Translations under genes and position numbers: made by a program | NCBI GenBank assembly: GCA_019307135.1 | Contig: JAFDKF010000001.1 | Coordinates: 6,104-70,103, forward strand | DNA length: 64,000 nucleotides | DNA from: Deltaproteobacteria bacterium | Lineage (GTDB): Bacteria; Desulfobacterota; Desulfobacteria; Desulfobacterales; C00003060 | Reading direction: 5' to 3' | Notes under the pieces: generated by a model | Told to the model about the DNA's origin: nothing | The model's database searches: none | The model's input: only the letters and a program-made list of their open reading frames with translations | Shown here: positions 1 through 64,000 of the stretch, piece after piece | How positions within the stretch are numbered: position 1 is the stretch's first letter | Layout: each line of letters begins with the position of its first letter

Positions 1-166
1 AGTAACAAGATGGATCTTTTTGGACATAATAACCCCGGAACATTTATCATTGGCCATGTGTAATTGGACCGTCATTATTTTGAAACGCGTGGTGTAAAGA
101 TGCTTTTAGTAATGATAGCAACAAGTTATTTGTGTTGGTATCTATCTCCCAAATTCTACGAATGAG

Positions 167-225
167 CGGTTCAGGGTTTCGGTGAACCCTTGAACCCTGA
201 ACCTCTGAACCCGTGAACGGTTACG
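167..225. repeat. Imperfect hairpin built from GGTTCAG/CTGAACC units and ending GTGAACGGTTACG; same family as 13589-14068, 23401-23458 and 63872-64000
   Basis: GGTTCAGGGTT (168-178) is the exact reverse complement of AACCCTGAACC (193-203). It lies about 40 nt beyond the 3' end of the minus-strand cytochrome gene. Confidence 0.75.
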
Positions 226-265
226 CCGGGTTCTACATGACAGATGACCAATGACAAATGATAAA

Positions 266-1546
266 TTAATACCCCTTATGGCACTGAATACACAACTCCT
301 TTTTCCGATCAAATCTCAACGAAAAGTCGTGACGGCTTCCCATCAGGTTGTGGCATGTGATACACGTAATCTCCGCTTTGGATCTCGGATCAATAGCGCC
401 TTTTCCTATAGGATGGGTGAAAGAAGCATGTCTTTTGTGGCAATCATCACTAGTACAGGTAGTGATTTCATCCGCGCCGAAAAATAGCCTGAAGTTCGAG
501 CCGTGGGGACGATGACAGTCGCCGCATTTTCCTTCTTTAACCGACGGGTGTTTGTGCTTATACTTTTTGTCTCTTAAAAGGTCTGCTGTATCCTCATGAC
601 AGGTGGCGCATGTTTTTGCCTCTTTTGCCTTTATCATGTGGGCTTCGTCTGAGCTATGCGGGCTATGGCAATTTGTGCAAAAAACGCCTGGCCCCACATG
701 GGTGTTGACCTTTCTGAAGTCCTCCTTAATCGACTGGTGGCAGGCAGTACAGACCGACATCCCTTCGGCTTTCACGCCCAAGGGATCTCTTGACTGGGCC
801 GAATTATGACATTGAGTACATTTCTTCCGGGCAAATGGCTTATGCGAACTTTCCTTGATCAAATTCCTCTGGTTTGACGCGTGGGGATTATGGCAGGACG
901 TGCACTTCGCATCCTGGACAGGATAATAACTGTGCGATTTTTTCGCCTCTTTACTTCTAATTCTTTTTGAATGGCAAGAAACACATGCTTGTGTAACGTT
1001 CCTCTTCAGCATGGCTTCATGATCAGACGTGTGGGGGCTGTGGCAGGTCAAGCAGTCACCTTTCTTCACGGGCTTATGCTTGTGTTTCTTTGAAATGATC
1101 TCTTTCCTGGCGTGGCAGCTAAAACAGAGTTCCCCCCTTTCGGCGATTAATAGTTTCCGGTTCTTAGATGAATGAGCGTTGTGGCATTTCAGACACGCCC
1201 CTTCCTCAAATGGGGAGTGACCGTACTTTTTGTCAAAAGCCCCCTTCTTGCCTTTGTGACAGCTTTTGCACAGTTTGCCAATATGCTCTTTGACCAGGTG
1301 TTGGTAATTTGAGGTGTGAGGATTGTGGCAGGTTGAACATTCAAGTTTCTTAAAAGGCGCATGGGCACCCCTGGAGGCGATTTCCCGTTCTAAATCAGTA
1401 TGGCACTTCAGGCATTTTTTTAGGCTGACCCGCGTACTTTCGGCATATGTTTGATCCGCCGCCAGCAGAGCGCTTATGGAGACACAAATAAATATAAAAA
1501 AGGCCCAATAAATCTTTTTCGAAATCACAACTATAGTCTTTTGCAT
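266..1546 (-). CDS. Multiheme c-type cytochrome, 16 heme-binding motifs, secreted
   Basis: ORF-track ORF 266..1579. I place the start at ATG 1546 (MQKTIVVISKKIYWAFFIFICVSISALLAA, a signal-peptide-like N-terminus), which removes the overlap with the upstream gene. I counted 15 CxxCH motifs plus one CxxxxCH (CTSDDCH) in the translation. Confidence 0.9.
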   Translation of the reverse strand: MQKTIVVISKKIYWAFFIFICVSISALLAADQTYAESTRVSLKKCLKCHTDLEREIASRGAHAPFKKLECSTCHNPHTSNYQHLVKEHIGKLCKSCHKGKKGAFDKKYGHSPFEEGACLKCHNAHSSKNRKLLIAERGELCFSCHARKEIISKKHKHKPVKKGDCLTCHSPHTSDHEAMLKRNVTQACVSCHSKRIRSKEAKKSHSYYPVQDAKCTSCHNPHASNQRNLIKESSHKPFARKKCTQCHNSAQSRDPLGVKAEGMSVCTACHQSIKEDFRKVNTHVGPGVFCTNCHSPHSSDEAHMIKAKEAKTCATCHEDTADLLRDKKYKHKHPSVKEGKCGDCHRPHGSNFRLFFGADEITTCTSDDCHKRHASFTHPIGKGAIDPRSKAEITCITCHNLMGSRHDFSLRFDRKKELCIQCHKGY

Positions 1547-1575
1547 CTTATATCCAAATGACCACCAATGACCGA

Positions 1576-3525
1576 TCACTCATGACACGCTGTGCAGTCC
1601 CCGTCGGCAAACGGGCGATGCAAGATCTTGTGCAACAAGCCCTTGTTTTCCGAGGTGTGTGATTCATGACAACCGATACAATCAGAGTCCGATATCGTGA
1701 TTCTACTGTGGGAATTCGCCATAGCTGAAGCTTCGAGATTGTGACAAGTTTCGCACAACCTGGCCCTTTCAGCCGTAAGCAGCCCTTGGATATTTGTATA
1801 GTGGGGCCCATGGCATTTCAGACAGGCCCCTTCCTTTGCAGGACTATGCTTATGTTTATCTTTTTCAATATGAACCCTTAGGTCTGTATGACAGGACAGG
1901 CAAAGGCCCCCCAGGGGTCGGTTCAATTGCCCCTTTATCCTGCTCCCATGGGGATTATGACAGACAGTGCATTCTCCTTGTTCAAGCGGGGCGTGGTTGT
2001 ATTTATTCGTTTTAGAAGCGGCTTGAATCCTGGCATGACACCGGTAACAATTCTCTTCTCCCCTTTCGATCAGTTGAAAGTCATTGTCACTGGCGTGTTC
2101 GTTGTGGCATCTTAGGCACTCACCTTTTGCAAAAGAGGGATGGATAGTTCCACCCTTGACCTCATCCAGCATCCCTTGATGGCAGTTAAAGCAGAGTTTC
2201 TTTTTTGCTTGAATCAACCGTTTCCCCCTGTCATTCGAATGGGGACTGTGGCAAACGACACACCTTCCGATCCTTATTGGGGTGTGGACATTTACCCGAT
2301 CAAAGAGCATTCGCTCCTTCTGGTGGCAGGTGTAACACTGCTCGATTTCAACCAGCTGAAGTTCAAATTTGTTGTCCGATGCATGGGGGTTATGGCAGAC
2401 AACACAGTTTCCTTTCTTAATAGGCTCGTGAATATTTGAACGGGTAAAATCATCTTTCCTGTGACACCTGAAGCATAACGTTTTGCCAGAGTCTTTCAGT
2501 TCATATTCGTTCTTTGATGCATGGGGATTATGGCAGGCAGTACAATTGTTCTCTATTATCGGCTTGTGCACATGCCTCTTCTTGAACGATTCCTCTGTCT
2601 CTTTATGGCACGAATAGCAGAGCTTTCCATCAGGCAGAAGGGTTACATATTTGTTGTCCGTGGCATGGGGGCTGTGGCATGACAGGCAGTTGCCTTCTTT
2701 GACGGGGGCATGGACATGGGCCTTTGTAAAAGCCGTCTGGTTTTCCGTGTGGCACCCGTAGCAGAGCTTTGCCCCTTTTTCTTCAACCTTCAAGGGCTCG
2801 GCTGATCCCGGATGGTGGTGGCAGGCGCTGCACTCGTTTTTGTCAAGCGGCATATGAATGAATTCGTGCAGCAATTTGGGATTGGAAGATGAATGTGACG
2901 TATGACACGATACGCAGCGGCTCTCTCCGACCTTATAGCCCGCGTGGCCTGTGATAAACGTAGATTTCTGAAAATCATGACACTTTGCGCATACATTGTT
3001 TTTTGTGTCAAACAGGCATTGCTCATAATCAGAGGCATGGGCATCATGGCAAACCAAACATCCCTTCGTAGACAAAGGGGCATGTGCCTTTTTTCTGGTA
3101 TAAACATCCTCTTTATGGCAGATAAAACACAGCTCATCCCCCTTTCCTTTTAGCAGGTCTTTGTTCATGGATGAATGGGGATTGTGGCAGTTGACACATT
3201 TTTCCTCTTTTACCGGTCCATGGACATGCTTTTTGTCAAGCATGGCTTTGCTATCCTTGTGACAGGTATAGCAAAGCTCCTTTTCGCTGACCCTTAAATA
3301 CACACCGCCGATCACCCCGTGAGGCCTGTGACACGATTCACACCCATCCTTGGCAACAGGGGAATGCACGACCTTTGCCGCTTTAAATTGTTTGGCCTCT
3401 TCCTGGTGACAGTCAATACACTTCTTTTTGACAAGCCGTCCGATCTTTTTCTGACAGGAAGTGGTGCCGATGAGCATGATGCCGACAAGCAACACGAAAT
3501 AACATAGCGGTTTTATTGGTCTCAT
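1576..3525 (-). CDS. Multiheme c-type cytochrome, 26 CxxCH motifs arranged as 13 tandem di-heme modules; possible lipoprotein
   Basis: ORF-track ORF 1576..3618. The likely start is ATG 3525 (MRPIKPLCYFVLLVGIMLIGTTSC; hydrophobic N-terminus, weak lipobox TTSC). I counted 26 CxxCH motifs. The recurring unit is LCxxCH..(about 15 aa)..HxP(V/I)xxGxCxxCHxPHxS. Confidence 0.9.
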   Translation of the reverse strand: MRPIKPLCYFVLLVGIMLIGTTSCQKKIGRLVKKKCIDCHQEEAKQFKAAKVVHSPVAKDGCESCHRPHGVIGGVYLRVSEKELCYTCHKDSKAMLDKKHVHGPVKEEKCVNCHNPHSSMNKDLLKGKGDELCFICHKEDVYTRKKAHAPLSTKGCLVCHDAHASDYEQCLFDTKNNVCAKCHDFQKSTFITGHAGYKVGESRCVSCHTSHSSSNPKLLHEFIHMPLDKNECSACHHHPGSAEPLKVEEKGAKLCYGCHTENQTAFTKAHVHAPVKEGNCLSCHSPHATDNKYVTLLPDGKLCYSCHKETEESFKKRHVHKPIIENNCTACHNPHASKNEYELKDSGKTLCFRCHRKDDFTRSNIHEPIKKGNCVVCHNPHASDNKFELQLVEIEQCYTCHQKERMLFDRVNVHTPIRIGRCVVCHSPHSNDRGKRLIQAKKKLCFNCHQGMLDEVKGGTIHPSFAKGECLRCHNEHASDNDFQLIERGEENCYRCHARIQAASKTNKYNHAPLEQGECTVCHNPHGSRIKGQLNRPLGGLCLSCHTDLRVHIEKDKHKHSPAKEGACLKCHGPHYTNIQGLLTAERARLCETCHNLEASAMANSHSRITISDSDCIGCHESHTSENKGLLHKILHRPFADGDCTACHE

Positions 3526-3592
3526 ATTTTGATTTGCAGCAGTGTGGCGGGAAATGCCCGCCGTACATTTGTTTAGTCGAGTGGAAAAATGG

Positions 3593-5011
3593 TCAATCGG
3601 TCCTGTACTTTTCTTCAATCCTTTTCAGGGCCTTTTTATTGATCTTTATGTTGGATTCTTTACGCAATTTTGCCAAATAATCGGAAAGCACGATGTTGAA
3701 TTTTTGCTGTCCGACAATTCCCTTTAATCTCCGGGCCACGCGGGAAAATTCCTCAGGCTTCCCCCCTCTTTTTCCCTTCAGTTTTATGATCTTGTATAGC
3801 CTGCCATCCGCAAAGACATCGCTTATCTGCCCGACCTCCAGCCGATTTAGCTCGTTTCTAATTCCAAGAGGAAACCCATCAGCGCTAACCCATACGCGCG
3901 CGCCCTTTGGTGTCCACCTTTCTGACACCTGGGCAGCCAGGTATTCAAAGTTGGCTCCCTCCTTTAATTCCTTCAGGGCCTTCTCAGCATCTTCCCGAGC
4001 CTGAAAGGTCATCTCTCTAAACCATACCTCATAACCCTTTCTGAAGTCGTCTATATTTTCTTCATAGTACTTTGTCAACTCTTTTTTTGCTGGAATGGCA
4101 AGGGGATAGATAATTTTTTCCTTAAATTCGTTAATAAGCAGACCCTCTTTACGCCTTGTAATAATGTCCATGAATGCCGGGTCCTTCGTGTAATTGCGCC
4201 TTAATGCCTCCTGCTCGACCAGCTCATAAGTGATCAGCCCATCCAACGACTGTTGCTTTAGCTCTTCGCGCATCTTTTCTTGCTCGCTATTAGTCTTTAA
4301 CCTGCTAAACATCCTGGCCCTTTTTTGAAATGCCCGTTTCATGTCGTGCACCATGTCATCAAGCGGGATTGGCTGGCCATTGACTCGTGCCGCGACTGAC
4401 TTTTTACCAGCATAATCCTTTTCAGGGTCGAGCAAATCAAACAGTTCTTTGTCAATCTGGATATCCGCTTGTTTTCTTAACATTGCAACAAAGTTTTTAG
4501 ACAACTCTTTCTCTTTTTCCTTTTTCAGTTTTTTCGTGATTCGCCTTTTCCTTTTCTCGAATTCCCCCTCTGGGGCAGACCCGTCTTTCTCGTAATGTTT
4601 TTTGAAATAGTCAAGTAGATCTTCCTCACCTATATCGATTTTGTCGAGCACCTCTTCTTTTCTCAATCTGATAACAGATTGATTTTTTATGGACGCCTGG
4701 AGCTTTTTTTCAAAATCAGGATGCCTGTCGAGTTCGACCCTGTACGCGTCCTGGATTATCAGAGCCTCGTCGATCATCTCTTCAAGAAGGTCCAATATCT
4801 TGATGCTGCCCGCCCCCCCTTCAGCTTGGATCAGGGGCTTATATCTGTGAATGGCCTTGATTCTGTCCTGAATCGCTGTTTCATCTATTGTTTCGCCATT
4901 TACTTCCGCAAGAACCATCGTGCGCTCAGAAGCACAATAAAGGGCATCATGATCTGCTGTGGCAAGCAAAAAGAATGCCATCAAGGCAAATACTGATAAT
5001 TTTCTCATCAT
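3593..5011 (-). CDS. Periplasmic SurA/PpiD-like chaperone with a degenerate parvulin-type PPIase domain
   Basis: Signal peptide MMRKLSVFALMAFFLLATA, a long helical and charged middle, and a C-terminal parvulin-like segment (GANFEYLAAQVSE...GQISDVF...YKIIKLKG). The family call is by eye only. Confidence 0.6.
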   Translation of the reverse strand: MMRKLSVFALMAFFLLATADHDALYCASERTMVLAEVNGETIDETAIQDRIKAIHRYKPLIQAEGGAGSIKILDLLEEMIDEALIIQDAYRVELDRHPDFEKKLQASIKNQSVIRLRKEEVLDKIDIGEEDLLDYFKKHYEKDGSAPEGEFEKRKRRITKKLKKEKEKELSKNFVAMLRKQADIQIDKELFDLLDPEKDYAGKKSVAARVNGQPIPLDDMVHDMKRAFQKRARMFSRLKTNSEQEKMREELKQQSLDGLITYELVEQEALRRNYTKDPAFMDIITRRKEGLLINEFKEKIIYPLAIPAKKELTKYYEENIDDFRKGYEVWFREMTFQAREDAEKALKELKEGANFEYLAAQVSERWTPKGARVWVSADGFPLGIRNELNRLEVGQISDVFADGRLYKIIKLKGKRGGKPEEFSRVARRLKGIVGQQKFNIVLSDYLAKLRKESNIKINKKALKRIEEKYRTD

Positions 5012-5020
5012 ACAGACCTC

Positions 5021-5157
5021 GTTAAGTGGTAGAGTAGTTGAGTGGTTAAGTCGTTATTATTATTTGAATTCATATCGTTTGCCTAAAAATTGGACACTTT
5101 GTATGTTCGCAGCTCTAATACGGTGAAACCATTCAACCACTCAACTATTCGACGATC
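5021..5157. repeat. Inverted-arm element of the GTTGAGT/ACTCAAC family (related to 41523-41614)
   Basis: TAGTTGAGTGGTT (5035-5047) is the exact reverse complement of AACCACTCAACTA (5135-5147), with a loop of about 87 nt. It sits in the 197-nt gap between the lipoprotein gene and the SurA-like gene. Confidence 0.7.
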
Positions 5158-5208
5158 TCTGTCATAATCCTTATCGATTGACTACTGACCTCTGACCACT
5201 CTTCCCCC

Positions 5209-5802
5209 TCACGGCATAGTCTCGATCATTTCGCCGACAACCTTTTGGGTCAATGCTGCTACCGACCTTACCTTCCCAAAATCGAGAACTTTTATGTAAT
5301 CATCACCCGTTCTCCTGTGGTGGGCCATCCACAAGATCTTGCCGTTCCTGCCATCCACCATCCTGGATCTGATGGAAACCAACGGAACGACAGCTTTTTT
5401 TCTGTCATCCACACCTATGTATTCGTCTACCTCCCCCAAGACAACGGCATCTACCTCCAGTCTTTTGGCCATCAGTTTTATGGTTTGAAGATTGACGCCT
5501 GTCCTTACAACAATTCGCTCATTGACAAGAAAGGCTCTTACATTACCCGGAAATTCCACCTTGAACTCTCTCCTTTCAAACAGCCCCGCAATAAACGCCT
5601 CGGTGACAATGCTGCTCGCTTCACCCACCTGGGTGTTGTTGTGGAAAGAGAAAACCGCCACTTTCTTGATCTTTGATTTGTCAATACCGGTCCTTTGGTA
5701 ACTATCTGGGCCGGAAAGGGAGTAACATCCGGGGCAGGCAACTAAGAAGAGGCTGATTAGTGAGGAAAAAAAGCTGACCTTGCATAAGAATCGAAGCCTC
5801 AT
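5209..5802 (-). CDS. Lipoprotein with a CsgG/LpoB/DUF799-like alpha/beta domain (paralog 1 of 3)
   Basis: Lipobox LFLVAC. The motif IKKVAVFSFHNNT aligns with IKTVAIVPFENLT (7345..7902) and IKKIAVMPFGSL (5804..7324). The later segments LEVDAVVLGEVDEY and ILWMAHH are also shared. Confidence 0.65.
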   Translation of the reverse strand: MRLRFLCKVSFFSSLISLFLVACPGCYSLSGPDSYQRTGIDKSKIKKVAVFSFHNNTQVGEASSIVTEAFIAGLFERREFKVEFPGNVRAFLVNERIVVRTGVNLQTIKLMAKRLEVDAVVLGEVDEYIGVDDRKKAVVPLVSIRSRMVDGRNGKILWMAHHRRTGDDYIKVLDFGKVRSVAALTQKVVGEMIETMP

Positions 5803-5803
5803 A

Positions 5804-7324
5804 TCAAAAATCCTCGATCCACACCTCTTTTTTCTCAGACGGTTCTCCCTCGGATACCTCTGGTTCAGGTGGTTTTAGAAGTTCTTTTTCTCTTTCTAAC
5901 CTGTTTCCTGCAACGTCGCTAACTTCGAGTGAATAGGCCAAAAAGCCCTCTTTTTCCGGGTTTGGGCCTTCCTGAGCACGCTTTAACGCGCAACTTAGCT
6001 CGGTCGGCATGTCTCCTTTGCCATCAAATTTGCCCGTCTCATTGCCCTTTCTATCATAGATGATTAAGTCCCAGTCCCCTATTCTGCTATTATCTGTCGT
6101 TTTCAGCTCCAAAGTTATGCCCTTATCATCTTCGGCGGCAAGCACCAGATTTACTTCGGGCGGTGTCGTGTCAACCACTATGGTCTCTCTAGGTGAAACC
6201 GATCTGTTGCCAGCCTTATCTTCCAATATCAACTGGCAGAAATAAGTCCCATCTTTAACCCGCTTAAACCTATTATCCTTGCCCCGCCACATAAACCCCC
6301 CGGGCAACCGTCCAGTGCCCTCTTCCGATCTCACAATCGTTCCGGCTACATCGGCAATCTCAACCCTCCAGCCCTCGAGGACATCTGCCTTCAGGAGTTC
6401 CGGGAAAAACAGGATGTTATCCATTATACCATCATTATTGGGCGATATAAGCCTTTGCCCGAATGAAACGGAAACCTCGGGCGGGGTGTTGTCAACTCTT
6501 AGTTGAGCCAAATCATCCATCCTGAAAAGCCTGTTCCCCTGGTCAGTGGCGTATACCCTGAGGGAATATACGCCTTCGATACTCGGGGCAATGAAGGTTC
6601 CGGTGTACCATCGTGCGTCCTCGGTTTTAAGCTCGACCTCGGTGTCAAGGACAAATGCCTTAATGTCCGCGAGCCTTCCTATAATCTCCCTTACCTCAAT
6701 TGACACGTTGGTCCTCTGGCCACCTTTTAACACTTTGGGGAAGAAACTCGCTTGCGCAATCTCAAATGGTCTTGCCTGCTCATCGTGTACACCGGCCTCG
6801 GCGGGTAAGCCTTTCAGGAGATCGGTTACGGCAACTTCTACCAGCTTCTGGAGGGAATTTATCTTACCTATGCCAAGAAAGGTGGCAAAGTCCGCCCCGG
6901 TGTATGAGACGGAGTTTGCCCAGACAACAGCAGAATCAACACAATCTATCATCTGGGCGCTCACGGCGACCCGGGGATTTTCACCACCGGCAAGCATCCC
7001 CACAGAGCCGGTCATCAAGGCATCTGCGCCTAAGGCCGTACCCATTTCCCTGATAGTTGGCCGGTCTAAGAAGTCTGTCCTGCGGACTCTTTTTTCGACC
7101 AGGAACCCTTCCAATACATCCTGAGGGATGACGATGAATTTGTCGTTTATGAGACGATTTGTGATCAGATGGGTAAAATCAAACGATAGGTCATCAACCA
7201 TGAGGCTTCCAAAGGGCATGACCGCAATCTTCTTTATTTTGATTCCCGTTTTCGCCCCAAAGATCTCGCCTGATGAGCCGAGCAGGAAGATTAGAAAAAC
7301 CAGAATGAATAAACGCCTTTTCAC
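5804..7324 (-). CDS. Secreted protein: N-terminal CsgG/LpoB-like domain (paralog 2 of 3) followed by FlgD-Ig/SPNxDG-type Ig-like domains and an acidic tail
   Basis: Signal peptide MKRRLFILVFLIFLLGSSGEIFG. N-terminal domain shared with the two flanking lipoproteins. ISPNNDGIMDNILFF lies between VDNTPPEV and VDTTPPEV boundaries, as in FlgD-Ig-like domains. The stop is 1 nt from the next gene's start. Confidence 0.6.
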   Translation of the reverse strand: MKRRLFILVFLIFLLGSSGEIFGAKTGIKIKKIAVMPFGSLMVDDLSFDFTHLITNRLINDKFIVIPQDVLEGFLVEKRVRRTDFLDRPTIREMGTALGADALMTGSVGMLAGGENPRVAVSAQMIDCVDSAVVWANSVSYTGADFATFLGIGKINSLQKLVEVAVTDLLKGLPAEAGVHDEQARPFEIAQASFFPKVLKGGQRTNVSIEVREIIGRLADIKAFVLDTEVELKTEDARWYTGTFIAPSIEGVYSLRVYATDQGNRLFRMDDLAQLRVDNTPPEVSVSFGQRLISPNNDGIMDNILFFPELLKADVLEGWRVEIADVAGTIVRSEEGTGRLPGGFMWRGKDNRFKRVKDGTYFCQLILEDKAGNRSVSPRETIVVDTTPPEVNLVLAAEDDKGITLELKTTDNSRIGDWDLIIYDRKGNETGKFDGKGDMPTELSCALKRAQEGPNPEKEGFLAYSLEVSDVAGNRLEREKELLKPPEPEVSEGEPSEKKEVWIEDF

Positions 7325-7344
7325 GGAAACGACACCTCAATTCT

Positions 7345-7902
7345 CTATCCCCCAAACAGCGTGTCAAACATCTCGGCGACCAGCTCTTTTGCAAGATCGC
7401 TTGTGCTTTTCTTACTGATACCAAAGAGCCGGTCTAAGACCGTTGTCCCTTTTACACTGTGGGTCGCTTCCCATAGAATCTTATAAGATTTTGCATCTAT
7501 TAACTTTAGGGAGACAGAGACTTCCGGATACGAGCTTCCGCCTGTTCGTGAGACACCATACTCTTCAACCGAGCCCACGATGAAGGCCTGAACATTCAAG
7601 CGCTTTGCCCCCCTTTCTGCCACGCGCTTGCTGATTAAACCGTCGCCTTTGAAACCTTCCTCCCTCAGTACCTTGGCGACCTCTCCGAATTCAACAACGT
7701 CAAATATGCCCCGTCTTAAGACCTCTGCGGCCACAACATTCATCACCTTGCCTTCTGCCCCTTTCTCCTGGGTCAGATTTTCAAAAGGCACAATAGCCAC
7801 TGTCTTGATATATGTTAGGTCTGCTGTGGGGTGGATATAGCTGATAGGGCCACCACAGCCTGAAAAGAAGAGCAGGAAGAATATGCATAGCGCATAGCGC
7901 AT
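7345..7902 (-). CDS. Lipoprotein with a CsgG/LpoB/DUF799-like domain (paralog 3 of 3)
   Basis: ORF-track ORF 7345..7995. I place the start at ATG 7902 (MRYALCIFFLLFFSGCGG, lipobox FSGC). It is clearly alignable to 5209..5802 along its whole length. Confidence 0.65.
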   Translation of the reverse strand: MRYALCIFFLLFFSGCGGPISYIHPTADLTYIKTVAIVPFENLTQEKGAEGKVMNVVAAEVLRRGIFDVVEFGEVAKVLREEGFKGDGLISKRVAERGAKRLNVQAFIVGSVEEYGVSRTGGSSYPEVSVSLKLIDAKSYKILWEATHSVKGTTVLDRLFGISKKSTSDLAKELVAEMFDTLFGG

Positions 7903-7965
7903 GGGGTTAATAATTGGTTTCGTCTGCCCTCTGCTTCCTGCCTTATGCGCCATGCGCCATGCGCC
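7885..7965. repeat. Inverted heptamer arrays: (AGCGCAT)x2 facing (ATGCGCC)x3
   Basis: The left array (7889-7902) contains the ATG and first codons of the 7345..7902 lipoprotein gene. The right array (7945-7965) is its 6/7 complement. The two are about 42 nt apart, in the gap after the beta-barrel gene. Confidence 0.75.
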
Positions 7966-8006
7966 GTGTGCTTTGCGTGCGTTCAATTCGATCATTGCTT
8001 TACCAT

Positions 8007-10145
8007 CTAAAACCTTGCTGAAAGGTTTGCGGTTATGGTTTGTGTTTCGGTTTCCGTATCGGCTTCCTCCCGGCTCCAGTCATATCCGAACCTGAGCGTG
8101 AACACCTGGCTTAAGTTCCACGAGAGGTCAGAGGAATAGGTTTTCTTGATTGTATCATTCCTGTCTATGGCATAGTCCATACTGAGCTGTACCTTTTTGG
8201 TCAACAACCAGTTCAGATTATAGTCCTGACGAGAGGTTTCATCGCCAGACTCTTCGTCCCGGTCAACGCCATATGATCCCCTGAAATAGAAATCGTGTGA
8301 GGGCCGCCAGTAAAGCGTGACTTCGGCATTGGAAGTTCGGCCTGTCGTATCACCGCTCGGCGCTTCTGTCTTTGACCAGTTTATATTATACTCTATTTCA
8401 GTTGTCAAGACGCTGGTAAGCTCAAGACGTAGGTTCGAGTGAATAGATTTCGTGGTTGACTCGGAATCAGTTGATAGATTTTCAGTGCGGGTAATATCTC
8501 CGTCTATGTCCAGATCTGCCCCCTCACGGAGCTTGGCCGCTATGTGCAGCAGGGCAGATGAGGTCTTTGATTGTGTCTCAGATTCTTCTTTCAATACCCA
8601 GTGGTTCAGGGAAAGGTCGGTATCAAGTGTGGTTAGCGGGGATGAAACAAAGTACAGCCGATACGTATCGGTCGATCTACGCGTTGTCTCTTCCTCAGAA
8701 TCCTCAGAATCCTTTTCTTCATATTCCAACCGCTTTTGATAGTAGGGCCGGACCTCAAGGTATTTGTGCACCTGAAACCCTTTTTCTACAAGGCCGCTTA
8801 AGTATTGGCGCGACTGCTTGGTTGTGGTCGAGTCGCCCTCGTTCTCGTTCTTCCGCCTGTCCTGGTTGAGATCATAAGTAAAAGAGAGCCAGTCAAAGGG
8901 TCTAAGCCCAAGATTGGCCTGGATGGTTTGTGTGGTCGTCTCTTCTTCGGTTGTGGTATAAGGGGCGTAGGTCGTAACGCTGTATGCTTCGATCTTTCTG
9001 GCTTGCAGGGGCTGGGGATCGCTTGCAGTGTTCACCACCTTAAAGTACCGTGCCGATGTCTTGGTAAAGGAGATCTCAAACCGCTCTTGGATCGTGTCAT
9101 AATCGAAGCTGGCATCAGCGGTTATCGGTGTCCATGTGCTGTTATCAGTACTTGAATACACAGCCCACGTAAAGTTGTTCTCGTCAAACGCAGGGTCAGG
9201 CGTGCTCGTATAAAGATAGATCAGTTCAACCTCAGTATCAGGATGCAGCTCCACCCCTATGTTCTGATCGTTCACTCCGCCAATGTTTATGTTTGCTGTG
9301 CCATCTCTCAGGGTGTCGTCAATACCAAGAGCCCCTGTCCCCGGCATGGGGTCAGGAGCATACAGTCCGTGAAGGACGGTCTCTTTTTCGGGCTTGCTGA
9401 CCTCCTCCCCCCTTGCCTTTGTTTCCGTCTCCCTCTCATTTATCGAATAGCTTCCGGATGAGGTGATCTTGTTGCTCCAGAAAGATTTCCTGAAATCGAT
9501 TCGCCCATCAAGGGTATTGGTCTCCTGGGTGCTATCTGCAACATAATCGTCTGAAATTTCGTTCGTGTAGTCGCCAAAAAAGTTCAAAAATCTATAGGCA
9601 TAGTCAGCGCTCCCGGAAAACCTCTTTGTCTCGGTGTTTGTCTCGTGAACTGGCAGGTGGTCATAATTCTTGTCTTGATCGTAGCGGAGCCGGAGCTTGG
9701 GATATTTTTCGAGTCTTGTGTATAAATTGTAATTCCAGGATTCGGTCGTGAACCGTTCTTCATCTGAGTCCGCGGTCAAGACGTCCAGGCCCTTTTCGTC
9801 TAAGCGATACCCGGCAGCGGCATCGAAATATTCGTTTGACACATTGAGCCTCATATCCGGATAGAGCCGTGTTTTCTTGTCGGTGGTTTTCTCGTCGTCT
9901 GTTTCAGTAACATCTTTAGTAACATTGACGCCAACATCAGCGTTAAAACTTACCTTTGATGTTATCTCTTTGGTAAGCCCGAGGTTGTACAACTGTGTAA
10001 GGCTCCAGGTGCTCGTCTTTTCATGATCCTTCTTTGTTTCGCTGGAGCGATAAGAAATGTCTGCCGAGGCGCGTATATCGTCTCCCGCGTAAGCCGCGCG
10101 GAAGCAAGCCAGGGTTAACAAGAAAACAGCAATCCAGCATCTCAT
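8007..10145 (-). CDS. Large outer-membrane beta-barrel protein with a central discoidin (F5/8 type C)-like domain
   Basis: Signal peptide MRCWIAVFLLTLACFRAAYA/GDD. Alternating Y/F/D/T/S-rich beta-strand composition throughout and a C-terminal ...ANLSARF (terminal Phe). The middle segment WAVYSSTDNSTWTPI...SARYFKVVNT resembles galactose-binding-like/discoidin domains. Confidence 0.7.
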   Translation of the reverse strand: MRCWIAVFLLTLACFRAAYAGDDIRASADISYRSSETKKDHEKTSTWSLTQLYNLGLTKEITSKVSFNADVGVNVTKDVTETDDEKTTDKKTRLYPDMRLNVSNEYFDAAAGYRLDEKGLDVLTADSDEERFTTESWNYNLYTRLEKYPKLRLRYDQDKNYDHLPVHETNTETKRFSGSADYAYRFLNFFGDYTNEISDDYVADSTQETNTLDGRIDFRKSFWSNKITSSGSYSINERETETKARGEEVSKPEKETVLHGLYAPDPMPGTGALGIDDTLRDGTANINIGGVNDQNIGVELHPDTEVELIYLYTSTPDPAFDENNFTWAVYSSTDNSTWTPITADASFDYDTIQERFEISFTKTSARYFKVVNTASDPQPLQARKIEAYSVTTYAPYTTTEEETTTQTIQANLGLRPFDWLSFTYDLNQDRRKNENEGDSTTTKQSRQYLSGLVEKGFQVHKYLEVRPYYQKRLEYEEKDSEDSEEETTRRSTDTYRLYFVSSPLTTLDTDLSLNHWVLKEESETQSKTSSALLHIAAKLREGADLDIDGDITRTENLSTDSESTTKSIHSNLRLELTSVLTTEIEYNINWSKTEAPSGDTTGRTSNAEVTLYWRPSHDFYFRGSYGVDRDEESGDETSRQDYNLNWLLTKKVQLSMDYAIDRNDTIKKTYSSDLSWNLSQVFTLRFGYDWSREEADTETETQTITANLSARF

Positions 10146-10164
10146 ATAATTTCAGTTCGCATCT

Positions 10165-10428
10165 CTAGGAGGCTGTCCGAGAATTCAAATTTGACGAAAT
10201 CGCCCTTAATAAATTCAAGTGCTTAGCGAGTCCCAATGTAACTTCTCAATAAGTTGGGGCAGATCATGTTTTGCGACTATTCACTGGATTCCCGCCTTCG
10301 CGGGAATGACAGACACTTGCAGCCAATCGTCATTCCCGCGAAGGCGGGAATCCACTAGTTATTACCCTGACTTTTTGAGAAGTTACGTCCCAATTGGGCA
10401 AAAATGCTATTCTCGGACAACCTCCTAG
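10165..10428. mobile_element. MITE-like nested palindromic element A (264 bp); shares its outer TIR with element B at 40074-40317
   Basis: TIR CTAGGAGGCTGTCCGAGAAT (10165-10184) against ATTCTCGGACAACCTCCTAG (10409-10428), 19/20 complementary. Inner inverted repeats are GTAACTTCTCAA / TTGAGAAGTTAC and GGATTCCCGCCTTCGCGGGAATGAC / GTCATTCCCGCGAAGGCGGGAATCC. Confidence 0.75.
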
Positions 10429-10489
10429 TAGAAATTCGGCGGGCTTGGTCATAATTTCGGCCAGCCAAGTGGGTCCGCACCCCGTAGCG

Positions 10490-10640
10490 TGCCCCCTCCC
10501 CGCCTGCCAACGCCTGGGTCGCACGGAGGTTACAATGCCCACACACAAGGCAACCTGCCCGCCATTGCCAGAGATGCCAGCATATAAGCTCAATGCTGTC
10601 TCAGGCGTTGGCAGGCGGGTGGCGGGCAGGTGTGGGGCAC
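10490..10640. repeat. Palindromic REP-like element (CCGCCTGCCAACGCC family)
   Basis: CCGCCTGCCAACGCCT (10500-10515) is the exact reverse complement of AGGCGTTGGCAGGCGG (10603-10618). The outer GTGCCCC / GGGGCAC also pair. The modules CCGCCTGCCAACGCC and CTGGCAATGGCGGGCAGG recur near 22400-22470, the latter in inverted orientation. Confidence 0.7.
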
Positions 10641-10718
10641 ATATTGTGGGCTAATCGGCTCAACCCGGTGAAGACCAAATTTTTCAGGTAACCGCACAGG
10701 TCCAAATATTTCGTATGG

Positions 10719-12149
10719 CTATTCTTCAATCAGGGCAATGCCGTGGGGGGTTTTTCCCACCTGAACCACTTTCTTCATGGTGTACGTTGGCAGGTCTATG
10801 ACAGACACGTCCTCAGACATCGAATTTATGACATAAAGTTTTCTTCTCAACTGGTCAATGGCCATCTCTGAAGGTAGGTCACCTGCCATCACATTTCTAT
10901 CCACCAAACCCATTCGTGGGTATACAAAAGAAATCTCGTTGCTGTTTGCATTGGACACGTAAATACGTTCTTGCAGGCCGGACAACATGCGGGTAGGCTT
11001 TTGCCCAACAGAAATCGTCTTTGTAGGCCTGTAGGGTGGTTGTAATGGGATCTCCATCACATAGATGTTGTTCGAAGCCGAATTGGCCACATACAGCCTA
11101 TCTTCGTGGATAAGCATTCCCGTGGGCTTCAGGCCAACAGTAACAGTCTTTTCCACAGATCGTTCGTAGTTATCTTCGTACATATCAATGACGGATATGG
11201 TATGCGATGCAGTGTTTGTCACATAGATCTTGCGCCTGTCTTGATCGACTACTATGCAGCAAGGGCGCTTGCCGACAGGTATCGTGCCGATGACCGTACG
11301 CGCAACAGTATCTATGACAGATACATTGTCCGAATCGGGGTTGGTTGCATAAAGCAAAAGGATTTGGCGAACTTCGGAGAGGGCAAGCTCAGCAGGGCTG
11401 TTACCAAAATTGCTGATTGTATTGATCACTCTGTTTATGGCCGTATCGATGACTGAAATTGTGTCTGAACCGGAATTGGCCACATAGACTCTGCGCCCAT
11501 CCGCCCTTGCCACAATTCCCACAGGTGCCCTGCCCACTGCAATACTTGCCACCACCATATCCTGTTCTCTGTCTATCACCGTAACGCAGTGAGAGTCGGT
11601 GTTTGTTACATAGATTAAGGTTTTCGTGATTTCCGCACCCTGTTTCCGAATAGTCAGCTCCGGCCTGAAGAGATATTTCTCGAAAACAGACTGCTCTGGA
11701 TCCCAGTCTGCAAATAGACACTGGCTTTCCCGGCCCAAAACAGAGAACTCGAAGTCCACAAAATGCTCTCCCCCGGGCTGGGGTACGGCTAAGGTAAAGC
11801 TTTTCTTGACCTTTTTCATCCTTGCCTCAGAAATAATCCACTTGACCCGTTTATACTTTCCGGCAGGCAGATAGAACTCGCGCAATTTGATCTGCCTTTC
11901 TGCAAGCTCAGCAGAATCAACGTGCTTATCCAGCGCCACATCGATCCACACTCCCTCCTTGTTCATAAAGCTCATGCCGGAGATAGAAAAGGAGATATCA
12001 AACGTAGGTTTCTTGGGACAGGAAAGATAAAAAAAGACCTGACCCTGGTCGGGAAACCGGGGGGCTTTCCGATCAGGCTCAAAAGCGCAGGAGATTATGC
12101 AGATTGGAGCCACCATTGCCGCGATGAAACGGATAATCATCTTTTGCAT
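10719..12149 (-). CDS. Lipoprotein with a seven-bladed YVTN-family beta-propeller
   Basis: I place the start at ATG 12149, preceded by AAGGTGG (ORF track 10719..12179). Lipobox IISC. Seven repeats of the type (I/L/V)YV(T/A/S/I)N....(V/I)SVID, e.g. IYVTNTDSHCVTVID, VYVANSGSDTISVID, IYVTNTASHTISVID. Confidence 0.85.
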   Translation of the reverse strand: MQKMIIRFIAAMVAPICIISCAFEPDRKAPRFPDQGQVFFYLSCPKKPTFDISFSISGMSFMNKEGVWIDVALDKHVDSAELAERQIKLREFYLPAGKYKRVKWIISEARMKKVKKSFTLAVPQPGGEHFVDFEFSVLGRESQCLFADWDPEQSVFEKYLFRPELTIRKQGAEITKTLIYVTNTDSHCVTVIDREQDMVVASIAVGRAPVGIVARADGRRVYVANSGSDTISVIDTAINRVINTISNFGNSPAELALSEVRQILLLYATNPDSDNVSVIDTVARTVIGTIPVGKRPCCIVVDQDRRKIYVTNTASHTISVIDMYEDNYERSVEKTVTVGLKPTGMLIHEDRLYVANSASNNIYVMEIPLQPPYRPTKTISVGQKPTRMLSGLQERIYVSNANSNEISFVYPRMGLVDRNVMAGDLPSEMAIDQLRRKLYVINSMSEDVSVIDLPTYTMKKVVQVGKTPHGIALIEE

Positions 12150-12207
12150 GATAACCACCTTCTTTAGGGTGTAAATCAAGATTGTTGGTTGTTGAGTTCA
12201 ATTGTAA

Positions 12208-12381
12208 GGTGTCAGTGTTCAGGTTTCAGCTCTTGAAGTTTCGCGATCCTGACACCTGACACCTGACACCCGACACCTGACACCCGACACCTGACACCCG
12301 ACACCTGACACCCGACACCTGACACCCGACACCTGACACCCGACACCTGACACCCGACACCCGACACCCGACACCTGAAAC
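12208..12381. repeat. Tandem heptamer array (CYGACAC)x18 with a partial upstream complement
   Basis: 18 contiguous 7-nt units at 12249-12374, mostly alternating CTGACAC/CCGACAC. GGTGTCAG at 12208-12215 is complementary to the unit. It lies between the YVTN and NHL genes. Confidence 0.9.
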
Positions 12382-12420
12382 CTTTTCCCCAAAACTAAAT
12401 ACGCATCACGGACACGGCAT

Positions 12421-13449
12421 TTACCGTATGTTCAACACCTGCACCCTATTGTTGAATGTATCTGCAACCAGAACGTTGCCCAGGGTGTCCACAGCTATAT
12501 CGGTAGGATACTGGAACCAGCCCCTTGCCCACCCCTTGCCGCCGAACTCGAACAAGAAGCGTCCGTCTTCCGACGAATAGGCACTCGCTGTGTGGCGCAT
12601 ATAGTCTATCACGTAAATCCTTTTGTTGCGGCTGTCCACGCCCATGCCACGGGGGCGGCTCAGTTTCCCGGAACCGCCTCCCTTTTGCCCAAACTTAAAG
12701 AGAAACTGCTCTTGGGGATCATACACATAGATGCGGCCCATGTCTTCGCTCAAAAGGTATATATGGCCCCGGTTGCCTATCTCCACGTCGCATATTGTAG
12801 CCTTTTCAACTGGCCCCTTGCCGAGTTTGTCAGTTGATGTCAAGAGATGGGAAAATCTTCCATCCTTATCCAAAACCACTGCCCCGCGATAGGCAGTGCC
12901 TGTCACGTAGAGATGACCTTTGTCGTTGATGGCAATATTGGTTGGGTTGAAATTGTCTGCACCTTCAAAACCGTCAAAGAAAATATCTTTCTTCCACCTT
13001 AGACAAGGATTCAAGACGGAAATCCTACCCTTTTTCTTTTTCCCGGTTGGCGATTGGGCAATAAACAGATATCCTTCAGGATCAACGGCCAGCCCCACAG
13101 GTACTTGAATCCCGTCCGATTTGCCAATAGAAAGAAGGGGATAGAAATCGTGGGTATAGACCAATATCCTGCTGTTCCCGGAATCGACCACATAGATCTC
13201 CTTCTTTACAGAATCAACGAACACCTTACAGGGGTACGACATAGGCACGCCTTCATAGCCCTCCCGGATAACCTGAAGACAAGTGATTTTCGAGGGCTCA
13301 AAGTCGTTCGTGCTGCGAACACCCTCCTGGGCGTGGAGTAAATGCATCCGCCCGGGTTGTGAGGTGATATCAAAAGGCACAGATAGTAAGGCGACAAGCC
13401 CTATGATGGGTAGGTATTGCCATTTTCGGGATTTGGGTCTTTCGGTCAT
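12421..13449 (-). CDS. Secreted NHL-repeat beta-propeller protein
   Basis: N-terminal hydrophobic segment YLPIIGLVALLSV. Repeats of the type IYVVDSGNSRILVY, IYVIDYMRHTASAY and VLVADTFNNRVQVL are typical of NHL blades. Confidence 0.8.
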   Translation of the reverse strand: MTERPKSRKWQYLPIIGLVALLSVPFDITSQPGRMHLLHAQEGVRSTNDFEPSKITCLQVIREGYEGVPMSYPCKVFVDSVKKEIYVVDSGNSRILVYTHDFYPLLSIGKSDGIQVPVGLAVDPEGYLFIAQSPTGKKKKGRISVLNPCLRWKKDIFFDGFEGADNFNPTNIAINDKGHLYVTGTAYRGAVVLDKDGRFSHLLTSTDKLGKGPVEKATICDVEIGNRGHIYLLSEDMGRIYVYDPQEQFLFKFGQKGGGSGKLSRPRGMGVDSRNKRIYVIDYMRHTASAYSSEDGRFLFEFGGKGWARGWFQYPTDIAVDTLGNVLVADTFNNRVQVLNIR

Positions 13450-13900
13450 GGTGTAATGGGGACTGAATGGCTTATCATTTCAACGGGTTGCAGAAGTACC
13501 GTGACGTTAAGTTGTTCCTATAGCACATTCTGACCAGAAAGTCCCTGTGAAATTTCAAAAAAGCGTCACACCTTAGCCTTATTGTAGGCGTTCACAGGTT
13601 CAGAGTTCACCGTTCAGGGTTACCTTTTGACGCTGATTTTTGGGATTACACTGATTACGCTGATTAATCTGCGTAATCTGCGGAATCAATCTAATCTGCG
13701 TTACTTCTTTCTTTCGTTGGCCTTGCTTGTAGGCCAGCAAGTACTTGACCTGCCCGCTCGTGCCTTAACTCCCATTTGTTTCTTCAGGCATGCCCTGAAC
13801 AGTCCGAATAACCTGTTCTTTCAATATGTTCTCATGTCTCGCATGGCAGGCGGGTGAAACCACGCATGGCAGCGCGGGTGCGTCCGGCGCGATCATACAC

Positions 13901-14068
13901 ACCCTGAACCTTTGAACCCTGAACCTTTAAACCCTGAACCCTGAACCCTGAACCCTGAACCCTGAACCCTGAACCCTGAACCCTGAACCCTGAACCCTGA
14001 ACCCTGAACCCTGAACCCTGAACCCTGAACCCTGAATCCCTGAACCCGTGAACCCGTGAACGGTTACG
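13901..14068. repeat. Tandem heptamer array with (CCCTGAA)x15 perfect core, ending GTGAACGGTTACG; an inverted partner arm lies at 13589-13625
   Basis: 15 perfect units at 13932-14036, flanked by degenerate units. The left arm GCGTTCACAGGTTCAGAGTTCACCGTTCAGGGTTACC is complementary in unit sequence. Confidence 0.9.
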
Positions 14069-14103
14069 TTTTATTTAACCTTTGCGGAGGGGTTTGCCAA
14101 ACA

Positions 14104-14133
14104 TTGACAAAATATAGGATGCAATGATACAGT
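14104..14133 (+). promoter_or_regulatory. Possible sigma70-type promoter for the ccm operon
   Basis: TTGACA (14104-14109), 18-nt spacer, TACAGT (14128-14133). This would give a very short or absent leader before ATG 14144, and no clear Shine-Dalgarno is visible. Confidence 0.25.
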
Positions 14134-14143
14134 TTTATGCCTG

Positions 14144-14761
14144 ATGTTTACGTTAAACGTATCTGGCATAGGCAAGCATTATGGAGAAACACTGTTGTTC
14201 AAAAACATCTCCTTTCAGTTGAATCAAGGAGATGTGTTGGCTGTTGCCGGATGGAACGGATCGGGCAAGAGCACCCTGCTTCGGATTATTGCCGGTCTTG
14301 TAAAGCCATCGGCTGGTCAGGTTGAAATGTTTTTCAACAAGGAGCCCATACCAAGAGAATCGAGGCGGGGGTTTGTTGGTATGGTGGCGCCTGCCTTATC
14401 TCTGTATGACGAGTTGACGGGTCTTGAGAACATGGAGTTTTTCTGCAGGGTGAGAGGCGTCGCCTGCAATCGTAACGATTGTCTCGACATCATTGATCGT
14501 GTGCGGCTGACGGAACATGCAACAAAAATGTGCAGGGACTACTCTTCCGGGTTGAAGCAAAGGTTGAAACTGGCTCAGGCGTTGCTCCATAAACCACCGC
14601 TATTATTGTTAGACGAACCAGGGTGCAACCTTGACAGCCAGGGGATTAAGGTTGTGGAAGAGATTATTTCAAATCAGAGGCAATTAGGGATGACCGTTAT
14701 TGCATCAAACGAAAAACGGGAGGTGGGGTACGCAGGCAAGGTCGTCAACCTATCTGAATGA
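14144..14761 (+). CDS. ccmA: Heme exporter ATP-binding protein CcmA
   Basis: Walker A GWNGSGKST, ABC signature YSSGLKQRL, Walker B LLLLDEP. First gene of a ccm-ordered cluster. Confidence 0.85.
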   Translation: MFTLNVSGIGKHYGETLLFKNISFQLNQGDVLAVAGWNGSGKSTLLRIIAGLVKPSAGQVEMFFNKEPIPRESRRGFVGMVAPALSLYDELTGLENMEFFCRVRGVACNRNDCLDIIDRVRLTEHATKMCRDYSSGLKQRLKLAQALLHKPPLLLLDEPGCNLDSQGIKVVEEIISNQRQLGMTVIASNEKREVGYAGKVVNLSE

Positions 14762-15422
14762 GGCCGTCGCTATTTGGCTTCGTGATCTACGCAGCGAATT
14801 CAGGACCCGCTATGCCCTGAATGCCATCCTGATGTTTGCTGTGACCACCCTCATAGCTGTGAGCTTTTCCATTGGATCCTTCCGCATCGAAGAAGCTGAA
14901 AGGCCCTTTTTATTTTCAGTCCTGTTATGGATAATTTTGACCTTTTCCGCCTTATCCGGGCTTGCCCGCTCCTTTGTCAAGGAAGAAGAGGCCGGCACCA
15001 TAGACGTATTGAAGCTTTCTGCGCGCCCCCAGGCTGTATTCTTGGGAAAGCTATTTTTCAATTTGACCCTGTTGGGAGCTTTGGAGCTCATCATTGTGCC
15101 ATCGTTTGTTCTCTTGATGTCCTACCAGATAAACTCTCCGGGCTTTTTTATCGCCATAATCATCAGCGGCGGGCTTGGTTTGGGGGCGGGCACAACGATA
15201 ATCGCTGCAATGATAGCCAGGGCCAGTACCCGGGGAGCGTTGTTTTCTGCCCTGTCTCTGCCCTTGCTCTTGCCCCTCATGATTACCTGTATCAAGGGCT
15301 GCGAAAGGGCTGCCATTGGCATGAATAATGCGAGTTGGCCTGAGGTCAAAGTCGCTGTTGCCTATTTTATAATAATGATTACAATGTCGTTGCTGCTATT
15401 TCCTTTGGTATGGGAAGAATAA
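14700..15422 (+). CDS. ccmB: Heme exporter membrane protein CcmB (start uncertain)
   Basis: Polytopic membrane protein between ccmA and ccmC. The ORF-track start is TTG 14700, overlapping ccmA by 62 nt. No in-frame ATG occurs before NAILMFAV, so the true start is unresolved. Confidence 0.7.
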   Translation: MHQTKNGRWGTQARSSTYLNEAVAIWLRDLRSEFRTRYALNAILMFAVTTLIAVSFSIGSFRIEEAERPFLFSVLLWIILTFSALSGLARSFVKEEEAGTIDVLKLSARPQAVFLGKLFFNLTLLGALELIIVPSFVLLMSYQINSPGFFIAIIISGGLGLGAGTTIIAAMIARASTRGALFSALSLPLLLPLMITCIKGCERAAIGMNNASWPEVKVAVAYFIIMITMSLLLFPLVWEE

Positions 15423-15438
15423 AAGGATCAGGAGATTT

Positions 15439-16098
15439 ATGATCTGCAAAATCCTATTGACAATCTGGATGGCTGTTATCATTGTTGCTTCCTTTTTGTA
15501 CGCAGGAGCAGCCGCTGGCTTTCCAGGCGAGACGTCCCGCATTTTGTTTTTTCATGTGCCCCAGGCATGGATTGCAACGCTGGCTTTTTTGATATCGATG
15601 ATAGCAAGTGCTGTCTATCTGGCCAAACGCCGTGTGAAGGCAGACTATTTGGCTCAATCTGCCGCAGAACTGGGATTCCTATTCTGTGTTCTTGCCACGA
15701 TTACCGGTTCTGTATTCGCAAAGGCTACATGGGGGGCATTTTGGAATTGGGATCCCAGGCAGACCTCGATTGTAATACTGCTCATGATTTATGGGGCCTA
15801 TTTTGCTATCCGTTCGGCAGTCAGTGATCCTGACAGAAGACGGGTATTTGCGGGGGTATATTCGATCCTGGCTTTTGTCACAGTGCCATTTTTGGTCTTT
15901 GTTGTTCCACGGATAACAACATCACTCCATCCTGAGAACACGATGAACCCCGCCAGTCCTGGTATGGACCCGAAAACCTTGAAGGTGTTCTTAGGCTCAT
16001 TATTTGCGTACACCGGATTGTTCGTCTGGATGCTCTGGTTAAAGATAAGGGTATTAAGGATTGAGGGATTGAGGAATTTGGGAATTGAGGAATTGTGA
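15439..16098 (+). CDS. ccmC: Heme exporter protein CcmC
   Basis: Trp-rich WWD-type motif WGAFWNWDPRQT. RBS AGGAG upstream of ATG 15439. The C-terminal residues RIEGLRNLGIEEL are encoded by ATTGAGG-type short repeats. Confidence 0.85.
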   Translation: MICKILLTIWMAVIIVASFLYAGAAAGFPGETSRILFFHVPQAWIATLAFLISMIASAVYLAKRRVKADYLAQSAAELGFLFCVLATITGSVFAKATWGAFWNWDPRQTSIVILLMIYGAYFAIRSAVSDPDRRRVFAGVYSILAFVTVPFLVFVVPRITTSLHPENTMNPASPGMDPKTLKVFLGSLFAYTGLFVWMLWLKIRVLRIEGLRNLGIEEL

Positions 16099-16262
16099 AT
16101 CGGATGCCAGATGCCTGATAGTAGATGCGAGTCACCTGGTTCCAACACATCTGGCATCAGGGATCGGGTTTCAGCCAGACACGAAGTGAAGCTTGCGCTA
16201 AACGATTCGCAACTAACGGATAACAAATAACAAATAACGATTCACGAAATGGGGGCAGACGC

Positions 16263-16385
16263 ATGAAAGAGGGTTTGAGTTTTGTCATGGGGGTTAATCT
16301 TATTATATGGTGTGGCATAGCCCTTTACCTGTTTATCTTGGATCGTAGGATCAAGAAGCTGGAAGAGAGGAATACGGACACGTGA
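16263..16385 (+). CDS. ccmD: Small membrane protein, CcmD-like (40 aa; absent from the ORF track)
   Basis: My translation: MKEGLSFVMGVNLIIWCGIALYLFILDRRIKKLEERNTDT. It has a single TM helix followed by a basic/acidic tail. The TGA (16383-16385) overlaps the ccmE GTG (16382). Confidence 0.6.
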   Translation: MKEGLSFVMGVNLIIWCGIALYLFILDRRIKKLEERNTDT

Positions 16386-16768
16386 ACATGAAAAAATCCT
16401 ACATCATCGGTGCCGTTATTATCGCTTTAGCCATGGTAATGGCGATGTATTCTTTCAAGTCAACCATGACCACTTATGTGAGTGTCAGCGAGGCCAGGGT
16501 GAGCCCTCGACCGGTGCAGGTGGCCGGGATTGTAGCTCTGGGGAGCAAGAAGTATGACCTTCAAAACAATAGATTGATCTTTACCTTGCGGGAAGACAGC
16601 GGCGACGAGATACCGGTTGAATATCACGGGCACAAACCTGCAAATTTTGATGATGTCACAAAGATTGTTGCTACAGGCAAGTACAACACGGAAAGACGGG
16701 TATTTGTGGCAAGAGAACTGCTGGTCAAGTGCCCTACTAAATACGAACAGCGGGTTAAAGGGCAATGA
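16382..16768 (+). CDS. ccmE: Heme chaperone CcmE, CxxxY variant
   Basis: N-terminal TM anchor and OB-fold-like body. The C-terminal KCPTKYE has CxxxY in place of the canonical HxxxY. The start is GTG 16382 (GTGA overlap) or ATG 16388. The stop overlaps the ccmF ATG (ATGA). Confidence 0.8.
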   Translation: MNMKKSYIIGAVIIALAMVMAMYSFKSTMTTYVSVSEARVSPRPVQVAGIVALGSKKYDLQNNRLIFTLREDSGDEIPVEYHGHKPANFDDVTKIVATGKYNTERRVFVARELLVKCPTKYEQRVKGQ

Positions 16769-19020
16769 ACAATCCTGGTCAGATTACTCTGTGGTTGGAA
16801 CTGATTGCTATTTTTGTATCCTCAATATCTTACCTGGTATTGTGTTTCAAGAAACAGCACGCCCCCGCACAAAAAGTGGCCCGTCTGGGTTTTGTCGGCT
16901 TTGCCATATGTACTACCATAGCTTCAATCCTGTTGATGTACTTCATCCTGAATCACGATTTTCGTTACAGCTATGTAGCCGGATATTCGTCCCGTGACCT
17001 ACCCTTAGAGTATCTGATTAGCTCCTTCTGGGCGGGCCAGGAGGGGAGCTTCCTTCTGTGGGTATTGCTTGGGTCCTGGCTTGGCATCCTGCTTATGTTC
17101 AAGGCAAAGGATATGGAGCCCCAGGTGATGCTCATCTATAACCTGAATCACATCTTCCTTATAATTCTGTTGATCAAGCAGAGTCCCTTTGAATTACTCC
17201 TCTTTCCTCCCCCTGACGGTCACGGGCTAAACATGCTCCTGCAGGACCCGTGGATGGTTATCCATCCGCCTGTGGTGTTTTTAGGTTATGCTGCATTTGC
17301 CATTCCTTTTGCCTTCGCCGTTGCCGCTCTATGGCGCAGAGAATATGACCGGTGGGTAAGGCCTGCCCTGCCCTGGACTGCTTTCGCGTTCGTGAGCTTG
17401 GGGGCTGGTATTTTCATTGGCGGTTATTGGTCGTATAAGGTCTTGGGGTGGGGCGGCTATTGGGGCTGGGATCCAGTGGAAAACGCGTCCCTTTTGCCGT
17501 GGCTTGCAGGAACCGCATTAATGCACGGCATGATATTGCAGCGCACGCTGGGCAAATTGCCCAAGACAAACTTCTTGTTGGCAGCTCTTTCGTTCGTTTT
17601 GGTCATATATTGCACGTTTTTGACGCGCTCAGGGGTTCTTGCTGATTTTTCGGTCCATTCTTTTGTGGATCTCGGGATTACCGGTTGGCTGGTCATCTTC
17701 ATGCTTGCACTCCTGGCGATCTCCCTTGGTCTCTTAGTCATCCGGGCAAAGGATATCCCTGTGCCCAGAAAGGGCAAAAGCATCAAGTTGTTTTCCAGGG
17801 AATTTGGCTTTATCGCCGCCATTATCCTCCTTTGCCTGTGTACGGTTTTTACGGGCCTGGGCACGTCTGCGCCTCTTATAACCAGGGTGCTTGAAAAAGC
17901 CTCAAAGGTGTCAACTGAGTTTTACGTGTACGTGAATTTGCCTCTGGCGATTCCTATGCTGTTGTTGTTGAGCTTTGTTCCGTTGATGGTCTGGGGGAAA
18001 AACAGCCTTTCGAGGCTCGGCCCCAAATTGATCTGGGCCATAGCAGGCGCGATCGTAGCGGTGCTTATCACCCTGTTGAATGGATATCCGGATATGGGGG
18101 TGGGGCTCGTTTCACTTGGGGTGTTGCTCCTTTCACTGTTTGCCGGGGCTGCTGTGGGGATGAATCTTTTCTTGACTGCAAAGCTCATCAGAAAGAAGAT
18201 AATAATCTCAAGTGCTCCAATCGCCCATTTAGGGGTTGGTGTGATGTTTCTCGGCATCGTTGCATCCTCTGCCTATGATAAGTCCGAGAAGGTATTGCTT
18301 GAGCAAGGCGCTGTTAAAAGCGCAATGGGCTATGAACTCGAGCTCGGTGAATCGGCGTTCTCAAGGGAGGGCAAGGGGGTCCGTCTCCGCCTTCCCCTGC
18401 ACGTGGAAAAAGAGGGCGCTAAGTTCATCGCTCAGCCCGATATATACTCTGAACGCGCACCAGATGGTCAGGCCAAGCGCTTCATGCATCCCCATATTGA
18501 GCAAGGACTTGTGTCAGACCTTTACATATCTCCGGTGGATTATCTCCCCGGCAAAAAGAACAATTGTTCAGGAAACCACATCGTATTACAGAAGGACAAC
18601 GAGGTTAAGTTTCATGACTACAGACTAAAATTCGTGGGTTTTGATGTGTCGGGCATGATGGGCAGAAAAGGCGCACAGGATATGAGCGTAGGGGCCGTTA
18701 TTGTGGTTTCCTATAAAGGAGCCGAATCGGTTAGCTTGAAACCGATGATGATTATGGGAAAAAAAGACGACCTCTCAAGCCGGGTCAAACTGCCCGGGCC
18801 GGAAGATGCCTATCTGACTCTCATGACCATAGACGCAGGCGCCAAAACGATTGGTCTTGCCTACCACGGACCGGCATCTGCTGCCAAGAAACATATTGAA
18901 AAACCCCCTGCGCTGATTGCGGAGGTTAGCATAAAACCCGGCATGACCATGCTGTGGCTGGGCACTATCCTTATTCTTGCAGGAGGCACTATCGCTATTG
19001 TTCGGCGTTTGCCGAAATGA
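16765..19020 (+). CDS. ccmF: Cytochrome c-type biogenesis protein CcmF (751 aa, long C-terminal region)
   Basis: Polytopic membrane protein with the WWD motif WGGYWGWDPVENASLLPW. Translationally coupled to ccmE. Confidence 0.85.
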   Translation: MNNPGQITLWLELIAIFVSSISYLVLCFKKQHAPAQKVARLGFVGFAICTTIASILLMYFILNHDFRYSYVAGYSSRDLPLEYLISSFWAGQEGSFLLWVLLGSWLGILLMFKAKDMEPQVMLIYNLNHIFLIILLIKQSPFELLLFPPPDGHGLNMLLQDPWMVIHPPVVFLGYAAFAIPFAFAVAALWRREYDRWVRPALPWTAFAFVSLGAGIFIGGYWSYKVLGWGGYWGWDPVENASLLPWLAGTALMHGMILQRTLGKLPKTNFLLAALSFVLVIYCTFLTRSGVLADFSVHSFVDLGITGWLVIFMLALLAISLGLLVIRAKDIPVPRKGKSIKLFSREFGFIAAIILLCLCTVFTGLGTSAPLITRVLEKASKVSTEFYVYVNLPLAIPMLLLLSFVPLMVWGKNSLSRLGPKLIWAIAGAIVAVLITLLNGYPDMGVGLVSLGVLLLSLFAGAAVGMNLFLTAKLIRKKIIISSAPIAHLGVGVMFLGIVASSAYDKSEKVLLEQGAVKSAMGYELELGESAFSREGKGVRLRLPLHVEKEGAKFIAQPDIYSERAPDGQAKRFMHPHIEQGLVSDLYISPVDYLPGKKNNCSGNHIVLQKDNEVKFHDYRLKFVGFDVSGMMGRKGAQDMSVGAVIVVSYKGAESVSLKPMMIMGKKDDLSSRVKLPGPEDAYLTLMTIDAGAKTIGLAYHGPASAAKKHIEKPPALIAEVSIKPGMTMLWLGTILILAGGTIAIVRRLPK

Positions 19021-19237
19021 GCTAATTTCCATCCAGAAATGGCCCCTTTCCGCTGATGAAACAGTCCCTTTCCCTTCGGCTTCGCTGTATATCTTGAATT
19101 TCCTGTCTTCATTCAATATTAGTCAATAACGTCCCAAGCCATGCACAGCAGCAGAGATGATTAAAAAAACTGTTGAAGATAAGGGATTGTCTAAAAGAAT
19201 CGAGCAACTGATCGAGACCGTTCACGAAAATTAAGAA

Positions 19238-20053
19238 TTAAAGCTCTGACACCGCTTTTTCCTTGAACTGTTTCAGAAACGCAGCCAGGTTCGCATCTTT
19301 GCGAATTCCCAGGCGGGTTAGAGAAAAATCATATCTGACCGGATCCGCGGGAGCAATGGTTTGGAAGGCTTTCGTGATCTGTGTTGCCGTGCGCATGTCT
19401 GCCTGTTTCCGCGTTATAAGCCCAAGGAACTGACAAATCTTGTACATATGAGTATCAACTGGAACGATTAGCTTTGATACAGGAACATTTTCCCATCCTC
19501 CCGGATCTACCTCATCAGAGCGTACCATCCACCGGAGGAAGAGGTTGAGTCGCTTGCATGCGCTGCCCCTCGAGGGCGATGGCACCATGTGCTCCAAGCT
19601 GTCATCAGCGCAGACGATCAATTCGCTTGTAAAGGCGGAAAGGGCCGGAAGTATTGTGTCGTCATCGTCATTCAACCCGGCCGAAAAACACGCCTGAAGA
19701 GAACCGTGGTGCTCCAAAGCTTCCCTGACACCAAACAACATAGCGCAAAGTTTTTGGTCGTCGGTAAACCGGTGCTTGAAGCCAGAAAAGGTCTGGCGCA
19801 TCGTTTTAAGGGAGGTCCGCTTTAAGAAAATCGATGGAGTTGGTTCCATCCGTTCAAGAACAGAGGAAACGCTCTTGAGAATATGGTCAACCCTTCCGTA
19901 GGCAAGCGATGAGGCAACAAATGCCACAATTTCACGGTCACAGAGATCCTCGTAATGATACAGGAACTCAAGGGGGTCAGGATGTACAAACTCGCGCCGA
20001 TTGTATTGACGGTAAAGCTCCTCGAGTCTGTCTTTCGAAATTCTTGGTGACAT
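19238..20053 (-). CDS. Conserved hypothetical protein, TIGR02757/DUF2400-like
   Basis: N-terminal YNRREFVHPDPLEFLY...DREIVAFVASSLAYGRV and later NLFLRWMVR match my recollection of the family. By eye only. Confidence 0.5.
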   Translation of the reverse strand: MSPRISKDRLEELYRQYNRREFVHPDPLEFLYHYEDLCDREIVAFVASSLAYGRVDHILKSVSSVLERMEPTPSIFLKRTSLKTMRQTFSGFKHRFTDDQKLCAMLFGVREALEHHGSLQACFSAGLNDDDDTILPALSAFTSELIVCADDSLEHMVPSPSRGSACKRLNLFLRWMVRSDEVDPGGWENVPVSKLIVPVDTHMYKICQFLGLITRKQADMRTATQITKAFQTIAPADPVRYDFSLTRLGIRKDANLAAFLKQFKEKAVSEL

Positions 20054-20382
20054 GCGTACGCAACTCTATCAAGGCAGAAGCTGAAAAGCGGAAGTGAAAA
20101 GAAATGTTTTTTCAATGATCTTCGACAACCTGTCTCTTTCTGGCTCCTTGTCCTTCTGGCCTCCCTTTTTCGTCCTTATCCTCCTCTATGCTTTATTCGT
20201 AATCCTTGGGAACCGCGCAAATCATGATTAAGGGCTCGCTTGCCGATTTGTTCTTATAAATAAAACCAAACGATATCGATGACAAATCCTCAGCTGTTTC
20301 TCTTTGTACCGCTATAAGTAAATGCCTTTCCTATCATCTTTATATGGTTTCCTTTATCGATACCAATATCCCTACCGCACTT

Positions 20383-20991
20383 TTACAACCCCAATTCATC
20401 ACTGATTTCCTGCATCGCCTTTATAGCGATATCAAAGAATCCATTTAGTTCCACGCCTGTATTTTCTATCTCTGCAATAAACTCCCGATTACAATTTCGT
20501 GCAAATGCCTTACTCTTATACTTCTTTTTGAGTGACTTGACTTTCACATTTGCAAGTTTCTTTTCAGGATTCATCAATGCTGCCGCATAGATCAGCCCGG
20601 TGACAGTTTCGGCAGCCACCAGGGCATGCTCTATGTTCCTTGTTCTCTTTTTGCCTGCCACGTTTCCTCCGCCGCATTCCGATCCCCAGGCGTGCGAGCA
20701 AATAACATCAATGGCCTCACTGGAAACCCCGGCATCCTTCAGGATGCTTATAGCAAGTACACAGTGATTGACCGGATCGTCCTTTGTCTTGTCAAAATCA
20801 ATGTCATGGAGTAGCCCGAGGATCCCCCACTGTTCTTCGTCTTGACCAAAGTATTTAGCCAACCCTCGCATGATTTGCTCTGATGCTCTACAATGCTTAC
20901 GCACACCAGGATCTTTCACATGTGCATCAAACAGTGATTTGGCCTGATCATATGACAAGTTCGTATTTACAGGCTCAAAATGTGGATCCAT
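20383..20991 (-). CDS. HD-domain metal-dependent phosphohydrolase
   Basis: The H...HD motif (LGLLHDIDF) and downstream His residues are typical of the HD superfamily. Confidence 0.65.
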
Positions 20992-21130
20992 AAGTTATAC
21001 CTCCCAATATTTCCTTTCATGCAGCGTACTCGACGGTTGCTGCCGTGTAATTCGATGACACTATCATCCGGAATGCCGGATTCTTGGTGCAGACCGTCAA
21101 TGTTTTGGGTACGGACGTCCTATTTTCATG

Positions 21131-22330
21131 TCAGTATTTGAACACCCCATTCTCGTAAAGGATCACCCGATCTCCTGAAGTGAGATAGGCGGTGACTGTC
21201 TTTTTTTCGGTGTTCACCAGGTCCCAGTGAAGGGCCGAATCATTGAACCCCAATTTCCTCTTCTTCTCCTTTGTCAGCTCAGAGGGATTTCCGTCGTAGG
21301 TATCCGAATAGGATGCACCCAGGGCAATATGGCAGTTTCCGTAACGGCCGCCGTAATTTTCATCAAAAAGGGTATTCGCCATGAACTTATCAATCCTGGA
21401 GAATCGCCTGTCGGTCAAGGAAAACTCCCCAACCCTGCGTGCGCCTTTATCCATTGCTATTTGTTTGATGACGAAATCCTCCCCTTTTTCCGCTTCGGCC
21501 TTCAAGGCGTTTCCCTTCTTGAACTCCAATTTCACGCCCTCCACATAGTTTCCGCTCCGGAAAGATGGTTGGTTCGCAAAATAGACCCCTTCGGTTTCTC
21601 TCCAGTCAGGGGAAAGAAAGATTTCAAAGCTGGGAATGTTATGTCCCGAGATTCCAATCCACTTCCTCCTTTGTCCCGGCGTGATTCTGAGGTCAATCTT
21701 TTCGGACTGGATATGATAGTATTTTACCTCCATGCTATTGATCCATTTTTTGACAGCCATGGCCTCTTTGTAAAAGGTCTTCCACCCTCGAACCGGATCG
21801 CCTCTATCAAGGTAACACGCTTTGATGATCTGATTTGAATACTGCCTCATGGTGAGCCCGGCCCGCTTTGCCAGCTCTGGGGTTGGAAGCATACAAAGGG
21901 TCCAGCCAAAGGCCCCCACTTCTTCTCGTTTTTCCAGGATCTCGCGAAGCGGCTTCCTGGAGATCACCGCCTTTGCAATCTTTCTTGGATCAATGTCGCT
22001 GAGATGGGTCAGCGATTCCGGGGCATGGAGATACAGGCTACCGTTTAAATGTTCGTAAAGCTCCTTCTCTCCTGGTGGCTGGAAAACGAGTTGTTTGTTA
22101 TTGGCCTTCTCGTAGAAATGGCGCTCCATTTTGGATGTCAGGCCCATGCGCAAGACCGGGTGCATCCCCATATCAAGAACCTTTGCCTGAAGGCGCTCGG
22201 CCATCCCCATGGCAGCAAGATCGTATCGAATCAAGACGATGTCATTTTTTCTGAAGTTGCCGCTCCTTGCGGTTTTTAGCCCCCACAGCAAGACATCTGC
22301 ATAGCGGTCTAATTGTGTATCTGAAAGCAT
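21131..22330 (-). CDS. Aminopeptidase, M29 (AmpS/PepS) family
   Basis: I place the start at ATG 22330, preceded by GGAGGG (the ORF track starts at TTG 22345). N-terminal LDRYADVLLWGL..., C-terminal NCHIALGASY, and a length typical of M29. Confidence 0.7.
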   Translation of the reverse strand: MLSDTQLDRYADVLLWGLKTARSGNFRKNDIVLIRYDLAAMGMAERLQAKVLDMGMHPVLRMGLTSKMERHFYEKANNKQLVFQPPGEKELYEHLNGSLYLHAPESLTHLSDIDPRKIAKAVISRKPLREILEKREEVGAFGWTLCMLPTPELAKRAGLTMRQYSNQIIKACYLDRGDPVRGWKTFYKEAMAVKKWINSMEVKYYHIQSEKIDLRITPGQRRKWIGISGHNIPSFEIFLSPDWRETEGVYFANQPSFRSGNYVEGVKLEFKKGNALKAEAEKGEDFVIKQIAMDKGARRVGEFSLTDRRFSRIDKFMANTLFDENYGGRYGNCHIALGASYSDTYDGNPSELTKEKKRKLGFNDSALHWDLVNTEKKTVTAYLTSGDRVILYENGVFKY

Positions 22331-22729
22331 GATCGAGCCCTCCAACTTGACGGTATAGGATTTCCTTTTATTAAGCGGCGTAGCCGTGTTATATAAAATC
22401 CCCGCCTGCCAACGCCCCGTACGGCATGCAGCTTACACGCTAGCGTGCCTGGCAATGGCGGGCAGGGCGAAGCGATTTTATAACTTGAAATTTTCTCCCC
22501 CGCGTTCTTGTGGTGAAGTGTAGCTCAACTTCGAACGGAAATCAATCATCCCGTCGTCTAAGTACCCCCCTACCTTGACGTTGCCTTGCTCCGTCAGGCT
22601 GGGTCTGGACTTTGCCCGATACCTGTGTCATAGTATCGGACAGCACCATTTAGCAGCCGGGCCATGCCCGGTACACAACAATGGATGCATTGTGCCTTCT
22701 AGCAAGAGAATCCAAATAAGGAAGTCTGC

Positions 22730-22831
22730 ATGATCACAAATGGTGAAAAAGGCTACATCGACGCTGAGATTGTCAAGAAGAAAGCCAGCTTCCCTGAAAG
22801 GCAAACCATCGTAGGGGTGCTTTTGTTATGA
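22730..22831 (+). CDS. Possible 33-aa upstream ORF translationally coupled to pgsA
   Basis: ATG 22730 is preceded by AAGGAAG. My translation is MITNGEKGYIDAEIVKKKASFPERQTIVGVLLL. The TGA overlaps the pgsA ATG (ATGA). No recognisable family. Confidence 0.3.
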   Translation: MITNGEKGYIDAEIVKKKASFPERQTIVGVLLL

Positions 22832-23388
22832 CTGTTGCGAACAAAATTACCGTGTTGCGGATTATCCTTGTGCCGGTTTTCATTGTATTCACCATTCCGG
22901 ATGCCACCTGGACCAGGTTTGTCGCTGCTTCAATCTTCGTGATAGCCTGTGCCACAGACCCTTTGGACGGGTACTTTGCTCGAAGCCGCGACGAGGTCAG
23001 TGTGCTGGGAAGTTTTCTTGACCCCCTGGCCGACAAACTGCTCACCATGAGCGCTTTTATCGTTATGGTAAAGTATCAGATCGTGGCTGCGTGGATGGCA
23101 ACCATTATCGTCGGTAGAGAGGTTACGATCACCGGGCTCAGGGCCATAGTCTCTCAGCAGATGGGTGCCGTTATCCCGGCTAACCGATGGGGAAAAATAA
23201 AGACACTGGTGCAAATGGTAGGTGGCAGTATCCTGCTCTTCATGATCCCTTCTGGCGATTACAGTCAGGAAGTAAGTCTTGCCCTGCCTCCGGTTGCCAA
23301 TCTCATTATGTCGGTTATATTAGCAGCCACAATTTGGTCGGGATGGGTGTATGTTAAGGAATACAGGGACTACCTTAAAGGCTCCTAG
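22828..23388 (+). CDS. pgsA: CDP-diacylglycerol--glycerol-3-phosphate 3-phosphatidyltransferase
   Basis: CDP-alcohol phosphatidyltransferase motif DPLDGYFAR...G..LDPLADK. About 186 aa, multi-TM. Confidence 0.85.
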   Translation: MTVANKITVLRIILVPVFIVFTIPDATWTRFVAASIFVIACATDPLDGYFARSRDEVSVLGSFLDPLADKLLTMSAFIVMVKYQIVAAWMATIIVGREVTITGLRAIVSQQMGAVIPANRWGKIKTLVQMVGGSILLFMIPSGDYSQEVSLALPPVANLIMSVILAATIWSGWVYVKEYRDYLKGS

Positions 23389-23400
23389 TTCTCTTGTGGG

Positions 23401-23458
23401 GGTTCACAGGTTCAGAGTTTCGGTGAACCCTGAATCTGTGAACCCATGAACGGTTACG
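23401..23458. repeat. Hairpin of the GGTTCAG/CTGAACC family ending ATGAACGGTTACG
   Basis: GGTTCACAGGTTCAGAGTTTCGGTGAACCCTGAATCTGTGAACCCATGAACGGTTACG. It starts 12 nt after the pgsA stop and ends 4 nt before the ATG of the radical-SAM gene. Confidence 0.8.
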
Positions 23459-23462
23459 TAAC

Positions 23463-25325
23463 ATGAAAGGAGAGAGAACCGGTCAATTGGAACGCGTTGC
23501 TTTGGTTTCAACCCCCTGGCCTCTTTATAACCGTCCTTCCATTCAGCTCGGTGCCCTTAAGGCCTATCTAAAAGCGCAGTTTCCCGAGTTAAAGGTACAG
23601 GCCCTTCACGTCTATCTCAAGGTAGCCGAATGCATTGGATACAAACTGTATCGTGCCATATCGGAAAGGACCTGGCTGGCAGAATCGGTTTATGCCGCCC
23701 TGCTATTTTCTGAACGAACAAAAGAGATCGAAAAGGTTTTTTACCGAGAGGCCAGGGGTAAGCCCCACCTTCGCAAGATTGATTTCAAGACGCTAACCTC
23801 CCATGTCAGGGACGTGTCCGACAGTTTTATTAACAGCGTGGATTGGGGACATTGCAGGCTTGCAGCTTTTTCAATATGTCTTTGTCAGCTCACCTCTTCG
23901 CTCTATTTTATCAAGCGAATCAAGCAGAAGTTTCCAGATCTTGCCATCGTGATAGGCGGGTCTATGTTCGCGGGAGACTCAACCCGGAACCTGTTCCAGG
24001 TGTTTCCGGAGATCGATTTTGTGGTCAATGGTGAAGGCGAGCTTCCGCTGAGCCAATTGGTTCGTCATCTGATAGATTCTCAAAGCCGTGAGGATATACC
24101 CCCGATTCCAGGGGTTGTCACGCGAAACGCTGCAAGAGATAGCACCCCTGCTCCCTTCTGCCAGGTGGAGGCCCTGAGCAGCCTCCCACCCCCGGACTAC
24201 GATGACTACTTTCATATGCTTAAAACATTCAGCCCGCAAAAAACCTTCTTCCCCACCGTTCCAGCCGAAATATCCCGGGGCTGCTGGTGGCGCCGGCAAC
24301 AAAGCGCCGGCAAATACTCGGGGTGCGCCTTTTGCAATCTCAACCTCCAGTGGGACGGATACAGGTCAAAGAGTCCAATACAAGTGGTCTCCGAGATCGA
24401 TCACCTGACCACAAAGCACAAGACACTCTCTGTGGCCTTTATGGATAACCTCTTTCCGGTGAAAGCGTCCAGAGAGATTTTTGAACAGCTTGGCAGGTTA
24501 AACAAGGATTTTCGTTTCTTCGGCGAGATGCGGGCCTCCACACCAAGACGCGTGCTGGAGGCCATGCAGGCCGCAGGGATGCACGAGGTCCAGATCGGTA
24601 TTGAGGCCCTTAGCACACGGCTGCTTAAGAAACTGAACAAAGGGACCACGGCCATCCAGAACCTGGAAATCATGAAACACTGCGAAGACCTCGGCATTGC
24701 AAATGTTTCGAATCTGATACTCCATTTTCCTGGCAGCGACCACCATGATGTGGAGGAGACTCTGCAAAACTTAGAGTTCGCCCTGCCGTTCCGTCCACTG
24801 AGGTTTGTCCATTTCTGGCTTGGCCTTGGGAGTCCTGTGTGGCAAGATTCACGGGCCTTTGGGCTTAGGGCGGTCTTCAACCATCCAAATTATGCTGCCC
24901 TATTCCCACCAGATATTTCCCGCTCCATGCGTTTTATGATCCAGGCATATCGCGGCGACCTTGGGCATCAAAGGAAACTCTGGCAACCGGTCAAGAAAAA
25001 GGTAAGGGCCTGGAAAAAGGCATACGCCGAAATACACAAAGGTTCTTCGCGTTCACCCATCCTCAGCTTTCGGGATGGCCGGGACTTTTTGATCATACGC
25101 CAGAAGCGGTTTAAGGCCGAACCCTTGACGCACCGCCTCGTGGGAACGTCCAGAACGATCTACCTTTTCTGCCAGAAACATCGTTCGCTCAAGATGATCC
25201 TGGCCCATTTTCCGGGGGTAGCTGAGGACAGGATCACGCCTTTTTTAAGGATGATGGTGGACAAGAAATTGATGTTCGAAGAAAATGGGAAATACCTGAG
25301 CCTGGCCGTGCCGGTCAGGCCATAG
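23463..25325 (+). CDS. B12-binding-domain radical SAM enzyme, resembling RiPP-maturation C-methyltransferase-type (TIGR03975-like) proteins
   Basis: N-terminal VALVSTPWPLYNRPSIQLGALKAYL (B12-domain style). Cluster motif SRGCWWRRQQSAGKYSGCAFCNLN, i.e. C-x13-C-x2-C rather than C-x3-C-x2-C. The subfamily call is from memory only. Confidence 0.55.
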   Translation: MKGERTGQLERVALVSTPWPLYNRPSIQLGALKAYLKAQFPELKVQALHVYLKVAECIGYKLYRAISERTWLAESVYAALLFSERTKEIEKVFYREARGKPHLRKIDFKTLTSHVRDVSDSFINSVDWGHCRLAAFSICLCQLTSSLYFIKRIKQKFPDLAIVIGGSMFAGDSTRNLFQVFPEIDFVVNGEGELPLSQLVRHLIDSQSREDIPPIPGVVTRNAARDSTPAPFCQVEALSSLPPPDYDDYFHMLKTFSPQKTFFPTVPAEISRGCWWRRQQSAGKYSGCAFCNLNLQWDGYRSKSPIQVVSEIDHLTTKHKTLSVAFMDNLFPVKASREIFEQLGRLNKDFRFFGEMRASTPRRVLEAMQAAGMHEVQIGIEALSTRLLKKLNKGTTAIQNLEIMKHCEDLGIANVSNLILHFPGSDHHDVEETLQNLEFALPFRPLRFVHFWLGLGSPVWQDSRAFGLRAVFNHPNYAALFPPDISRSMRFMIQAYRGDLGHQRKLWQPVKKKVRAWKKAYAEIHKGSSRSPILSFRDGRDFLIIRQKRFKAEPLTHRLVGTSRTIYLFCQKHRSLKMILAHFPGVAEDRITPFLRMMVDKKLMFEENGKYLSLAVPVRP

Positions 25326-25632
25326 GTTTTTGCTCAATGCAAAATGGAAAGTGCAAATGAAAAATGAAAAAATAGCCCCGTATTCGCCGAAAGGTTGCGG
25401 TTGCGCGGCTCGTTTCGGTGATCGGTTGTGGGAGCGGCTTTCTAGCCGCGACCATCGGGGCTGAAAGCCCCTCCCGCAGCGCCCTGGCACGACAGCTCGT
25501 AGGGGCGGGTTTATCCCGCCCGAATGACAGGCGGCGTAAAGCCGTCCCTACGAGAAAAACCCGGTCTGGGCCAGGGTCTCGAAAAATGACGCAGCCGACT
25601 GACGATAGCCGTTAACTCGATGAGGATAAACC

Positions 25633-25980
25633 ATGAGCAAATACATGCAATTGACGATTCGCATCCGCCCCTATTACAAGAAGAGTTTTAAGAAGGCATA
25701 CCCCAGACTTGCCCATCGCCTCAGTTATCTGGATGAGGCATGGGTGGAGGAGGATCCTTCACTCTTTGAAATCATAGGAAAGCTTGACCAACTCCTGTAC
25801 CAACTGGAAGGCGACCCGCCTTTTAGAGAGCTTCTCCTCCAGCACAGATCAGCCCTTCACAGACTCTACGAGGACATAGAGGAACGTATTGGCGACTGGC
25901 AGCTAGCAAAGGCCGATCAGCTTCTGTATAGAATAGAGGATATTTTTGACGACATAGAAGACGAGTTGGGCGGGTTATAG
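25633..25980 (+). CDS. Hypothetical acidic helical protein (115 aa)
   Basis: ORF with a GAGGA RBS upstream of ATG 25633. No recognisable motif. Confidence 0.5.
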   Translation: MSKYMQLTIRIRPYYKKSFKKAYPRLAHRLSYLDEAWVEEDPSLFEIIGKLDQLLYQLEGDPPFRELLLQHRSALHRLYEDIEERIGDWQLAKADQLLYRIEDIFDDIEDELGGL

Positions 25981-26001
25981 ATTATGATTTTGGTTTTTCT
26001 A

Positions 26002-26307
26002 TCATGATTTTCTCTTCGACGTGATAGCTTCTATCTCCTGGCGGATGAGTTTCTTTCTGGACCAGCGCTGGAGCTTTCCGATCAGGCCATATTCATAGGC
26101 CTGGTCCACCTTTTCTTCCTGTAGCTTGAGGCCTTCAGGGCCGCGCATGGCTGCCTGGAGGCACGACTTGGCATAAGGGCACCTCATACATTCGGGCGGG
26201 ATTGTGCGTAGTCCCTCCTCGCCTACAGGAAAAACCGTGTCAAGCTGACCAAAGCACTCCGGATGTTCAATGATTTGGGATTTGGGATTTGGGATTTGGG
26301 ATTTCAT
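26002..26307 (-). CDS. Hypothetical small Cys-containing protein (PECFG...PECMRCPYAKSC)
   Basis: ORF-track ORF 26002..26337. The first plausible ATG is 26307 (MKSQIPNPKSQIIEHPEC). Codons 2-11 are encoded by a heptamer repeat, so the start assignment is fragile. Confidence 0.45.
   Translation of the reverse strand: MKSQIPNPKSQIIEHPECFGQLDTVFPVGEEGLRTIPPECMRCPYAKSCLQAAMRGPEGLKLQEEKVDQAYEYGLIGKLQRWSRKKLIRQEIEAITSKRKS
26272..26303. repeat. Tandem heptamer (GATTTGG)x4, i.e. GGGATTT units
   Basis: Four perfect units at 26272-26299 plus a partial one. It overlaps the predicted 5' end of the 26002..26307 ORF. Confidence 0.9.
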
Positions 26308-26388
26308 TTGACTACACTCTACACGTAGGGTGGGCATTGCCCACCGATTACCGCGTTCCGAGTTGACAAGGGATTTCGTTTGGCCTTT

Positions 26389-26806
26389 GAGCTTGTTGAC
26401 AGTCGGATTCTCAGTACCACAGAGATGGAAAAAAGGAAAGCCTTAGACGAATCAGAGACGCCGCGTCAATCGATTATTAGACTGTCGCCGAGCGTCATAA
26501 ATCCCGCTGATCATTGAATATGAAGATGTATTAAGACGTGGGAAACTTCCTGCTTCCATTTCAGAAAAGGATATCAGCGATTTCATCGACTTTTTCTGTT
26601 ATGTAGGTGATCACCAAGAAATTTTTTTCCTCTGGCGACCTTTCTTACCGGATTCATCTGATGACCTTGTTCTGGAAGTTGCAGTGGCAGGGGGTTGCGA
26701 TGCAATTATAACGTACAACAAACGTCATTTTAAAAACGTTGAAAAATTCGGTTTGAGAATTCTTGATCCAAAAGAATTCCTTACCGAGATAGGAGTAATA
26801 TCATGA
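26389..26806 (+). pseudogene. Decayed PIN-domain toxin (TIGR00305-like); no start codon and a frame break near 26500
   Basis: The 3' frame reads LIIEYEDVLRRGKLP...DDLVLEVAVAGGCDAIITYNKRHF...; it opens just after TAA 26498-26500 and has no ATG. An upstream frame reads ..LVDSRILSTTEMEKRK..IIRLSPSVI and ends in TGA. The stop overlaps the antitoxin ATG. Confidence 0.55.
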
Positions 26807-27039
26807 GTACCTTGAGTTTGCGTATCCCAAATTCTCTCCATGAACAGATAAGACAATTGGCTAAGCGTGAGGGCATTTCCATCAATCAGTTTGTCGCCTC
26901 TGCTGCTGCCGAAAAAATGGCCGCGCTATTGACCGAGGAATACATTGAAACAAGAGCAAGAAGGGCAAGTTTAAAGAAATTCCAGAAAGTACTGAAAAAG
27001 ATACCGGATGTAGAACCGGAAGATTACGATAGAATATAA
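26803..27039 (+). CDS. Ribbon-helix-helix / HicB-like antitoxin
   Basis: MSTLSLRIPNSLHEQIRQLAKREGISINQFVASAAAEKM is a typical RHH antitoxin N-terminus. ATGA overlap with the PIN remnant. Confidence 0.7.
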   Translation: MSTLSLRIPNSLHEQIRQLAKREGISINQFVASAAAEKMAALLTEEYIETRARRASLKKFQKVLKKIPDVEPEDYDRI

Positions 27040-27277
27040 CTCATAAATTCTGCAGAACAAAGCCCATGCACTCAGACGGCGAGCAGCGGCGTCTGAGTGA
27101 CTTCAGATCTCAGTGTAGCAACAACCCATAGTTGTGCCATCACCTCATCCCCGCTGGTGATGGCCGATGTTATGCATAAAAGGAAATGATTATGCTTAAA
27201 GTGGTATAGTTGTAGCCCAATTAAGGATACAATCTTTACCGTTAGCAACCATGCTTTATAACTTTAGGTGACAGAGC

Positions 27278-27709
27278 ATGCTCGACTACAGCTTCAAACT
27301 CGACTTTCAGGTTCGTGATTACGAATGTGATATGCAAGGCATCGTCAATAACTCTGTGTATCAAAACTACTTGGAGCACACGCGCCACGAGTTCTTGAAG
27401 ACACTCGGAATGGATTTCGCTGAAGTAACGAGGCGAAAGATCCTTCTTGTTGTGATCCGATGTGAACTCGATTACAAGTACCCTTTGCGAAGTGGCGATA
27501 GTTTTTGGGTCGGACTGAACCTGCAACAGGTATCTCGCATCCGGTTTGCCTTCCTGCAAGACGTATACAGATATCCGGACAATCGACTAATTCTGAATGC
27601 CAGGATTATTGGAACAGCGATGAACGAAAAGGGGAGGCCGAAGCTACCTCCCGAGATTGCAAAGGCGTTAGGCCAGAGTAGCATGAACACAAACAGTTTA
27701 AAAGATTGA
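27278..27709 (+). CDS. Acyl-CoA thioesterase, YbgC/4HBT hotdog family
   Basis: VRDYECDMQGIVNNSVYQNYLEHTRHEFL matches the 4HBT catalytic-Asp region. About 140 aa. Confidence 0.75.
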   Translation: MLDYSFKLDFQVRDYECDMQGIVNNSVYQNYLEHTRHEFLKTLGMDFAEVTRRKILLVVIRCELDYKYPLRSGDSFWVGLNLQQVSRIRFAFLQDVYRYPDNRLILNARIIGTAMNEKGRPKLPPEIAKALGQSSMNTNSLKD

Positions 27710-27736
27710 TAGGAAATTAAGAGTAAAATTAAAAAG

Positions 27737-27963
27737 GGGTCGGGCCAAGCTATGTTGCTGATATTCGTAGAAATGATCAGGAGATATGGGCTGATATTGG
27801 CCCTATAATGGCATTTTGGGGTCAAAAAGGAGCGGTTTCAGCAGGCGCACATGGCGAGAGCAAAGTGATATCTTTGGTACTAAAAATCTCGATATTGATG
27901 CTGAAAACAGCTATTTCTGAAACATTAATCCAGATATTTCAACATGATAGCTTGGCCCGACCC
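27737..27963. mobile_element. MITE-like element D (227 bp) with a perfect 17-bp TIR
   Basis: GGGTCGGGCCAAGCTAT (27737-27753) is the exact reverse complement of ATAGCTTGGCCCGACCC (27947-27963). No credible ORF inside. Confidence 0.65.
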
Positions 27964-28259
27964 TATTTGCTGTCAAGATTCTCACCCTTACGTTTGCGTC
28001 CGGCTTAATTCAATCATTATTTATCGCTGTTTCCTGCCATGTCCAGGCCTATCAGCGTGGAGAGTGCCTTGAGGAAACGTTTTTGAAAGCTGAGAAAGGG
28101 CCTGCAGTTATTACCAGAATTTTTCCATGGGGTTCTAAACCTCAAGGAGAAGTTTTTTCACCTTTGCATCTTTTTGGGGATCCCTCCCTTGTGGTAATCA
28201 AATCAGAATAAGTGAAGAAAAAGCTCATCTATTTACTAACAGGAAGGAATTGATAAAAT

Positions 28260-29012
28260 ATGGCAAGTGATATAAACAATAAAAGGCCGCAGAATCTCCT
28301 GCTCGTTGCCTTACTTATAATTATTACCCTCTTTACAGCATTCCATGAAGGGTATCTCCTATCAATATCTGCCCTCTTCTGGGGCTCGCTCATTGCTGGT
28401 TTTTCAATATCTGCATGGCTTGCCTTGAGCATCTCAACCAGACGGCTTCTATCCCTTATGCTCGGTATATTCATCATTGAATATGTCAAAGAGGCCATAG
28501 GGATAAGGTCGAGGCTGTGGACTTATCATGGTGTTGGAGGCCATTTCAATTTTGGCGTGTGGGCATGGGTATTGGGGGGCCTGGTAACTTATACCCTGTC
28601 AATTAGAGTAGTGATAAGGCTCATAAGAAAGCTAAAACTCTCTTTACCCGGATGGTTGAACCCGGTCATTCTGATACTCATATCTTCGTTGATCCCCTTG
28701 ACCCTGGGTGACTATTGGATTGGGGCAGGAGGCTTCTTCTGGTCATTTTATGCCTTGCTCTTGATAGCAGGCATCTATACATCCGTCAGGATGGAATTTG
28801 CTGTCTTCGCAGGTATTGTTATTACCGCCTGGATTATCAGCAACCCCAGTGAGTATTTAGGGTCTGTAAGCAGCGGGGTGTGGACCTTTACCCATAACCC
28901 TGATTATCCCCCTTTCTTCCTACTCTTTGGTTGTTGGCCTTTAGAGATACTGGCACAATATTCACTATCGGCCTTTTTGGCTAACGAACCCTTAGATAAA
29001 GATACCTTTTAG
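28260..29012 (+). CDS. Hypothetical polytopic membrane protein (250 aa)
   Basis: Multiple hydrophobic helices. No motif recognised. Confidence 0.6.
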   Translation: MASDINNKRPQNLLLVALLIIITLFTAFHEGYLLSISALFWGSLIAGFSISAWLALSISTRRLLSLMLGIFIIEYVKEAIGIRSRLWTYHGVGGHFNFGVWAWVLGGLVTYTLSIRVVIRLIRKLKLSLPGWLNPVILILISSLIPLTLGDYWIGAGGFFWSFYALLLIAGIYTSVRMEFAVFAGIVITAWIISNPSEYLGSVSSGVWTFTHNPDYPPFFLLFGCWPLEILAQYSLSAFLANEPLDKDTF

Positions 29013-29029
29013 AAATATGGAGGTGAGCC

Positions 29030-30568
29030 ATGATTGAGGTGACCAGGGAAGAGAAACACTTAAAGACCTTTATGGTAATAAGTGCCATAACTTATCTCGT
29101 GGTGGGGTTTGCCTTTGTACTTATGCCTGAACAAATACTTAGGGCGTTCAACCTAATCTCCCGAATCATAACACCCAGCTTTCCAGAGACGCCTATATCG
29201 GTAGAGAAGTTCTGGCTGTCCATGACGTTTTCCATGATGATGACCATTGCAGCCCTGTGCTATATTGCCCAGCATAACATCAGGAAGAACAAGGGTTATG
29301 TCATTCCACTGCTCATCTCAAAGTCCGCATCGGCTCTGTCTGCTCTATGCTTCTTCATTTTCTCGGCCAGGTACCTTGCTTATCTGGGCATATTCATAGT
29401 CGATGGTTCGATCTTCTGGATAACTCTCTTCTTTTACATCAAGGCCAATAAGGCATTCTTTGAAGCCCAGACCGCCTATTTGAGAAAAAAGCCGGTCATC
29501 CCCAAGAGTACAGGCCCCACAACCGTAGTAGCGCTAAAAGGTGATGATAAGTTCGAGCTTTTGGACAGGATTTTGGATCAGACGGGATTCTCTGAGATTC
29601 TGGACAGACGCTTTAAAGAGACAGGCAAGTCCAAGGAGGACTTCTCTGTGGTGATCAAGCCCAACTTCATGTATATGCACGCCAAAAAAGACATCTCCAC
29701 ATATACCGACCCCGAGCTTGTGGAGGCTCTCATCAACAAGATCGCTGAAAGGGGATTCCCGAATATTACGATTGTAGAGGCCCAGAGCACCCTTGGGAAT
29801 TATTACCAGAATAGAGAGGTGGTAAAGGTGGCCGAATATATTGGATATTCGACCAACAAGAACTATCGAATCGTTGACCTGACGGAGGAGATGGTCCCAT
29901 ACGACTACGGCGGAAGGTTGGGTAAGCACGTTGTTGGACCTACATGGAGGGATGCAGATTTCAGGATTTCTTTTGCCAAGAACAAGACCCACGTATTCTG
30001 CCACTATACCCTCACCTTGAAGAATATCTACGGTACCCTCCCCATGCAGAATAAATTGAAGGAGTACCACACAAAGAGGGAATACGATTGGCCCACCATA
30101 GAGACCCTGAAACACTTTCCCGTCCATTTCGGTCTAATCGATGCCATCTACAGTGCAGATGGACAATTTGGAGTTATAGTAGATGCAAAACCAAACCATA
30201 CCAAAGCAATAATCGGGGGTGAAAACCTGATGGCAGTGGATTGGGTAGGGGCCAAAAAGATGGGCCTTGATCCCGACGATCCCAAAGTGGGACGCTTTCT
30301 TCCCCTGGCTTTGGAAGCCTTTGGAAAACCCGAGATAAACTGGGTGGGAGACAGGTCTGTATATGATCCCTGGGAGAATGTCAGCGAGTTCTTTATCCAA
30401 TCTCTGGATATCATTGAAGAGGCGTATGCCTTCAGCGATTGGTGGTTCTCTGGTCTGACGGCTATGGATAAGTACTTCGCCTTTAAGAAGAGGGCATGGC
30501 CAATTCTAATTCTTAGGAAACTGTTGAGGCCATTTAAGCGCCTCTTTTTCAGGTACGATTACTTATAG
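29030..30568 (+). CDS. Membrane-anchored DUF362-domain protein
   Basis: About 140 aa of N-terminal TM helices, then a DUF362-like region (FSVVIKPNFMY...). RBS GGAGGTGA upstream. The family call is by eye. Confidence 0.55.
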   Translation: MIEVTREEKHLKTFMVISAITYLVVGFAFVLMPEQILRAFNLISRIITPSFPETPISVEKFWLSMTFSMMMTIAALCYIAQHNIRKNKGYVIPLLISKSASALSALCFFIFSARYLAYLGIFIVDGSIFWITLFFYIKANKAFFEAQTAYLRKKPVIPKSTGPTTVVALKGDDKFELLDRILDQTGFSEILDRRFKETGKSKEDFSVVIKPNFMYMHAKKDISTYTDPELVEALINKIAERGFPNITIVEAQSTLGNYYQNREVVKVAEYIGYSTNKNYRIVDLTEEMVPYDYGGRLGKHVVGPTWRDADFRISFAKNKTHVFCHYTLTLKNIYGTLPMQNKLKEYHTKREYDWPTIETLKHFPVHFGLIDAIYSADGQFGVIVDAKPNHTKAIIGGENLMAVDWVGAKKMGLDPDDPKVGRFLPLALEAFGKPEINWVGDRSVYDPWENVSEFFIQSLDIIEEAYAFSDWWFSGLTAMDKYFAFKKRAWPILILRKLLRPFKRLFFRYDYL

Positions 30569-30582
30569 GCATAGGAGTACGT

Positions 30583-31062
30583 ATGAAAACTAACGAGAAG
30601 TGGATGAGGTACCTTCGGTGGGTGTTGCTCTTTCTTGTCTTCTTTGATCTGTCCATAGCAATACCTGCCCTGTTCTTTCCCAAGTGGATCATCGAGATGG
30701 GAAAATTAAATTCCGACCTTGTGGTGGGAGCCATGTATCGCAGTGGACCAGTAGAGCCGATTTTTCTTCGTGGGATAGGTATATTATGGTTGCTCGCCGC
30801 TTATGTGCAGTACCTAGCCTGGAAAGATCCGGCCAAAAGACTTCAGGCCGTCAATATCGCACTTGTTTTTCGTTTTACCGGCGGGACCTTTGAACTCATC
30901 GAGGCAGCCTGGCTCTTGAGGACCGTTCAGTTTGGTGACTCCCTCATCTACTGGGTTCTAGGGGTCTTTGTGGCAGGAGATTACCTGCTGATAGCCGTCA
31001 TGATCCTTTTGTTGAAACGGCTTGACCTGAAGTGGTGGCAGATAGGAGGAAATTCAAAATGA
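30583..31062 (+). CDS. Hypothetical membrane protein (159 aa)
   Basis: Four predicted hydrophobic helices. It starts 14 nt after the DUF362 gene. Confidence 0.55.
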   Translation: MKTNEKWMRYLRWVLLFLVFFDLSIAIPALFFPKWIIEMGKLNSDLVVGAMYRSGPVEPIFLRGIGILWLLAAYVQYLAWKDPAKRLQAVNIALVFRFTGGTFELIEAAWLLRTVQFGDSLIYWVLGVFVAGDYLLIAVMILLLKRLDLKWWQIGGNSK

Positions 31063-31175
31063 AGGAACAATCAAGAAGACAATTTGCTAAATCATGAGCC
31101 TCTTGCAAAATTCTTAGAATGAGATGATTTTTTTGAGGCCAACGGGAGGCCAACGGGGACGTTCATAAAAAATCC

Positions 31176-31381
31176 ATGACCCCAAAATCTTTTTCTGAAA
31201 CTCTATATCATCCGCGGGATAGAGCGTCGCAAGATATTTTTGAACTATCTATTCGAGAAGCCGTCAAAAGATTCGAGCTGAAACCATGAGGTTGTTTTGC
31301 TACTGGGCTGTCAGAGAGTTAGGATACGGGTTGAGGGAAGACGCCGTTAAGGCTGTGGAGAACCTGAAGGCGGGTGAATAG
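31176..31381 (+). pseudogene. Internally deleted, frameshifted remnant of a RayT/IS200-like (COG1943-type) transposase with a DnaA-C-like HTH tail
   Basis: One frame reads ..LYIIRGIERRKIFLN.. (N-terminal motif). A second frame reads MRLFCYWAVRELGYGLREDAVKAVENLKAGE* (C-terminal HTH-like tail). No intact ORF. Confidence 0.4.
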
Positions 31382-31404
31382 GCCACGCACGGCGCGTCAA
31401 CCCT

Positions 31405-34400
31405 TCAGGCCGTTGGCCCGATGGCGAGCCTGGCCTTCAGGTTGGCCGCCAGATCGTGCACATCTTCCAGAATCATGTAGAGGGAGGGGACGAGCAGCAA
31501 CGTGATGCCGGTGCCGAAGAGCACGCCAAAGCCAAGGCTTATGGCCATGGGGATGAGAAATTGAGCCTGGAGGCTACGCTCCAGGAGCATGGGGGTTAAG
31601 CCGGCAAAGGTGGTCAAAGAGGTAAGGATGATGGCCCTGAAGCGCAGGGCACCGGCCCGGGTAATCGCGTCATGGGCATCTGTCCCCTGACTGCGGATCC
31701 GATTGGTCGCGTGAATCAATACAAGAGAGTCATTCACAACGACGCCGGCCAGTCCGACGATGCCGAACAAGCTCAGAAGGCTCAGGTTGTGCCCCATAAT
31801 CAGGTGCCCGAACACGGCGCCAATAATCCCGAAAGGGATGGCCGACATAACGATCAGGGGCTGGGTGAATGACTTGAAAGGAATCGCCAGCAGGGCATAG
31901 ATGCAAAAAAGTGCGATGCCAAAGCCCCTGACCACACCGGCCAAGGACTCTTTCTGTTCTTTGCCGGCCCCTTCTATGGTGTATCGCAAGGCCGGGTAAC
32001 GGTTTTTCAGTTCCGGCAAAAAGCGGCTCTCTAAATCAATACGTACCTCATTGGCGTTGGTGACCGTCTCATCCACGTCGGCGGTGACCTTGATCACCCG
32101 GAGGCGCTGGGCCCGCTCTATGGAAGCATATCCCTGCTCCATGCTCACCTCAGCCACCTGACTGAAAGGGACCTCGAAGCCGTCGGGCGTGCGGATGCGC
32201 ATCTCTTCCACATGGCCCAAGGACTTTCGTTCGGATTCCGGGTAGAGAACCATGACCTTGACCTCATCCTGGTCCCGCTGCAAACGCAAAGCCTCGGCCC
32301 CGTAAAAGGCATGCCGCACCTGCTGGGCCAGGTCGTTTAACGTCAGGCCCAGGCTGCGGACTGCCGGTTTCAGTTTGAGCTGCATTTCTTTTTTGCCAGG
32401 CAAGAAACTGTCGCTCACATCAAACACCCCGGGATAACCTCTCAGTTCCTTCTTGAGTTCGTCCGCCGCAGCCAGAAGCTGGTCGTGATCGTCTAAAGAC
32501 AGGTGAACCTCAACAGGATTGCCTGCACTGAAAAGCGCACTCCGGAACGTGATAGCCTCGGCATCCGGGATGACACCCGCCTTTTTGCGCCATAACGCAG
32601 CGAGTGTAGTCGCACTAACATCCCGTTGTTCGCCTTCCAGGAGCTGGACCCTGACCTGGGCCAGATGCCCGCCCACCTGCGGCCCGGATGCCATGGGGCC
32701 GTGTCCCCCCGAGTGACGTCCGATCAAGGCTCTGCTGTGTTCAAAAAGCGGCGGCGCGTCCTTGGGCCGCTTTTTGTCCATTTCGGCCAAGGCTTCTTTT
32801 ACAGACCGCTCCAAATGGGTGACGATCTCTCTCGTACGTTCAACCGGTGTGCCTGCCGGCATGGTTAGGGAACCTATCAAAGTGTCACTGTCTATCTTGG
32901 GGAACAAGGTGAACTTGATCCACCCGCCTCTCCATACTCCCAGTGTCAACAGGAGCATGGCGATACCCAGGGCCACTGTGGCGTAACGCCACCTGACACA
33001 GAAACTGACTAGTTTGGCATAAGGGCCATTGATGAACCACCGCAGCCACCGCACCATGCGCTTTTCTTTTTTGGGGCCTCTCCTACGGCCGGCCGCTCCA
33101 TGTTTGGATCGAGATAGGTGGGCCGGTAGAATCAGCAGCGACTCCACCAAGGAGCCGAGCAAGACCAGGATCACCACAATCGGAATGTTGCGCATGACCT
33201 TTCCCATGGTGCCGGTCCCCAAAAGCAACGGCCAGAAGGCCACCACCGTGGTCAGGACAGCAAAAATCACAGGACGGCCCACTTCCAGTGCGCCTTGCAC
33301 TGCAGCATTAAGAGGCTCAAGCCCCTCGTCTTGCTTGCGAAAGATATTCTCGCCAACGATTATGGCGTCATCCACCACAATACCCAACACCGTAATGAAA
33401 GCAAACAGGGAAATCATGTTGATGGACACATCAAATCTGGGCAAAACCCAGATCCCGGCTGCAAAGGAAATCGGTATCCCCAAAGTGACCCAAAAGGCCA
33501 GTCGCAGGTTTAAAAACATCCCCAACAGGATACTCACCAGGATCAGACCTATGGCCATGTTTCTCAACAGCAGGTCAATGCGGCTCCGCAATATCTTGGA
33601 CCGGTCCCGATAAAAACCTATCTCCACCCCCGCAGGAAGGCTGGACCTGATCTTCTCAATGTAGCGCTTGACCGTATCGGCCACGGTCAGGGCATTTTGA
33701 TCGGCCACCCGGAAGACCTCGATAACGCCGCACGGTTTGCCTTGAAATTGGGACGTGAGATCCACATCCTCAAATCCGTCTATGAGGTTCGCGATTTGGC
33801 CCAGTGTCACATTGCTGCCGTCAGCCCGGGTAATCACGGCCACGTCCTGATAATCCGACGCATGGTAACGCCGGCCCTTGGTTCGGACCAGGATTTCGCC
33901 ACCGGCTGTCTTGACGCTGCCGGCCGGCAGGTCCAGGCTGGCCCTTCTTACGACTTCGGCTATCTTGCCAAGTGTGACCCCGTAACGGCGAAGGGTTTGC
34001 TCAGAGATTTCAATATGAATTTCGCCCTGGCGTATGCCGGAGAGCTCGGCATAGGTGATATCCGGCAGATTGGTAATGTCGTCTTTGATCTTTTCGGCTA
34101 AGTGCTTGATGCTTGATTCCGGTGCATCACCATAAACGGCGACATTAATCACCTGGGTTTGCCGTGTCACCTCCCGGACCACGGGTTCTTCCGCCTCTAC
34201 GGGAAAGGTGGTAATGCGGTCCACCTCGGCCTTGACCTCGTCCAGAAGCTCCTTTATATCCCAGTCCTTTATGACTTCCAGGCTTACCGAGCCGAACCCT
34301 TCTCTAGCCACGGAATCGATGCGCTTGATACCGGCCAGGCCGGCTACGTTTTCCTCAATCCGGCGGACGATGGCCTCCTCCACCTCGGCCGGTGAGGCAC

Positions 34401-34560
34401 CAGGATATGCCATGCTGATGGAGATTCGGTCCAATGAAGTCTCGGGAAAGACCTCCAGTTTCATGGTCAGGCCTGTGACCACACCTGCCAACAAGAGAAA
34501 GACCATGAGCAGATTGGCGGTAACGTGATTTTCCGCGAACCAGGCGACGATCCCTTTCAT
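31405..34560 (-). CDS. RND efflux pump inner-membrane permease (AcrB/HAE1-like)
   Basis: 1051 aa with the 12-TM RND layout. N-terminal IVAWFAENHVTANLLMV; typical VVDDAIIVGENI and SIERAQRLR segments. Confidence 0.9.
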   Translation of the reverse strand: MKGIVAWFAENHVTANLLMVFLLLAGVVTGLTMKLEVFPETSLDRISISMAYPGASPAEVEEAIVRRIEENVAGLAGIKRIDSVAREGFGSVSLEVIKDWDIKELLDEVKAEVDRITTFPVEAEEPVVREVTRQTQVINVAVYGDAPESSIKHLAEKIKDDITNLPDITYAELSGIRQGEIHIEISEQTLRRYGVTLGKIAEVVRRASLDLPAGSVKTAGGEILVRTKGRRYHASDYQDVAVITRADGSNVTLGQIANLIDGFEDVDLTSQFQGKPCGVIEVFRVADQNALTVADTVKRYIEKIRSSLPAGVEIGFYRDRSKILRSRIDLLLRNMAIGLILVSILLGMFLNLRLAFWVTLGIPISFAAGIWVLPRFDVSINMISLFAFITVLGIVVDDAIIVGENIFRKQDEGLEPLNAAVQGALEVGRPVIFAVLTTVVAFWPLLLGTGTMGKVMRNIPIVVILVLLGSLVESLLILPAHLSRSKHGAAGRRRGPKKEKRMVRWLRWFINGPYAKLVSFCVRWRYATVALGIAMLLLTLGVWRGGWIKFTLFPKIDSDTLIGSLTMPAGTPVERTREIVTHLERSVKEALAEMDKKRPKDAPPLFEHSRALIGRHSGGHGPMASGPQVGGHLAQVRVQLLEGEQRDVSATTLAALWRKKAGVIPDAEAITFRSALFSAGNPVEVHLSLDDHDQLLAAADELKKELRGYPGVFDVSDSFLPGKKEMQLKLKPAVRSLGLTLNDLAQQVRHAFYGAEALRLQRDQDEVKVMVLYPESERKSLGHVEEMRIRTPDGFEVPFSQVAEVSMEQGYASIERAQRLRVIKVTADVDETVTNANEVRIDLESRFLPELKNRYPALRYTIEGAGKEQKESLAGVVRGFGIALFCIYALLAIPFKSFTQPLIVMSAIPFGIIGAVFGHLIMGHNLSLLSLFGIVGLAGVVVNDSLVLIHATNRIRSQGTDAHDAITRAGALRFRAIILTSLTTFAGLTPMLLERSLQAQFLIPMAISLGFGVLFGTGITLLLVPSLYMILEDVHDLAANLKARLAIGPTA

Positions 34561-35744
34561 GACCGATTTGTCTCCTTCACTTCTCCGATCCGTACGGCCA
34601 TGCCGTTGGTGACCGCCTTAAGCGGGGTGGTGACCACCCTTTCTCCGTCCTTGAGCCCGTCCTGAACCATGACGTCATCACCCTGAACCCGGGCCACATC
34701 CACTTTACGGAAGTGAAGCCGACCGTCGTTGTCCACCACCCAGACCACATCCCCCTGGTGCAAGGCGGACCGGGGAATGATAGCGGCATTGGGCAATGTA
34801 TGGCCTTCAAGATCCACGGTGACAAAGAGACCCACGGGGAGTGGAGGCTTTTTGGCGTAGGGTTTCTCCACGCGTACGACCACATTGATCATCCGGGTGC
34901 GCTCATCCAATTTTCCTTCGGTGCGAACCACTGCGCCTGACCATGTCCGCTCCCGTCCGGCAATACGGGCCCGGACCACAGCACGAGAACCAGGGCTGTC
35001 ACCAGGGGTGAAACCGGGCACATGGAACCAGAATAAGTGCTCGTCTTCCAATGGGAGCGCTATCTCGGCCGCCTCAGTGGAGTAAAGGGTAGCCAGGGCC
35101 TGTCCGGGTGAGACATATTGGCCGATATCTACGTTTTCTTGACTCACCCGTCCGTCAAAAGGGGCCTTGAGTTCGGTCCGTTCCAAGCTCAGGAGAGCCT
35201 TCCTAAGATCCGCCCGTTCGGCCTCCAGTTTAGCCTGAGCTGCCGTCAGTTGTGGCTCCTTAGCCACCAACGGCGGCGGATTTCTATTTGCTTTGGGACC
35301 TCCGGCATGCAGCAGTCGCCACTCCTCCTGTGCCGCAGCAGCTTCTTCTTCGGCCAATTTAAGATGACTTTCAGCGTCTTTCGCCTTTGCTCTGGCTAAA
35401 GTGACGCCCAATTGGTAATCCACCGGATCTATGCGCAATAAGGTCTCGCCCTGGCTGAATTCGCCTCCATTTACCAGGGCGGGAGAGACATGAACCACTT
35501 TGCCGCCCACTTGAGGCACCAGATTGATTTCCCGCAAGGGTGTAACTGTACCCTCACCTAAGATATGGACCGATTGTGGTCCGGTTTTGACCTTGATTGT
35601 CCGGACCATGGGTATTGCAGCAGTCGGTTTACGTTTCTTGATCTCGGGTTTGCTTGCCGTCAATGCGCGCATGCCTAGGGCACCCAAGGTGACTAAGACT
35701 ATGGGAATGGCGAAATGTAATAATCGTCTCTTTGTCTTGTTCAT
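34557..35744 (-). CDS. RND efflux periplasmic adaptor (membrane fusion protein)
   Basis: N-terminal anchor, coiled-coil AQAKLEAERADLRKA, and beta-barrel/lipoyl motifs. 4-nt overlap with the permease gene. Confidence 0.85.
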   Translation of the reverse strand: MNKTKRRLLHFAIPIVLVTLGALGMRALTASKPEIKKRKPTAAIPMVRTIKVKTGPQSVHILGEGTVTPLREINLVPQVGGKVVHVSPALVNGGEFSQGETLLRIDPVDYQLGVTLARAKAKDAESHLKLAEEEAAAAQEEWRLLHAGGPKANRNPPPLVAKEPQLTAAQAKLEAERADLRKALLSLERTELKAPFDGRVSQENVDIGQYVSPGQALATLYSTEAAEIALPLEDEHLFWFHVPGFTPGDSPGSRAVVRARIAGRERTWSGAVVRTEGKLDERTRMINVVVRVEKPYAKKPPLPVGLFVTVDLEGHTLPNAAIIPRSALHQGDVVWVVDNDGRLHFRKVDVARVQGDDVMVQDGLKDGERVVTTPLKAVTNGMAVRIGEVKETNRS

Positions 35745-35842
35745 GTCACGTTATTCCCTATTCTTATCCATTCACTTTTTCAGATATAGAGGATGTCCGT
35801 TATGAGTTGTCCGTGGTCCGTTGCTGGACTACCAACTATCAA

Positions 35843-35892
35843 CTAACTACTGACCACTAACTACTGACCACTGACCACTGACCACTGATCAC
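35843..35892. repeat. Short-period array of CTGACCA/CTAACTA units
   Basis: CTAACTACTGACCACTAACTACTGACCACTGACCACTGACCACTGATCAC. It spans the stop codon (35857-35859) and encodes the last residues (..SGQWSVVSS) of the OMF gene. Confidence 0.85.
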
Positions 35893-37314
35893 TTCACTCG
35901 GCTCTGCCCATCCGCCGCCCAAAGCCCGATGTAATGCGACTCGGTTACTCAGAATGGCAAGATCGACCAAGGCCAGGTTCTCCTCGGCCTTGAACCGGGT
36001 TTGCTGGGCCTCCAGCACGGTTAGGTAATCCACTATACCCCGTTTGTAGCGCTTCTCGGCCACATCCTGGGTGGCTCGAGCTTCCACCAGAAAATTCAGT
36101 ACCCGATCCCGACGTTCCAACTGCTCCTTACGAGTCAAGAGGGCGCTTTCCACCTCGTAAAATGCCGTCAACACCGTCTTTGCATGTTCGGCCACGCCCT
36201 GCTCATATCTTGCCTCTGCTGCCCGTTGGCCGGCCTTCAATTTACCGGCGTCAAACAATGGTTGCGCAATGCCCAGGGCCAGGTTCCACAACTTGCTCTC
36301 ATGCCGTAAAAGTTGATCCAATTCCTCGCTGGAGTACCCGAAACTGCCCGTCAAGGTAATGCGGGGAAACCGGTTGGCCCTGGCCACGCCCATCCGGGCG
36401 TTTAAGCCCATCAATCTGGCCTCGGCTGCTCTGATGTCCGGCCGACGCAACAAGAGATCAGAGGGCAGGCCTGGCGGCACCGGGGCCAGGCGTTTAAAGT
36501 AGTCTTCCGGCTGGGTCCGAGGTGGTCGAGTCTCGGGGTAGCGTCCCAGCAGCACGGCCATTTTCTGCTGGGTGATTCCCAGGTCCTGACGGAGGGATGG
36601 GAGGGCGGCTTCCGCCTGGGTCAGGGTGCGACGGGCCTGCCTTAAATCCAGGACAGAGGTCAGACCGCGCTCGTAACGACTTTCGACCAGGGCTAAACTG
36701 CGGCGGTAGTTTTCGATGCTCAGCAAAGTAATCTGTATCCGCCGCTCTAAGGACTCCATCTGTAAATAGAGACTGATCGTCTCGGCCACTACGGTTAGGG
36801 CTACAGTACGACGGTTTTCCTCCGCCTCATAGAGATCGGCCCGCACCGCTTCTTCAGCCCGAGCCAGACGACCCCACAAGTCCAACTCAAAGGAAGCGGG
36901 CAATGAGAGTGTGTAGATGTCGGTTTCAATACTAAAACTCTTGCCCGGTATGACCCCAATGATCGGCCGATGTTGCCGTCGACCCTGACCCTCAAGGCTT
37001 AAGTCGGGGAAACGGTCTGCTCTGGTCTGGACGAACTGGGACCGCACCTCCAGAATCCTGGCTGTGGCCTTTTTGATGTCTAAGTTGTTTTTCAATACTT
37101 CCTCTACCAGTTGGTTTAATTCCGGATCGGTGAAAACCTGCCACCACCAGTCTTCGGGCCTGGGTATTACCGTCTCGGTCGGGGCATGCTGGTAGGACTC
37201 CGGCATTTGGATACCGGTGTCGGGTCGCTGGTAATCCGGGCCCACCTTCATACATCCGCTTGATACAAGGAGAGTGGCTAAGGCCACAAACAGATGAAAG
37301 AACATGTGCTTCAC
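35857..37314 (-). CDS. Efflux outer-membrane factor lipoprotein (NodT/TolC family)
   Basis: Lipobox LVSSGC followed by VGPDYQRP. Two repeated TolC-like halves. Confidence 0.85.
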   Translation of the reverse strand: MKHMFFHLFVALATLLVSSGCMKVGPDYQRPDTGIQMPESYQHAPTETVIPRPEDWWWQVFTDPELNQLVEEVLKNNLDIKKATARILEVRSQFVQTRADRFPDLSLEGQGRRQHRPIIGVIPGKSFSIETDIYTLSLPASFELDLWGRLARAEEAVRADLYEAEENRRTVALTVVAETISLYLQMESLERRIQITLLSIENYRRSLALVESRYERGLTSVLDLRQARRTLTQAEAALPSLRQDLGITQQKMAVLLGRYPETRPPRTQPEDYFKRLAPVPPGLPSDLLLRRPDIRAAEARLMGLNARMGVARANRFPRITLTGSFGYSSEELDQLLRHESKLWNLALGIAQPLFDAGKLKAGQRAAEARYEQGVAEHAKTVLTAFYEVESALLTRKEQLERRDRVLNFLVEARATQDVAEKRYKRGIVDYLTVLEAQQTRFKAEENLALVDLAILSNRVALHRALGGGWAEPSEVISGQWSVVSS

Positions 37315-37964
37315 CGCATCTCCTCCTTTTCGGCCCCGCCCAACCCTTTAAGGGAAAATTCCACGATGTGTTCTACCAACCGGGCCTTGAAAGCTGTGTC
37401 GTATTCGTACCCGGCGATGCGGGTTACCGCCGCCCGGGCGAAGTTGAAGTAAAGCACCATGCCGAATATACTCAATATGTTGAGCATCAGGCGCTTTTCT
37501 CCCAGCCCTTCGGGCATGACTGGACGCAACATGTCGGCTAACTCCTTGAAGAATGGCCGCATGACCTGATCAGCCACCAGCTCAAAGGCCTCGGTAGGCT
37601 GGCCCAGCTCTCTAACTATAAGTTGATGGTGGCGGTGACGCTCCTCATCCGATAGAGGGCCTACAAGAAATGCCTCGGCCAGGGCTTTTGCCACTGCGGT
37701 CGGTGAGGGGGAACCTTGAGCGGCCAAAGACTTCCTGAAATGTTCTTGCAACAGCCCGGCCCGCGGCACCCACCGGGCGCGGAACACTTCCAGGTAGAGG
37801 TTTTGCTTATTGCCAAAATGGTAGTTCACTGCCGCCAGGTTGCAGTTGGCGGCCTTTGTAATTTCCCTGACGCTGACGGCGTCGTAGCCTTTTTGGGCGA
37901 ACAGGCCTTCGGCCTCATTCAGGAGGCGTTCTTTAGTGACGTCGTTTTTATTTTTTTGGGCCAT
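37311..37964 (-). CDS. TetR/AcrR family transcriptional regulator
   Basis: N-terminal HTH LFAQKGYDAVSVREITKAANCNLAAVNYHFGNK. First gene of the efflux operon, with a 4-nt overlap. Confidence 0.85.
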   Translation of the reverse strand: MAQKNKNDVTKERLLNEAEGLFAQKGYDAVSVREITKAANCNLAAVNYHFGNKQNLYLEVFRARWVPRAGLLQEHFRKSLAAQGSPSPTAVAKALAEAFLVGPLSDEERHRHHQLIVRELGQPTEAFELVADQVMRPFFKELADMLRPVMPEGLGEKRLMLNILSIFGMVLYFNFARAAVTRIAGYEYDTAFKARLVEHIVEFSLKGLGGAEKEEMR

Positions 37965-38155
37965 GCTTTAACCCAACCCCGCTTTTTTAACAAACGTTTG
38001 TATCAAACGATCGTTTTAATGTCAAGCAATTTTTTCCCTGAATTGGAAACCATCAACAAAGCGTATTCATAAAAGAAAAGCAAGGCTGGGGGTCACGCAC
38101 GGAACCAGGAAGAGTGATCAGGGGGGTTGGAAGGAGGGAACTGAAAGTGGAATTC

Positions 38156-39064
38156 TTACGTATCCTTCCCTATGATTTCTTCCAATGCGCTCATGATCTC
38201 CGGATAGCGAAAAGCGAAGCCGTGCTTAAGCAGCTTAGCGGGGACGACTCTCTGGCCTTCCAGAAGAATAGATCCAAATTCTCCAAGCACCAGGCGCACC
38301 ATGAAGGCAGGCGTCGTCAAGAAGGACGGCCGCGACAGGACCTTTCCCAATGCTTTAGCCAAGTCCTTGTTCCGGACAGGGTTCGGCGAACAGAAATTAA
38401 CCGGGCCGCTGATGTCCTGATTCTCGAAGAGAAACACAAATGCGTTTGACAGGTCTTCCATGTGAATCCAGGAAAACCACTGATTGCCACTTCCCAATGG
38501 TCCTCCAACAAATTTCTTGAAAGCAGGAAGCATTTGTCCAAGCGCGCCTCCCTCCTTGCCCAGGACTATGCCGAATCGGGTTATGACAACCCGAACGCCC
38601 TTGGCCTGTGCCTTGCGAGCTTCATTTTCCCAGTCAACACAGAGCGTGGCCAGGAAATCATTGCCAGGCGCGTCTTCCTCTGTGAGTTCTTCATCGCCCT
38701 GGAAGCCGTAGTATCCCACTGCAGACGCGCTGCAAAGCAGTGCCCCTTTTTCTTGGACCATGGCCTTGACCACGTTGCATGTGGTAAGAACCCGGCTGTC
38801 ATAGATGAAACGTTTAGTCTTATCGTTCCATCGCCTAAAAATCGAGGCCCCGGCCGGATTGATCACGATGTCCTGACCAGCCACTTCTTCCTGCCATGGC
38901 CCTTTCACTGTAGTGTCCGCCGAGATGTAAGTGATTTCTGATGGCGTGTCAGCCCGCGGCTCAGGGGCACGCCCCACAACGGTGACCTGGTGCCCCTCTT
39001 CCAGCAGACGGGTGGAAAGATGGGTGCCGACAAAGCCAAGACCGCCGGTGATAAGGACCTTCAT
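38156..39064 (-). CDS. TIGR01777/YfcH-like NAD-dependent epimerase family protein (SDR39U1)
   Basis: MKVLITGGLGFVGTHL Rossmann motif. C-terminal DUF1731-like RVVPAKLLKHGFAFRYPEI. Confidence 0.8.
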   Translation of the reverse strand: MKVLITGGLGFVGTHLSTRLLEEGHQVTVVGRAPEPRADTPSEITYISADTTVKGPWQEEVAGQDIVINPAGASIFRRWNDKTKRFIYDSRVLTTCNVVKAMVQEKGALLCSASAVGYYGFQGDEELTEEDAPGNDFLATLCVDWENEARKAQAKGVRVVITRFGIVLGKEGGALGQMLPAFKKFVGGPLGSGNQWFSWIHMEDLSNAFVFLFENQDISGPVNFCSPNPVRNKDLAKALGKVLSRPSFLTTPAFMVRLVLGEFGSILLEGQRVVPAKLLKHGFAFRYPEIMSALEEIIGKDT

Positions 39065-39083
39065 GTTACCTCCTTATTTGATT

Positions 39084-39223
39084 GCGGAATGCGGAATGCG
39101 GAATGCGGATTGTTTTTCTTCTCCATTTGATTCCAAAATCCGAAATCACGTGGGCTGGATGCTGGTTACTCGTTGCTGGAATTGTTTTTCATTCCGCAAT
39201 CCGCAATCCGCATTCCGCATTCG
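39084..39223. repeat. Inverted heptamer arrays: (GCGGAAT)x4 facing (ATTCCGC/AATCCGC)x4
   Basis: The left array (39084-39111) and right array (39191-39218) are mutually complementary, with a 79-nt spacer. It lies between the cysC 3' end and the SDR start. Confidence 0.9.
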
Positions 39224-39276
39224 ATTCATCCAGTATTATTTTGCTGGACATAGCCCATCCTGTGGACATTCGGATA

Positions 39277-39888
39277 CTATTGAATCAGCTTACACTTTTC
39301 TATCAGTTCAATCACTCGTTCTGCGGCTTGCGATGCATCCTCCTTGTAGGAGTGGATGACTATGTCCGGGTTTTCGGGCGCTTCGTAGGGGGCAGAAATC
39401 CCCGTAAATTCCTTGATCACCCCGGCTTTGGCCCTGGCGTAGATGCCCTTCTGGTCTCGCGTGGCACAGACCTCCGAGGGGCACTCCACGTAGACTTCCA
39501 AAAACTGTCCGTCCTCTAGCAAGGACCGGACCTTTTGGCGATCCTGGCGATAGGGGGAGATGAAAGCGGTGAGGACAATCATACCAGCATCCACAAAGAG
39601 TTTAACCATCTCGCCGATTCGGCGGACGTTTTCTATTCTGTCTTCACGACGAAATGTCAGATCTGAACAAAGGCCGTGACGAACATTGTCCCCGTCGAAC
39701 ACATAGGTGGAACAGCCTCGGCGGTGCAGCTCTTTTTCTACCAGGTGGGCAATTGTTGATTTGCCGGAAGCCGAAAGGCCCGTAAACCAGATGAGCCCTC
39801 CCTTGTGGCCATGGAGCCTTTCTCGATCCTTGCGAGACACATAGCCGTCGAACCAGGTGATATTGCTGTTTTTTGAGGTGTTATCCAT
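39277..39888 (-). CDS. cysC: Adenylyl-sulfate (APS) kinase
   Basis: P-loop GLSASGKSTIA, then DGDNVRHGL and ENVRRIGEM, typical of CysC. Confidence 0.9.
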   Translation of the reverse strand: MDNTSKNSNITWFDGYVSRKDRERLHGHKGGLIWFTGLSASGKSTIAHLVEKELHRRGCSTYVFDGDNVRHGLCSDLTFRREDRIENVRRIGEMVKLFVDAGMIVLTAFISPYRQDRQKVRSLLEDGQFLEVYVECPSEVCATRDQKGIYARAKAGVIKEFTGISAPYEAPENPDIVIHSYKEDASQAAERVIELIEKCKLIQ

Positions 39889-39901
39889 CTTGCAAAACTC
39901 C

Positions 39902-39964
39902 GTTTATTGTGTTTATTGTGTTCGTTGTGTTTATTGTGTTTGTTGTGTTTACACGGTTTGTTGT
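39902..39964. repeat. Tandem 9-mer array (GTTTRTTGT)x7
   Basis: Seven contiguous 9-nt units. Complementary CAACAAAC-type units occur at 40444-40513, at the other end of the same intergenic region. Confidence 0.85.
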
Positions 39965-40073
39965 GCCTGCCTTGCCCGCCCTGGCGCTTGGGCTTATATT
40001 ATGAGCTACCAAGCCAGCAATTCAGGTCTGGGCCAAGGGTGCGTACCACACTTTACTGCCTGCCCTACGTGCC

Positions 40074-40317
40074 CTAGGAGGCTGTCCGAGAACTCAGCAA
40101 AGTTGTCATTTCGAGCGTAGCGCCCGCCCTGGCGCGACACGTGTTACAATGAGCCCGCTAGCCTTATGGAGCCCGGTCTGGGCCAGGGAGAAATCTTATT
40201 GTATCGAAAATACGTAAGTTTTAGATTTCTCCCTTTCAGCCGTCGTAGCCGAGGCTACTATGGCGAAGTCGGCTCGGTCGAAATGACATGAAGACGTATT
40301 CTCGGACAGCCTCCTAG
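40074..40317. mobile_element. MITE-like nested palindromic element B (244 bp); same outer TIR as element A
   Basis: TIR CTAGGAGGCTGTCCGAGAAC (40074-40093) against ATTCTCGGACAGCCTCCTAG (40298-40317). Inner inverted repeats are GTCATTTCGAGCG / GCTCGGTCGAAATGAC and GGGAGAAATCT / AGATTTCTCCC. Confidence 0.75.
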
Positions 40318-40406
40318 TGCTTACTGCTTGCTAAAAGCCGTAAAGCTGGCAAACCAGGCCCGCCCTGGCGCGTCTGCTTGTTATAAGGTATTAAGCTGTT
40401 AAACCC

Positions 40407-40442
40407 GGTCTGGGCCAGGGTCTGGGCCAGGGTCTGGGCCAG
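40407..40442. repeat. Tandem 12-mer (GGTCTGGGCCAG)x3
   Basis: Three perfect units. The motif CCCGGTCTGGGCCAGGG also occurs singly near 25559 and 40166. Confidence 0.85.
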
Positions 40443-40509
40443 GGTTTGTCGTGTTTGTTGTGACCCAATAAACCCAACAAACTCAACAAACCCAATGAAC
40501 CCAATGAAC

Positions 40510-41493
40510 TCAATATCCATTCGGATTGTTTTTGTGCCAGGTCCAGGCGGTTTGCACGATAGTTTCAAGGTCAGGAAATTGCGGGCTCCAGCCCAGATCC
40601 TTCGTGGCCTTTTGACTCGAGCTGATAAGGACCGCGGGGTCGCCAGGGCGCCTTTCTACCACCCTTGCCGGAATTTCTTTGCCAGTTACACGCCGGGCAA
40701 TTTCGATGACCTGCTTCACCGAATAACCCTTAGCGTTTCCGAGATTGTATTGTCCGCCTGGCAAGCCCGCCAACAACCTCTCCAAAGCAAGTAGATGGGC
40801 CTGAGCCAGGTCCTCGATGTGGATGTAATCTCGAACACATGTGCCGTCCGGCGTTGGATAGTCATCCCCGAAGATATCTACACGGGGTCGCTGACCAAGG
40901 GCAGTCTTAAGAACCAGGGGGATAAGGTGTGTTTCCGGATTGTGATCTTCCCCCAACTCGCCATCAAGGTCTGCCCCGGCTGCATTGAAATACCGCAGAC
41001 AAACTGATTCCAGCCCGTAGGCGTTCCTGAAATCATTCAGTATCTGTTCAACCATGAGCTTGGTTCTGCCGTAAGGATTGATCGGTTTTTGAGGATGCTC
41101 TTCGGTCATAGGAATTTCGACCGGTTCTCCGTAACTGGCACAAGAAGATGAGAATATGAAATTGCCAACATTCCTTTCAACCATGACATCAAGGAGGACC
41201 AGGGTATTGGCCACGTTATTCTGGTAGTATTTGGCCGGTTCCTCTACCGATTCCCCGACATAACAAAACGCAGCAAAGTGCATGACGGCTGAGATGGGAT
41301 AGTCTGAAAATATTTTTTGAAGCAGACTTGAATCATTCATGGAACCTTCGAAAAACGGTCCGTACTTTACGGCTTGACGGTGACCCAAAACAAGGTTGTC
41401 AAGAACTATCGGCATGTAACCCTTTTTCGAAAGGTACTTGGCCATGTGTGATCCAATATATCCTGCGCCACCAACCACCAGGATGTTTTTCAC
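40510..41493 (-). CDS. galE: UDP-glucose 4-epimerase
   Basis: I place the start at GTG 41493, preceded by GGGAGGA (the ORF track extends to 41508). VVGGAGYIGSH, then the YxxxK region and NLGN..G.SV are typical of GalE. Confidence 0.85.
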   Translation of the reverse strand: MKNILVVGGAGYIGSHMAKYLSKKGYMPIVLDNLVLGHRQAVKYGPFFEGSMNDSSLLQKIFSDYPISAVMHFAAFCYVGESVEEPAKYYQNNVANTLVLLDVMVERNVGNFIFSSSCASYGEPVEIPMTEEHPQKPINPYGRTKLMVEQILNDFRNAYGLESVCLRYFNAAGADLDGELGEDHNPETHLIPLVLKTALGQRPRVDIFGDDYPTPDGTCVRDYIHIEDLAQAHLLALERLLAGLPGGQYNLGNAKGYSVKQVIEIARRVTGKEIPARVVERRPGDPAVLISSSQKATKDLGWSPQFPDLETIVQTAWTWHKNNPNGY

Positions 41494-41522
41494 GACGTAT
41501 CCTCCCACGTCCCTACTTCAAT

Positions 41523-41614
41523 GGTGTTGAGTTGTTGAGTTGTCGATTGGTTGAGTCGTTACGCTTTATCAAACTCAACGACTTAACGACTCAACCACTT
41601 AACTGCTTAACTGC
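41523..41614. repeat. Inverted-arm element of the GTTGAGT/ACTCAAC family
   Basis: GGTTGAGTCGTTACG faces CAACGACTTAACGACTCAACC. The right arm overlaps the recD2 stop (41599-41601) and encodes its last residues (..MQLSS). Confidence 0.75.
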
Positions 41615-43782
41615 ATTCGATCACAAAGGCGGGTCATCCGTTTTTGCGGCCTGTCGTTCCGCAGGGCAATGGCCAGGGCCTGTTTGGTTCCAATGAGCAC
41701 GACCAACTCCTTTGCACGGGTTACCCCGGTATAAATGAGGTTTCTCTGAAGTAAGATAAAGTGCTGAGTCATCACCGGCAGGATCACTGCTCCATATTCT
41801 GAGCCCTGGGATTTGTGGACGGACACGGCATAAGCCAGTACGAGCTCGTCGAGTTCAACAAACTTATAGTCAACAGCACGGCCGTCGTATTTGACAGTGA
41901 TCTTTTCAATATCCCGATCGATTCCGCTGATGGTTCCAATATCTCCGTTGAAGACATCTTTTGCATAATTGTTTCTAATCTGCATCACCTTGTCCCCGCG
42001 CTTGAAGGTGCGCCCCATACGCTCAATAATATCATCGGAGGGGTTCAAGGCCTGCTGAAGCACGCGATTAAGATTCGTTGTGCCAATAATTCCTTTGTGC
42101 ATGGGGCTCAGCACCTGGATGTCTGACAAGGGATCAAGTTTAAAGCGATCCGGAATACGCTCGCAGCAAAGCTCCAGGATCGTTGAAAGCACCTTTTCGG
42201 GATCCTCTTGCTGGATAAAGTAGAAATCCTGCAGGGTGTCGTGTTTGGAATCTGAAATGGTCGGGGAAAACCCCTGGTTGATCCTGTGGGCATTTACGAT
42301 GATCAGACTTTCCCGGGCCTGTCTGAAGATTTCTTGCAAGAACACGACCGGGACCTGTTTGGAATCGATCATATCCCGCAGCACGTTTCCGGGACCTACA
42401 GAAGGGAGCTGATAGATATCCCCAACCAGGATGAGTGCGGCGATCATGGGAACCGCTTTGACAAGGTGATACATCAAAAAAGTATCTACCATGGACGCTT
42501 CATCCACAATCACTACATCAGCATCGAGTGGATTTTTTTCGTTTTTCTGAAACCCGCCGCTCTTGAAGTTATAGGCAAGAAGGCGATGGATCGTTTTTGC
42601 CTCATGGCCCGTGACCTCCGAAAGCCTCTTGGCCGCCCGGCCCGTCGGTGCGCAAAGCAAGACCTCCTTTCCGGCCGCCTCAAAGACCGCCAGGATGGCC
42701 TTGACCAAGGTGGTTTTCCCCGTACCGGGTCCACCCGTGAGAATCGACACCTTTTGCGAAAGCGCTGTGTGCAGGCCAATCCATTGTTCTTTTGAAAGCA
42801 TAATGGCCAGCCTCTGCAGGACCAGTTTTTCTGTACGCCTGGCATCTATGCCAATGCCTTTTATGGGTACAGAAAGCAGGGCCTTAAGGCGGTTGGCCAG
42901 ACCCACCTCTGCTGCGTGAAAAGCCTTCAAGTAGACCGCTGTCATGGCTTTGGGTGGATCACCCTCAAGGTGAAAGTCTTCCAGCACAATGCGTCCGGAT
43001 GCAGCCAGATTCCTGACAGCCGTCTCAAGGGCGGTGCGGTCTATCTCAAGGAGTGCTTCGGCCCGATCCAGTAGTTGATCATACAGGACAAACACATGTC
43101 CTTCATCAGACACCTTTTCGAGGACATGCAAGATTCCTGCCTCGGCACGTATGATGGCATCCTTGGCAATGCCGACTTTTTCTGCAATCCGGTCAGCTAT
43201 AAGAAAACCAATGCCAAATACGTCGGATGCCAGCCGATAAGGGTTTTCCCGCACCACCCGGATGGCGTTCTGGCCGTACTCCTTGAATATCTTGGCGCTA
43301 TAGCCGGAGCTCACACCGTGGCCCTGAAGAAAGATCATAACGTCTCTGACCTCTCTTTGATCTTCCCATGCCTTGAGGATCATCTGAAGCCGCTTCTCGC
43401 CAATCCCTTCTACCCCAAGGAGCTTGTTGGGAGAACGCTCAATGACCTGGAGGGTTTTTTCTCGGAACCGGTCCACCAATTGCTTGGCCATAGCAGGGCC
43501 GATCCCCTTGATCAGGCCTGATCCCAGGTACTTTTCAATCCCGTCCATTTTGGCGGGAAGGCTAACACTGTAGCCGTTGGCCTTGAACTGCTGGCCGTAT
43601 TTGGGATGGATTTCCCAACTGCCCCAGAGCTTCAATACCTCGCCTGGTGCGATCCCTGCCAGTTGTCCCACGACTGTCACGAGTTCGGGGTTTCCCCTGA
43701 CCTTTAACCTGGCTACTGTGTAGTGGTTCTCCTCGTTAAAGTAGACAATTCGTTCCAGGTGGCCTTCCAGAGTTTCAGACAT
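41599..43782 (-). CDS. recD2: RecD2-type SF1B ATP-dependent DNA helicase
   Basis: Walker A ILTGGPGTGKTT, DEASMVD, a C-terminal SH3-like region and YAVSVHKSQGSE. N-terminal OB/HhH region. Confidence 0.85.
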   Translation of the reverse strand: MSETLEGHLERIVYFNEENHYTVARLKVRGNPELVTVVGQLAGIAPGEVLKLWGSWEIHPKYGQQFKANGYSVSLPAKMDGIEKYLGSGLIKGIGPAMAKQLVDRFREKTLQVIERSPNKLLGVEGIGEKRLQMILKAWEDQREVRDVMIFLQGHGVSSGYSAKIFKEYGQNAIRVVRENPYRLASDVFGIGFLIADRIAEKVGIAKDAIIRAEAGILHVLEKVSDEGHVFVLYDQLLDRAEALLEIDRTALETAVRNLAASGRIVLEDFHLEGDPPKAMTAVYLKAFHAAEVGLANRLKALLSVPIKGIGIDARRTEKLVLQRLAIMLSKEQWIGLHTALSQKVSILTGGPGTGKTTLVKAILAVFEAAGKEVLLCAPTGRAAKRLSEVTGHEAKTIHRLLAYNFKSGGFQKNEKNPLDADVVIVDEASMVDTFLMYHLVKAVPMIAALILVGDIYQLPSVGPGNVLRDMIDSKQVPVVFLQEIFRQARESLIIVNAHRINQGFSPTISDSKHDTLQDFYFIQQEDPEKVLSTILELCCERIPDRFKLDPLSDIQVLSPMHKGIIGTTNLNRVLQQALNPSDDIIERMGRTFKRGDKVMQIRNNYAKDVFNGDIGTISGIDRDIEKITVKYDGRAVDYKFVELDELVLAYAVSVHKSQGSEYGAVILPVMTQHFILLQRNLIYTGVTRAKELVVLIGTKQALAIALRNDRPQKRMTRLCDRMQLSS

Positions 43783-44437
43783 AGAGGCTTGTCATACCCC
43801 CTAATAAATGTTACACGCGGAGTCTTGTTAGCAATAAGATGTATTTTAAATAAGTTATCTAACACAAAGCGATATGTCAATCGATTTGAAGGCCCCTTTT
43901 CCCGACACTTTATCCGGTCGTTAGCCAGGCCCTTTCTTATGACCGGGAATTCATATATTTTAACAAAGGCGCACACGACAGGACAGTTTTTTCTTAAGGC
44001 TCACTAATGCGCTCAGACAGTCAGACATTTCCAAATTTAACCACCTGTCGGCTCAGGTTATTGAGAAGATACCAATAATCACCGCGAAAGACTGGGGCAA
44101 TGTCACCAGGCAGCGGCATACCTGCCTCAAGGGAAACGTCTGCTTTCAAGACGCGATACCCGGACTTATTGAGAACTTACAGATTTGTTGGGTTTTTGTA
44201 TCATTTCCCTACATTTTTTAGTGAAGTAAATGGAAACTCACATTTTTAGGAGATATGCTCAGCAAAAAATAATCCTTTAATAACATATACTTATAATTCC
44301 ACATTAATCAAAATAGCCGTAAATAGGAAGCTGGGGATAGGGAAGAATTGTTGCGTGTAAGCAAAATTGTTATCTAATTTTTTTGCTTATACGCAAAACA
44401 TGTTGACATTGTCGTTTAAGGGTTGTAATGGATATCT

Positions 44438-45610
44438 ATGCTGAAAAACAGATATTTAACGCAATATGTACTTGAAGACCTTGCTGAAAAGATGGTGTTT
44501 GTGGGCGGGCCGCGACAGGTCGGCAAAACGACCCTCGCCAGAGAGTTTGTCGCAACGCATTTCCAGGGGGTCGGTTACTATAATTGGGACAAAAGGAGTG
44601 ACCGCCGAAAAATCATGGAATCGGATTGGCCGGGAAATGCCGAATTAATCATTCTCGACGAGATACACAAATTCAAGAAATGGAAATCATTTGTTAAAGG
44701 AGAATACGATACACTTAAAGGCAAATATAAGTTCATGATTACAGGCAGCGCCCGTCTTGATGTATACAGAAAAGGCGGTGATTCAATGCTGGGAAGATAT
44801 CATTACTACCGGTTGCATCCGTTTTCTCTGGCCGAAATAACGGGAAAGATGTCTGTGTCGTCTGTTCTCACGGAAATACCCATTAATTCACGAAGTAAAA
44901 GGGATGCGTTTCTAACTCTTGACAAGTTCGGCGGGTTTCCAGAACCCTTTATGAAGCAAAATATGAGGGTTCTCAGAAGATGGCACAACGAAAAAATTGA
45001 TAGATTGTTCCGTGAGGATATCAGAGATATCCAACAAATCAGGGATATTGCCAGTATGCAGCTTCTTAGCGATATCCTCCCGGAGCGAGCAGGCGCATTG
45101 TTATCCATTAATTCCTTGAGAGAGGATCTTGAAGTAAGCCACCGCGCAGTATCGAACTGGCTCAATATTTTGGAGACATTTTACTATTGCTTTAGAATAT
45201 ATCCATATATCGGAAAGAACTATCGTTCACTAAAAAAGGAACCCAAACTCTATCTTTGGGACTGGTCGGAAATTAGTGATGAACCGGTGCGGTTTGAAAA
45301 TTGCGTGGCATCTCATCTTTTGAAACTCGTTCATTTTTTCCAGGATTATGAAGGACATAGAATCAATCTGCATTACTTAAGAAATGTGGATAAAAAGGAA
45401 GTCGATTTTCTTGTGACTGTTGATGAGAAGCCGTGGTTTTCGGTAGAAGCGAAAATGAATGATACAAACGTTTCGCCTCATTTGCGTTATTTCAGAAAAA
45501 AGCTGAACATACCCTTTGCATTCCAGGTCGTTAAGAAAAGCGGCGTGGACAGGTTTGTGAGCGGAATTCGAGTTGTGTCCGCTGATAGGTTTCTTTTGGG
45601 GCTTATTTAA
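44438..45610 (+). CDS. AAA-family ATPase with a DUF4143-like C-terminus
   Basis: Walker A GGPRQVGKTTLA, Walker B LIILDEIH, and a C-terminal restriction-endonuclease-like/DUF4143-type region. An AT-rich upstream region holds a near-perfect palindrome, GCGTGTAAGCAAAA...TTTTGCTTATACGC. Confidence 0.7.
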   Translation: MLKNRYLTQYVLEDLAEKMVFVGGPRQVGKTTLAREFVATHFQGVGYYNWDKRSDRRKIMESDWPGNAELIILDEIHKFKKWKSFVKGEYDTLKGKYKFMITGSARLDVYRKGGDSMLGRYHYYRLHPFSLAEITGKMSVSSVLTEIPINSRSKRDAFLTLDKFGGFPEPFMKQNMRVLRRWHNEKIDRLFREDIRDIQQIRDIASMQLLSDILPERAGALLSINSLREDLEVSHRAVSNWLNILETFYYCFRIYPYIGKNYRSLKKEPKLYLWDWSEISDEPVRFENCVASHLLKLVHFFQDYEGHRINLHYLRNVDKKEVDFLVTVDEKPWFSVEAKMNDTNVSPHLRYFRKKLNIPFAFQVVKKSGVDRFVSGIRVVSADRFLLGLI

Positions 45611-45694
45611 TGACTTGTCCTAAAGGCACTCATCAACAAGGTGTAGAAATTCCGAAACGTTCAAGTAAACCGCATCACAAGATGGAGAATCGAC

Positions 45695-46037
45695 ATGAAT
45701 TCTTCAAAAAGATCCAGAAAGTTTTTAATTATTCCAGCCGTAGTCCTGGGTGCGCTCGTACTTATCCTGGTGGTCAAGTTCAAGCAAGTCCCTAAGCAGT
45801 TAGAGGTTCGGGAGCGGCTTCAGGCCGTGAGGGTCATCCCCGCCCCGGAAGTGGCCCTTGCTCACCGAGCGAAGTCTTCAGGCTCAGATCCTTATCCCTT
45901 TAGCTGCAAGCCTCGTATTCAGGCTCATAACATCCACGGTCCTGGTCCTCATCGTGATCCCAGCCCTCTACACCATACTCGGAGACCTTGGACTGACCGC
46001 GAGTCGTGTGGAGGAGAAAACAATGTACAGTTCCTGA
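45695..46037 (+). pseudogene. Deletion scar of a second RND efflux operon: adaptor N-terminus joined to permease C-terminus
   Basis: Frame 1 reads MNSSKRSRKFLIIPAVVLGALVLILV...RLQAVRVIPAPEV (adaptor-like start). From about 45850, a second frame reads ..LLTERSLQAQILIPLAASLVFRLITSTVLVLIVIPALYTILGDL..*, which aligns to the last TM of the intact permease (ERSLQAQFLIPMAISLGFG...LLLVPSLYMILEDV). Confidence 0.7.
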
Positions 46038-46234
46038 AGGACCTTGTGCGATTCGATTGAAAGAGTGAGATCGTTCGTTTTATCCGACAGGATTATCCCT
46101 GCGGGATGCTTCGCGCGAAAGGATTATAAGGCAAAAAAATATCTTGATTATCCCGTAAATCCTGTCTCAGCGAAAGGGCGTTTATGCGCAACAACGTTAC
46201 ACCTGTGTTTTCTCGAGACGGGAAAAGAGCAACT

Positions 46235-46684
46235 ATGAAGCCGATAAATATCATACCACCGGTCTACTTGTTTCTTTCTATAGCAATTATGGTATTGCTC
46301 CATTTTCTGTTACCAGGAATCAAAATCCTTGCTCTTCCTTGGAATCTCTTGGGCGTTATTCCTTTGGCGCTCGGCATTGTCTTGAACCTTGTTGCGGACA
46401 GGTCATTCAAAAAACATGAAACAACAGTTAAACCCGTTGAAGAATCAACAGCACTGATCACCAGTGGAGCATTCCGACTTAGCAGGCATCCCATGTATCT
46501 TGGGTTCGTGCTGATTCTCTTTGGAATCGCAGTACTCAAGGGATCTCTAATGCCCTATGTAGTTCTCCTTGTATTTGCTATCTTCATAGACATGATCTTC
46601 ATAAGGTTCGAAGAGAAAAAGCTTGGACAGACCTTCGGTGAAGCCTGGTTGGAGTACAAGAAGAACGTAAGGCGATGGGTATAG
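46235..46684 (+). CDS. Isoprenylcysteine carboxyl methyltransferase (ICMT/PEMT)-family membrane methyltransferase
   Basis: LITSGAFRLSRHPMYLGFVLILFG is the family signature region. I place the start at ATG 46235 (the ORF track starts at 46184). Confidence 0.7.
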   Translation: MKPINIIPPVYLFLSIAIMVLLHFLLPGIKILALPWNLLGVIPLALGIVLNLVADRSFKKHETTVKPVEESTALITSGAFRLSRHPMYLGFVLILFGIAVLKGSLMPYVVLLVFAIFIDMIFIRFEEKKLGQTFGEAWLEYKKNVRRWV

Positions 46685-46817
46685 GGTTGGCCTGATTTCG
46701 CTGCAACCGACAGCGGTACAGTTTCGCTGAACCGTTGGGTCGCTAAAGGGGACGTTCTTAACTAATTAACTTGATAAGTCTCAATTTGAAGGGCATCAGT
46801 ACTGCGGTCACAGCGTC

Positions 46818-47006
46818 TTGATGGCAAAAAGAAAAAACGACTGGCAGGATACGGACAAAGTACTGGGGATGTTTGGTAAGAAAACTGGTCCTGCCAGACG
46901 CGCATACAGAGCGTTTGTTGAAATAGGTGACGGCAATTTTGTGGAAAGTGTCCTTAAGCTAAAAATTTCAGTTCCGTCTGTCAGCAAATCAGCAATTCGA
47001 GGATAG
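46818..47006 (+). pseudogene. Remnant of a RayT/IS200-like transposase (central and HTH-tail pieces only)
   Basis: WQDTDKVLGMFGKKTGPARRAYRAFVEIG and LKISVPSVSKSAIRG resemble the middle and C-terminal HTH of COG1943-type proteins. The Y1 catalytic region is absent. Confidence 0.4.
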
Positions 47007-47104
47007 AAGCCAGTAAAGGAGAAAATATTCGCTGGTTGGATAAACTTAAGTCCCCATGTCCCCATGGCCCTTTTCCGCAACCTCGGCGTCAATCTGCGGG
47101 ATCG

Positions 47105-48805
47105 TTAATCACCTAATTCTTTATGACATTGTTCAATATAATAGCTCGCTTTTTTTGAATCCTGTAATTTCAGCAAATATGAAAGAGCGCTCCTAAAGTC
47201 TCTCATATTCATATAACTTATTCCCAAACACAAGTTTAATTCTTCACTCTCCGGGAAAAGCTCAACTCCTTTAGAAAGAATCTTTATAGCCCCTTCAAAC
47301 TCCTTTCTGTTCTGTTTAATAAGCCCCAATCCCAGATAAGCTCGATGATTTGGATAATAAGTCAATGACTTGTTGAATAATTTTTCGGCAATGTTGTCTT
47401 TGTCTTTAATAGCCTCAATCTTCGAATAATCGCCGTGGCTAAAGGTCATGCCAAGTCTTGACAAAAAATCAGAATGCATTTCATAAAGTTCTTCTTTTTC
47501 TATGAGGTTCACTGACTCAACGAAATGATTGATATTTTTATATAACTCGGTTCTGAGTCTTTGCCCAAAGGCAAAAACTGATTCCTGGGATAAATTCGGA
47601 TCTGTTTCAAAATAGCAAATACCTTCCATTCTTTTTAACCAGATATCGTCAGTCACATTAGACCTTTTCTGAAAGTCTAAATAAAGCTTGGTGCCTGGAT
47701 ATATCTCAAGGATATATAGTACACAGATTAAGGGCTTTATTTGGTTTATTAAGTCAATGGTAGCTTGAATCGTTTCCCAGCTTTCCTCCGGAGATCCGTA
47801 TATGAAATAAGCCCGCGCTATGATCCCATATTTGTGGGTTAGGGCAAAGGCATTCTTAACCTGAACAGTTTTGACTTCTTTGTTCAACAGGTCTCTTATT
47901 TTTTCAGAACCACTTTCGATTCCGTAACTTATCTGAGTACAACCGGCTTTTCGCATCCAATATAAAATTTTCTCGTCAATATAACTAACCCGCGAGATAG
48001 CAACCCAGACAATTCTGAGATCTTTGTCAATAATTGTCTTACAGATTTCAATCACCTTGTTCTTGTTAATCGTAAAATTGTCATCTGAAACATAGAAGAA
48101 AGTGATGCCTTTATTGTAGAGCAGTTCGATATGGCTAACGAAGTTTTTTGGTGAATGAAATCTTATCTTCCCTCCCCAGAACCTCGGGCTCCCACAAAAA
48201 GTGCATTTCCAGGGGCATCCTCGAGAAAATACCACATGCTGGTACTCAAAATACTTTGCCGGGATTGGCAATTCATCAAGGTTTTGAATGACTTGAGCGG
48301 GTTTTGTTTTTACGATCGTTCTTTTTTTTCTAAAGGCGATTCCTTTAATATTTTTGGTGTTTCTATAATTCCCTTTTTCAATTGACTTAACCAGATTCAA
48401 AAAAGCATATTCCCCTTCGCCTATAACAACAAAATCTATTTGTGGAAAATGTTTCAGGAAATGTTTCCACAAAAAAGTCGCAGCAACGCCACCAAAAACG
48501 ACTTTGACGTGGGGATTGATTTCCTTGGCTATTTGAGCGATCTCTATGCCACCCCAGCGATTTGCATTTAGAATAGAAAAACCAATAATGTCAGGCTTCT
48601 TTTCGAGCAAAACCTCAGCAATTTTTTGAGGCGTTTTATGCATATTATACCAATTCAATACTTCAACATCGTAATGATTTTCTTTTAAAACAGCACCAAT
48701 ATAATAGACTCCTATGGGTACTGGTTTGATGTCTTCTTCTTGAGATCGATCATAAAGAGGATAAGGATAAATGAGTAATATCTTCATGCTCGTCATCGTT
48801 CCCAT
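47105..48805 (-). CDS. B12-binding-domain radical SAM protein with C-terminal TPR repeats
   Basis: N-terminal cobalamin-domain layout (KILLIYPYP...), canonical SRGCPWKCTFC (C-x3-C-x2-C), and C-terminal TPR-like helices. The start could be ATG 48787. Confidence 0.8.
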   Translation of the reverse strand: MGTMTSMKILLIYPYPLYDRSQEEDIKPVPIGVYYIGAVLKENHYDVEVLNWYNMHKTPQKIAEVLLEKKPDIIGFSILNANRWGGIEIAQIAKEINPHVKVVFGGVAATFLWKHFLKHFPQIDFVVIGEGEYAFLNLVKSIEKGNYRNTKNIKGIAFRKKRTIVKTKPAQVIQNLDELPIPAKYFEYQHVVFSRGCPWKCTFCGSPRFWGGKIRFHSPKNFVSHIELLYNKGITFFYVSDDNFTINKNKVIEICKTIIDKDLRIVWVAISRVSYIDEKILYWMRKAGCTQISYGIESGSEKIRDLLNKEVKTVQVKNAFALTHKYGIIARAYFIYGSPEESWETIQATIDLINQIKPLICVLYILEIYPGTKLYLDFQKRSNVTDDIWLKRMEGICYFETDPNLSQESVFAFGQRLRTELYKNINHFVESVNLIEKEELYEMHSDFLSRLGMTFSHGDYSKIEAIKDKDNIAEKLFNKSLTYYPNHRAYLGLGLIKQNRKEFEGAIKILSKGVELFPESEELNLCLGISYMNMRDFRSALSYLLKLQDSKKASYYIEQCHKELGD

Positions 48806-48875
48806 GGATTAACAGGTTGCCCACCCAGGAAGAAGGTGCGTGAGAGGTCTTTTGCCGTGTGGAGGCTCTTTATAT

Positions 48876-51185
48876 CTATTTACGGGGTGAAGTCCTTCCA
48901 GCTATTACTTTGTGTAATGCCTCCCCCAGTTCATTGAGTTCATATGGTTTGGCAACAACACCACTAAAACCATATTTTCTAAAGTCGGCCATTATGGGAT
49001 CAGTGGAATAACCGCTGGAAACAATGGCTTTGACTTCAGGATCAATCTCGATAAGTTTCTCAACGGCTTCCTTGCCTCCCATCCTGCCAGGAATCGTTAG
49101 ATCCATTATGATTGCATCAAAGGGTTGTGCGGATTCTTTAGCTTTTTTATACAGTTCAATCGCTTCGGCACCGTCTTCGGCGAACTCCACTTCATAGCCT
49201 AAAATGTCGAGCATCTCGCCTCCTACCTCTCTGACCAGGTCTTCGTCATCCATTATTAAAATCTTACCCTTTCCCGTAGGAATTCTTTCTCTGAGTTCTT
49301 TTTCTATCAATGCTTCCTTTGAAGAAGCCGGGAGATAAATATGAAAAGTGCTTCCCACTCCAAGTTCTGATTTGACCCGAATACATCCATCATGCCTTTT
49401 GACAATTGAATAAGCAGTGGCAAGTCCCAGACCACTTCCTTTCTGTTTGCTCGTAAAGTAGGGGTCAAATATTTTTTGGAGATGCTCTTCCGGTATACCA
49501 ATCCCCCGATCTTCAATAGATATCTTCATATACTTTCCCTCTTTTAGAGGAAGACCCTGTTCTGCATCTACAACAATATTTTCAGCGCGCGCCCTGATTA
49601 TCCCACCTTCCGGCATGGCCTGGCTGGCATTGATTATCAAATTGTTGATGACCTGAGTGATCTGTCCCTCATCTACTTCAACCGGCCAGACGTCACCTGG
49701 TATAGAAAATTCGCACCTGACATTGGAACCACTCAAGGCAAAGACGGCTGCATCCTTTAGTAATTCTGAGATAAAAACTGTTTTCTTGATTGGTGCTCCG
49801 CCTCTGGAAAAGGTAAGTAATTGTTGGGTCAAATGTTTTGCCCGCAAGGACGCATTTTCTGCCCCTCTCAATTTTTCAAATATTTTATCATCTGGTTTTG
49901 CATATATCTTTGCCAGCGTAATATTACCCAAAATTCCCGTCAGAATATTGTTGAAATCATGGGCAATGCCGCCAGCAAGTACGCCGACCGATTCAAGTTT
50001 ATCAGCGTTTATTAGTTCTTGTTCTAATCTTCGTTTTTCAGTGACATCGCGAAATACCAAAACTACACCAATAATATTGCCATCTTTATCACGGATAGGC
50101 GCACCGCTGTCTGCTATAACTCTCTCTGTACCATCTCTGGCGATAAGGGCTGTATCGTTAGCAAGGCCAACAATACCATTGGTTTTAATTACCTTCTCAA
50201 AAGGATTTTCACAGCGCTTACGGGTGTGCTCATTGATAATATGAAAGACCTCAGTTAGCGGTTTGCCAGTAGCTTCTTCGTGGAGCCAGGCAGTTAATTT
50301 TTCTGCTACTTTATTGATTAGAACTATCCTCCCTTCCGTATCAGTAGTAATTACACCATCCCCAATCGAGCGCAGAGTAACAGCTAGTCGTTCCTTTTCG
50401 GCAGCCAGCGCTTTTTCCGCCTGCCTGCGCTCGGTAATGTCGCGGAAGACCAAAACGACACCAATGATGTTTCCTTTGTCATCTCTGATAGGTGCACCAC
50501 TGTCATCAATAGGCCGTCTCATTCCGTCTTTGGCTATCAATACTGTGTGGTTTGCCAGCCCGACGACAAAACCTTCTCGGAGCACCCTCGTTGCAGGATC
50601 CTCGGCCTGTTTACCTGTTTCCTCATTTATGATATTGAAAACCTCTGAAAGAGGTTTTCCTGCAACGTCTTCCTGCTTCCAGCCCGTCAGAGCCTCGGCA
50701 ACAGGATTCATAAATGTTACGAATCCATTGGCATCGGTGGCAATCACAGCATCGCCTATACTCTTGAGTGTGGTGGATAGCCATTGCTCGCTTTCTTTTA
50801 ATTTTCTTTCCATCTCATGCTTGTAAAGGGCAATTTCGATGGCAGTGTGTAATTCTCTTTCTTCAAAAGGTTTGAGTATATAGCCATAAGGCTCTGTCAC
50901 CTTCGCCCGCTCCAATGTTTTGTCATTTGCATAAGCAGTGAGATATACCACCGGGATATCTAAGTGATGACGGATTTGCTCAGCCGCTTCAACCCCGTCC
51001 ATTTCCCCTTCTAACACGATATCCATCAGCACTAAATCCGGGTGCGTTTCTGCTGCTTTTTTAATGGCTTCCTCTCCGGAAAAGGCGATAGCAGGAACAG
51101 CATATCCCAAATTTTTTAACGTATTTTCTATATCCTTCGCGATGACGCCTTCATCTTCAACAACCAACACCTGTGCATTCGCCAT
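48876..51185 (-). CDS. Hybrid sensor histidine kinase/response regulator (REC-PAS-PAS-HisKA-HATPase-REC)
   Basis: N-terminal REC (VLVVEDE...DLVLMD). Two near-duplicate PAS units, each ending VVLVFRDITERR or VVLVFRDVTEKR. H-box AHDFNNIL, G-boxes, and a C-terminal REC (ILIMDDE...IIMDLTIPG). Confidence 0.9.
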   Translation of the reverse strand: MANAQVLVVEDEGVIAKDIENTLKNLGYAVPAIAFSGEEAIKKAAETHPDLVLMDIVLEGEMDGVEAAEQIRHHLDIPVVYLTAYANDKTLERAKVTEPYGYILKPFEERELHTAIEIALYKHEMERKLKESEQWLSTTLKSIGDAVIATDANGFVTFMNPVAEALTGWKQEDVAGKPLSEVFNIINEETGKQAEDPATRVLREGFVVGLANHTVLIAKDGMRRPIDDSGAPIRDDKGNIIGVVLVFRDITERRQAEKALAAEKERLAVTLRSIGDGVITTDTEGRIVLINKVAEKLTAWLHEEATGKPLTEVFHIINEHTRKRCENPFEKVIKTNGIVGLANDTALIARDGTERVIADSGAPIRDKDGNIIGVVLVFRDVTEKRRLEQELINADKLESVGVLAGGIAHDFNNILTGILGNITLAKIYAKPDDKIFEKLRGAENASLRAKHLTQQLLTFSRGGAPIKKTVFISELLKDAAVFALSGSNVRCEFSIPGDVWPVEVDEGQITQVINNLIINASQAMPEGGIIRARAENIVVDAEQGLPLKEGKYMKISIEDRGIGIPEEHLQKIFDPYFTSKQKGSGLGLATAYSIVKRHDGCIRVKSELGVGSTFHIYLPASSKEALIEKELRERIPTGKGKILIMDDEDLVREVGGEMLDILGYEVEFAEDGAEAIELYKKAKESAQPFDAIIMDLTIPGRMGGKEAVEKLIEIDPEVKAIVSSGYSTDPIMADFRKYGFSGVVAKPYELNELGEALHKVIAGRTSPRK

Positions 51186-51202
51186 TGTCTTAGCTCCTTC
51201 TA

Positions 51203-54200
51203 TTATTTCTTCCTTATTTCTATCGGGGCAAATGTAATCTTGAATTCTGTTCCATTATTCGTATCAAGCTCGATCGTACCCTTAAGCTGTTTTGCTAAAG
51301 TGATTACTAATTGCAAACCTAAGGTTTCCGCGTTTTCGAAGTCCAAATCTTTCGGGAAGCCGACGCCATTATCACTGATAATCAGTATAAACTTATCATC
51401 ATTATCCGAACGAAGGTTAATGCGGATTTCGCCTTCCTTGCTTGCAGTAAAGGCGTGTTTTAGGGAATTTGAAATAAGTTCATTGATAATCAAAGCACAA
51501 GGAATTGCCGTATCAATGCCCAGTAAAACATCATCGCCATTTATCTTCAGGATGATGGCATCTGGACTGACTCCGTAGGAACGAAACAAACTAGTTGCCA
51601 GGCTTCGGATGTATTCAGCAAAGTCAATCCTCGACAGGTCTTTGGATTCATACAATTTTTCGTGGATGAGCGCCATTGATTTGACACGGTTCTGGCTTTC
51701 CTTGAATATCTCGATGCCATGTTTATCCTCGATATATCCGAGCTGAAGGTTGAGCAGACTGGAAATGACCTGCAAATTGTTTTTAACCCGATGGTGAATC
51801 TCCTTCAGAAGCACCTCTTTTTCTTGAAGCGATCCCTTTATTTGCTCTTTCGCCTTTTTCATCTCATCTACTAATCGGGCGTTTTCCAGAGAGATGGCCG
51901 CCTGGGAGGCCAGGAGTTCGGTCATCCTTGCCTTTTCTGACGTGAAAACCGAATCGGACAAACGGTTTTCGAGGTATAGAATTCCAATCAACTCAGATTG
52001 CTTGATCAATGGGAGACAAAGGACGGACCGAAGCCCCATGGCCTGAACCTCGGGATTGTCCTTGAACTCACCCTCTTCTGAAGCATTGTTCAGGGCCACC
52101 TTCTCTTTTGTTCGATGCACATAACGGATGATAGCCTTGCAAACATCCGTGGCATCTTCAAGGTCATACTTGACAGTCCGGACCACATCTTTTTCGGTAA
52201 CGTGGCTTTCAGCGCGAATAATCAGGCTACTATCCTCTTCAATCAAAAGATACCCATGCTGCGCCCCCGACGCCTCCAGGGCCACGTTCATAATCTTTCT
52301 CAAGAGGACATCAGGATCGATCTCTGCTGAAATGGCAACGGAGGATTTCATCAGGTAGTCAGCATCCAGACAGGGAAGGGTGTAAGCAGCCGGTTCTGCT
52401 TCGACTGGCTCTGCTTCGACTGGCATGTAAGCAGGCGCTTCTTCCTCGAAATACTCCGGGTGTTTCTCCATGATAAAGATCTCTTTACGTTCCGCATGAC
52501 ATTTTTTATACAAACGCGCTGCCTCCTGCAGGTAGACCCCGGCCGTACCCAGACCAGCGTCCTTGAGAAGTTCACCCCGACATTCATTAAGGTGACCTTC
52601 CAGCAGGGTGAATCGCTGTTCATGGGCAATAGCTATAGCATCAAAGTAGAGGCTTCTTGCCTTTCTGAAATCCCCGGTAAATCTTTCTAATTCCGCATAG
52701 ATAAAGGCAAGATAAGGTTTAAGCATTGGCCCGTATTGAGCCCAGGTCTCAACCTTCTTGATGAGCGGTTGAATAAAAGATAGTAATTCTTCTTTGCTTT
52801 TGTATATGATTCCCCTTGCATACAGCCTGAGGGCATTCAGCACCTGAAAGGCATGCCACTGTCGCTTCAGTAAATGGTCGGTAAGCCCTCTCAGATACCG
52901 CCTGACTTCAAGTAAATACTGTTCAGCCTTTTCATACTCTCCCAAATAATAGCGGGTCAAAGCCATGTGGACAAAATAGCTTCCCGCAGCGGAAACATGA
53001 TTCTCCCTCTCCCATTTTTTAATCTTTTCCTCCATGGGGACAGATGTATAATTTTTTTTCATCGGCGCAACCCAGCCGGCCTGCATGGCCTCGGCCAGAG
53101 CAACGGAAAAGGATAAATGGTATTTTTGAGAAAACTGAAGACATTCCTTAACGTACTCCTCAACGGCTAACAGGTTGGCTCCCTGCACCTGAAGACCCCA
53201 CATCAAGGGTCCGTAGGAAAGCCCGGCATTATACAGATCACCGCAGTTTTTTCCGCACTCGATCGCTTTCAGACAATGTTTGGCCAGTTCTTCGGGATGA
53301 TTCCGCGTATGCATAGTAACCCAGGCAACCCCGTTCATCCCCCGGGTGGCCCCAAAGGTGTTCGGGTACCTTTCACACAAATTAAGGGCCAGTTCTTCAT
53401 ATCGAAAGACCTGATCAAATTTTTCTTGCTCTCCCAGATAGAGCCCCATGATAGAAAAAGAGTAGATCACCGATTCATCCATGCCGCCTTCCAAGCAATG
53501 TTGGGTTGACTGCACTGCCGAAAGATAGAGTTGTGGCACCAGGCCGGAGATGTATAAATCCGGGATAAGTTCACTGTAGAAGGCCAATTCAATCTCACTC
53601 TTCCTTTCCCTGGCAAACGGCATATTCAGGATGGTGTCCCAAATTTTGGAACCATATTGAGAATTGATTTCATTCATCAACTGCTCTCGTTTTTTCTCCG
53701 CAAGCTCAGGATCATCCGGGATCGATTTTCCGAAAAATGCCAACCCGCGGTTAGCAGTTTCAATGGCCTTTATAAAATTGCCTATGGATGAGAGTGAGGT
53801 GGTCTGCTCAGCCAGGGCTTCCGCCTTATCCAGATCGGTTTTGGCATGATCAAGTAATTGATTGAGCAGTTTTTCCGAGCTCTGATATCTCCCGCACATC
53901 AACTCGGTTTTTGCCAATTTCTGGAATATCTTGAAAGTCCTGTCGTATTGTATTTCCCAGCAGTCATCCGGCAAAAACTGAAGGCTTTGTCGAAAATACT
54001 CATTGGCTGCTTCTGTAGCCAGGGAATCCAGGGCCTTGTTACCCGCATGATGATTGATATCCGACAATTGGTAAGCAGTTTCTCTGTCCAGCGTCCTCTG
54101 CCTTCCTAAGTTGAGATGGGAGACAATGGTGAACAGGTTATCCAGTTTTTCCAGATCTGCCCCTTTGGGGACAGCAGAAAGAAGGTGGTTTCCGATCTGC

Positions 54201-56287
54201 CAATGTATCTGCTGCCGCATTTCAGGTTTTATGCTACTCAGGACCGCCTCCTGCACCCGGTCGTGAACGAATTGCAATTCATCTTTGCTCTCTATCAGAA
54301 GGCCCCGGCCTAAGGCTGGCTTCAACTTTTCAAATGTATCAAGTAATGTAATTTCTCTGACCAGAGCAACTTCATCCGGTGTAAAGCGGTTTCCCATGCA
54401 AGCGCAGTATTCGAGCAGGTCAATCGTATCAGGAGGCAGTTTTTGTACCTTTGAGCTAAAAAGCGCCACCACCGTAGACGGCATGTCAGACTGGCTGATC
54501 TTATCCATGTCCCAATGCCATTGCATGTTTTCATCTAAAATGAGCAAATTTTCATTATGCAGATATGACAGCATCTCACTTACAAACAAAGGGTTTCCCT
54601 CGGTGAGTTCGGTTATAAAATTGGCTAAGACCTCGGTTTGTGAAAGAGGTGCATCGAGGATATAGGAGACCATCTCGTGGCAGTGCTCGGGTTTAAGAGG
54701 TTCCAACCTGATTTCTTTCAGGGGTTGGCGGTTTTCCTTGATACTTCGCATTAGCTTTGTCAGGGGATGGCTTGAGTCTACCTCGTTATGGCGATAGGCT
54801 CCTAATAAAAAAAGGTATGGGTGCTCCTTGTAGTTGGCAAAGATGTTGGCCAGGAAATCAAACGAGGCAACATCGCACCACTGAAGATCGTCGATGAAAA
54901 GCGCCAGGGGGTTTTCCTCGCTGGCCAGGCAGGTCAAAAAACGGCCAAAGACATCATGGAAGCGGTTTCTGGATTCCACAGGAGGAAGCGGTTTAACCTC
55001 TAATTGAGGGCCGATCAGGGTTTCCAGTTCCGGGATCACGTCGGTGATCACCCGGCCATTGTTTCCAACCGCTTTGATGATCTTTTGCTTCCAGAGAGCG
55101 ACCCTTACATCACTTTCCGTTAAAAAGGTCCTCACCAAATTCCTGAGGGCCTGGATAAGGGAGCTATATGGAATGTTCTTTTGATAGACATCGAATTTCC
55201 CTGAGGTAAAATAGCCCCTGTGCTCCACGATTGGCTTCTGAAGCTCTTGAATCAAGCGGGTTTTTCCAATGCCGGGCAGCCCTGAAATGAATAGGGAGAA
55301 GAAAAAGCCTTTGGCTGCTTCATCATATTCCTCAAGGATAATTTCAGTTTCTGTATCGCGTCCCACCATTTTGGAGACGAAGGTAACCCGATGGGTACGA
55401 TCATAAATCCCCAAAGGAAATTCGCCGATCGTGCCGGTGGCTGAATATTCATCCCGACACCGCATGAGGTCAACCAGAAGCCCGGAAGCGCTCTGGTAAC
55501 GTTTCTCCGGCTGCTTGAGCATTAATTTGCCTATGATCTTGCTTAAAATAGGGGGGATTTTCGGATCCAATTCGTGGGCGGGCGGCGCTTCTTCTGCCAG
55601 GTGGGAATGGATCAATTCGAGAGGATCGGTAGAGAAGAAGGGAAGTCTGCCGGTCAGCACTTCATAGGAGGTAATCCCCAGCGAGTAAAGATCACTTGGA
55701 AAATCGACTTTATGGTTGATGCGCCCGGTCTGTTCGGGAGAGGTATAGGCCAGAGTACCCTCCACATAACTCCGGTCATAAATGAAATGACTCACATCTC
55801 TCACATCGAGGGGGGTTATAAAATCAATCAACCGGACATCGAGGCTTTCCGGCTGAATCAATATATTGTGCGGTTTGATGCCGCCATGAATAATCCCTGC
55901 TTCATGAACTTCATTCAGGACTTCAGTCAGCTTGCAAGCTATGGTGAAAAAATCATTTAAGGTGATCTTAGTTTGTTCTTTGGCCCACTCATCAAGGGTT
56001 ATCCCTTCGAAATAGTCCTGAGTGAAAAAGTGGATATCCCCTCTGACATTAAAGGATAAAGGCGTGATAAGGTGGGTATCATGTAAGACCTTGAGATGCT
56101 CCATTTTTTGTCGAAAGTGTCTTTTTTGGCCTTTGGACAGGGAGATCGTTTTTAGAATCTTGAGAACCAATGGCCGATTAGGAATTTTTTTGTGAAAGGC
56201 CTTATAGACGACGGATTGGGGGCTCTCGCCCAACTTTTCAATAATGTCATAACCAGGAATTATTGTTATTATTTCGTCCATATTCAA
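51203..56287 (-). CDS. 1694-aa signalling protein: degenerate Ser/Thr-kinase-like domain, AAA/STAND ATPase, TPR-like region, GAF, and HisKA_2-type histidine kinase
   Basis: The kinase-like N-terminus has HGGIKPHN in place of HRDxKPxN and DFI in place of DFG. Walker A GLPGIGKT. GAF region. HHRVKNNLQVISSLL H-box and a C-terminal HATPase (ISDNGVGFP). Confidence 0.85.
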   Translation of the reverse strand: MNMDEIITIIPGYDIIEKLGESPQSVVYKAFHKKIPNRPLVLKILKTISLSKGQKRHFRQKMEHLKVLHDTHLITPLSFNVRGDIHFFTQDYFEGITLDEWAKEQTKITLNDFFTIACKLTEVLNEVHEAGIIHGGIKPHNILIQPESLDVRLIDFITPLDVRDVSHFIYDRSYVEGTLAYTSPEQTGRINHKVDFPSDLYSLGITSYEVLTGRLPFFSTDPLELIHSHLAEEAPPAHELDPKIPPILSKIIGKLMLKQPEKRYQSASGLLVDLMRCRDEYSATGTIGEFPLGIYDRTHRVTFVSKMVGRDTETEIILEEYDEAAKGFFFSLFISGLPGIGKTRLIQELQKPIVEHRGYFTSGKFDVYQKNIPYSSLIQALRNLVRTFLTESDVRVALWKQKIIKAVGNNGRVITDVIPELETLIGPQLEVKPLPPVESRNRFHDVFGRFLTCLASEENPLALFIDDLQWCDVASFDFLANIFANYKEHPYLFLLGAYRHNEVDSSHPLTKLMRSIKENRQPLKEIRLEPLKPEHCHEMVSYILDAPLSQTEVLANFITELTEGNPLFVSEMLSYLHNENLLILDENMQWHWDMDKISQSDMPSTVVALFSSKVQKLPPDTIDLLEYCACMGNRFTPDEVALVREITLLDTFEKLKPALGRGLLIESKDELQFVHDRVQEAVLSSIKPEMRQQIHWQIGNHLLSAVPKGADLEKLDNLFTIVSHLNLGRQRTLDRETAYQLSDINHHAGNKALDSLATEAANEYFRQSLQFLPDDCWEIQYDRTFKIFQKLAKTELMCGRYQSSEKLLNQLLDHAKTDLDKAEALAEQTTSLSSIGNFIKAIETANRGLAFFGKSIPDDPELAEKKREQLMNEINSQYGSKIWDTILNMPFARERKSEIELAFYSELIPDLYISGLVPQLYLSAVQSTQHCLEGGMDESVIYSFSIMGLYLGEQEKFDQVFRYEELALNLCERYPNTFGATRGMNGVAWVTMHTRNHPEELAKHCLKAIECGKNCGDLYNAGLSYGPLMWGLQVQGANLLAVEEYVKECLQFSQKYHLSFSVALAEAMQAGWVAPMKKNYTSVPMEEKIKKWERENHVSAAGSYFVHMALTRYYLGEYEKAEQYLLEVRRYLRGLTDHLLKRQWHAFQVLNALRLYARGIIYKSKEELLSFIQPLIKKVETWAQYGPMLKPYLAFIYAELERFTGDFRKARSLYFDAIAIAHEQRFTLLEGHLNECRGELLKDAGLGTAGVYLQEAARLYKKCHAERKEIFIMEKHPEYFEEEAPAYMPVEAEPVEAEPAAYTLPCLDADYLMKSSVAISAEIDPDVLLRKIMNVALEASGAQHGYLLIEEDSSLIIRAESHVTEKDVVRTVKYDLEDATDVCKAIIRYVHRTKEKVALNNASEEGEFKDNPEVQAMGLRSVLCLPLIKQSELIGILYLENRLSDSVFTSEKARMTELLASQAAISLENARLVDEMKKAKEQIKGSLQEKEVLLKEIHHRVKNNLQVISSLLNLQLGYIEDKHGIEIFKESQNRVKSMALIHEKLYESKDLSRIDFAEYIRSLATSLFRSYGVSPDAIILKINGDDVLLGIDTAIPCALIINELISNSLKHAFTASKEGEIRINLRSDNDDKFILIISDNGVGFPKDLDFENAETLGLQLVITLAKQLKGTIELDTNNGTEFKITFAPIEIRKK

Positions 56288-56418
56288 GGTTCACCTCCTT
56301 GCTTAAAGCCATATCAGGCTGTTCAATAATCCACATTCGCCTTGAAATGATGTTCTTTCTTATAACCCGAGGTTTCATACATGGTCAAGTCAAAGCCGAT
56401 ATTTTCGACTCTTGAATG

Positions 56419-56476
56419 AATCATTGAAAATTTCAATAACAATCACCCAATAATGTTGATATTACCTATTTGACAT
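56419..56476 (+). promoter_or_regulatory. Conserved regulatory module copy 1: palindrome ATTGAA-N3-TTCAAT, ATCACCCAA box, TTGACA
   Basis: ATTGAAAATTTCAAT (56423-56437), then TTGACA (56470-75) at a 32-nt gap. It aligns over about 58 nt with 63298-63355. It lies in the divergent region between the giant kinase gene and yedF. Confidence 0.6.
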
Positions 56477-56596
56477 TTATGTGGACATTATTAGAAGGTC
56501 CTTCTAAAATCCGAAATACTATAATGGGGTAATCGGCTGAATTACGAAAATCATGCCTGAAAGCCCCTGAGTTGAATTACCAAGAGGAGAGGTCGT

Positions 56597-57193
56597 GTGG
56601 AAACATTGAATTGCCGGGGGCTTGCCTGTCCCCAGCCGGTGCTCAGGACCAAGCACTTTGTTGAATCCAATCCCCAGGCCCCTAAATTCACAGTGGTGGT
56701 GGACAATGCCGCCTCGGCCCAAAACGTCGTCCGGTTTCTGGAAAGCCGGGGCTTCAGTGCGTCTCTTCACCAAGAGGGCACTGACTTTGAGATCAAGGCC
56801 GTAAAGTCTGACGAAAGCCGTGGAGAAGCCCCCGGGAAAGAGGAGGCTAAATCGAGCGAGAAGATGCTGGTGCTGGTTACCAAGAGCACCATGGGTTCCG
56901 GAGATGATGTGCTGGGAGAAGGCCTCATGTTCAATTTTTTGAATACCCTCGACGAGATGGGGGAGGTTCTCTGGAGATTGGTCTTCCTTAACAGCGGGGT
57001 AAAGCTGACGATTGAGGGGGCCAGGACTCTGCCTGCCATACAACAGCTGGAGGCCCAGGGTGTTAGCGTCCTGGTGTGCGGCACCTGCCTGACTCATTTC
57101 AACCTGCTAGAGCAAAAGAGGGTGGGTGAGACCACCAACATGCTTGATATTGTGACAAGCCTGCAGCTTGCCGACAAGGTGATAAGCGTATAG
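56597..57193 (+). CDS. yedF: Sulfurtransferase-like selenium metabolism protein YedF
   Basis: GTG start preceded by AGAGGAGAGG. N-terminal TusA/SirA motif CRGLACPQP. C-terminal DsrE-like half with FLNSGVKLT, CGTCLTHF and ETTNMLDIV. Confidence 0.85.
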   Translation: METLNCRGLACPQPVLRTKHFVESNPQAPKFTVVVDNAASAQNVVRFLESRGFSASLHQEGTDFEIKAVKSDESRGEAPGKEEAKSSEKMLVLVTKSTMGSGDDVLGEGLMFNFLNTLDEMGEVLWRLVFLNSGVKLTIEGARTLPAIQQLEAQGVSVLVCGTCLTHFNLLEQKRVGETTNMLDIVTSLQLADKVISV

Positions 57194-57261
57194 GATTTCC
57201 ATTTCTTAGACAGGATAAATAAAAATCATAAAAATCATGTAAATCCTGTCAAAAAAAACCC

Positions 57262-57464
57262 TGCCGCAGGAATGCTGAAAAGGGTCTCTGTGAAAGAGCC
57301 GATTGTATTTGCTGGCGGTGTGGCTCGAAATGTGTGCATGCGCCGTCTATTGGAAGCGACCCTCGAAAAAAAAGATAACGGGTCCAGAAAATCCACAGAT
57401 GGTAGGTGCCTTAGGTGCGGCACCGCTGGCAGCACGTCAATATAAAGCCGATAAGCAAGCCTAA
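57262..57464 (+). pseudogene. 3' fragment of a BadF/BadG/BcrA/BcrD (HgdC-like) activase ATPase, frameshifted in an A8 run
   Basis: ..KEPIVFAGGVARNVCMRRLLEATLEKK reads into an A8 run (57366-57373). The +1 frame continues ITGPENPQMVGALGAAPLAARQYK*. The N-terminal two-thirds of the gene is absent. Confidence 0.6.
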
Positions 57465-57800
57465 AGGCTTGCCCTACGTGTAGCGCAGGGCTTTAGGTTT
57501 GCATGGCGGACGGCAAGGCTGATGCCTTGCGCTACGTTTCTCGTTCCCATGCTCTGCGTGGGAACGCATACCACCGGGCGCTCTGCGCCCGTACATGATT
57601 CCAATATGAACTCCTCATGGGCGGTTCCTGCGCTATCACAAACGCAGAGCGTCAAGCGGATCGGGTTCCGACGCAGAGCATCGGAACCAGAATGATTCGC
57701 CTCTGGCGGATCACCCCCACCCTAGCCATGTAGCGAGCCCCTGTAGCAAGGGCTTTAGCCGTGCATGGCGAGTTTCACCTTGTGGAAGAAGGCACGTTTT
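57465..57800. repeat. Mosaic of palindromic REP-like modules (GTTCCCAYGC...GCGTGGGAAC, GGGCGCTCTGCGCCC, CATGTAGCGAG types)
   Basis: CGTTCCCATGCTCTGCGTGGGAACG, CGGGCGCTCTGCGCCCG, GGTTCCGACGCAGAGCATCGGAACC, CCATGTAGCGAGCCCCTGTAGCAAGGGC. The same module types recur at 63400-63620. Confidence 0.8.
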
Positions 57801-57857
57801 TAATGTGGACGAACTTGCGTGCCTCTTTGTTAATGATGTATAGATGTTAGGCAAAAA

Positions 57858-58322
57858 ATGGCAACACAGGCTATAACATTTCTTAATCAAAAAGGGATTC
57901 ATTTTGAAGTCATCGAATATGAGCACAAAGAAAAAGGGGCCGTGTTTGCAGCGGAAGCTATGGGATTGCCACTCGAAAGAACAATCAAGACGCTGGTTGT
58001 TGATCTGGGTCGAAAGCGTTACATCATTGTGCTCATGCCAGGAGACAAGAATGTAGACTTAAAAAGCCTTGCCAGGGCCTATTCAGTGCAAAGGGCTGCA
58101 ATGGCAGACACATCAACTGCGGAGCGCCTGACCGGGTATTTGGTGGGAGGCATCAGTCCTTTTGGGACGAAACAGAATTTGCCGGTTGTCATGGAAGCAG
58201 GTCTCTTAAAATTTGACAAGGTGGCTATAAATGCCGGTGAAAGAGGAGTTATGCTGATTATGGACCCGAAGGATATATTGCTGGCAGTTAATGGAGATGT
58301 CCTGGGGATTCCCCAAAATTAA
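57858..58322 (+). CDS. ybaK: YbaK-type Cys-tRNA(Pro)/aminoacyl-tRNA deacylase
   Basis: About 154 aa. N-terminal TQAITFLNQKGIHFEVIEYEH and the GGISPFG motif. Confidence 0.8.
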   Translation: MATQAITFLNQKGIHFEVIEYEHKEKGAVFAAEAMGLPLERTIKTLVVDLGRKRYIIVLMPGDKNVDLKSLARAYSVQRAAMADTSTAERLTGYLVGGISPFGTKQNLPVVMEAGLLKFDKVAINAGERGVMLIMDPKDILLAVNGDVLGIPQN

Positions 58323-58337
58323 GTGACTAATTGTATA

Positions 58338-58574
58338 GAAATTTCGGCATCCTTCACAGAAGCCCAAAAGTAGTTTACACTTTTTGGCCTCGATCATTGT
58401 TTGGGCCAATTTGTGGGAGCGGCTTTCCAGCCGCGACAATCGCGGCAAGAATGCCGCTTCCACACACATGTTGAAGTTGCCAAAACCATAATGAAAGCCG
58501 AAAGGGGTTGGAACATAACCTTTTCGTCTGTATGGAAAAAGTGTAAACAGCAAGATGAAGGATGCCGAAATTTC
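58338..58574. mobile_element. MITE-like nested palindromic element C (237 bp)
   Basis: Perfect 19-bp TIR GAAATTTCGGCATCCTTCA (58338-56) / TGAAGGATGCCGAAATTTC (58556-74). Inner inverted repeat GTTTACACTTTTT / AAAAAGTGTAAAC. The core is the palindrome GTGGGAGCGGCTTTCCAGCCGCGA...GCCGCTTCCACAC, which also occurs at 25421-25470. Confidence 0.75.
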
Positions 58575-58643
58575 CTTTTTTTTAAGTCCGCCGGAGGCGG
58601 ACGTTATATAAAATCGCACTGCGATTTTATAAGGGAGAAAACC

Positions 58644-59693
58644 ATGACAGACCAAAAAGGTCTTCGCCTCACGGAGACTGTTAGCGGCTCAGGTTGAGCC
58701 TCAAAACTGCCTCCAGGGGACCTGGAGATGGGACTGTGCGGACTCGAAATTCCGACTGATTCGAGTGTGATTGTGGGGATGGACCGGCCGGACGACGCTG
58801 GGGTTTACAAAATCAGTGATGATCTCGCCATTATCCAGACCGTGGATTTCTTTACCCCCATTGTAGATGATCCTTACTGGTTCGGGCAGATCGCTGCGGC
58901 CAATGCCTTAAGCGATGTCTATGCCATGGGAGGGGTTCCTAAAACAGCCATGAATCTGGTAGCCTTCCCGTTGAAACAAATGGACATGTCCGTGCTCCGG
59001 CAGATCCTTCAGGGAGGATTGGACAAAATGAAAGAGGCTGGAGTGGTTCTGCTCGGAGGACATAGTGTGGAGGACAATGAACTCAAATACGGTCTGTCTG
59101 TCACTGGCTTCATTCACCCGGATCGTGTCCTCACGAAGAAGGACCTCAAGGTTGGAGATCGTCTGATACTGACCAAGCCGCTCGGTACCGGTATCATTAA
59201 CACCGCTATTAAAGGCGGGCTCGCCTCCGCCGAAATCATAGAAACCGTCACCCATCTCATGGCCGCCCTTAACCGCGATGCGGCAAAGGTAATGCACGAT
59301 TACCCTGTGCACGCCTGCACAGATATTACCGGTTTTGGTCTGCTGGGTCATCTTGCGGAAATGGTGATGGATTCCGAATTCGGGGTGGAGATTCAGGCAA
59401 ATAGGGTTCCTCTTTTACCGGAAGCCCTGGAATATGCTGCGATGGGGCTGGTGCCGGCCGGACTTTATAAAAACCGGGAGTTTCGCCAGGCCATGGTGGA
59501 TATATCGCCTTCTGTGGACACCTTCATTCAGGACATTCTCTTTGACCCGCAGACATCCGGAGGCCTGCTGATCTGTGTAGCCAGAGAAAGCGCCGATGAT
59601 CTGGTGGACAGATTAAAGGAAAAAGGGATGGATAAAACGGCAATCATAGGAGAGGTGTTGTCTGAACCAAAAGGAAGAATTGTGGTAACTTAG
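58644..59693 (+). CDS. selD: Selenide, water dikinase SelD, selenocysteine-containing form (in-frame UGA at 58695-58697)
   Basis: ATG 58644 is preceded by AAGGGAG. MTDQKGLRLTETVSGSG-U-ASKLPPGDLE aligns to the E. coli-type ..RLTQYSHGAG-C-GCKISP.., so UGA falls on the catalytic Cys/Sec and the Lys is conserved. It is in the same frame as ORF-track ORF 58728..59693. 349 codons. Confidence 0.85.
58698..58740 (+). promoter_or_regulatory. Candidate bacterial SECIS hairpin downstream of the selD UGA
   Basis: CTCCAGG-GGA-CCTGGAG (58711-58727), a 6-7 bp stem with a G-rich loop, starts 13 nt after the UGA. The position fits a SECIS, but the structure was folded by eye only. Confidence 0.45.
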
Positions 59694-59753
59694 TTTGCTC
59701 CGCTCATCCGCAAAAGGCGGAAATTGACTCAAATCCTGCAGAGCTTTCGCAAT

Positions 59754-59825
59754 GTCATTGCGAGGAGCGGAGCGACGTGGCAATCCCATCACCTGGAGAT
59801 TGCTTCGCCTTCGGCTCGGAATGAC
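59754..59825. repeat. Nested palindromic REP (GTCATTGCGAGG...CTCGGAATGAC type)
   Basis: GTCATTGCGAG / CTCGGAATGAC are 10/11 complementary. The inner pair is GCAATC / GATTGC. It shares GTCATT...AATGAC ends with the cores of elements A and B. Confidence 0.75.
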
Positions 59826-59900
59826 AGGATTGACAGGCATTTTCAGCCGGCCATTGCGCAATTCGGGATTGATGGAGTAATGGAGTGGTGGAGTAATGGG

Positions 59901-60245
59901 CTAAGAGGTTAGGATTTTCTTCCTAAACTCTTGCCAGAGATCTATCAAGCCAAGTCCTTTGAATGTCTTTTCTGCCTCATCTCTGGAGATTTTCCGGATA
60001 AACTCTTCTGATTTCTGTATAGAATAAACCCCTTCCGATGCCAGCATAAAATCGCATGTAGGGCAACTCACATCCGTGCCCTGTTTTTGTCTCTGCTCTT
60101 GTTTTTTGAATGCCCTGGCTAATTGGCCCCCTTTTGCTAGAAATAGGATATCCTGTCCCCGGTCAAGGACAACGACATAATACGTGCTTCCACGAGCCAA
60201 AAGAGACAGATTCCCTTTTTTCTCCCTTTTTGCCAATACTTCCAA
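59901..60245 (-). CDS. Hypothetical protein downstream of the tusA-like gene (start uncertain)
   Basis: The 179-aa ORF-track ORF (59901..60440) overlaps the tusA-like gene for about 190 nt in another frame. Only the non-overlapping part (possible TTG 60245 or 60236, or ATT 60269) is likely to be coding. No motif recognised. Confidence 0.35.
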   Translation of the reverse strand: MEVLAKREKKGNLSLLARGSTYYVVVLDRGQDILFLAKGGQLARAFKKQEQRQKQGTDVSCPTCDFMLASEGVYSIQKSEEFIRKISRDEAEKTFKGLGLIDLWQEFRKKILTS

Positions 60246-60250
60246 TATTT

Positions 60251-60475
60251 CTATGACTTCTTGATCAATAACCTTATTATCTCTTCCTCCTCGGCAATGT
60301 TGACAATCTCGTGGCCTTTGCTCGTAGCAAGCCTCCTCACATTCTCCTTTGATGGTGGATAATCGACTATCACTTCTAAGGTCTCTCCTGATTTCATTTT
60401 CGCCAATGCCTCGTTGGTCTTCATCACAGGCAAGGGACAAACCTCACCACATACATCTAAGGTTACGTCGGGCAT
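60251..60475 (-). CDS. TusA/SirA-family sulfur (or selenium) carrier protein
   Basis: LDVCGEVCPLPVMKT contains the CPxP active-site motif. 74 aa. Strong AGGAGG RBS. Confidence 0.85.
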   Translation of the reverse strand: MPDVTLDVCGEVCPLPVMKTNEALAKMKSGETLEVIVDYPPSKENVRRLATSKGHEIVNIAEEEEIIRLLIKKS

Positions 60476-60503
60476 AACATTTACCTCCTAACCCGGACAA
60501 GCC

Positions 60504-60657
60504 GGAAATCCGAAGCACGAAATCCGAAATTCGAAACAAATTCAAATGACAGAAATTCCAAATCCAAAACAAAAGCTGCATGGTTGTTACAGAATAACTG
60601 TTTTGAACATTTGATATTCGGATTTGTTTCGGATTTCGATATTCGGATTTCGAATTT
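60504..60657. repeat. Long imperfect inverted repeat of GAAATCCGAA / TTCGGATTTC units
   Basis: The left arm (60504-60548) and right arm (60609-60657) are built from complementary short units. It lies between the yedE-like gene and the tusA-like gene. The core AAAATCCGAAAT also occurs at 39131-39142 and 56508-56519. Confidence 0.7.
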
Positions 60658-60697
60658 ACTTTCTGCCATAAAAAGCATAAAATTGATTGTTAACGAA

Positions 60698-61228
60698 CTA
60701 ACCTAAAACCGCTTTAATAAGGGGGGCGACAAACCTGTGAAAAATTATAGCCCCCAAGGCAAATCCTACAAGATAGACTATGGCACTCTTACTTCCTTCA
60801 GCGGCCATTATATGTTGCCTGAAGGGACAGCCCCCAGCAATGCAGGAAAAAAAACCAAGGCCAAATCCGCCCACTATGGCAAGGGTTATGTGTGCCCACG
60901 CCTTTGGAGACCAGGTTATGGGGTCTCCAGGCACAGGTAATAATGAACTGGGGCTTGCTGTCACTCCCATACCTGCCCACTTTTTGGCAAAGACCTCACC
61001 GCCATCCAGAAACCAGGGAAAGGTCTTAATGGCAGGGGATACAAATTGAAACAGTATAAATCCTGCAAGGGCGCATACCAGGAAGGCAAATAGCCCTTTG
61101 ATCAGGTATGTGTCCTTTACCAGATAATAATCCCTCATTCCTCCTACAAAGCACATCCTTGCCCGTTGGCCAAGGTATCCCATTATTAACCCCAGAAAGA
61201 TAGTGGCAATTGGTGGTAATAAGTCCAT
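60698..61228 (-). CDS. YeeE/YedE-family membrane protein, half-size subunit B
   Basis: Polytopic. Conserved-Cys motifs RMCFVGGMRD and GGCPFRQ, typical of the sulfur/selenium transport (Sulf_transp) domain. Confidence 0.75.
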   Translation of the reverse strand: MDLLPPIATIFLGLIMGYLGQRARMCFVGGMRDYYLVKDTYLIKGLFAFLVCALAGFILFQFVSPAIKTFPWFLDGGEVFAKKWAGMGVTASPSSLLPVPGDPITWSPKAWAHITLAIVGGFGLGFFSCIAGGCPFRQHIMAAEGSKSAIVYLVGFALGAIIFHRFVAPLIKAVLG

Positions 61229-61238
61229 TGTTACCTCC

Positions 61239-61733
61239 TCAGCTTAGTTTCCTTAGTACCTGACATCCCACAAAAACCCCCACTCCGATCATTATAAGGC
61301 CTATGATGGCTGTTATATCCAGGTATACAGCCTTAAGCGCTGTCCTGACGGGACATCCACCAAAAGTTAAGGCCGATATCATTACCAGTATCCCCAGGAA
61401 AAACTCCGCCCACGGTTTTTGCCACCATACCCTCATGACTTTCCACTTAAACTCCTTATTGACTGAGGCAGCTATAACTGCCCCAATCAATATTCCTACA
61501 ATGGTAAGCAACGGAAAGTTATAAGAGACCGGGCCGCCGGGTATTATCATGGCGCCACTGGCCTTCAGGCCATATATGGGGCTTATGTGAGCCGTCACCC
61601 AGTTCACCATGTCTCTCATATGGCAGGCGATACAGATACCATAGGCTGGTGGAGGTATCACGTGAAAGAATGCCTGGCCAGCAGCGCCCAGTAAACCAAA
61701 AATGCCTCCTGCTATTGCGGCTGTCATGCGCAT
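61239..61733 (-). CDS. YeeE/YedE-family membrane protein, half-size subunit A
   Basis: Polytopic. Motifs CIACHMRD and GGCPVRT parallel those of the adjacent gene. 10-nt gap to subunit B. Confidence 0.75.
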   Translation of the reverse strand: MRMTAAIAGGIFGLLGAAGQAFFHVIPPPAYGICIACHMRDMVNWVTAHISPIYGLKASGAMIIPGGPVSYNFPLLTIVGILIGAVIAASVNKEFKWKVMRVWWQKPWAEFFLGILVMISALTFGGCPVRTALKAVYLDITAIIGLIMIGVGVFVGCQVLRKLS

Positions 61734-62587
61734 AATCCAACCTCCTTTAATGCATCAGGGATTTTACCTATTATGTTCAGAATCGATGTGGCAGGATCAG
61801 GCTCTGCCAGTTTACCTGCGATGCGGTTGATTTTGGCTGCCTTTATGCAGGCGTCAATCTTCTCATAGCCCCCATGAATCAGGGCAGACAGAATCCCGGT
61901 CAGGCTATCCCCTGTCCCTCCGATTGCTTCCATGGCAGAAATGGAAGGCTCCTCAATGGTCTCAACCACTTCTCCGTCTTCCACAATGTAATCTACAGGT
62001 CCCTTCACCAATAATATCTTTGGAGTATTCCTGGTCTCATAAGCCTTCCTTATCAAGGTGACAACTTCAGTTGCATCCAACTCAAATAGAAGATGCTCCA
62101 CATAGGCGGGATGTGTAGCTTTAGGGTCTGCTAAATAGGCCATTTCACCTGCATCAGGGGTAAAAATATCAATTTTTTGTGCAAGGTCCGCCGCCTTAGC
62201 GGCATACATGGCACCTGCATCCGCTATCACGGTTGCTTCCTTCCGTGCTTCTCTCAGAGAATTAAGGATATTCCTCATTCCGGGTATATCAGGCATGATA
62301 TAATGCATGGCCAAAACCGTGACATCCAGCGTTCCCAGGTTGGCGGCCACGTATTGATAAAGCTCTTTACTCCTTTTTCCATCTCCGATATCTCCAGAGG
62401 TGACAAAATAGGGTGATTTTAAGTTAAGAGCTTCACAGGTAATGCAAGCTGATGCTACCATGACGCTGGTGCCTAAGCTGGGCGTAACCTCAAAATCCTC
62501 TACTTTAAGGCGTCCACCTTCGAATGTTGCCTTCCCTGCCTTTAGTCCCATTTCATTAAAAGGCAGGGTGCCCATGATAGCAAGCAA
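61724..62587 (-). CDS. Ribokinase-fold, YjeF-C/NAD(P)HX-dehydratase-like (Carb_kinase family) protein
   Basis: VIADAGAMY...FTPDAGEMAYL...LLVKGPVDYIV...AIGGTGDSLTG follows the Carb_kinase motif order. TTG start 2 nt after the DUF3343 stop. It overlaps the yedE-like gene by 10 nt. Confidence 0.6.
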   Translation of the reverse strand: MLAIMGTLPFNEMGLKAGKATFEGGRLKVEDFEVTPSLGTSVMVASACITCEALNLKSPYFVTSGDIGDGKRSKELYQYVAANLGTLDVTVLAMHYIMPDIPGMRNILNSLREARKEATVIADAGAMYAAKAADLAQKIDIFTPDAGEMAYLADPKATHPAYVEHLLFELDATEVVTLIRKAYETRNTPKILLVKGPVDYIVEDGEVVETIEEPSISAMEAIGGTGDSLTGILSALIHGGYEKIDACIKAAKINRIAGKLAEPDPATSILNIIGKIPDALKEVGLCA

Positions 62588-62589
62588 AG

Positions 62590-63165
62590 TCAGGCACTCC
62601 CCCTCATCTGCTGACTGTTGACCATGCTCAGGGCCTTTTGATATGCCTTTTCTAACATATAGGCACAGAGGGAGTAGCCATTCTCTCCGGGATTTTCCAC
62701 CTCCGCTATCTTGTTTCCTACCAGGCTTACGGTCAAATAAGGAACATCCGGACAGCCCCCACCTGAAATGTTTACGATGGTGCCTTTTTCTTTATCTACT
62801 GTTATCTTCATGTTGGCTGCGGTCACCATAAGATACCTTCCAAAGTCCTTTTCCTTGGTTATATCTAAAGGCTTCTGAGATAAACTATCCAGAGCCACTA
62901 TGTCTAAGGGGCTAAGCCCACTTCTTTTAAGGAGCCTTTCCACGCCTAATTGATCAATAAGATTAAATTCTACTGCCAGGTCACAACCCTTCCGGATCTC
63001 AGGAGGAGGAGCTACCCCCCTCACCCCGTAGCCAAAGCCTTTTAGCATCTTTTCTGCCTGCATGGCCTCTGATACCTCGTTTAAGATGATCAATCCTTTC
63101 CCCTTTTCAAATGCCTCTTTTTTCCTGGGTGCGAGTCTCTTCTTCAGCCTATTCAATATTTTCAT
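62590..63165 (-). CDS. DUF3343 (putative Se/S carrier-like) domain protein with a C-terminal extension
   Basis: LIILNEVSEAMQAEKMLKGFGYGVRGVAPPPEIRKGCDLAVEF matches the DUF3343 pattern (helix, then P.P..I...C). It has about 100 extra C-terminal residues including GGGCPD. RBS AAGGAAA. Confidence 0.6.
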   Translation of the reverse strand: MKILNRLKKRLAPRKKEAFEKGKGLIILNEVSEAMQAEKMLKGFGYGVRGVAPPPEIRKGCDLAVEFNLIDQLGVERLLKRSGLSPLDIVALDSLSQKPLDITKEKDFGRYLMVTAANMKITVDKEKGTIVNISGGGCPDVPYLTVSLVGNKIAEVENPGENGYSLCAYMLEKAYQKALSMVNSQQMRGSA

Positions 63166-63297
63166 ATGGTTTCCTTATAAACGATATACTTTGAAGGACT
63201 TGCTAATCTGAAGAAAACGATATGTCAAATAGCAAATATCTATATCTTTTCCAACCATCTATAGCTTTTGTCAATACCACCTTTCATGACAGGGTGT

Positions 63298-63355
63298 GAT
63301 CATTGAAATGTTCAATAAGGATCACCCAAATGAATCAATATTATCTATTTGACAG
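63298..63355 (+). promoter_or_regulatory. Conserved regulatory module copy 2: palindrome ATTGAA-N3-TTCAAT, ATCACCCAA box, TTGACA
   Basis: ATTGAAATGTTCAAT (63302-16), ATCACCCAA, and TTGACA (63349-54), with the same 32-nt palindrome-to-TTGACA gap as copy 1. It lies in the divergent region between the DUF3343 operon and the Mop/TOBE gene. Confidence 0.6.
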
Positions 63356-63399
63356 TTAAATAAAAAGTATAGATAAGGAGGGAGCTTGCGGGTTTCCGA

Positions 63400-63620
63400 T
63401 AGGGAGCATTACCGGTTCATTCTGGTTCCCACGCTCCGCGTGGGAACCCAAAGCCCTTGGCGCTCCGCGCCATGTAGCGAGCGGTCGCCTGTCTATCGGC
63501 AGACAGGTCACTAATACCTTTCCTGATTGGGCGCAGAGCGCCCGGTTGAACCCGTTCCCACGCAGAGCGTGGGAACGAGAAGTATATTCCAATCGCGTAC
63601 CGTAGCGTAGCCAAGTTCTG
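63400..63620. repeat. Mosaic of palindromic REP-like modules (same module types as 57465-57800)
   Basis: GGTTCCCACGCTCCGCGTGGGAACC, GGCGCTCCGCGCC, CCATGTAGCGAG, GGGCGCAGAGCGCCC, CGTTCCCACGCAGAGCGTGGGAACG. Confidence 0.8.
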
Positions 63621-63639
63621 TATGACTCAAAAGGAGGTG

Positions 63640-63855
63640 ATGGGTTTGAAGGTAGGAGCCAGAAATCAACTGATCGGCAAAGTGACCGAGATAAAAAAGG
63701 GCGATTTGATGAGCTTCATAAGGATGACGATTCCCGCAGAATCCGTGATGGGCTCGGTTATAACGCTCGAATCACTAGATGAGATCGGAATAAAAGAGGG
63801 TGATGAAGTCAAGGTGATCGTGAAAGCAGTAAACGTTCTTATCATGAAGGAATAA
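63640..63855 (+). CDS. Molybdopterin/molybdate-binding TOBE-domain protein (Mop-like)
   Basis: I place the start at ATG 63640, directly after AAGGAGGTG (the ORF track starts at 63622). GARNQLIGKVTEIKKG...VITLESLDEIGIKEGDEVKVIVKA is a typical single TOBE/Mop domain. 71 aa. Confidence 0.8.
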   Translation: MGLKVGARNQLIGKVTEIKKGDLMSFIRMTIPAESVMGSVITLESLDEIGIKEGDEVKVIVKAVNVLIMKE

Positions 63856-63871
63856 GAGATGAGGTAGATTT

Positions 63872-64000
63872 GTAACCGTTCACGGTTGAAAGAGGTTCAG
63901 CGTTCCAAGTTGTCTGTTTGTAGATTTGGAGACTGTTATCAGCTTCAGCGGCTGCGAATACCTTGCGACAGAGATCAAAACCAACTGAACCTTTGAACCT
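63872..64000. repeat. Element of the GGTTCAG/CTGAACC family, opposite orientation, truncated by the window end
   Basis: It starts GTAACCGTTCACGG (the reverse complement of the GTGAACGGTTAC terminus seen at three other loci). The window ends in ..CTGAACCTTTGAACCT. Confidence 0.6.

Follow-up and report, generated by a model that had tools for sequence, protein, structure and literature searches.

A widespread outer-membrane module of multi-heme cytochromes in Seep-SRB1c

Described relatives of the module

In the partners of methane-oxidising archaea and their relatives, an outer-membrane multi-heme cytochrome module has been named OetABI or HmlAB (PMC10553843). Its core, consisting of a 26-heme cytochrome, a 16-heme cytochrome, a PPIase and a six-bladed propeller, has been described in SEEP-SRB1a/c (Skennerton et al. 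2017, PMC5539420). For the relative B60-G16, S5 Table of Murali et al. (2023, PMC10553843) gives ccmFEDCBA followed by NHL, which opens the cluster and carries the label 'NHL repeat protein', then a β-propeller gene and omb, and, after four genes that bear no label, hmlB and hmlA. In published work, HmlB is placed extracellularly and HmlA in the periplasm.

A second described system is the osc (omcS-companion) block of Geobacter. This block spans GSU2500-GSU2493 and includes GSU2495, described as a protein of about 70 kDa with 26 hemes (PMC13194489, PMC12977616). According to Shen et al. (2025, Cell Chem Biol 32:239), as summarised in PMC13194489, osc is nanowire folding and secretion machinery, for which a "channel-like OscEFG" model has been put forward.

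Gene content of the Seep-SRB1c cluster

The window, that is, the whole 64-kb stretch of DNA analysed here, contains a gene cluster that sequence comparison shows to be the copy of this module in Seep-SRB1c, a Desulfobacterales-related MAG. The cluster has already been published, exact barrel protein included, and as a system it is not new: its barrel shows 100% identity to P0367 (GenBank MBW1675111.1), which stands in the OetI tree as "Seep-SRB1c Meg22_810_Bin_246" (Murali et al. 2023, PMC10553843, supplementary tree). The novelty claimed in a preliminary description of this DNA is thus lost, also because the combination of a PelC-like trio, a discoidin insert, a PPIase and 26- and 16-heme cytochromes is the signature of a widespread family. 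Its gene models fared better. A re-check of the open reading frames returned the same seven minus-strand genes from 10145 down to 266, with the same six intergenic gaps (104, 20, 1, 197, 67 and 29 nt, given start codons at ATG 7902 for lp3, ATG 3525 for the 26-heme and ATG 1546 for the 16-heme cytochrome). The gene order is conserved over 24 loci, including those of Desulfuromonas, Nitrospirota and Thermodesulfobacteriota MAGs.

The first of the seven genes (8007..10145) encodes the 712-aa barrel, the OetI or 'omb' protein and homologue of OscE. As had been read from the sequence, it has a signal peptide, a barrel composition and a terminal Phe (LSARF); it matches Pfam OMP_b-brl, and its AlphaFold2 model is an all-beta barrel with a mean pLDDT of 88.7. 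About 28 barrel strands can be counted in the model, together with an inserted beta-sandwich at residues ~249-395, which bears out the suspected lectin-like domain inside the barrel. On its own this insert narrowly misses the Pfam cut-off for F5/8 type C (discoidin) domains (25.5 bits against 28.2; E 1.6e-5), while the insert of two orthologues, P0012 and P0018, clears it; P0018 is the barrel of B60-G16 (locus L025). The barrel is 22.5% identical to G. sulfurreducens OscE over 701 aa (E 1e-29), and its profile recovers 879 representative clusters at E ≤ 1e-30. The module could have turned out to occur usually without cytochromes, but in every locus with adequate flanks, and across several phyla, one or more multi-heme cytochrome genes, and usually both members of the 26-heme and 16-heme pair, lie within 10 kb of the barrel-plus-lipoprotein genes.

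Three small proteins are encoded next: lp3 (7345..7902), lp2 (5804..7324) and lp1 (5209..5802). They had been taken for three mutually alignable (lipo)proteins. Alignable they are (lp1-lp3, 32% identity, E 6e-20; lp1-lp2, 26%, E 1e-11; lp2-lp3, 24%, E 1e-4), and lp3 and lp1 carry lipoboxes (FFSGC and LVAC, respectively). However, lp2 has a signal peptide with no Cys in it or at the N-terminus, and therefore is not a lipoprotein but a secreted protein with an N-terminal PelC-like and a C-terminal Ig-like region (Pfam hints; SiiE BIg 2YN3, E 4e-4). The first in-frame ATG of lp3 is at 7995, and its signal peptide and lipobox start at 7902. By sequence profile, the three belong to the PelC/GNA1162 fold family: their joint profile matches GNA1162 (4HRV, E 2.5e-10) and the PelC structures 5T11, 5T10, 9H80 and 5T0Z (E ~1e-9 to 1e-8), and lp3 itself matches the Pfam families GNA1162-like and LpoB. 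At this fold-family level the earlier guess of CsgG/PelC-like proteins was right. With respect to the Geobacter proteins, lp3 is 29% identical to OscF over 177 aa (E 2e-26), the N-terminal domain of lp2 matches OscG (E 7e-8 and 5e-7), and lp1 is 27% identical to residues 194-368 of OscG over 177 aa (E 3e-16). By gene order, lp2 corresponds to domain 1 of the two-domain OscG; lp1 corresponds to domain 2.

A SurA-like periplasmic PPIase (3593..5011; Pfam Rotamase_2 and SurA_N_3), the OscH equivalent, keeps its position in all complete clusters. In P0235 a PPIase is naturally fused to a multiheme cytochrome, which we count as support for a functional coupling of the two. The 26-heme cytochrome HmlB/OetB (1576..3525), the equivalent of OscI (GSU2495), is present in every complete cluster and is followed in all of them by the 16-heme cytochrome HmlA/OetA (266..1546), the equivalent of OscJ (GSU2494). 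Both heme counts proposed earlier are correct. The large protein has 26 CXXCH motifs in 13-14 paired-CXXCH modules (Paired_CXXCH_1 in 14 stretches), and the small one, with an ordinary signal peptide, has 15 CXXCH and one CX4CH. It had been thought possible that the 26-heme protein is lipidated, and this is supported, at the level of sequence, because nearly all orthologues retain the Cys right after the signal h-region; it also agrees with the published localizations of HmlB and HmlA.

Upstream, on the same strand, are a YVTN beta-propeller (10719..12179; TIGR02276, E 4e-53), a probable lipoprotein (IISC lipobox) with 26% identity to G. sulfurreducens OscD over 477 aa (E 3e-39), and the six-bladed NHL propeller that opens the cluster (12421..13449; Pfam NHL, E 1e-18). 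These assignments, like that of the chaperone, are as first given. The NHL gene has the same position in L004, L005, L025 and L026, and its product matches a 327-aa NHL protein encoded upstream of omcS in G. sulfurreducens (phmmer E 2e-15). A second NHL propeller gene ends the cluster; the edge of the window truncates it, leaving only its start (approximately 1..129, minus strand). In contig L006, the gene for an NHL protein of 316 aa begins 137 nt past the 16-heme gene, with unrelated housekeeping genes after it. Divergent from the cluster is ccmABCDEF for System I heme attachment (14144..19020, plus strand; Pfam ABC_tran, CcmB, CcmC and CcmF, with CcmE and CcmD called). The operon had been called complete, which holds for ccmABCDEF but not for ccmG/H/I, none of which is adjacent. 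The linkage of ccmABCDEF to the cluster is conserved in the subclade (L004, L025 and S5 Table of Murali et al.).

Two non-coding elements were considered. The 5012-5208 gap, named earlier as a place where transcripts might end, contains a 15-bp stem that folds no better than shuffled sequence (z -1.5), and no terminator-like site was found there on the coding strand. Between the propeller and barrel genes there is a palindromic element of ~270 nt (10165..10428) made up of three nested inverted repeats (MFE -140 kcal/mol, z -13.5). It is missing in relatives, the propeller-barrel gap being ~50 nt in L025, and is an insertion that does not belong to the conserved cluster.

Comparison with OetABI, osc and more distant systems

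The cluster is the same as the OetABI/HmlAB conduit of syntrophic sulfate reducers, without substantive difference. Both have the core of 26-heme and 16-heme cytochromes, PPIase and propeller, and a divergent ccm is listed for the sister genome. Published tables give no labels to the four genes separating omb from hmlB, which can be assigned here to three PelC-like proteins and one PPIase. Genes for OmcX, OmcS-like or Apc2a proteins, which often accompany the OetABI cassette in syntrophic clades, are lacking in this copy.

For osc, the comparison locus of G. sulfurreducens (L023) ends before OscH-K, and therefore the OscH-K equivalences rest on the Geobacter-type clusters L019-L021, from other phyla, and on the literature on GSU2495. 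The letters D-H were assigned to genes from gene order in L023 and from locus-tag order, and the Osc functions are as reported in papers that cite Shen et al. (2025). The OscD propeller, OscE barrel, OscF lipoprotein and OscG are shared gene for gene, as are a PPIase in the place of OscH, the 26-heme OscI, the 16-heme OscJ, the terminal NHL protein and the three PelC-like domains. However, identity is only 22-29%. Two-domain OscG is split here into two genes, of which lp2 has the extra Ig-like domains, the PPIase is ~100 aa shorter, and the YVTN propeller is devoid of the single CXXCH of Geobacter OscD. OmcS, OmcT, the hexaheme gene OscC and the spermine-synthase-like OscB are absent, and, unlike in osc, ccm genes adjoin the cluster.

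With PelB-PelC, in which a dodecameric PelC ring lies under a porin (5T10, 5T11, 9H80), the cluster shares the PelC/GNA1162 fold family and the encoding of small (lipo)proteins beside an outer-membrane barrel. The context there is polysaccharide synthesis instead of cytochromes, and PelC is one homo-oligomer, whereas here there are three differing paralogous domains, for which a ring is a prediction. The PelB porin is also far smaller than the 712-aa barrel. MtrCAB and the Geobacter Pcc systems likewise combine a large barrel with two multi-heme cytochromes, one in the periplasm and the other a lipoprotein. Foldseek matches of the barrel model are large outer-membrane barrels only, the best being MtrB (6R2Q_B, TM 0.40/0.44), but homology at the sequence level is absent. 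Those systems have cytochromes with ~8-12 hemes as against 26 and 16, and the PelC-like trio, PPIase, propellers and discoidin insert are additional here.

Conduit or export machine

The published readings differ, OetABI being seen as a static conduit and osc as machinery for nanowire folding and secretion, and the present data fit both, as did the initial guess of an electron conduit or cytochrome-export locus. The best explanation, which we hold with high confidence, is that the Seep-SRB1c copy of the OetABI/osc module works as an outer-membrane cytochrome machine. For this organism, the conduit version has about an even chance, and what remains goes mostly to the same machine exporting a filament-forming cytochrome encoded elsewhere.

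In the conduit version, ccmABCDEF would attach ~42 hemes to both cytochromes in the periplasm, where the SurA-like PPIase may hold the long heme-dense chains in a foldable state. The ~28-strand barrel (OetI/OscE), with lp3, lp2 and lp1 at its periplasmic mouth, would form an outer-membrane channel, the predicted assembly being modelled on PelC under PelB; given the PelC/GNA1162 fold of the small proteins, the earlier idea of a ring under the barrel fits the published OscEFG model. The 26-heme lipoprotein would go into or through this channel and, with the periplasmic 16-heme cytochrome, make up the route that electrons take between the periplasm and the surface of the cell, with the propellers probably acting as accessory factors.

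It is possible, although we consider it somewhat doubtful, that the cluster is dedicated to folding and secreting a cargo, as proposed for Geobacter Osc, the cargo being an OmcS-like, OmcX or Apc2a filament cytochrome encoded elsewhere; the 26-heme and 16-heme proteins would then merely supply electrons to the filament base. A true OmcS homologue lies directly upstream of OscD-E-F-G in Geobacter-type clusters (L003, L008-L021; the L003 copy matches PDB 6EF8 at E 1.4e-74), a distantly OmcS-like family of 5-6-heme cytochromes lies beside the cluster in window-type loci (L004, L005, L022), and a PelC-like ring with a PPIase would suit export better than a static conduit. Filament cytochromes absent from the cassette can, moreover, be encoded elsewhere in the genome (PMC10553843). 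On the other hand, the window and the 10 kb beyond it contain no OmcS-like or further multi-heme ORF, and the closest relatives, L025 and L026, are also without an OmcS-like cytochrome within 10 kb. A Pel-like polysaccharide export or adhesion module, made up of the barrel, the PelC-like proteins and the discoidin domain and with cytochromes as incidental neighbours, is very improbable, since the PelC match and the carbohydrate-binding type of the insert are outweighed by the absence of glycosyltransferase or Pel biosynthesis genes from the cluster, by the cytochrome genes near every barrel with adequate flanks and by synteny with PPIase and cytochrome genes throughout.

As a copy of the OetABI/osc cytochrome machine, the locus has one real difference from its known kin: this Seep-SRB1c subclade has no OmcS-like cytochrome within the cluster or close to it, and the 26-heme lipoprotein may itself be the cargo of the machine.

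Gene content and published relatives

The cluster, nine successive open reading frames (ORFs) on the minus strand at 266-13449 of the window, belongs to a system that is already known. Its 712-aa outer-membrane protein (10145-8007, here called the barrel) shows 100% identity, along its 712 aa, with P0367, that is MBW1675111.1, an accession placed in the OetI tree of PMC10553843 under the name Seep-SRB1c_Meg22_810_Bin_246. Furthermore, RLB82945.1, listed in a row of the S5 Table of Murali et al., falls in the cluster of P0018, the barrel of L025, one of the two closest related loci. In SEEP-SRB1a/c, an operon has been described in which a 26-heme cytochrome adjoins a 16-heme cytochrome, with a core of both cytochromes, a PPIase and a six-bladed propeller, and with homologues in Desulfuromonadales (Skennerton et al. 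2017, PMC5539420). The OetI-type conduit was named with OetA as the periplasmic component, OetI as the porin and OetB as the extracellular lipoprotein (Murali et al. 2023, PMC10553843). According to the same study, OmcS-like and OmcX genes often occupy the position of G. sulfurreducens omcS/omcT, or lie elsewhere in the genome. The novelty claimed in the preliminary description is therefore lost, the cluster being this published conduit. Its functional guess, a conduit or cytochrome export, agrees with the published interpretations of Oet (a name used, like Hml, in seep sulfate reducers) and of Osc, the omcS-companion cluster of Geobacter.

Along the minus strand, an NHL propeller (13449-12421) and a YVTN propeller (12179-10719), both recognized by their Pfam/NCBIfam repeats, precede the barrel and three small secreted proteins: lp3 (7902-7345; GNA1162-like/LpoB similarity), lp2 (7324-5804; Ig-like C-terminal region) and lp1 (5802-5209). 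A SurA-like PPIase (5011-3593; PPIC/SurA_N domains), a 26-heme cytochrome with paired-CXXCH modules (3525-1576) and a 16-heme cytochrome (1546-266) complete the series. The six-bladed propeller and PPIase core genes are present (Pfam Rotamase_2, SurA_N, NHL/DUF5128). With the same start calls, the six intergenic gaps reported earlier were reproduced exactly. Motif counting bore out the heme numbers (26 CXXCH; 15 CXXCH plus one CX4CH), and the proposed profile-HMM check with Pfam and NCBIfam matched paired-CXXCH, PPIC/SurA_N, GNA1162-like/LpoB, YVTN and NHL families. A CXXCH scan of the 64 kb found no ORF with at least two motifs beyond the two cytochromes, and an Rfam search of the whole window gave no match. 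Several large ORFs lie further along the window, among them one of 1694 aa at 51203-56287 (minus strand).

The 26-heme protein corresponds to HmlB/OetB and the 16-heme protein to HmlA/OetA. In almost every 26-heme orthologue, the signal peptide is directly followed by a Cys, which fits, as far as sequence can tell, the published placement of HmlB as an extracellular lipoprotein; the signal peptide of the 16-heme protein, whose HmlA/OetA counterpart is placed in the periplasm, is ordinary. Repeat-rich cytochromes dominated the homologue search with the 26-heme protein, in which not even close orthologues came up. The search yielded one Desulfuromonas locus and P0235, a natural fusion of 896 aa that joins PPIC-type rotamase domains to a paired-CXXCH multi-heme cytochrome, a chaperone linked to its presumed client.

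Divergent from the cluster, ccmABCDEF occupies the plus strand at 14144-19020, a linkage that is kept in the subclade of the window, L025 and L004, a Seep-SRB1c relative. The ccm operon had been described as complete; this is true for ccmABCDEF, and ccmG/H/I are not adjacent. CcmF is long in the window and in L025 (745-751 aa).

The barrel, the PelC-like proteins and their surroundings

The AlphaFold2 model of the barrel, built on a 33-sequence alignment, is all-beta (mean pLDDT 88.7, pTM 0.60). By our own count on the DSSP string, it has about 28 strands: 11 long ones precede a beta-sandwich located at about residues 249-395, and 17 more follow it. The 712-aa protein is thus predicted to be a barrel, as had been proposed, and the confidence of the all-beta model therefore speaks against its not being one. 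Taken alone, the insert matches F5/8 type C with E 1.6e-5, slightly under the Pfam cut-off; orthologues exceed this cut-off, and several carry the NCBI name "discoidin domain-containing protein". By strand counting, the insert, coming after an odd number, would be on the extracellular side. With Foldseek, every match was a large outer-membrane barrel of a generic kind, whether TonB-dependent transporter, LptD, usher or MtrB. The best TM values, for MtrB (6R2Q_B, 0.40/0.44), are below 0.5 at 8% identity, and no MtrB match was found in the barrel sequence with Pfam and NCBIfam. The family is large, with 116 close relatives in a 90%-clustered collection and 879 representative clusters at E<=1e-30 in a profile search; the genome scan gave 14 loci with a distant barrel subgroup, Geobacter not among them.

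The three small proteins indeed align with one another, as the preliminary description had stated; lp3 and lp1 have lipoboxes, but lp2, which had been counted as a possible lipoprotein too, has a signal peptide without Cys. Their profile (A4) matches PDB entries 4HRV (E 2.5e-10), 5T11 (2.9e-9), 5T10 (5.3e-9), 9H80 (7.1e-9) and 5T0Z (1.8e-8), and at the level of sequence they are shown to be members of the PelC/GNA1162 family. A ring at the inner face of the outer membrane, under a porin, is characteristic of PelC and may apply to these proteins as well. The trio had been regarded as a novelty. However, OscG of Geobacter holds two PelC-like domains; therefore, three such domains occur in both the Oet and the Osc systems, and the trio is a feature of the family. 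An involvement of the module in polysaccharide export is rejected, since multi-heme cytochrome genes accompany it, within at most 10 kb, in every locus with adequate flanks; a module standing without cytochromes was looked for and not seen.

Independent transcription of the cytochrome half had been considered on account of the 5012-5208 gap. No terminator-like site was found on the coding strand of this gap and its fold is not significant. A conserved regulatory element is not indicated either, because the gap shrinks to 92 nt in L025 and to 48 nt in L026, the other closest relative, and the genes overlap in L005.

Within the 573-nt gap between propeller and barrel lies a palindromic element of about 270 nt (10165-10428) in which three inverted repeats are nested; the innermost is perfect and 26 nt long. 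It folds at -140 kcal/mol (z -13.5), its 25-mer core occurs once in the window, and it is missing in relatives, the corresponding gap of L025 being about 50 nt. It looks like a MITE-like element inserted within the operon. In the same gap, a second, GC-rich inverted repeat at 10490-10628 has 27-nt arms, 89% complementary and 85 nt apart.

Correspondence with the Geobacter osc cluster

The Geobacter reference, L023, is the omcS region of G. sulfurreducens subsp. ethanolicus, reached through its OmcT. It contains omcS, omcT, a 1017-aa spermine-synthase-like protein and a third hexaheme cytochrome, followed by four genes for a 492-aa YVTN protein, a 725-aa protein, a 199-aa GNA1162-like lipoprotein and a 392-aa protein. 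Since PMC13194489 assigns GSU2501 to oscC, GSU2495 to oscI and GSU2494 to oscJ, we infer that these four are OscD, OscE, OscF and OscG. In BLASTP and phmmer comparisons, their homologues are found in the window in the Geobacter order: the YVTN propeller matches OscD (26% over 477 aa, E 3e-39), the barrel OscE (22.5% over 701 aa, E 1e-29) and lp3 OscF (29% over 177 aa, E 2e-26). OscG is a single gene in Geobacter, whereas its counterpart is split into two in the window, the N-terminal domain of lp2 matching OscG (24% over 144 aa, E 7e-8) and lp1 its second domain (27% over 177 aa, E 3e-16). As L023 stops before OscH, the candidate equivalents of OscH-J and of the terminal NHL gene were compared with the complete Geobacter-type clusters L019-L021, whose counterparts they match with 433-452 bits for the 26-heme protein, 235-269 bits for the 16-heme protein and 48-73 bits for the PPIase. 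PMC12977616 gives GSU2495 26 hemes and a size of about 70 kDa, and terms GSU2500-GSU2493 an eight-gene "nanowire secretion" block.

The OscD ORF of G. sulfurreducens (L023, 15772-17268) contains one CXXCH, which is absent from the window homologue (10719-12179) and from all other scanned OscD homologues; if OscD depends on heme in any way, this would accordingly be a trait of Geobacter only.

Among the 26 loci compared, there are two layouts. The Geobacter type, which is hosted by Desulfobacteraceae, Nitrospirota and Thermodesulfobacteriota MAGs, runs NHL, OmcS-like, OscD, E, F, G, a PPIase of about 550-580 aa, 26-heme, 16-heme, NHL. The window type, found in the window, L004, L005, L025, L026 and the Desulfuromonas locus L022, runs NHL, YVTN, barrel, lp, lp-Ig, lp, a PPIase of about 480 aa, 26-heme, 16-heme, NHL. 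At L003, a barrel homologue (P0111, 23% identity) lies directly 3' of two genes, one for a YVTN propeller and one for a hexaheme cytochrome of 393 aa; the latter matches 6EF8, the structure of the OmcS filament, with E 1.4e-74.

Variants of these layouts also occur. In five Geobacter-type loci of Desulfobacteraceae (L003, L008, L009, L012, L017), the triad of PPIase, 26-heme and 16-heme genes is inverted and divergent from the NHL-OmcS-OscDEFG half, and extra cytochromes of 18-24 hemes lie near such loci (for example L003 17890-20937, 24 CXXCH). In L004, the second PelC-like gene is separated from the third by genes at 14480-16237 for a five-heme cytochrome of 389 aa and for a protein with a HAMP domain, an insertion given as 'omc, methyl accepting chemotaxis protein' in the Murali S5 Table (PMC10553843).

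Cargo and role of the machine

In Geobacter, an OmcS-family hexaheme gene (OmcS, OmcT or OscC/GSU2501) heads the block in 12 of the 12 genomes that have it, according to PMC12977616. The absence of such a gene from the window cluster is the one real departure from the Geobacter pattern. Searches by tblastn and CXXCH scan gave no match in the window to OmcS, OmcT, OscC or the distant 5-6-heme family. Oet cassettes often carry OmcX, OmcS-like and Apc2a genes, whereas neither the window nor the next 10 kb downstream (L006) contains any; these 10 kb hold an NHL gene and then housekeeping genes. Nor was an OmcS-family gene found at L025 and L026. The more distant window-type loci L004, L005 and L022 have a 5-6-heme family that is distantly OmcS-like (24-27% identity); its members in L005 and L022 have no sequence match in the PDB. 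Filament cytochromes are frequent and not obligatory in the Oet cassette, and they may be encoded elsewhere in the genome (Murali et al. 2023, PMC10553843).

The barrel and the PelC-like assembly probably form an outer-membrane channel, the PPIase would act as a chaperone for heme-dense chains, and electrons would pass along the lipoprotein with 26 hemes and the periplasmic protein with 16. Such a machine may be a static conduit, as in the Oet reading, or an exporter of a filament subunit, as in the Osc reading. For the latter, citing papers (among them PMC13194489) credit Shen et al. 2025 with roles of OscH in folding, of OscE, OscF and OscG in secretion and of OscD in OmcS-nanowire morphology, and with the proposal of a porin-like pathway. 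In the Seep-SRB1c-type clusters (window, L025, L026), the 26-heme lipoprotein and the 16-heme cytochrome are invariant while no OmcS-like subunit is linked, and for this reason the 26-heme lipoprotein is a possible, if rather unlikely, native cargo of the barrel, the PelC-like trio and the PPIase. The ancestral Osc/Oet task would then have been the threading of a heme wire of about 70 kDa through the outer membrane, to which Geobacter would later have added the assembly of OmcS nanowires.

The locus adds no new kind of system, and the gain is modest: the Oet/Hml and Osc literatures, on seep sulfate reducers and on Geobacter, are joined gene by gene, and unlabelled genes of the Oet cassette are assigned to the PelC/GNA1162 family and as a PPIase. 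A subclade with the whole machine and no linked OmcS-like gene bears on the question of whether it serves as a conduit, for export or in both roles. Finally, the module is thought to take part in direct interspecies electron transfer and metal respiration by moving electrons across the outer membrane, and the locus is thus of biological importance.

What the first reader, a model, noticed from the sequence alone, without database searches (positions are those of the whole stretch)
1576..3525. 26-heme cytochrome built from 13 tandem di-heme modules
The 26 CxxCH motifs are not scattered. They alternate in a regular pattern of about 48-50 aa: LCxxCH, a spacer containing HxP(V/I), GxCxxCHxPHxS, repeated 13 times.

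This looks like a repeat-expanded 'paired CxxCH' polymer, comparable in principle to the c7-domain polymer cytochromes of Geobacter. Such a chain could form an extended heme wire long enough to span a periplasm.

The N-terminus has a weak lipobox (IGTTSC). The downstream 16-heme protein uses similar modules but ends in a distinct CxxxxCH/THPIG region.
Basis: seen in the sequence. Interest (0 to 1): 0.6.

Follow-up and report, generated by a model that had tools for sequence, protein, structure and literature searches.

The report
26-heme OetB-type lipoprotein cytochrome
This gene encodes a real 26-heme "molecular wire" cytochrome, but it is the already described 26-heme partner (OetB) of a 16-heme cytochrome in the electron-conduit operon of seep sulfate reducers; its heme number is ancient and fixed, and in other phyla the two proteins are fused into one 42-heme chain.

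Summary
The ORF at window 1576-3525 (minus strand, 649 aa) carries 26 CxxCH motifs at 23-28 aa spacing. Pfam finds 13 Paired_CXXCH_1 units.

The pattern is not a perfect 13x repeat. Two junctions where B-type hemes are adjacent shift the register, giving 12 A-type and 14 B-type hemes.

The protein belongs to a published family: the 26-heme cytochrome of the operon that also encodes a PPIase, a 16-heme cytochrome and a beta-propeller (Skennerton 2017). Murali 2023 named it OetB, within the putative OetABI porin-cytochrome conduit. Orthologues at 52-91% identity, in full ten-gene synteny, occur in cold-seep Desulfobacterales MAGs, including named Seep-SRB1a and Seep-SRB1c genomes.

Its closest solved relative is MtrA, not the Geobacter c7 polymers.

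Repeat number does not vary. All complete orthologues, and 45 of 120 distant homologues, have exactly 26 hemes. Recent expansion is therefore refuted.

New here, to my knowledge: 50 distant homologues are colinear fusions of the 26-heme and 16-heme proteins into 42-heme proteins. Fusion or fission happened at least twice. This implies that heme 26 docks head-to-tail onto heme 1 of the 16-heme partner.

Whether the 26-heme part lies in the periplasm or outside the cell remains open.

The parts
1576..3525 (-). 26-heme c-type cytochrome lipoprotein (OetB-type), 649 aa including the signal peptide; the stop codon is at 1576-1578
   Evidence: 26 CxxCH motifs. PF09699 in 13 stretches, 442 bits. AF2 mean pLDDT 88.9. 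Orthologues at 52-91% identity.
3454..3525 (-). Signal peptide ending in the lipobox LIGTTS-C24; the Cys24 codon is at 3454-3456, 12 residues before heme 1
   Evidence: Sequence read. The cysteine is conserved in 48/56 homologues.
2818..2916 (-). First B-to-B' junction (hemes 8-9, residues 204-236), where the di-heme register shifts
1582..1680 (-). Second B-to-B' junction (hemes 25-26, residues 616-648). The protein ends one residue after the last CxxCH, which is the proposed docking end for the 16-heme partner.
   Evidence: The same abrupt C-terminus occurs in the ~650-aa homologues. Colinearity with the fused proteins.
266..1546 (-). 16-heme cytochrome (OetA-type), 426 aa, with its own Sec signal peptide; 15 CxxCH motifs plus one CxxxxCH (437-457); distinct THPIG...DPR C-terminal region
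   Evidence: It is a paralogue of the first 16 hemes of the 26-heme protein (33% identity, E 2e-56).
3593..5011 (-). SurA/PpiC-type peptidyl-prolyl isomerase, 472 aa
   Evidence: PF13145, PF13624 and PF00639. Syntenic in all related loci.
5209..5802 (-). Small lipoprotein (197 aa), a paralogue of the 216-aa lipoprotein
   Evidence: Homologues lie next to the fused 42-heme gene in L027.
5804..7324 (-). 506-aa secreted protein with Ig-like / FlgD-Ig-like domains
   Evidence: Weak Pfam hits. Syntenic.
7345..7995 (-). LpoB/GNA1162-like lipoprotein (216-aa ORF)
   Evidence: PF05643 and PF13036. Syntenic.
8007..10145 (-). 712-aa outer-membrane beta-barrel protein, the presumed OetI-type porin
   Evidence: PF13505 hit. 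Syntenic at 40-76% identity in the related loci, including Seep-SRB1a genomes. Direct homology to the named OetI was not tested.
10719..12179 (-). YVTN-repeat beta-propeller protein, 486 aa
   Evidence: TIGR02276, 177 bits. Syntenic.
12421..13449 (-). NHL-repeat six-bladed beta-propeller, 342 aa
   Evidence: PF01436 and PF17170. Syntenic.
1..75 (-). Start of a second NHL six-bladed beta-propeller gene (316 aa). The rest lies upstream of the window at L001 5228-6178.
   Evidence: Syntenic after the 16-heme gene in all loci and after the fused 42-heme gene.
14144..19020 (+). ccmA/B/C...F cytochrome c maturation (System I) genes, lying beyond the conduit cluster on the opposite (+) strand
   Evidence: PF00005, PF03379, PF01578 and PF16327.

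Best explanation
**Shown**
- The gene encodes the OetB-type 26-heme lipoprotein cytochrome c of the Oet gene cluster. That cluster holds a porin, small lipoproteins, a PPIase, the 26-heme and 16-heme cytochromes, and beta-propellers. Here it sits in a cold-seep Desulfobacterales genome related to Seep-SRB1.
- The protein is an MtrA/DmsE-like chain of paired-CxxCH modules with about 24 residues per heme.
- The heme number of 26 is fixed across phyla.

**Inferred**
- Each heme has its proximal histidine in a CxxCH motif and a distal histidine from one of 26 conserved non-motif histidines. This predicts an uninterrupted bis-His heme wire. By extrapolation from MtrA, it would be about 22 nm long.
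- An N-terminal lipid anchor fixes heme 1 within about 12 residues of a membrane surface.
- The C-terminus stops directly after heme 26. That heme docks onto heme 1 of the downstream 16-heme protein. The basis is that in many other bacteria the two proteins are one colinear 42-heme polypeptide with normal in-chain spacing at the junction.
- The resulting 42-heme chain works with the 712-aa barrel as an outer-membrane (possibly trans-envelope) electron conduit. Its likely role is extracellular electron uptake or export.
- The PPIase probably helps fold the proline-rich HxP / CxxCHxPH modules.
For: **Heme chain**
- 26 CxxCH motifs and 13 Paired_CXXCH_1 units.
- MtrA (6r2q_A) is the only relative in the PDB, by sequence (E 8e-18; hemes 1-8 are colinear with the eight C-terminal CxxCH motifs of MtrA) and by fold (E 1e-7).
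- All 26 motifs are invariant in 56 homologues, apart from heme 18, whose C445/C448/H449 are conserved in 90% or more. There are 26 conserved non-motif His and no conserved Met.
- The AF2 model has a mean pLDDT of 88.9.

**Family membership**
- Twenty orthologous loci in seep Desulfobacterales MAGs carry the same ten-gene order. They include Seep-SRB1a SM7059A and CR9063A and Seep-SRB1c S7086C20, which appear in the tables of PMC10553843.
- The published descriptions match: a core operon of a six-bladed propeller, 16-heme and 26-heme cytochromes and a PPIase (PMC5539420); OetA has 16 hemes and OetB has 26 hemes and is a lipoprotein (PMC10553843).
- The lipobox cysteine is conserved.

**Fusion with the 16-heme partner**
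- 50 of 120 homologues have 42 CxxCH motifs.
- In the four fused proteins that were aligned, all 41 CxxCH columns of the concatenated 26-heme + 16-heme sequence line up with the fused sequence. Junction spacing is 22-24 aa in most of the seven fused proteins checked (27 in P0045).
- pLDDT is 82-90 across the junction in the model of a fused protein.
- The fused/split state changed at least twice on the tree.
- The fused gene sits in a related cluster with an NHL propeller and the same small lipoproteins.

**Length scale.** The ten hemes of MtrA span 80 A (PMC7198977).
Against: - No member of this family has been purified, localised or knocked out. The function rests on homology and gene context alone.
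- The length estimate is an extrapolation, because model coordinates could not be read here. The chain might be curved.
- Docking of heme 26 onto heme 1 of the partner is inferred only from the gene fusions.
- Homology of the barrel to the named OetI was not tested directly.
Confidence: 0.8

Rival explanations
1. **Periplasm-spanning topology.** The 16-heme protein sits in the barrel as MtrA does, with its N-terminus toward the periplasm. The 26-heme protein extends from there across the periplasm. Its N-terminal lipid anchor sits in the outer leaflet of the inner membrane. Together, 42 hemes (about 36 nm) would wire the inner-membrane oxidoreductases directly to the cell surface.
For: - In the fused proteins the 26-heme part is N-terminal to the 16-heme part.
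- In the Mtr complex the N-terminus of MtrA is periplasmic and its C-terminus faces outward. The folded cytochrome enters the barrel from the periplasm (PMC7198977).
- Fused proteins carry one ordinary Sec signal peptide and no lipobox. The bulk of the chain is therefore most simply left in the periplasm, where the Ccm system loads heme.
- 25 heme steps at about 8.9 A give about 22 nm, close to typical periplasm widths (my own knowledge).
- The tether from the lipid anchor to heme 1 is only 11-23 aa in all but one lipobox-bearing homologue.
Against: - The +2 residue after the lipobox cysteine is Q, E, K, V or A, never Asp. By the E. coli rule this predicts sorting to the outer membrane. The rules for Desulfobacterota are unknown.
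- PMC10553843 assigns the 26-heme lipoprotein to the cell exterior, by analogy with OmcB, MtrC and ExtC/D.
- Orientation in the barrel is assumed from MtrA, not shown.
Confidence: 0.35
2. **Extracellular topology (the published OetABI model).** The 26-heme lipoprotein is anchored on the outer face of the outer membrane as a surface wire of about 22 nm. It takes electrons from partner cells, minerals or OmcS/OmcX-like filaments and hands them to the 16-heme protein, which sits in the porin and faces the periplasm.
For: - PMC10553843 states this model.
- In the known porin-cytochrome systems the lipoprotein cytochrome is the external one.
- The +2 residue is not Asp.
- The genome encodes a GspD-type type II secretin, at 508 bits, above the curated cut-off.
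Against: - In the fused 42-heme homologues the "external" part is N-terminal to the "periplasmic" part on one Sec-exported polypeptide. Either 26 heme-loaded modules must pass through the barrel, or the orientation must be opposite to that of MtrA.
- No localisation data exist.
Confidence: 0.35
3. **Periplasmic electron store.** The protein acts as a capacitor or a broad collector rod lying under the outer membrane, not as a directional wire joined to the porin. The operon neighbours serve its folding and handling only.
For: - PMC5539420 originally read all four core proteins as periplasmic and unattached.
- At 24 aa per heme the protein has a high charge capacity.
- In cultured carriers the homologues did not respond to metal-reducing or cathodic conditions (PMC5539420).
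Against: - A large barrel is in conserved synteny across the seep loci.
- Fusion with the 16-heme partner recurred.
- The chain has a conserved exposed C-terminal heme and a conserved N-terminal anchor. These point to a defined end-to-end geometry.
Confidence: 0.1

Closest known systems
OetB (earlier HmlB), the 26-heme cytochrome of the OetABI / "SEEP-SRB1 large cytochrome" operon (Skennerton et al. 2017, PMC5539420; Murali et al. 2023, PMC10553843)
   Same: - 26 heme motifs and a lipoprotein signal.
- The adjacent genes match: a 16-heme cytochrome, a PPIase, a six-bladed propeller and a porin-type barrel.
- Orthologues at 58-65% identity, in full synteny, occur in the Seep-SRB1a and Seep-SRB1c genomes used in those papers.
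   Different: Nothing essential differs; this is another member. Three points added here are not in the papers read:
- The exact A/B heme order.
- The invariance of the count of 26.
- The colinear 42-heme fusions, which constrain how OetB meets OetA.
MtrA / DmsE / MtoA decaheme cytochromes (TIGR03508; PDB 6r2q chain A)
   Same: - The same paired-CxxCH module.
- Hemes 1-8 are colinear with the eight C-terminal CxxCH motifs of MtrA.
- MtrA is the only Foldseek hit in the PDB.
- The protein is associated with a large outer-membrane barrel.
   Different: - 26 hemes rather than 10.
- It is a lipoprotein.
- There are extra B' hemes at two junctions.
- It is partnered with a 16-heme paralogue.
- The TIGR03508 score (256 bits) is a sum over five stretches, not one decaheme match.
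   Same: Both are repeat-built, rod-like multiheme "nanowire" proteins.
   Different: - The unit here is a di-heme paired-CxxCH module, not a tri-heme c7 domain.
- No methionine is conserved that could give a His-Met heme.
- PF14522 scores 90 bits, against 442 bits for PF09699.
PCC3 porin-cytochrome clusters (He et al. 2017, PMC5566968)
   Same: - Very long, repeat-rich multiheme cytochromes next to a porin.
- The same idea that such a chain could bridge the two membranes.
   Different: - PCC3 clusters carry a conserved five-helix inner-membrane protein with two WX3HX13H motifs, and their cytochromes have medians of 21 and 34 hemes.
- No such inner-membrane protein turned up among the cluster genes here.
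- The PPIase and propellers found here are not named among PCC3's components.

Membership tests
OetB / 26-heme cytochrome of the Oet operon | 26 heme-binding motifs in a protein of about 650 aa | tested here: met
   26 CxxCH motifs in 649 aa. All are invariant in 56 homologues, apart from heme 18 (conserved in 90% or more).
OetB / 26-heme cytochrome of the Oet operon | Core operon with a 16-heme cytochrome, a peptidyl-prolyl isomerase and a six-bladed beta-propeller | tested here: met
   PPIase at 3593-5011. 16-heme gene at 266-1546. NHL six-bladed propeller at L001 5228-6178. The definition comes from PMC5539420.
OetB / 26-heme cytochrome of the Oet operon | Orthology and synteny with members in named Seep-SRB genomes | tested here: met
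   L012 (Seep-SRB1a SM7059A) 65%, L017 (Seep-SRB1a CR9063A) 58%, L018 (Seep-SRB1c S7086C20) 60% identity, with the same gene order.
OetB / 26-heme cytochrome of the Oet operon | Lipoprotein signal peptide | tested here: met
   LIGTTS-C24. The cysteine is conserved in 48/56 homologues. This is a sequence prediction only; lipidation was not shown.
OetB / 26-heme cytochrome of the Oet operon | OetI porin encoded in the cluster | tested here: inconclusive
   A 712-aa barrel (PF13505) is syntenic in the Seep-SRB1a loci. It was not compared directly with the reference OetI (OEU57520.1), which could not be fetched.
OetB / 26-heme cytochrome of the Oet operon | Extracellular location and a role in interspecies or extracellular electron transfer | not testable with these tools
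   This is only proposed in PMC10553843. The fusion order found here raises doubt about the location.
Pfam PF09699 / TIGR01905 doubled CXXCH domain | Match to the 41-residue profile above the curated cut-off | tested here: met
   442.5 bits against a cut-off of 20.6, in 13 stretches. 426 bits for TIGR01905.
MtrA/DmsE decaheme family (TIGR03508) | Ten hemes in a single protein of about 300 aa that matches the model end to end | tested here: not met
   26 hemes. The 256-bit score comes from five partial stretches, and the best covers model positions 70-256 only. The protein is a relative, not a member.
c7-type polymer cytochromes (GSU1996-like) | Tandem tri-heme c7 domains with one His-Met heme per domain | tested here: not met
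   Two-heme period. No conserved Met, and 26 conserved distal His.
PCC3 cluster | A conserved five-TM inner-membrane protein with two WX3HX13H motifs in the cluster | tested here: not met
   None of the genes from 266 to 13449, nor the flanking L001 genes, showed such a protein in the ORF listings and Pfam scans. The motif itself was not searched for.

The most novel reading that the evidence does not exclude
The 26-heme lipoprotein and the 16-heme protein form one continuous 42-heme, roughly 36-nm trans-envelope wire. The N-terminal lipid anchor of the 26-heme protein sits on the inner membrane. The chain crosses the periplasm. The 16-heme part threads the outer-membrane barrel with its distinct C-terminal THPxG...DPR region at the cell surface. 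Electrons would then cross the periplasm without soluble carriers. This reverses the published placement of OetB outside the cell.
Probability: 0.3. Interest if true: 0.75.

Novelty: already known. Interest (0 to 1): 0.33.

Why it matters
This family is the leading candidate for how the sulfate-reducing partners of methane-oxidising archaea take up electrons directly. That step controls methane release from the sea floor. No member has yet been characterised.

The finding itself adds only another member.
- The heme number is fixed at 26.
- The protein ends exactly at its last heme.
- The 26-heme and 16-heme proteins have repeatedly been fused into, or split from, one 42-heme polypeptide.

Tried and rejected
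**Hypotheses rejected**
- Recent repeat expansion. Tandem Repeats Finder finds no array in the gene. DNA copies of the unit are only 60-71% alike. The heme number is invariant in orthologues.
- The 26/16 split as a frameshift or assembly artefact of a fused gene. All 20 related loci have the same split. The 16-heme protein has its own signal peptide. The ~650-aa homologues in other lineages end at the same place.
- Membership of the c7 polymer family.
- Membership of PCC3.

**Checks that led nowhere**
- A literature search for 42-heme cytochromes found nothing relevant.
- A search for papers on periplasm-spanning heme-wire lipoproteins found one preprint, which I did not read.
- Leang et al. 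2005, cited for the Geobacter homologue, is not held. The Geobacter locus tags could therefore not be checked.
- A type II secretin is present in the genome, so this check does not discriminate between the two topologies.
- The promoter/terminator scan gave no more sites than the shuffled controls.
- The coordinates of the AF2 models are not readable here, so the end-to-end length and straightness of the chain could not be measured.
- Earlier notes of this scan retrieved by word search were about other conduit families and were not used.
Full report
**1. The observation**

The longest frame over the flagged interval lies on the minus strand, 1576..3618. Successive motifs are 23-28 residues apart.

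Pfam PF09699 (Paired_CXXCH_1, "doubled CXXCH motif") matches 13 times, for 442 bits in total. TIGR01905 does the same. In a genome-wide scan the individual units score E = 1.8e-15 to 3.6e-4. Eleven hits are essentially full length and two are partial.

The similarity is not only the heme motif. I masked the C, C and H of each motif and compared the 13 units pairwise. The mean local score is 33.4, against 17.2 +/- 3.4 for composition-preserving shuffles.

Two heme types alternate: A (LCxxCH) and B (HxP...GxCxxCHxPH). The alternation breaks twice, at hemes 8-9 and hemes 25-26. There a B heme is followed 28 residues later by a second B-like heme (B'). The two junction sequences resemble each other: NPKLLHEFIHMPLDKNECSACH and NKGLLHKILHRPFADGDCTACH.

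The heme order is A (BA)x3 B B' A (BA)x7 B B'. That gives 12 A-type and 14 B-type hemes, and the register slips by one heme after heme 8.

At the DNA level there is no tandem array. Unit copies are only 60-71% identical.

**2. What the protein is**

The only solved relative is MtrA of the Shewanella Mtr complex (6r2q_A). It is found by sequence at E 8e-18, with hemes 1-8 of this protein colinear with the eight C-terminal CxxCH motifs of MtrA. It is also found by fold, at Foldseek E 1e-7, with no other hit below 0.1. The AlphaFold2 model built on 56 homologues is confident, with a mean pLDDT of 88.9.

In that alignment all 26 motifs are invariant, apart from heme 18, whose C445/C448/H449 are conserved in 90% or more of the sequences. 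There are exactly 26 conserved non-motif histidines: 25 at 98% or more, and H511 at 84%. No methionine is conserved. I infer that all 26 hemes are bis-His ligated.

The mature protein has 24 residues per heme, which leaves little beyond a sheath around a heme chain.

The N-terminus reads MRPIKPLCYFVLLVGIMLIGTTS-C24. This cysteine is conserved in 48 of 56 homologues and lies 11-23 residues before heme 1 in all but one of them (60 in P0109).

**3. Context**

The gene sits in a run of co-oriented minus-strand genes, in this order:
- NHL propeller (12421-13449)
- YVTN propeller (10719-12179)
- 712-aa beta-barrel (8007-10145)
- LpoB-like lipoprotein (7345-7995)
- Ig-like protein (5804-7324)
- small lipoprotein (5209-5802)
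- SurA/PpiC-type PPIase (3593-5011)
- the 26-heme gene
- a 16-heme gene (266-1546)
- just beyond the window edge, a second NHL six-bladed propeller

A ccm cytochrome-maturation operon follows on the other strand (14144-19020).

The 16-heme protein has its own Sec signal peptide and the same modules. A heme-by-heme self-comparison, averaged over 21 orthologue pairs, has its strongest diagonal at offset 26. So the 16-heme protein is a paralogue of the first 16 hemes of the 26-heme protein (33% identity, E 2e-56).

Its CTSDDCH motif is a two-residue insertion specific to this lineage. Other orthologues have an ordinary CxxCH at that site.

**4. It is a described family**

Skennerton et al. [quoted passage not shown] They report homologues in Desulfuromonadales, Geobacter, Anaeromyxobacter, Ca. 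Desulfofervidus and Desulfurivibrio.

Murali et al. 2023 (PMC10553843) name the putative conduit OetABI. OetA is the periplasmic cytochrome with 16 hemes. OetB is the extracellular-facing lipoprotein cytochrome with 26 hemes. OetI is the porin.

A scan of one genome per species found 20 orthologous loci at 52-91% identity, all from marine-seep or sediment Desulfobacterales MAGs. They include Seep-SRB1a SM7059A, CR9063A and Meg22_02_Bin_90, and Seep-SRB1c S7086C20, which appear in Murali's tables. Wherever the contig is long enough, all ten genes are syntenic.

In an even sample of 61 genomes of the same order, only 3 carry a homologue. This agrees with the published view of a patchy, horizontally acquired cluster. 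Membership is therefore well supported, and the finding is not new as a kind.

**5.

Every complete orthologue has exactly 26 motifs in 644-666 aa, and each is followed by a 16-heme gene of 413-438 aa. Among 120 distant homologues at 22-37% identity, from many phyla, 45 have exactly 26 motifs and 50 have exactly 42.

Repeat number is fixed, not variable. The polymer is ancient and under strong constraint on length. "Recent expansion" is refuted.

**6. The 42-heme proteins**

The proteins of about 1065 aa come from Zixibacteria, Latescibacteria, Krumholzibacteria, Gemmatimonadota and "FCB group" sources. In the four that were aligned with the 26-heme protein followed by the mature 16-heme protein, all 41 CxxCH columns of the concatenation line up with CxxCH columns of the fused protein. 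The site that is CxxxxCH here is CxxCH there.

In the fused proteins the spacing between hemes 26 and 27 is 22-24 residues in most of the seven checked (27 in P0045), about the same as any in-chain step. They end with the same THxHPMG...DPR tail as the 16-heme protein.

A model of one fused protein has pLDDT 82-90 across the junction and no disordered linker. Its gene is followed by an NHL propeller, further cytochromes and two homologues of the small lipoproteins of this window. So it sits in the same kind of cluster.

On a tree of the 26-heme region, well-supported branches force at least two changes of the fused/split state; the most parsimonious count is four.

The split proteins of about 650 aa all stop within a few residues of their last CxxCH.

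My inference is that heme 26 of OetB packs directly against heme 1 of OetA, giving one 42-heme chain. I found no mention of this in the papers read, nor in a text search for 42-heme cytochromes.

**7. Mechanism and the open question of topology**

The ten hemes of MtrA span 80 A. Its N-terminus is periplasmic and its C-terminus faces outward, and it enters the barrel from the periplasm (PMC7198977).

Extrapolating at 8.9 A per heme step gives about 22 nm for 26 hemes and about 36 nm for 42. This assumes a straight chain, which I could not check because the model coordinates are not exposed.

Two topologies remain.
- **Published model.** The lipoprotein is outside the cell.
- **Alternative.** The fusion order (26-heme part N-terminal, 16-heme part C-terminal), taken together with the orientation of MtrA, more simply leaves the 26-heme part in the periplasm. 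Its lipid anchor would then be about 22 nm from the barrel, that is, at the inner membrane.

Against the alternative, the residue after the lipobox cysteine is never Asp. A type II secretin is present in the genome, so export is not excluded.

I rate the two topologies about equal, at 0.35 each. A non-directional electron store comes a distant third.

The PPIase plausibly assists the many conserved X-Pro bonds of the HxP and CxxCHxPH elements. That is inference only.

**8. Verdict**

The protein is real, correctly located and correctly read as a modular heme wire. However, it is a member of an already published family whose module is a Pfam domain, and the suggested recent expansion is wrong.

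The modest added value lies in three points: the exact heme order, the invariant count of 26, and the recurrent fusion into a 42-heme protein. Together these make the assembly and location of this conduit directly testable.

Noticed in passing
L027:10001-13207 (protein P0012) and about 50 other proteins: Single-polypeptide 42-heme cytochromes of about 1065 aa, from Zixibacteria, Latescibacteria, Krumholzibacteria, Gemmatimonadota and FCB-group sources. The four that were aligned are colinear with the 26-heme protein followed by the 16-heme protein of this window. The fused/split state changed at least twice on the tree.
   Followed up: yes
window 437-457 (-): The CxxxxCH motif (CTSDDCH) of the 16-heme protein is a two-residue insertion. 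It is shared only with the closest relatives (CTDADCH in L002 and L003). All other orthologues have an ordinary CxxCH at this site.
   Followed up: yes
window 237-266: (ATGACAA) x 4.3 heptamer tandem array abutting the stop codon of the 16-heme gene, in the 190-nt gap before the NHL propeller gene. Earlier notes of this scan report similar heptamer arrays elsewhere in this genome.
   Followed up: no
window 3542-3566: G+C-rich 10-bp hairpin in the 67-nt spacer between the PPIase gene and the 26-heme gene. It is terminator-like only on the non-coding (+) strand. It could be an mRNA-processing or stability element within the operon.
   Followed up: no
genome contig C194:5295-6452 (-): A 386-aa open frame with 19 CxxCH motifs, about 20 aa per heme, even denser than the 26-heme protein. 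The genome has 32 frames with at least 4 CxxCH motifs.
   Followed up: no
L024:9899-13695, L025:3164-6945, L026:9863-12483: Two Bacteroidota loci and one unclassified 'bacterium' MAG locus carry an unrelated-looking pair of overlapping genes. They encode a 20-heme protein and a 27-heme (or 13-heme) protein. The 20-heme protein has a conserved N-terminal SPGELS..H motif. The pair is only about 22-24% identical to the query.
   Followed up: no
protein alignment A1 and tree: Eight of the split 26-heme homologues lack the lipobox cysteine (P0083, P0084, P0087, P0088, P0092, P0097, P0106 and P0118). Seven of them form one clade that groups with the fused 42-heme proteins; P0118 is a long branch placed elsewhere. 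Lipidation therefore seems tied to the Desulfobacterota-type split lineage.
   Followed up: partly
G050:C9:7795-9702: The genome labelled as the same genus has an orthologue at only 53% identity. MAGs with other labels carry orthologues at 90-91% identity (L002, L003). This may reflect horizontal exchange of the cluster or uneven taxonomy.
   Followed up: no

Follow-up and report, generated by a model that had tools for sequence, protein, structure and literature searches.

In the 'ring-on-barrel' design of polysaccharide export, 12 subunits of the lipoprotein PelC form a ring on a separate barrel, PelB (PDB 5T0Z, 5T10, 5T11 and 9H80), and nucleation of this ring on PelB requires the periplasmic TPR/stalk of the latter. 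Several gene clusters built around multihaem cytochromes have been described as well. For the OetABI 'DIET' conduit of syntrophic sulfate reducers, reported by Murali et al. (2023), the S5 Table gives the order hmlA, hmlB, PPIase, two hypothetical/'gliding motility C-terminal' proteins, DUF799 lipoprotein, omb (the label for the barrel position), beta-propeller and SH3 protein (PMC10553843), and Deng et al. (2018) reported the DFE_448-451 cluster of Desulfovibrio ferrophilus (PMC5815863). In Geobacter sulfurreducens, the accessible portions of the literature place the omcS-companion (osc) cluster at GSU2494-GSU2505 (Shen et al. 2025, Cell Chem Biol 32:239), identify GSU2495 as oscI and GSU2494 as oscJ, assign OscH to folding and, citing Shen et al., present OscE, OscF and OscG as a proposed joint secretion channel for OmcS (PMC13194489). 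GSU2495 has been described as a 26-haem protein of ~70 kDa. Oet/Osc ranks as the best candidate for the electrical link that methane-oxidising archaea form with sulfate-reducing partners, and the cluster has further been connected with steel corrosion by Desulfovibrio and with the production of OmcS nanowires by Geobacter.

The window analysed here, a stretch of 64,000 nucleotides, contains three adjacent genes that lie within the published OetABI cluster, the counterpart of the Geobacter osc cluster. In the accessible portions of the Oet (PMC10553843) and DFE_448-451 (PMC5815863) accounts these three genes are neither named nor discussed, the Oet model naming cytochromes and a barrel and the D. 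ferrophilus model naming cytochromes. The genes and the parts of their products are as follows, all on the minus strand.

5209 to 5802, minus strand: 197-aa lipoprotein, PelC-like domain of type A3, lipobox LVAC
5804 to 7324, minus strand: 506-aa secreted protein with a type A4 head, three Ig-like domains and a tail; leader of the signal peptidase I type, without lipobox
5807 to 5869, minus strand: disordered acidic/lysine-rich tail of the 506-aa protein, ending W-I-E-D-F (residues 488-506, pLDDT <50)
5870 to 6772, minus strand: beta-sandwich domains of the 506-aa protein, three in tandem and Ig/FlgD-Ig/CHU_C-like, about residues 185-485 (DSSP of the AlphaFold2 model)
6800 to 7246, minus strand: PelC-like head of the 506-aa protein, about residues 27-175 (profile match to PelC 9h80_C; hhalign to A2 and A3)
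7345 to 7902, minus strand: 185-aa lipoprotein, PelC-like domain of type A2, lipobox FFSGC, probable OscF counterpart

The original prediction had placed three tandem paralogs at 5209-7902, two with lipoboxes and the third with a plain signal peptide, Ig-like domains and an acidic tail, and its coordinates and each of these features proved correct. By BLASTP, the 197-aa protein is 32% identical to the 185-aa protein over 183 residues (E 1e-20) and 26% identical to the N-terminus of the 506-aa protein (E 7e-12), while the 185-aa protein and the same N-terminus share 24% identity (E 8e-5). When orthologue sets of the three types were compared profile to profile, probabilities were 99.6-99.9% with E-values of 1e-23 to 6e-35, the A4 profile aligning by hhalign to A2 at 99.6% and to A3 at 99.8%. 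The two small proteins and the N-terminal ~175 residues of the 506-aa protein are paralogs, with similarity far beyond chance. The gene for the 197-aa protein starts 1 nucleotide beyond the stop of the 506-aa gene, and an alternative ATG at 7995, upstream of the 185-aa start, would extend that product to 216 residues. Among the inspected locus orthologues of the 185-aa and 197-aa proteins, nearly all have a lipobox-like cysteine. With a looser motif scan, a lipobox was found in only 68 of the 115 homologues retrieved from the database for the 185-aa protein, a set in which many sequences are fragments or were called with other starts, and in none of the 80 homologues of the 506-aa protein, which are 27-83% identical.

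AlphaFold2 modelled the 185-aa protein with a pLDDT of 87, and Foldseek searches with this model returned PelC entries 5t0z, 5t11, 5t10 and 9h80 as the best matches (E 3.5e-11 to 4e-9; TM-score up to 0.82 on the target), PelC entries taking all of ranks 1-14 and the majority of the top 20 (E 3.5e-11 to 2e-8). Profile searches against the PDB gave the same placement for all three types: the A2 profile matched PelC 5t11 (E 5e-7), and the best matches of the A3 and A4 profiles were both PelC 9h80_C (E 7e-7, followed by GNA1162, and E 4e-4, respectively). PelC is the closest solved relative of all three paralogs, and GNA1162, FlgT, LpoB, TolB-N and CsgG come after it. In the Pfam scan, the 185-aa protein read from the 7995 start scored above the cut-off for LpoB (PF13036; 25.0 bits, cut-off 22.3) and exactly at the threshold for GNA1162-like (PF05643; 25.9 bits, cut-off 25.9); the 197-aa protein (14.8 bits in the PF05643/PF13036 scan) and the 506-aa protein (LpoB, 15.8 bits) fell below the cut-offs, and the PF05643 profile had no match in the named control genomes. 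In NCBI records, orthologues carry the names 'DUF799 family lipoprotein' or 'GNA1162 family protein'. Taken together, the HMM, profile and fold searches place the domain where the original prediction had looked, in the GNA1162/DUF799, LpoB, TolB_N and CsgG group, and not in an unrelated enzyme family. Within this group, a CsgG-like pore was rejected, given that the compact ~150-aa domain of the 185-aa model lacks the extra transmembrane beta-hairpins of the 36-strand CsgG pore, that its CsgG matches were weak (RMSD ~9-15 A), and the genomic context. An LpoB-like activator of penicillin-binding proteins and a true Pel exporter were likewise rejected on structure and context.

Beyond its PelC-like head, the 506-aa protein (AlphaFold2 pLDDT 78) is modelled with three beta-sandwich domains, for which Pfam gave weak matches to Big_13 (7.8e-5), CHU_C (1.5e-4) and FlgD_ig (1.9e-3). 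Foldseek with the full-length model retrieved only generic tandem Ig/FN3 arrays, such as SiiE, and nothing specific to a stalk. A locus search with the 506-aa alignment was swamped by the generic SPNxDG Ig-like motif and recovered only 2 true loci. The tail, PPEPEVSEGEPSEKKEVWIEDF, is acidic, and 55 of 80 homologues of the protein end in W-x-[ED]-[DE]-F. In five truncated relatives, reading of the DNA located this ending in the -1 frame.

The surroundings of the three genes, again all on the minus strand, are those of an Oet/Osc cluster.

266 to 1579, minus strand: multihaem cytochrome (OetA / hmlA; GSU2494 = OscJ type), with 15-16 CxxCH in orthologues and the same position in every locus
1576 to 3618, minus strand: 26-haem cytochrome (OetB / hmlB; GSU2495 = OscI type), with 26 CxxCH in all orthologues in related loci
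3593 to 5011, minus strand: SurA-like PPIase (probable OscH), directly downstream of the trio (Rotamase_2 2.8e-13, SurA_N_3 7e-11)
8007 to 10145, minus strand: 712-aa outer-membrane beta-barrel (OetI / 'omb'; probable OscE), directly upstream of the trio (Pfam OMP_b-brl 5e-11)
10719 to 12179, minus strand: YVTN beta-propeller lipoprotein (probable OscD), upstream of the barrel (TIGR02276 4e-53)
12421 to 13449, minus strand: NHL-repeat beta-propeller at the head of the cluster, recurring in related loci (Pfam NHL 1e-18)

The order of barrel, PelC-like lipoproteins, PPIase, 26-haem cytochrome, 16-haem cytochrome and propellers is shared by the window, the related loci and the S5 Table of PMC10553843, and the position of the YVTN propeller is kept in most related loci. 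No OmcS-like gene was found in the cluster of the window; an OmcS-like query returned a single candidate multihaem cytochrome on another contig, with a weak match (E 7.6e-5).

Co-conservation of the three genes, on which the original prediction depended, is strict and extends to the barrel in both related and distant genomes. In 31 of 31 complete loci, from many families of Desulfobacterota, the barrel is followed by A2, A4 and A3 in the same order, which holds down to ~25% identity, and in all of these loci as in the window the trio stands between the barrel and the genes for the PPIase and the 26- and 16-haem cytochromes. Across a sample of 401 genomes of the phylum the barrel is present in 48, and 43 of the 47 other barrel-positive genomes have a PelC-like domain match, which usually adjoins the barrel in the places compared. 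The same trio occurs in a SEEP-SRB1a genome from PMC10553843, and D. ferrophilus has a protein 66% identical to the 185-aa lipoprotein. A maximum-likelihood tree resolved one clade per type (support of 99/99 for A4, 91/93 for A3 and 75/47 for A2) with sub-clades that run parallel, indicating an ancient triplication that has been kept as a unit. Moreover, nine loci encode A4 and A3 as a single fused lipoprotein that lacks Ig domains, a fusion that provides Rosetta-stone support for direct 1:1 contact in a hetero-oligomer.

Based on this homology to PelC, together with the fusions, co-divergence and synteny, the best reading is that the three proteins form a mixed, PelC-like hetero-oligomeric collar or ring under the barrel, to which we assign a probability of roughly 55%. 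With the 12-subunit PelC ring on PelB as the template, A2, A4 and A3 would be non-redundant and would co-assemble, probably in equal numbers, where the 712-aa barrel faces the periplasm. The lipoproteins A2 (185 aa) and A3 (197 aa) would fix the collar to the outer membrane by its inner leaflet, and the unlipidated A4 would be held by neighbouring subunits and extend a stalk of ~10 nm, made of its three Ig-like domains, into the periplasm. The W-x-E-D-F peptide at the tip of this stalk could dock a partner, for which the SurA-like PPIase, a beta-propeller and the cell wall are candidates. Built into the Oet/Osc outer-membrane machine as a structural component, the collar may direct or retain a multihaem cytochrome where the barrel opens, and through the barrel either electrons would pass along an inserted haem wire (the Oet model) or cytochrome subunits would pass for nanowires (the Osc model). 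More tentatively, at somewhat under even odds, Oet/Osc machines would possess a hetero-oligomeric PelC-like collar made of three obligatory types in fixed order and equal numbers, the WxEDF of the A4 Ig stalk would recruit a single partner, and the A9-A10 slippery run of a sub-clade would set the number of tailed subunits.

Several observations count against the collar. The fold does not by itself imply a ring: LpoB, which shares it, is a monomer, and the crystal entry of GNA1162, another such relative, has two chains. The pore-facing Asp of the PelC D-loop (Asp-119 in P. aeruginosa) is not kept in the 185-aa type, in which GVDGEP aligns with GGSSYPE, and the D-loop region differs again in the A4 and A3 types. 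HMM scans of the 712-aa barrel detected no TPR match and no PelB-like TPR stalk was identified; furthermore, the barrel by far exceeds the 16-stranded one of PelB in size, so that a 12-mer might not fit.

It is possible, although unlikely, that the proteins are stable components of the machine without closing into a ring, and that each works independently, like LpoB or the TolB N-domain, as an outer-membrane tether or adaptor for a different partner close to the barrel, such as the 26-haem cytochrome, the 16-haem cytochrome, a beta-propeller or peptidoglycan. The fold is common to the non-ring adaptors LpoB, TolB-N and GNA1162, several candidate partners are encoded in the cluster, and the conserved motifs differ from paralog to paralog, each having its own set. 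Also in favour of this reading, in one lineage the A3 orthologue bears an OmpA peptidoglycan-binding domain, and in others long N-terminal extensions are added; for the collar, the OmpA domain fits a fixed structural role. However, the best match for all three types is PelC rather than LpoB or TolB, the nine fusions imply that at least A4 and A3 lie side by side, and A4, being unlipidated, must be held at the membrane by something.

A role as transient assembly factors, which would work with the SurA-like PPIase to fold the barrel or to thread or export cytochromes and then leave, appears improbable. It is suggested by the PPIase itself, a dedicated enzyme that adjoins the trio at the same position in every locus, and by the assignment, in the accessible portion of PMC13194489, of OscH to folding and OscE/F/G to secretion in Geobacter, but lipid anchors, the OmpA fusion and the consistent conservation of all three types would be more usual for structural subunits than for chaperones, and HMM scans matched none of the three proteins to a chaperone-like family. 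Finally, a function unrelated to cytochromes, in polysaccharide export as for PelC or peptidoglycan-synthase activation as for LpoB, is very improbable and close to refuted by synteny: despite the homology to both proteins and one database record that calls a homologue PelC, no pel or penicillin-binding protein genes adjoin the trio, the same barrel, PPIase and cytochromes stand beside it in 31 of 31 complete loci from many families, and the Oet cluster tables include these genes (PMC10553843).

The collar, if real, would mean that the ring-on-barrel exporter design has been re-used for multihaem cytochromes, as an unusual hetero-oligomeric member of the PelC/GNA1162 group serving a protein or electron conduit instead of a polysaccharide, and it would supply a structural element missing from the Oet and D. 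ferrophilus porin-cytochrome models as given in the accessible portions of those accounts. Three obligatory PelC-like types would alter how this machine is drawn, purified and modelled, and would provide concrete targets for mutation. Earlier publications already describe the cluster and propose a channel role for OscE/F/G, and the ring is at this stage a proposal, which limits the value of these results; the architecture is less novel than the original prediction supposed. Among the papers listed in literature searches, none combined multihaem cytochromes or extracellular electron transfer with PelC, DUF799 or GNA1162, the single seeming match being 'Pelco'.

Compared with PelC, the trio shares the same alpha/beta fold in the 185-aa model, profile homology in all three paralogs, the N-terminal lipid anchor in the 185-aa and 197-aa proteins, which the 506-aa protein lacks, and a position beside a gene for a separate outer-membrane barrel. 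In contrast to the PelC homo-oligomer, three distinct paralogs are present here, one of them unlipidated and carrying Ig-like domains, and unlike the pel operon, where PelB combines TPRs with a 16-strand barrel, the neighbours are a far larger barrel, a PPIase, beta-propellers and multihaem cytochromes. The likely cargo is also different, a multihaem cytochrome or electrons as opposed to the cationic polysaccharide of the PelC system. GNA1162/DUF799 of Neisseria (PDB 4HRV), LpoB, the TolB N-domain, FlgT and CsgG belong to the same fold superfamily, but they score below PelC and have other genomic contexts and partners. The Geobacter osc cluster shares the gene order of propeller, barrel, PelC-like lipoproteins, PPIase, 26-haem protein (GSU2495) and 16-haem protein (GSU2494). 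Gene order and numbering, sizes (OscD), the 'lipoprotein' annotation of GSU2497 and the fused-type loci suggest that OscF (GSU2498) corresponds to A2 and OscG (GSU2497) to A4 plus A3, so that clusters of the Geobacter type appear to encode one single-domain and one two-domain lipoprotein. The window differs from the Geobacter type in encoding A4 and A3 by separate genes, and in the three Ig-like domains and the WxEDF tail that A4 has acquired.

On its minus strand the window has a co-directional row of genes, running from an NHL propeller through a 437-aa multihaem cytochrome, in which the trio of 185-, 506- and 197-aa proteins stands together. The PelC-like domain types of the 185-aa protein, the head of the 506-aa protein and the 197-aa protein are termed A2, A4 and A3, respectively.

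Genes of the co-directional row
12421-13449, minus strand, NHL propeller
10719-12179, minus strand, YVTN propeller lipoprotein
8007-10145, minus strand, 712-aa barrel
7345-7902, minus strand, 185-aa protein (A2)
5804-7324, minus strand, 506-aa protein (A4 head)
5209-5802, minus strand, 197-aa protein (A3)
3593-5011, minus strand, SurA-like PPIase
1576-3618, minus strand, 680-aa multihaem cytochrome, orthologues with 26 CxxCH motifs
266-1579, minus strand, 437-aa multihaem cytochrome, orthologues with 15-16 CxxCH motifs

The sole sizeable spacer in the barrel-to-197-aa block is one of 104 nt (7903-8006), from the barrel stop to the 185-aa start, and an ATG at 7995, in frame with the 185-aa gene, would yield a 216-aa product.

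The original prediction held that the trio are tandem paralogs, two bearing lipoboxes and the third none. By BLASTP, the 197-aa protein matches the 185-aa protein (E 1e-20, 32% identity) and the N-terminus of the 506-aa protein (E 7e-12, 26%), which the 185-aa protein also matches (E 8e-5, 24%), and orthologue alignments of A2, A3 and A4 match one another with a probability of 99.6-99.9% in hhalign, so that, judged by sequence, the three are paralogs. The 185-aa and 197-aa proteins carry the lipoboxes FFSGC and LVAC, with the Cys shared by nearly all listed locus orthologues of both, and no lipobox was found in any of 80 homologues of the 506-aa protein. Given these matches and this lipobox pattern, the observation stands as written. 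One A3 sub-clade (loci L009, L071, L072, L078, L080, L081 and L083-L085) has one Cys immediately ahead of the first strand (C-[RH]-V-A-V-L-P-F) and another at the C-terminus (W...KG...C), a pairing that suggests a lineage-specific disulfide; the window 197-aa protein has neither.

Pfam matches to the trio were weak to borderline and fell to GNA1162-like, LpoB, TolB_N and CsgG, the very families originally proposed for checking. When a profile of 185-aa orthologues was compared with PDB sequences, PelC structures ranked first (5T11, E 5e-7) and GNA1162 next, and the best PDB match of both the A3 and A4 profiles was PelC (9H80 chain C; E 7e-7 and 4e-4, respectively). Foldseek matched the AlphaFold2 model of the 185-aa protein (pLDDT 87) to PelC of three species (E 3.5e-11 to 4e-9), followed by GNA1162, FlgT, CT253, LpoB, TolB and CsgG. 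On another contig of the same genome (G000:C27:6720-7160, locus L096), a 919-aa open frame contains a GNA1162-like match of 65 bits (E 1.3e-17), much stronger than those of the trio; this larger protein shares the domain but is distinct from them.

In its AlphaFold2 model, the 506-aa protein comprises a PelC-like head, three beta-sandwich domains, for which Foldseek returned only generic Ig/FN3 arrays, and a disordered tail. The C-terminal end is W-x-[ED]-[DE]-F in 55/80 homologues (5807-5821 in the window) and looks like a candidate docking peptide; a Lys/Glu/Pro-rich disordered linker precedes it here and in most orthologues. In a sub-clade of the family (25 of 80 cluster representatives), the protein is only about 455 aa long and its frame stops just past an A9-A10 run. 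In all five independent assemblies read (L008:11344, A10; L011:6657, A9; L101:1965, A10; L102:1956, A10; L103:1501, A10), the -1 frame carries on a conserved C-terminal piece (...YSLEV.D.AGNRL...VW[VI][ED]DF*) past the stop. The arrangement may reflect programmed -1 frameshifting or transcriptional slippage, which would give tailed and tail-less isoforms; the window gene (5804-7324) lacks the run. In some lineages, a cytochrome gene of about 380-400 aa with 5 CxxCH lies between the A4-type and A3-type genes (L008:11516-12721, L011:6828-8039, L074:11026-12156, L075:10938-12110, L076:8316-9464), and in the A-run sub-clade this gene begins before the -1 frame tail has ended.

Co-conservation of the trio, a check named in the original prediction, was borne out in the genomes sampled from the phylum. 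In a sample of 401 Desulfobacterota genomes, about 30 held full-length relatives of the 506-aa protein, with small paralogs beside them. The barrel occurs in 48 of the 401, the window's own included, and 43 of the other 47 barrel-positive genomes have a PelC-like domain match, which adjoins the barrel in most places compared. We read 32 related loci closely, and all 31 complete ones run barrel, A2, A4, A3, PPIase, 26-haem cytochrome, 15/16-haem cytochrome and NHL protein, an order conserved even as identity drops to about 25%. In a maximum-likelihood tree of 96 domains, each type forms one clade (A4 99/99, A3 91/93, A2 75/47) within which the same sub-clades repeat, and the three copies therefore trace to an ancient triplication and diverged together.

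Drawing on homology, gene fusions and synteny together with single-chain models, we consider it somewhat better than an even chance (roughly 0.55) that A2, A4 and A3 combine into a mixed PelC-like collar seated at the barrel's periplasmic rim. Such a collar would belong to the Oet/Osc machine as a structural part. Lipid anchors would hold A2 and A3, and neighbours would hold A4, which would project its Ig-like stalk so that the conserved terminal peptide docks another component. PelC itself is a lipoprotein that forms a twelve-membered ring on the periplasmic face of a separate 16-stranded PelB barrel. Nine loci (L079, L086-L092, L094; e.g., L087:8688-9809) encode A4 and A3 as a single fused lipoprotein, 348-486 aa long (1140 aa once) and without Ig-like domains, as classified with HMMs built without these loci; since domains separate elsewhere are joined here, this is classical evidence that A4 and A3 touch in a complex. 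The L091 protein has an extra N-terminal extension of ~795 aa, and L079 and L092 each have two A2 genes. An appreciably less probable reading is that the three act as separate tethers or adaptors with no closed ring. Several points speak against a ring: the relatives GNA1162 and LpoB are not rings, the pore-loop Asp of PelC is not conserved, the window barrel far exceeds PelB in size, and PelB uses a TPR stalk to nucleate its ring, none of which was found on the window barrel. We think it rather unlikely that the trio are transient assembly factors acting with the PPIase; in one lineage, a 372-aa A3 orthologue (L082:8376-9491, minus strand, genome G144) carries an OmpA peptidoglycan-binding domain (PF00691, E 3e-19) at its C-terminus, pointing to a fixed structural role, and the HotSeep-1 cluster has an 'OmpA' protein between two lipoproteins (S5 Table, PMC10553843). 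An unrelated Pel or LpoB function is highly improbable, being practically excluded by synteny.

The trio is not an orphan, but sits within a published cluster. The S5 Table of Murali et al. 2023 (PMC10553843) lists the same row for SEEP-SRB1a, HotSeep-1 and SEEP-SRB2, namely hmlA, hmlB, PPIase, two unnamed proteins, a DUF799 lipoprotein, omb and a beta-propeller, of which only the cytochromes and barrel are labeled, as OetA, OetB and OetI; one of our loci (L012) comes from a SEEP-SRB1a genome in that study. The 185-aa lipoprotein is 66% identical to a protein of Desulfovibrio ferrophilus, whose DFE_448-451 cytochrome cluster has been tied to electron uptake (PMC5815863). In Geobacter sulfurreducens, GSU2495 is a 26-haem cytochrome and GSU2497 is annotated as a lipoprotein. 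PMC13194489, which cites Shen et al. 2025, equates oscI, oscJ and oscC of the omcS-companion cluster with GSU2495, GSU2494 and GSU2501, and by gene numbering OscE would be the barrel, OscF the lipoprotein with one domain and OscG that with two. The same paper reports a proposed channel role for OscE/F/G, and with the cluster also published, the system is not new. In the literature searched, we found no mention of four points: that all three types are homologous to PelC, that three types are obligatory and keep a fixed order, that A4 and A3 are split in some loci and fused in others, and that the Ig-like stalk ends in WxEDF.

The barrel, the PPIase and the 26/16-haem pair always come with the trio; the presence of OmcS-like genes beside it varies. 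An OmcS-like query of this genome turned up a single candidate, which sits on another contig and matches weakly. Contig G000:C211 (L099:1423-2526) encodes a 367-aa multihaem cytochrome (N-terminus AKVTGVCSNCH, at least six CxxCH) similar to cytochromes encoded beside the cluster elsewhere; the window cluster lacks one. This pattern of constant and variable neighbours agrees with the Oet model, in which the barrel holds a haem wire, while Geobacter genetics, as cited in PMC13194489, favour secretion of OmcS, as in the Osc model, and both models of the cargo may be true.
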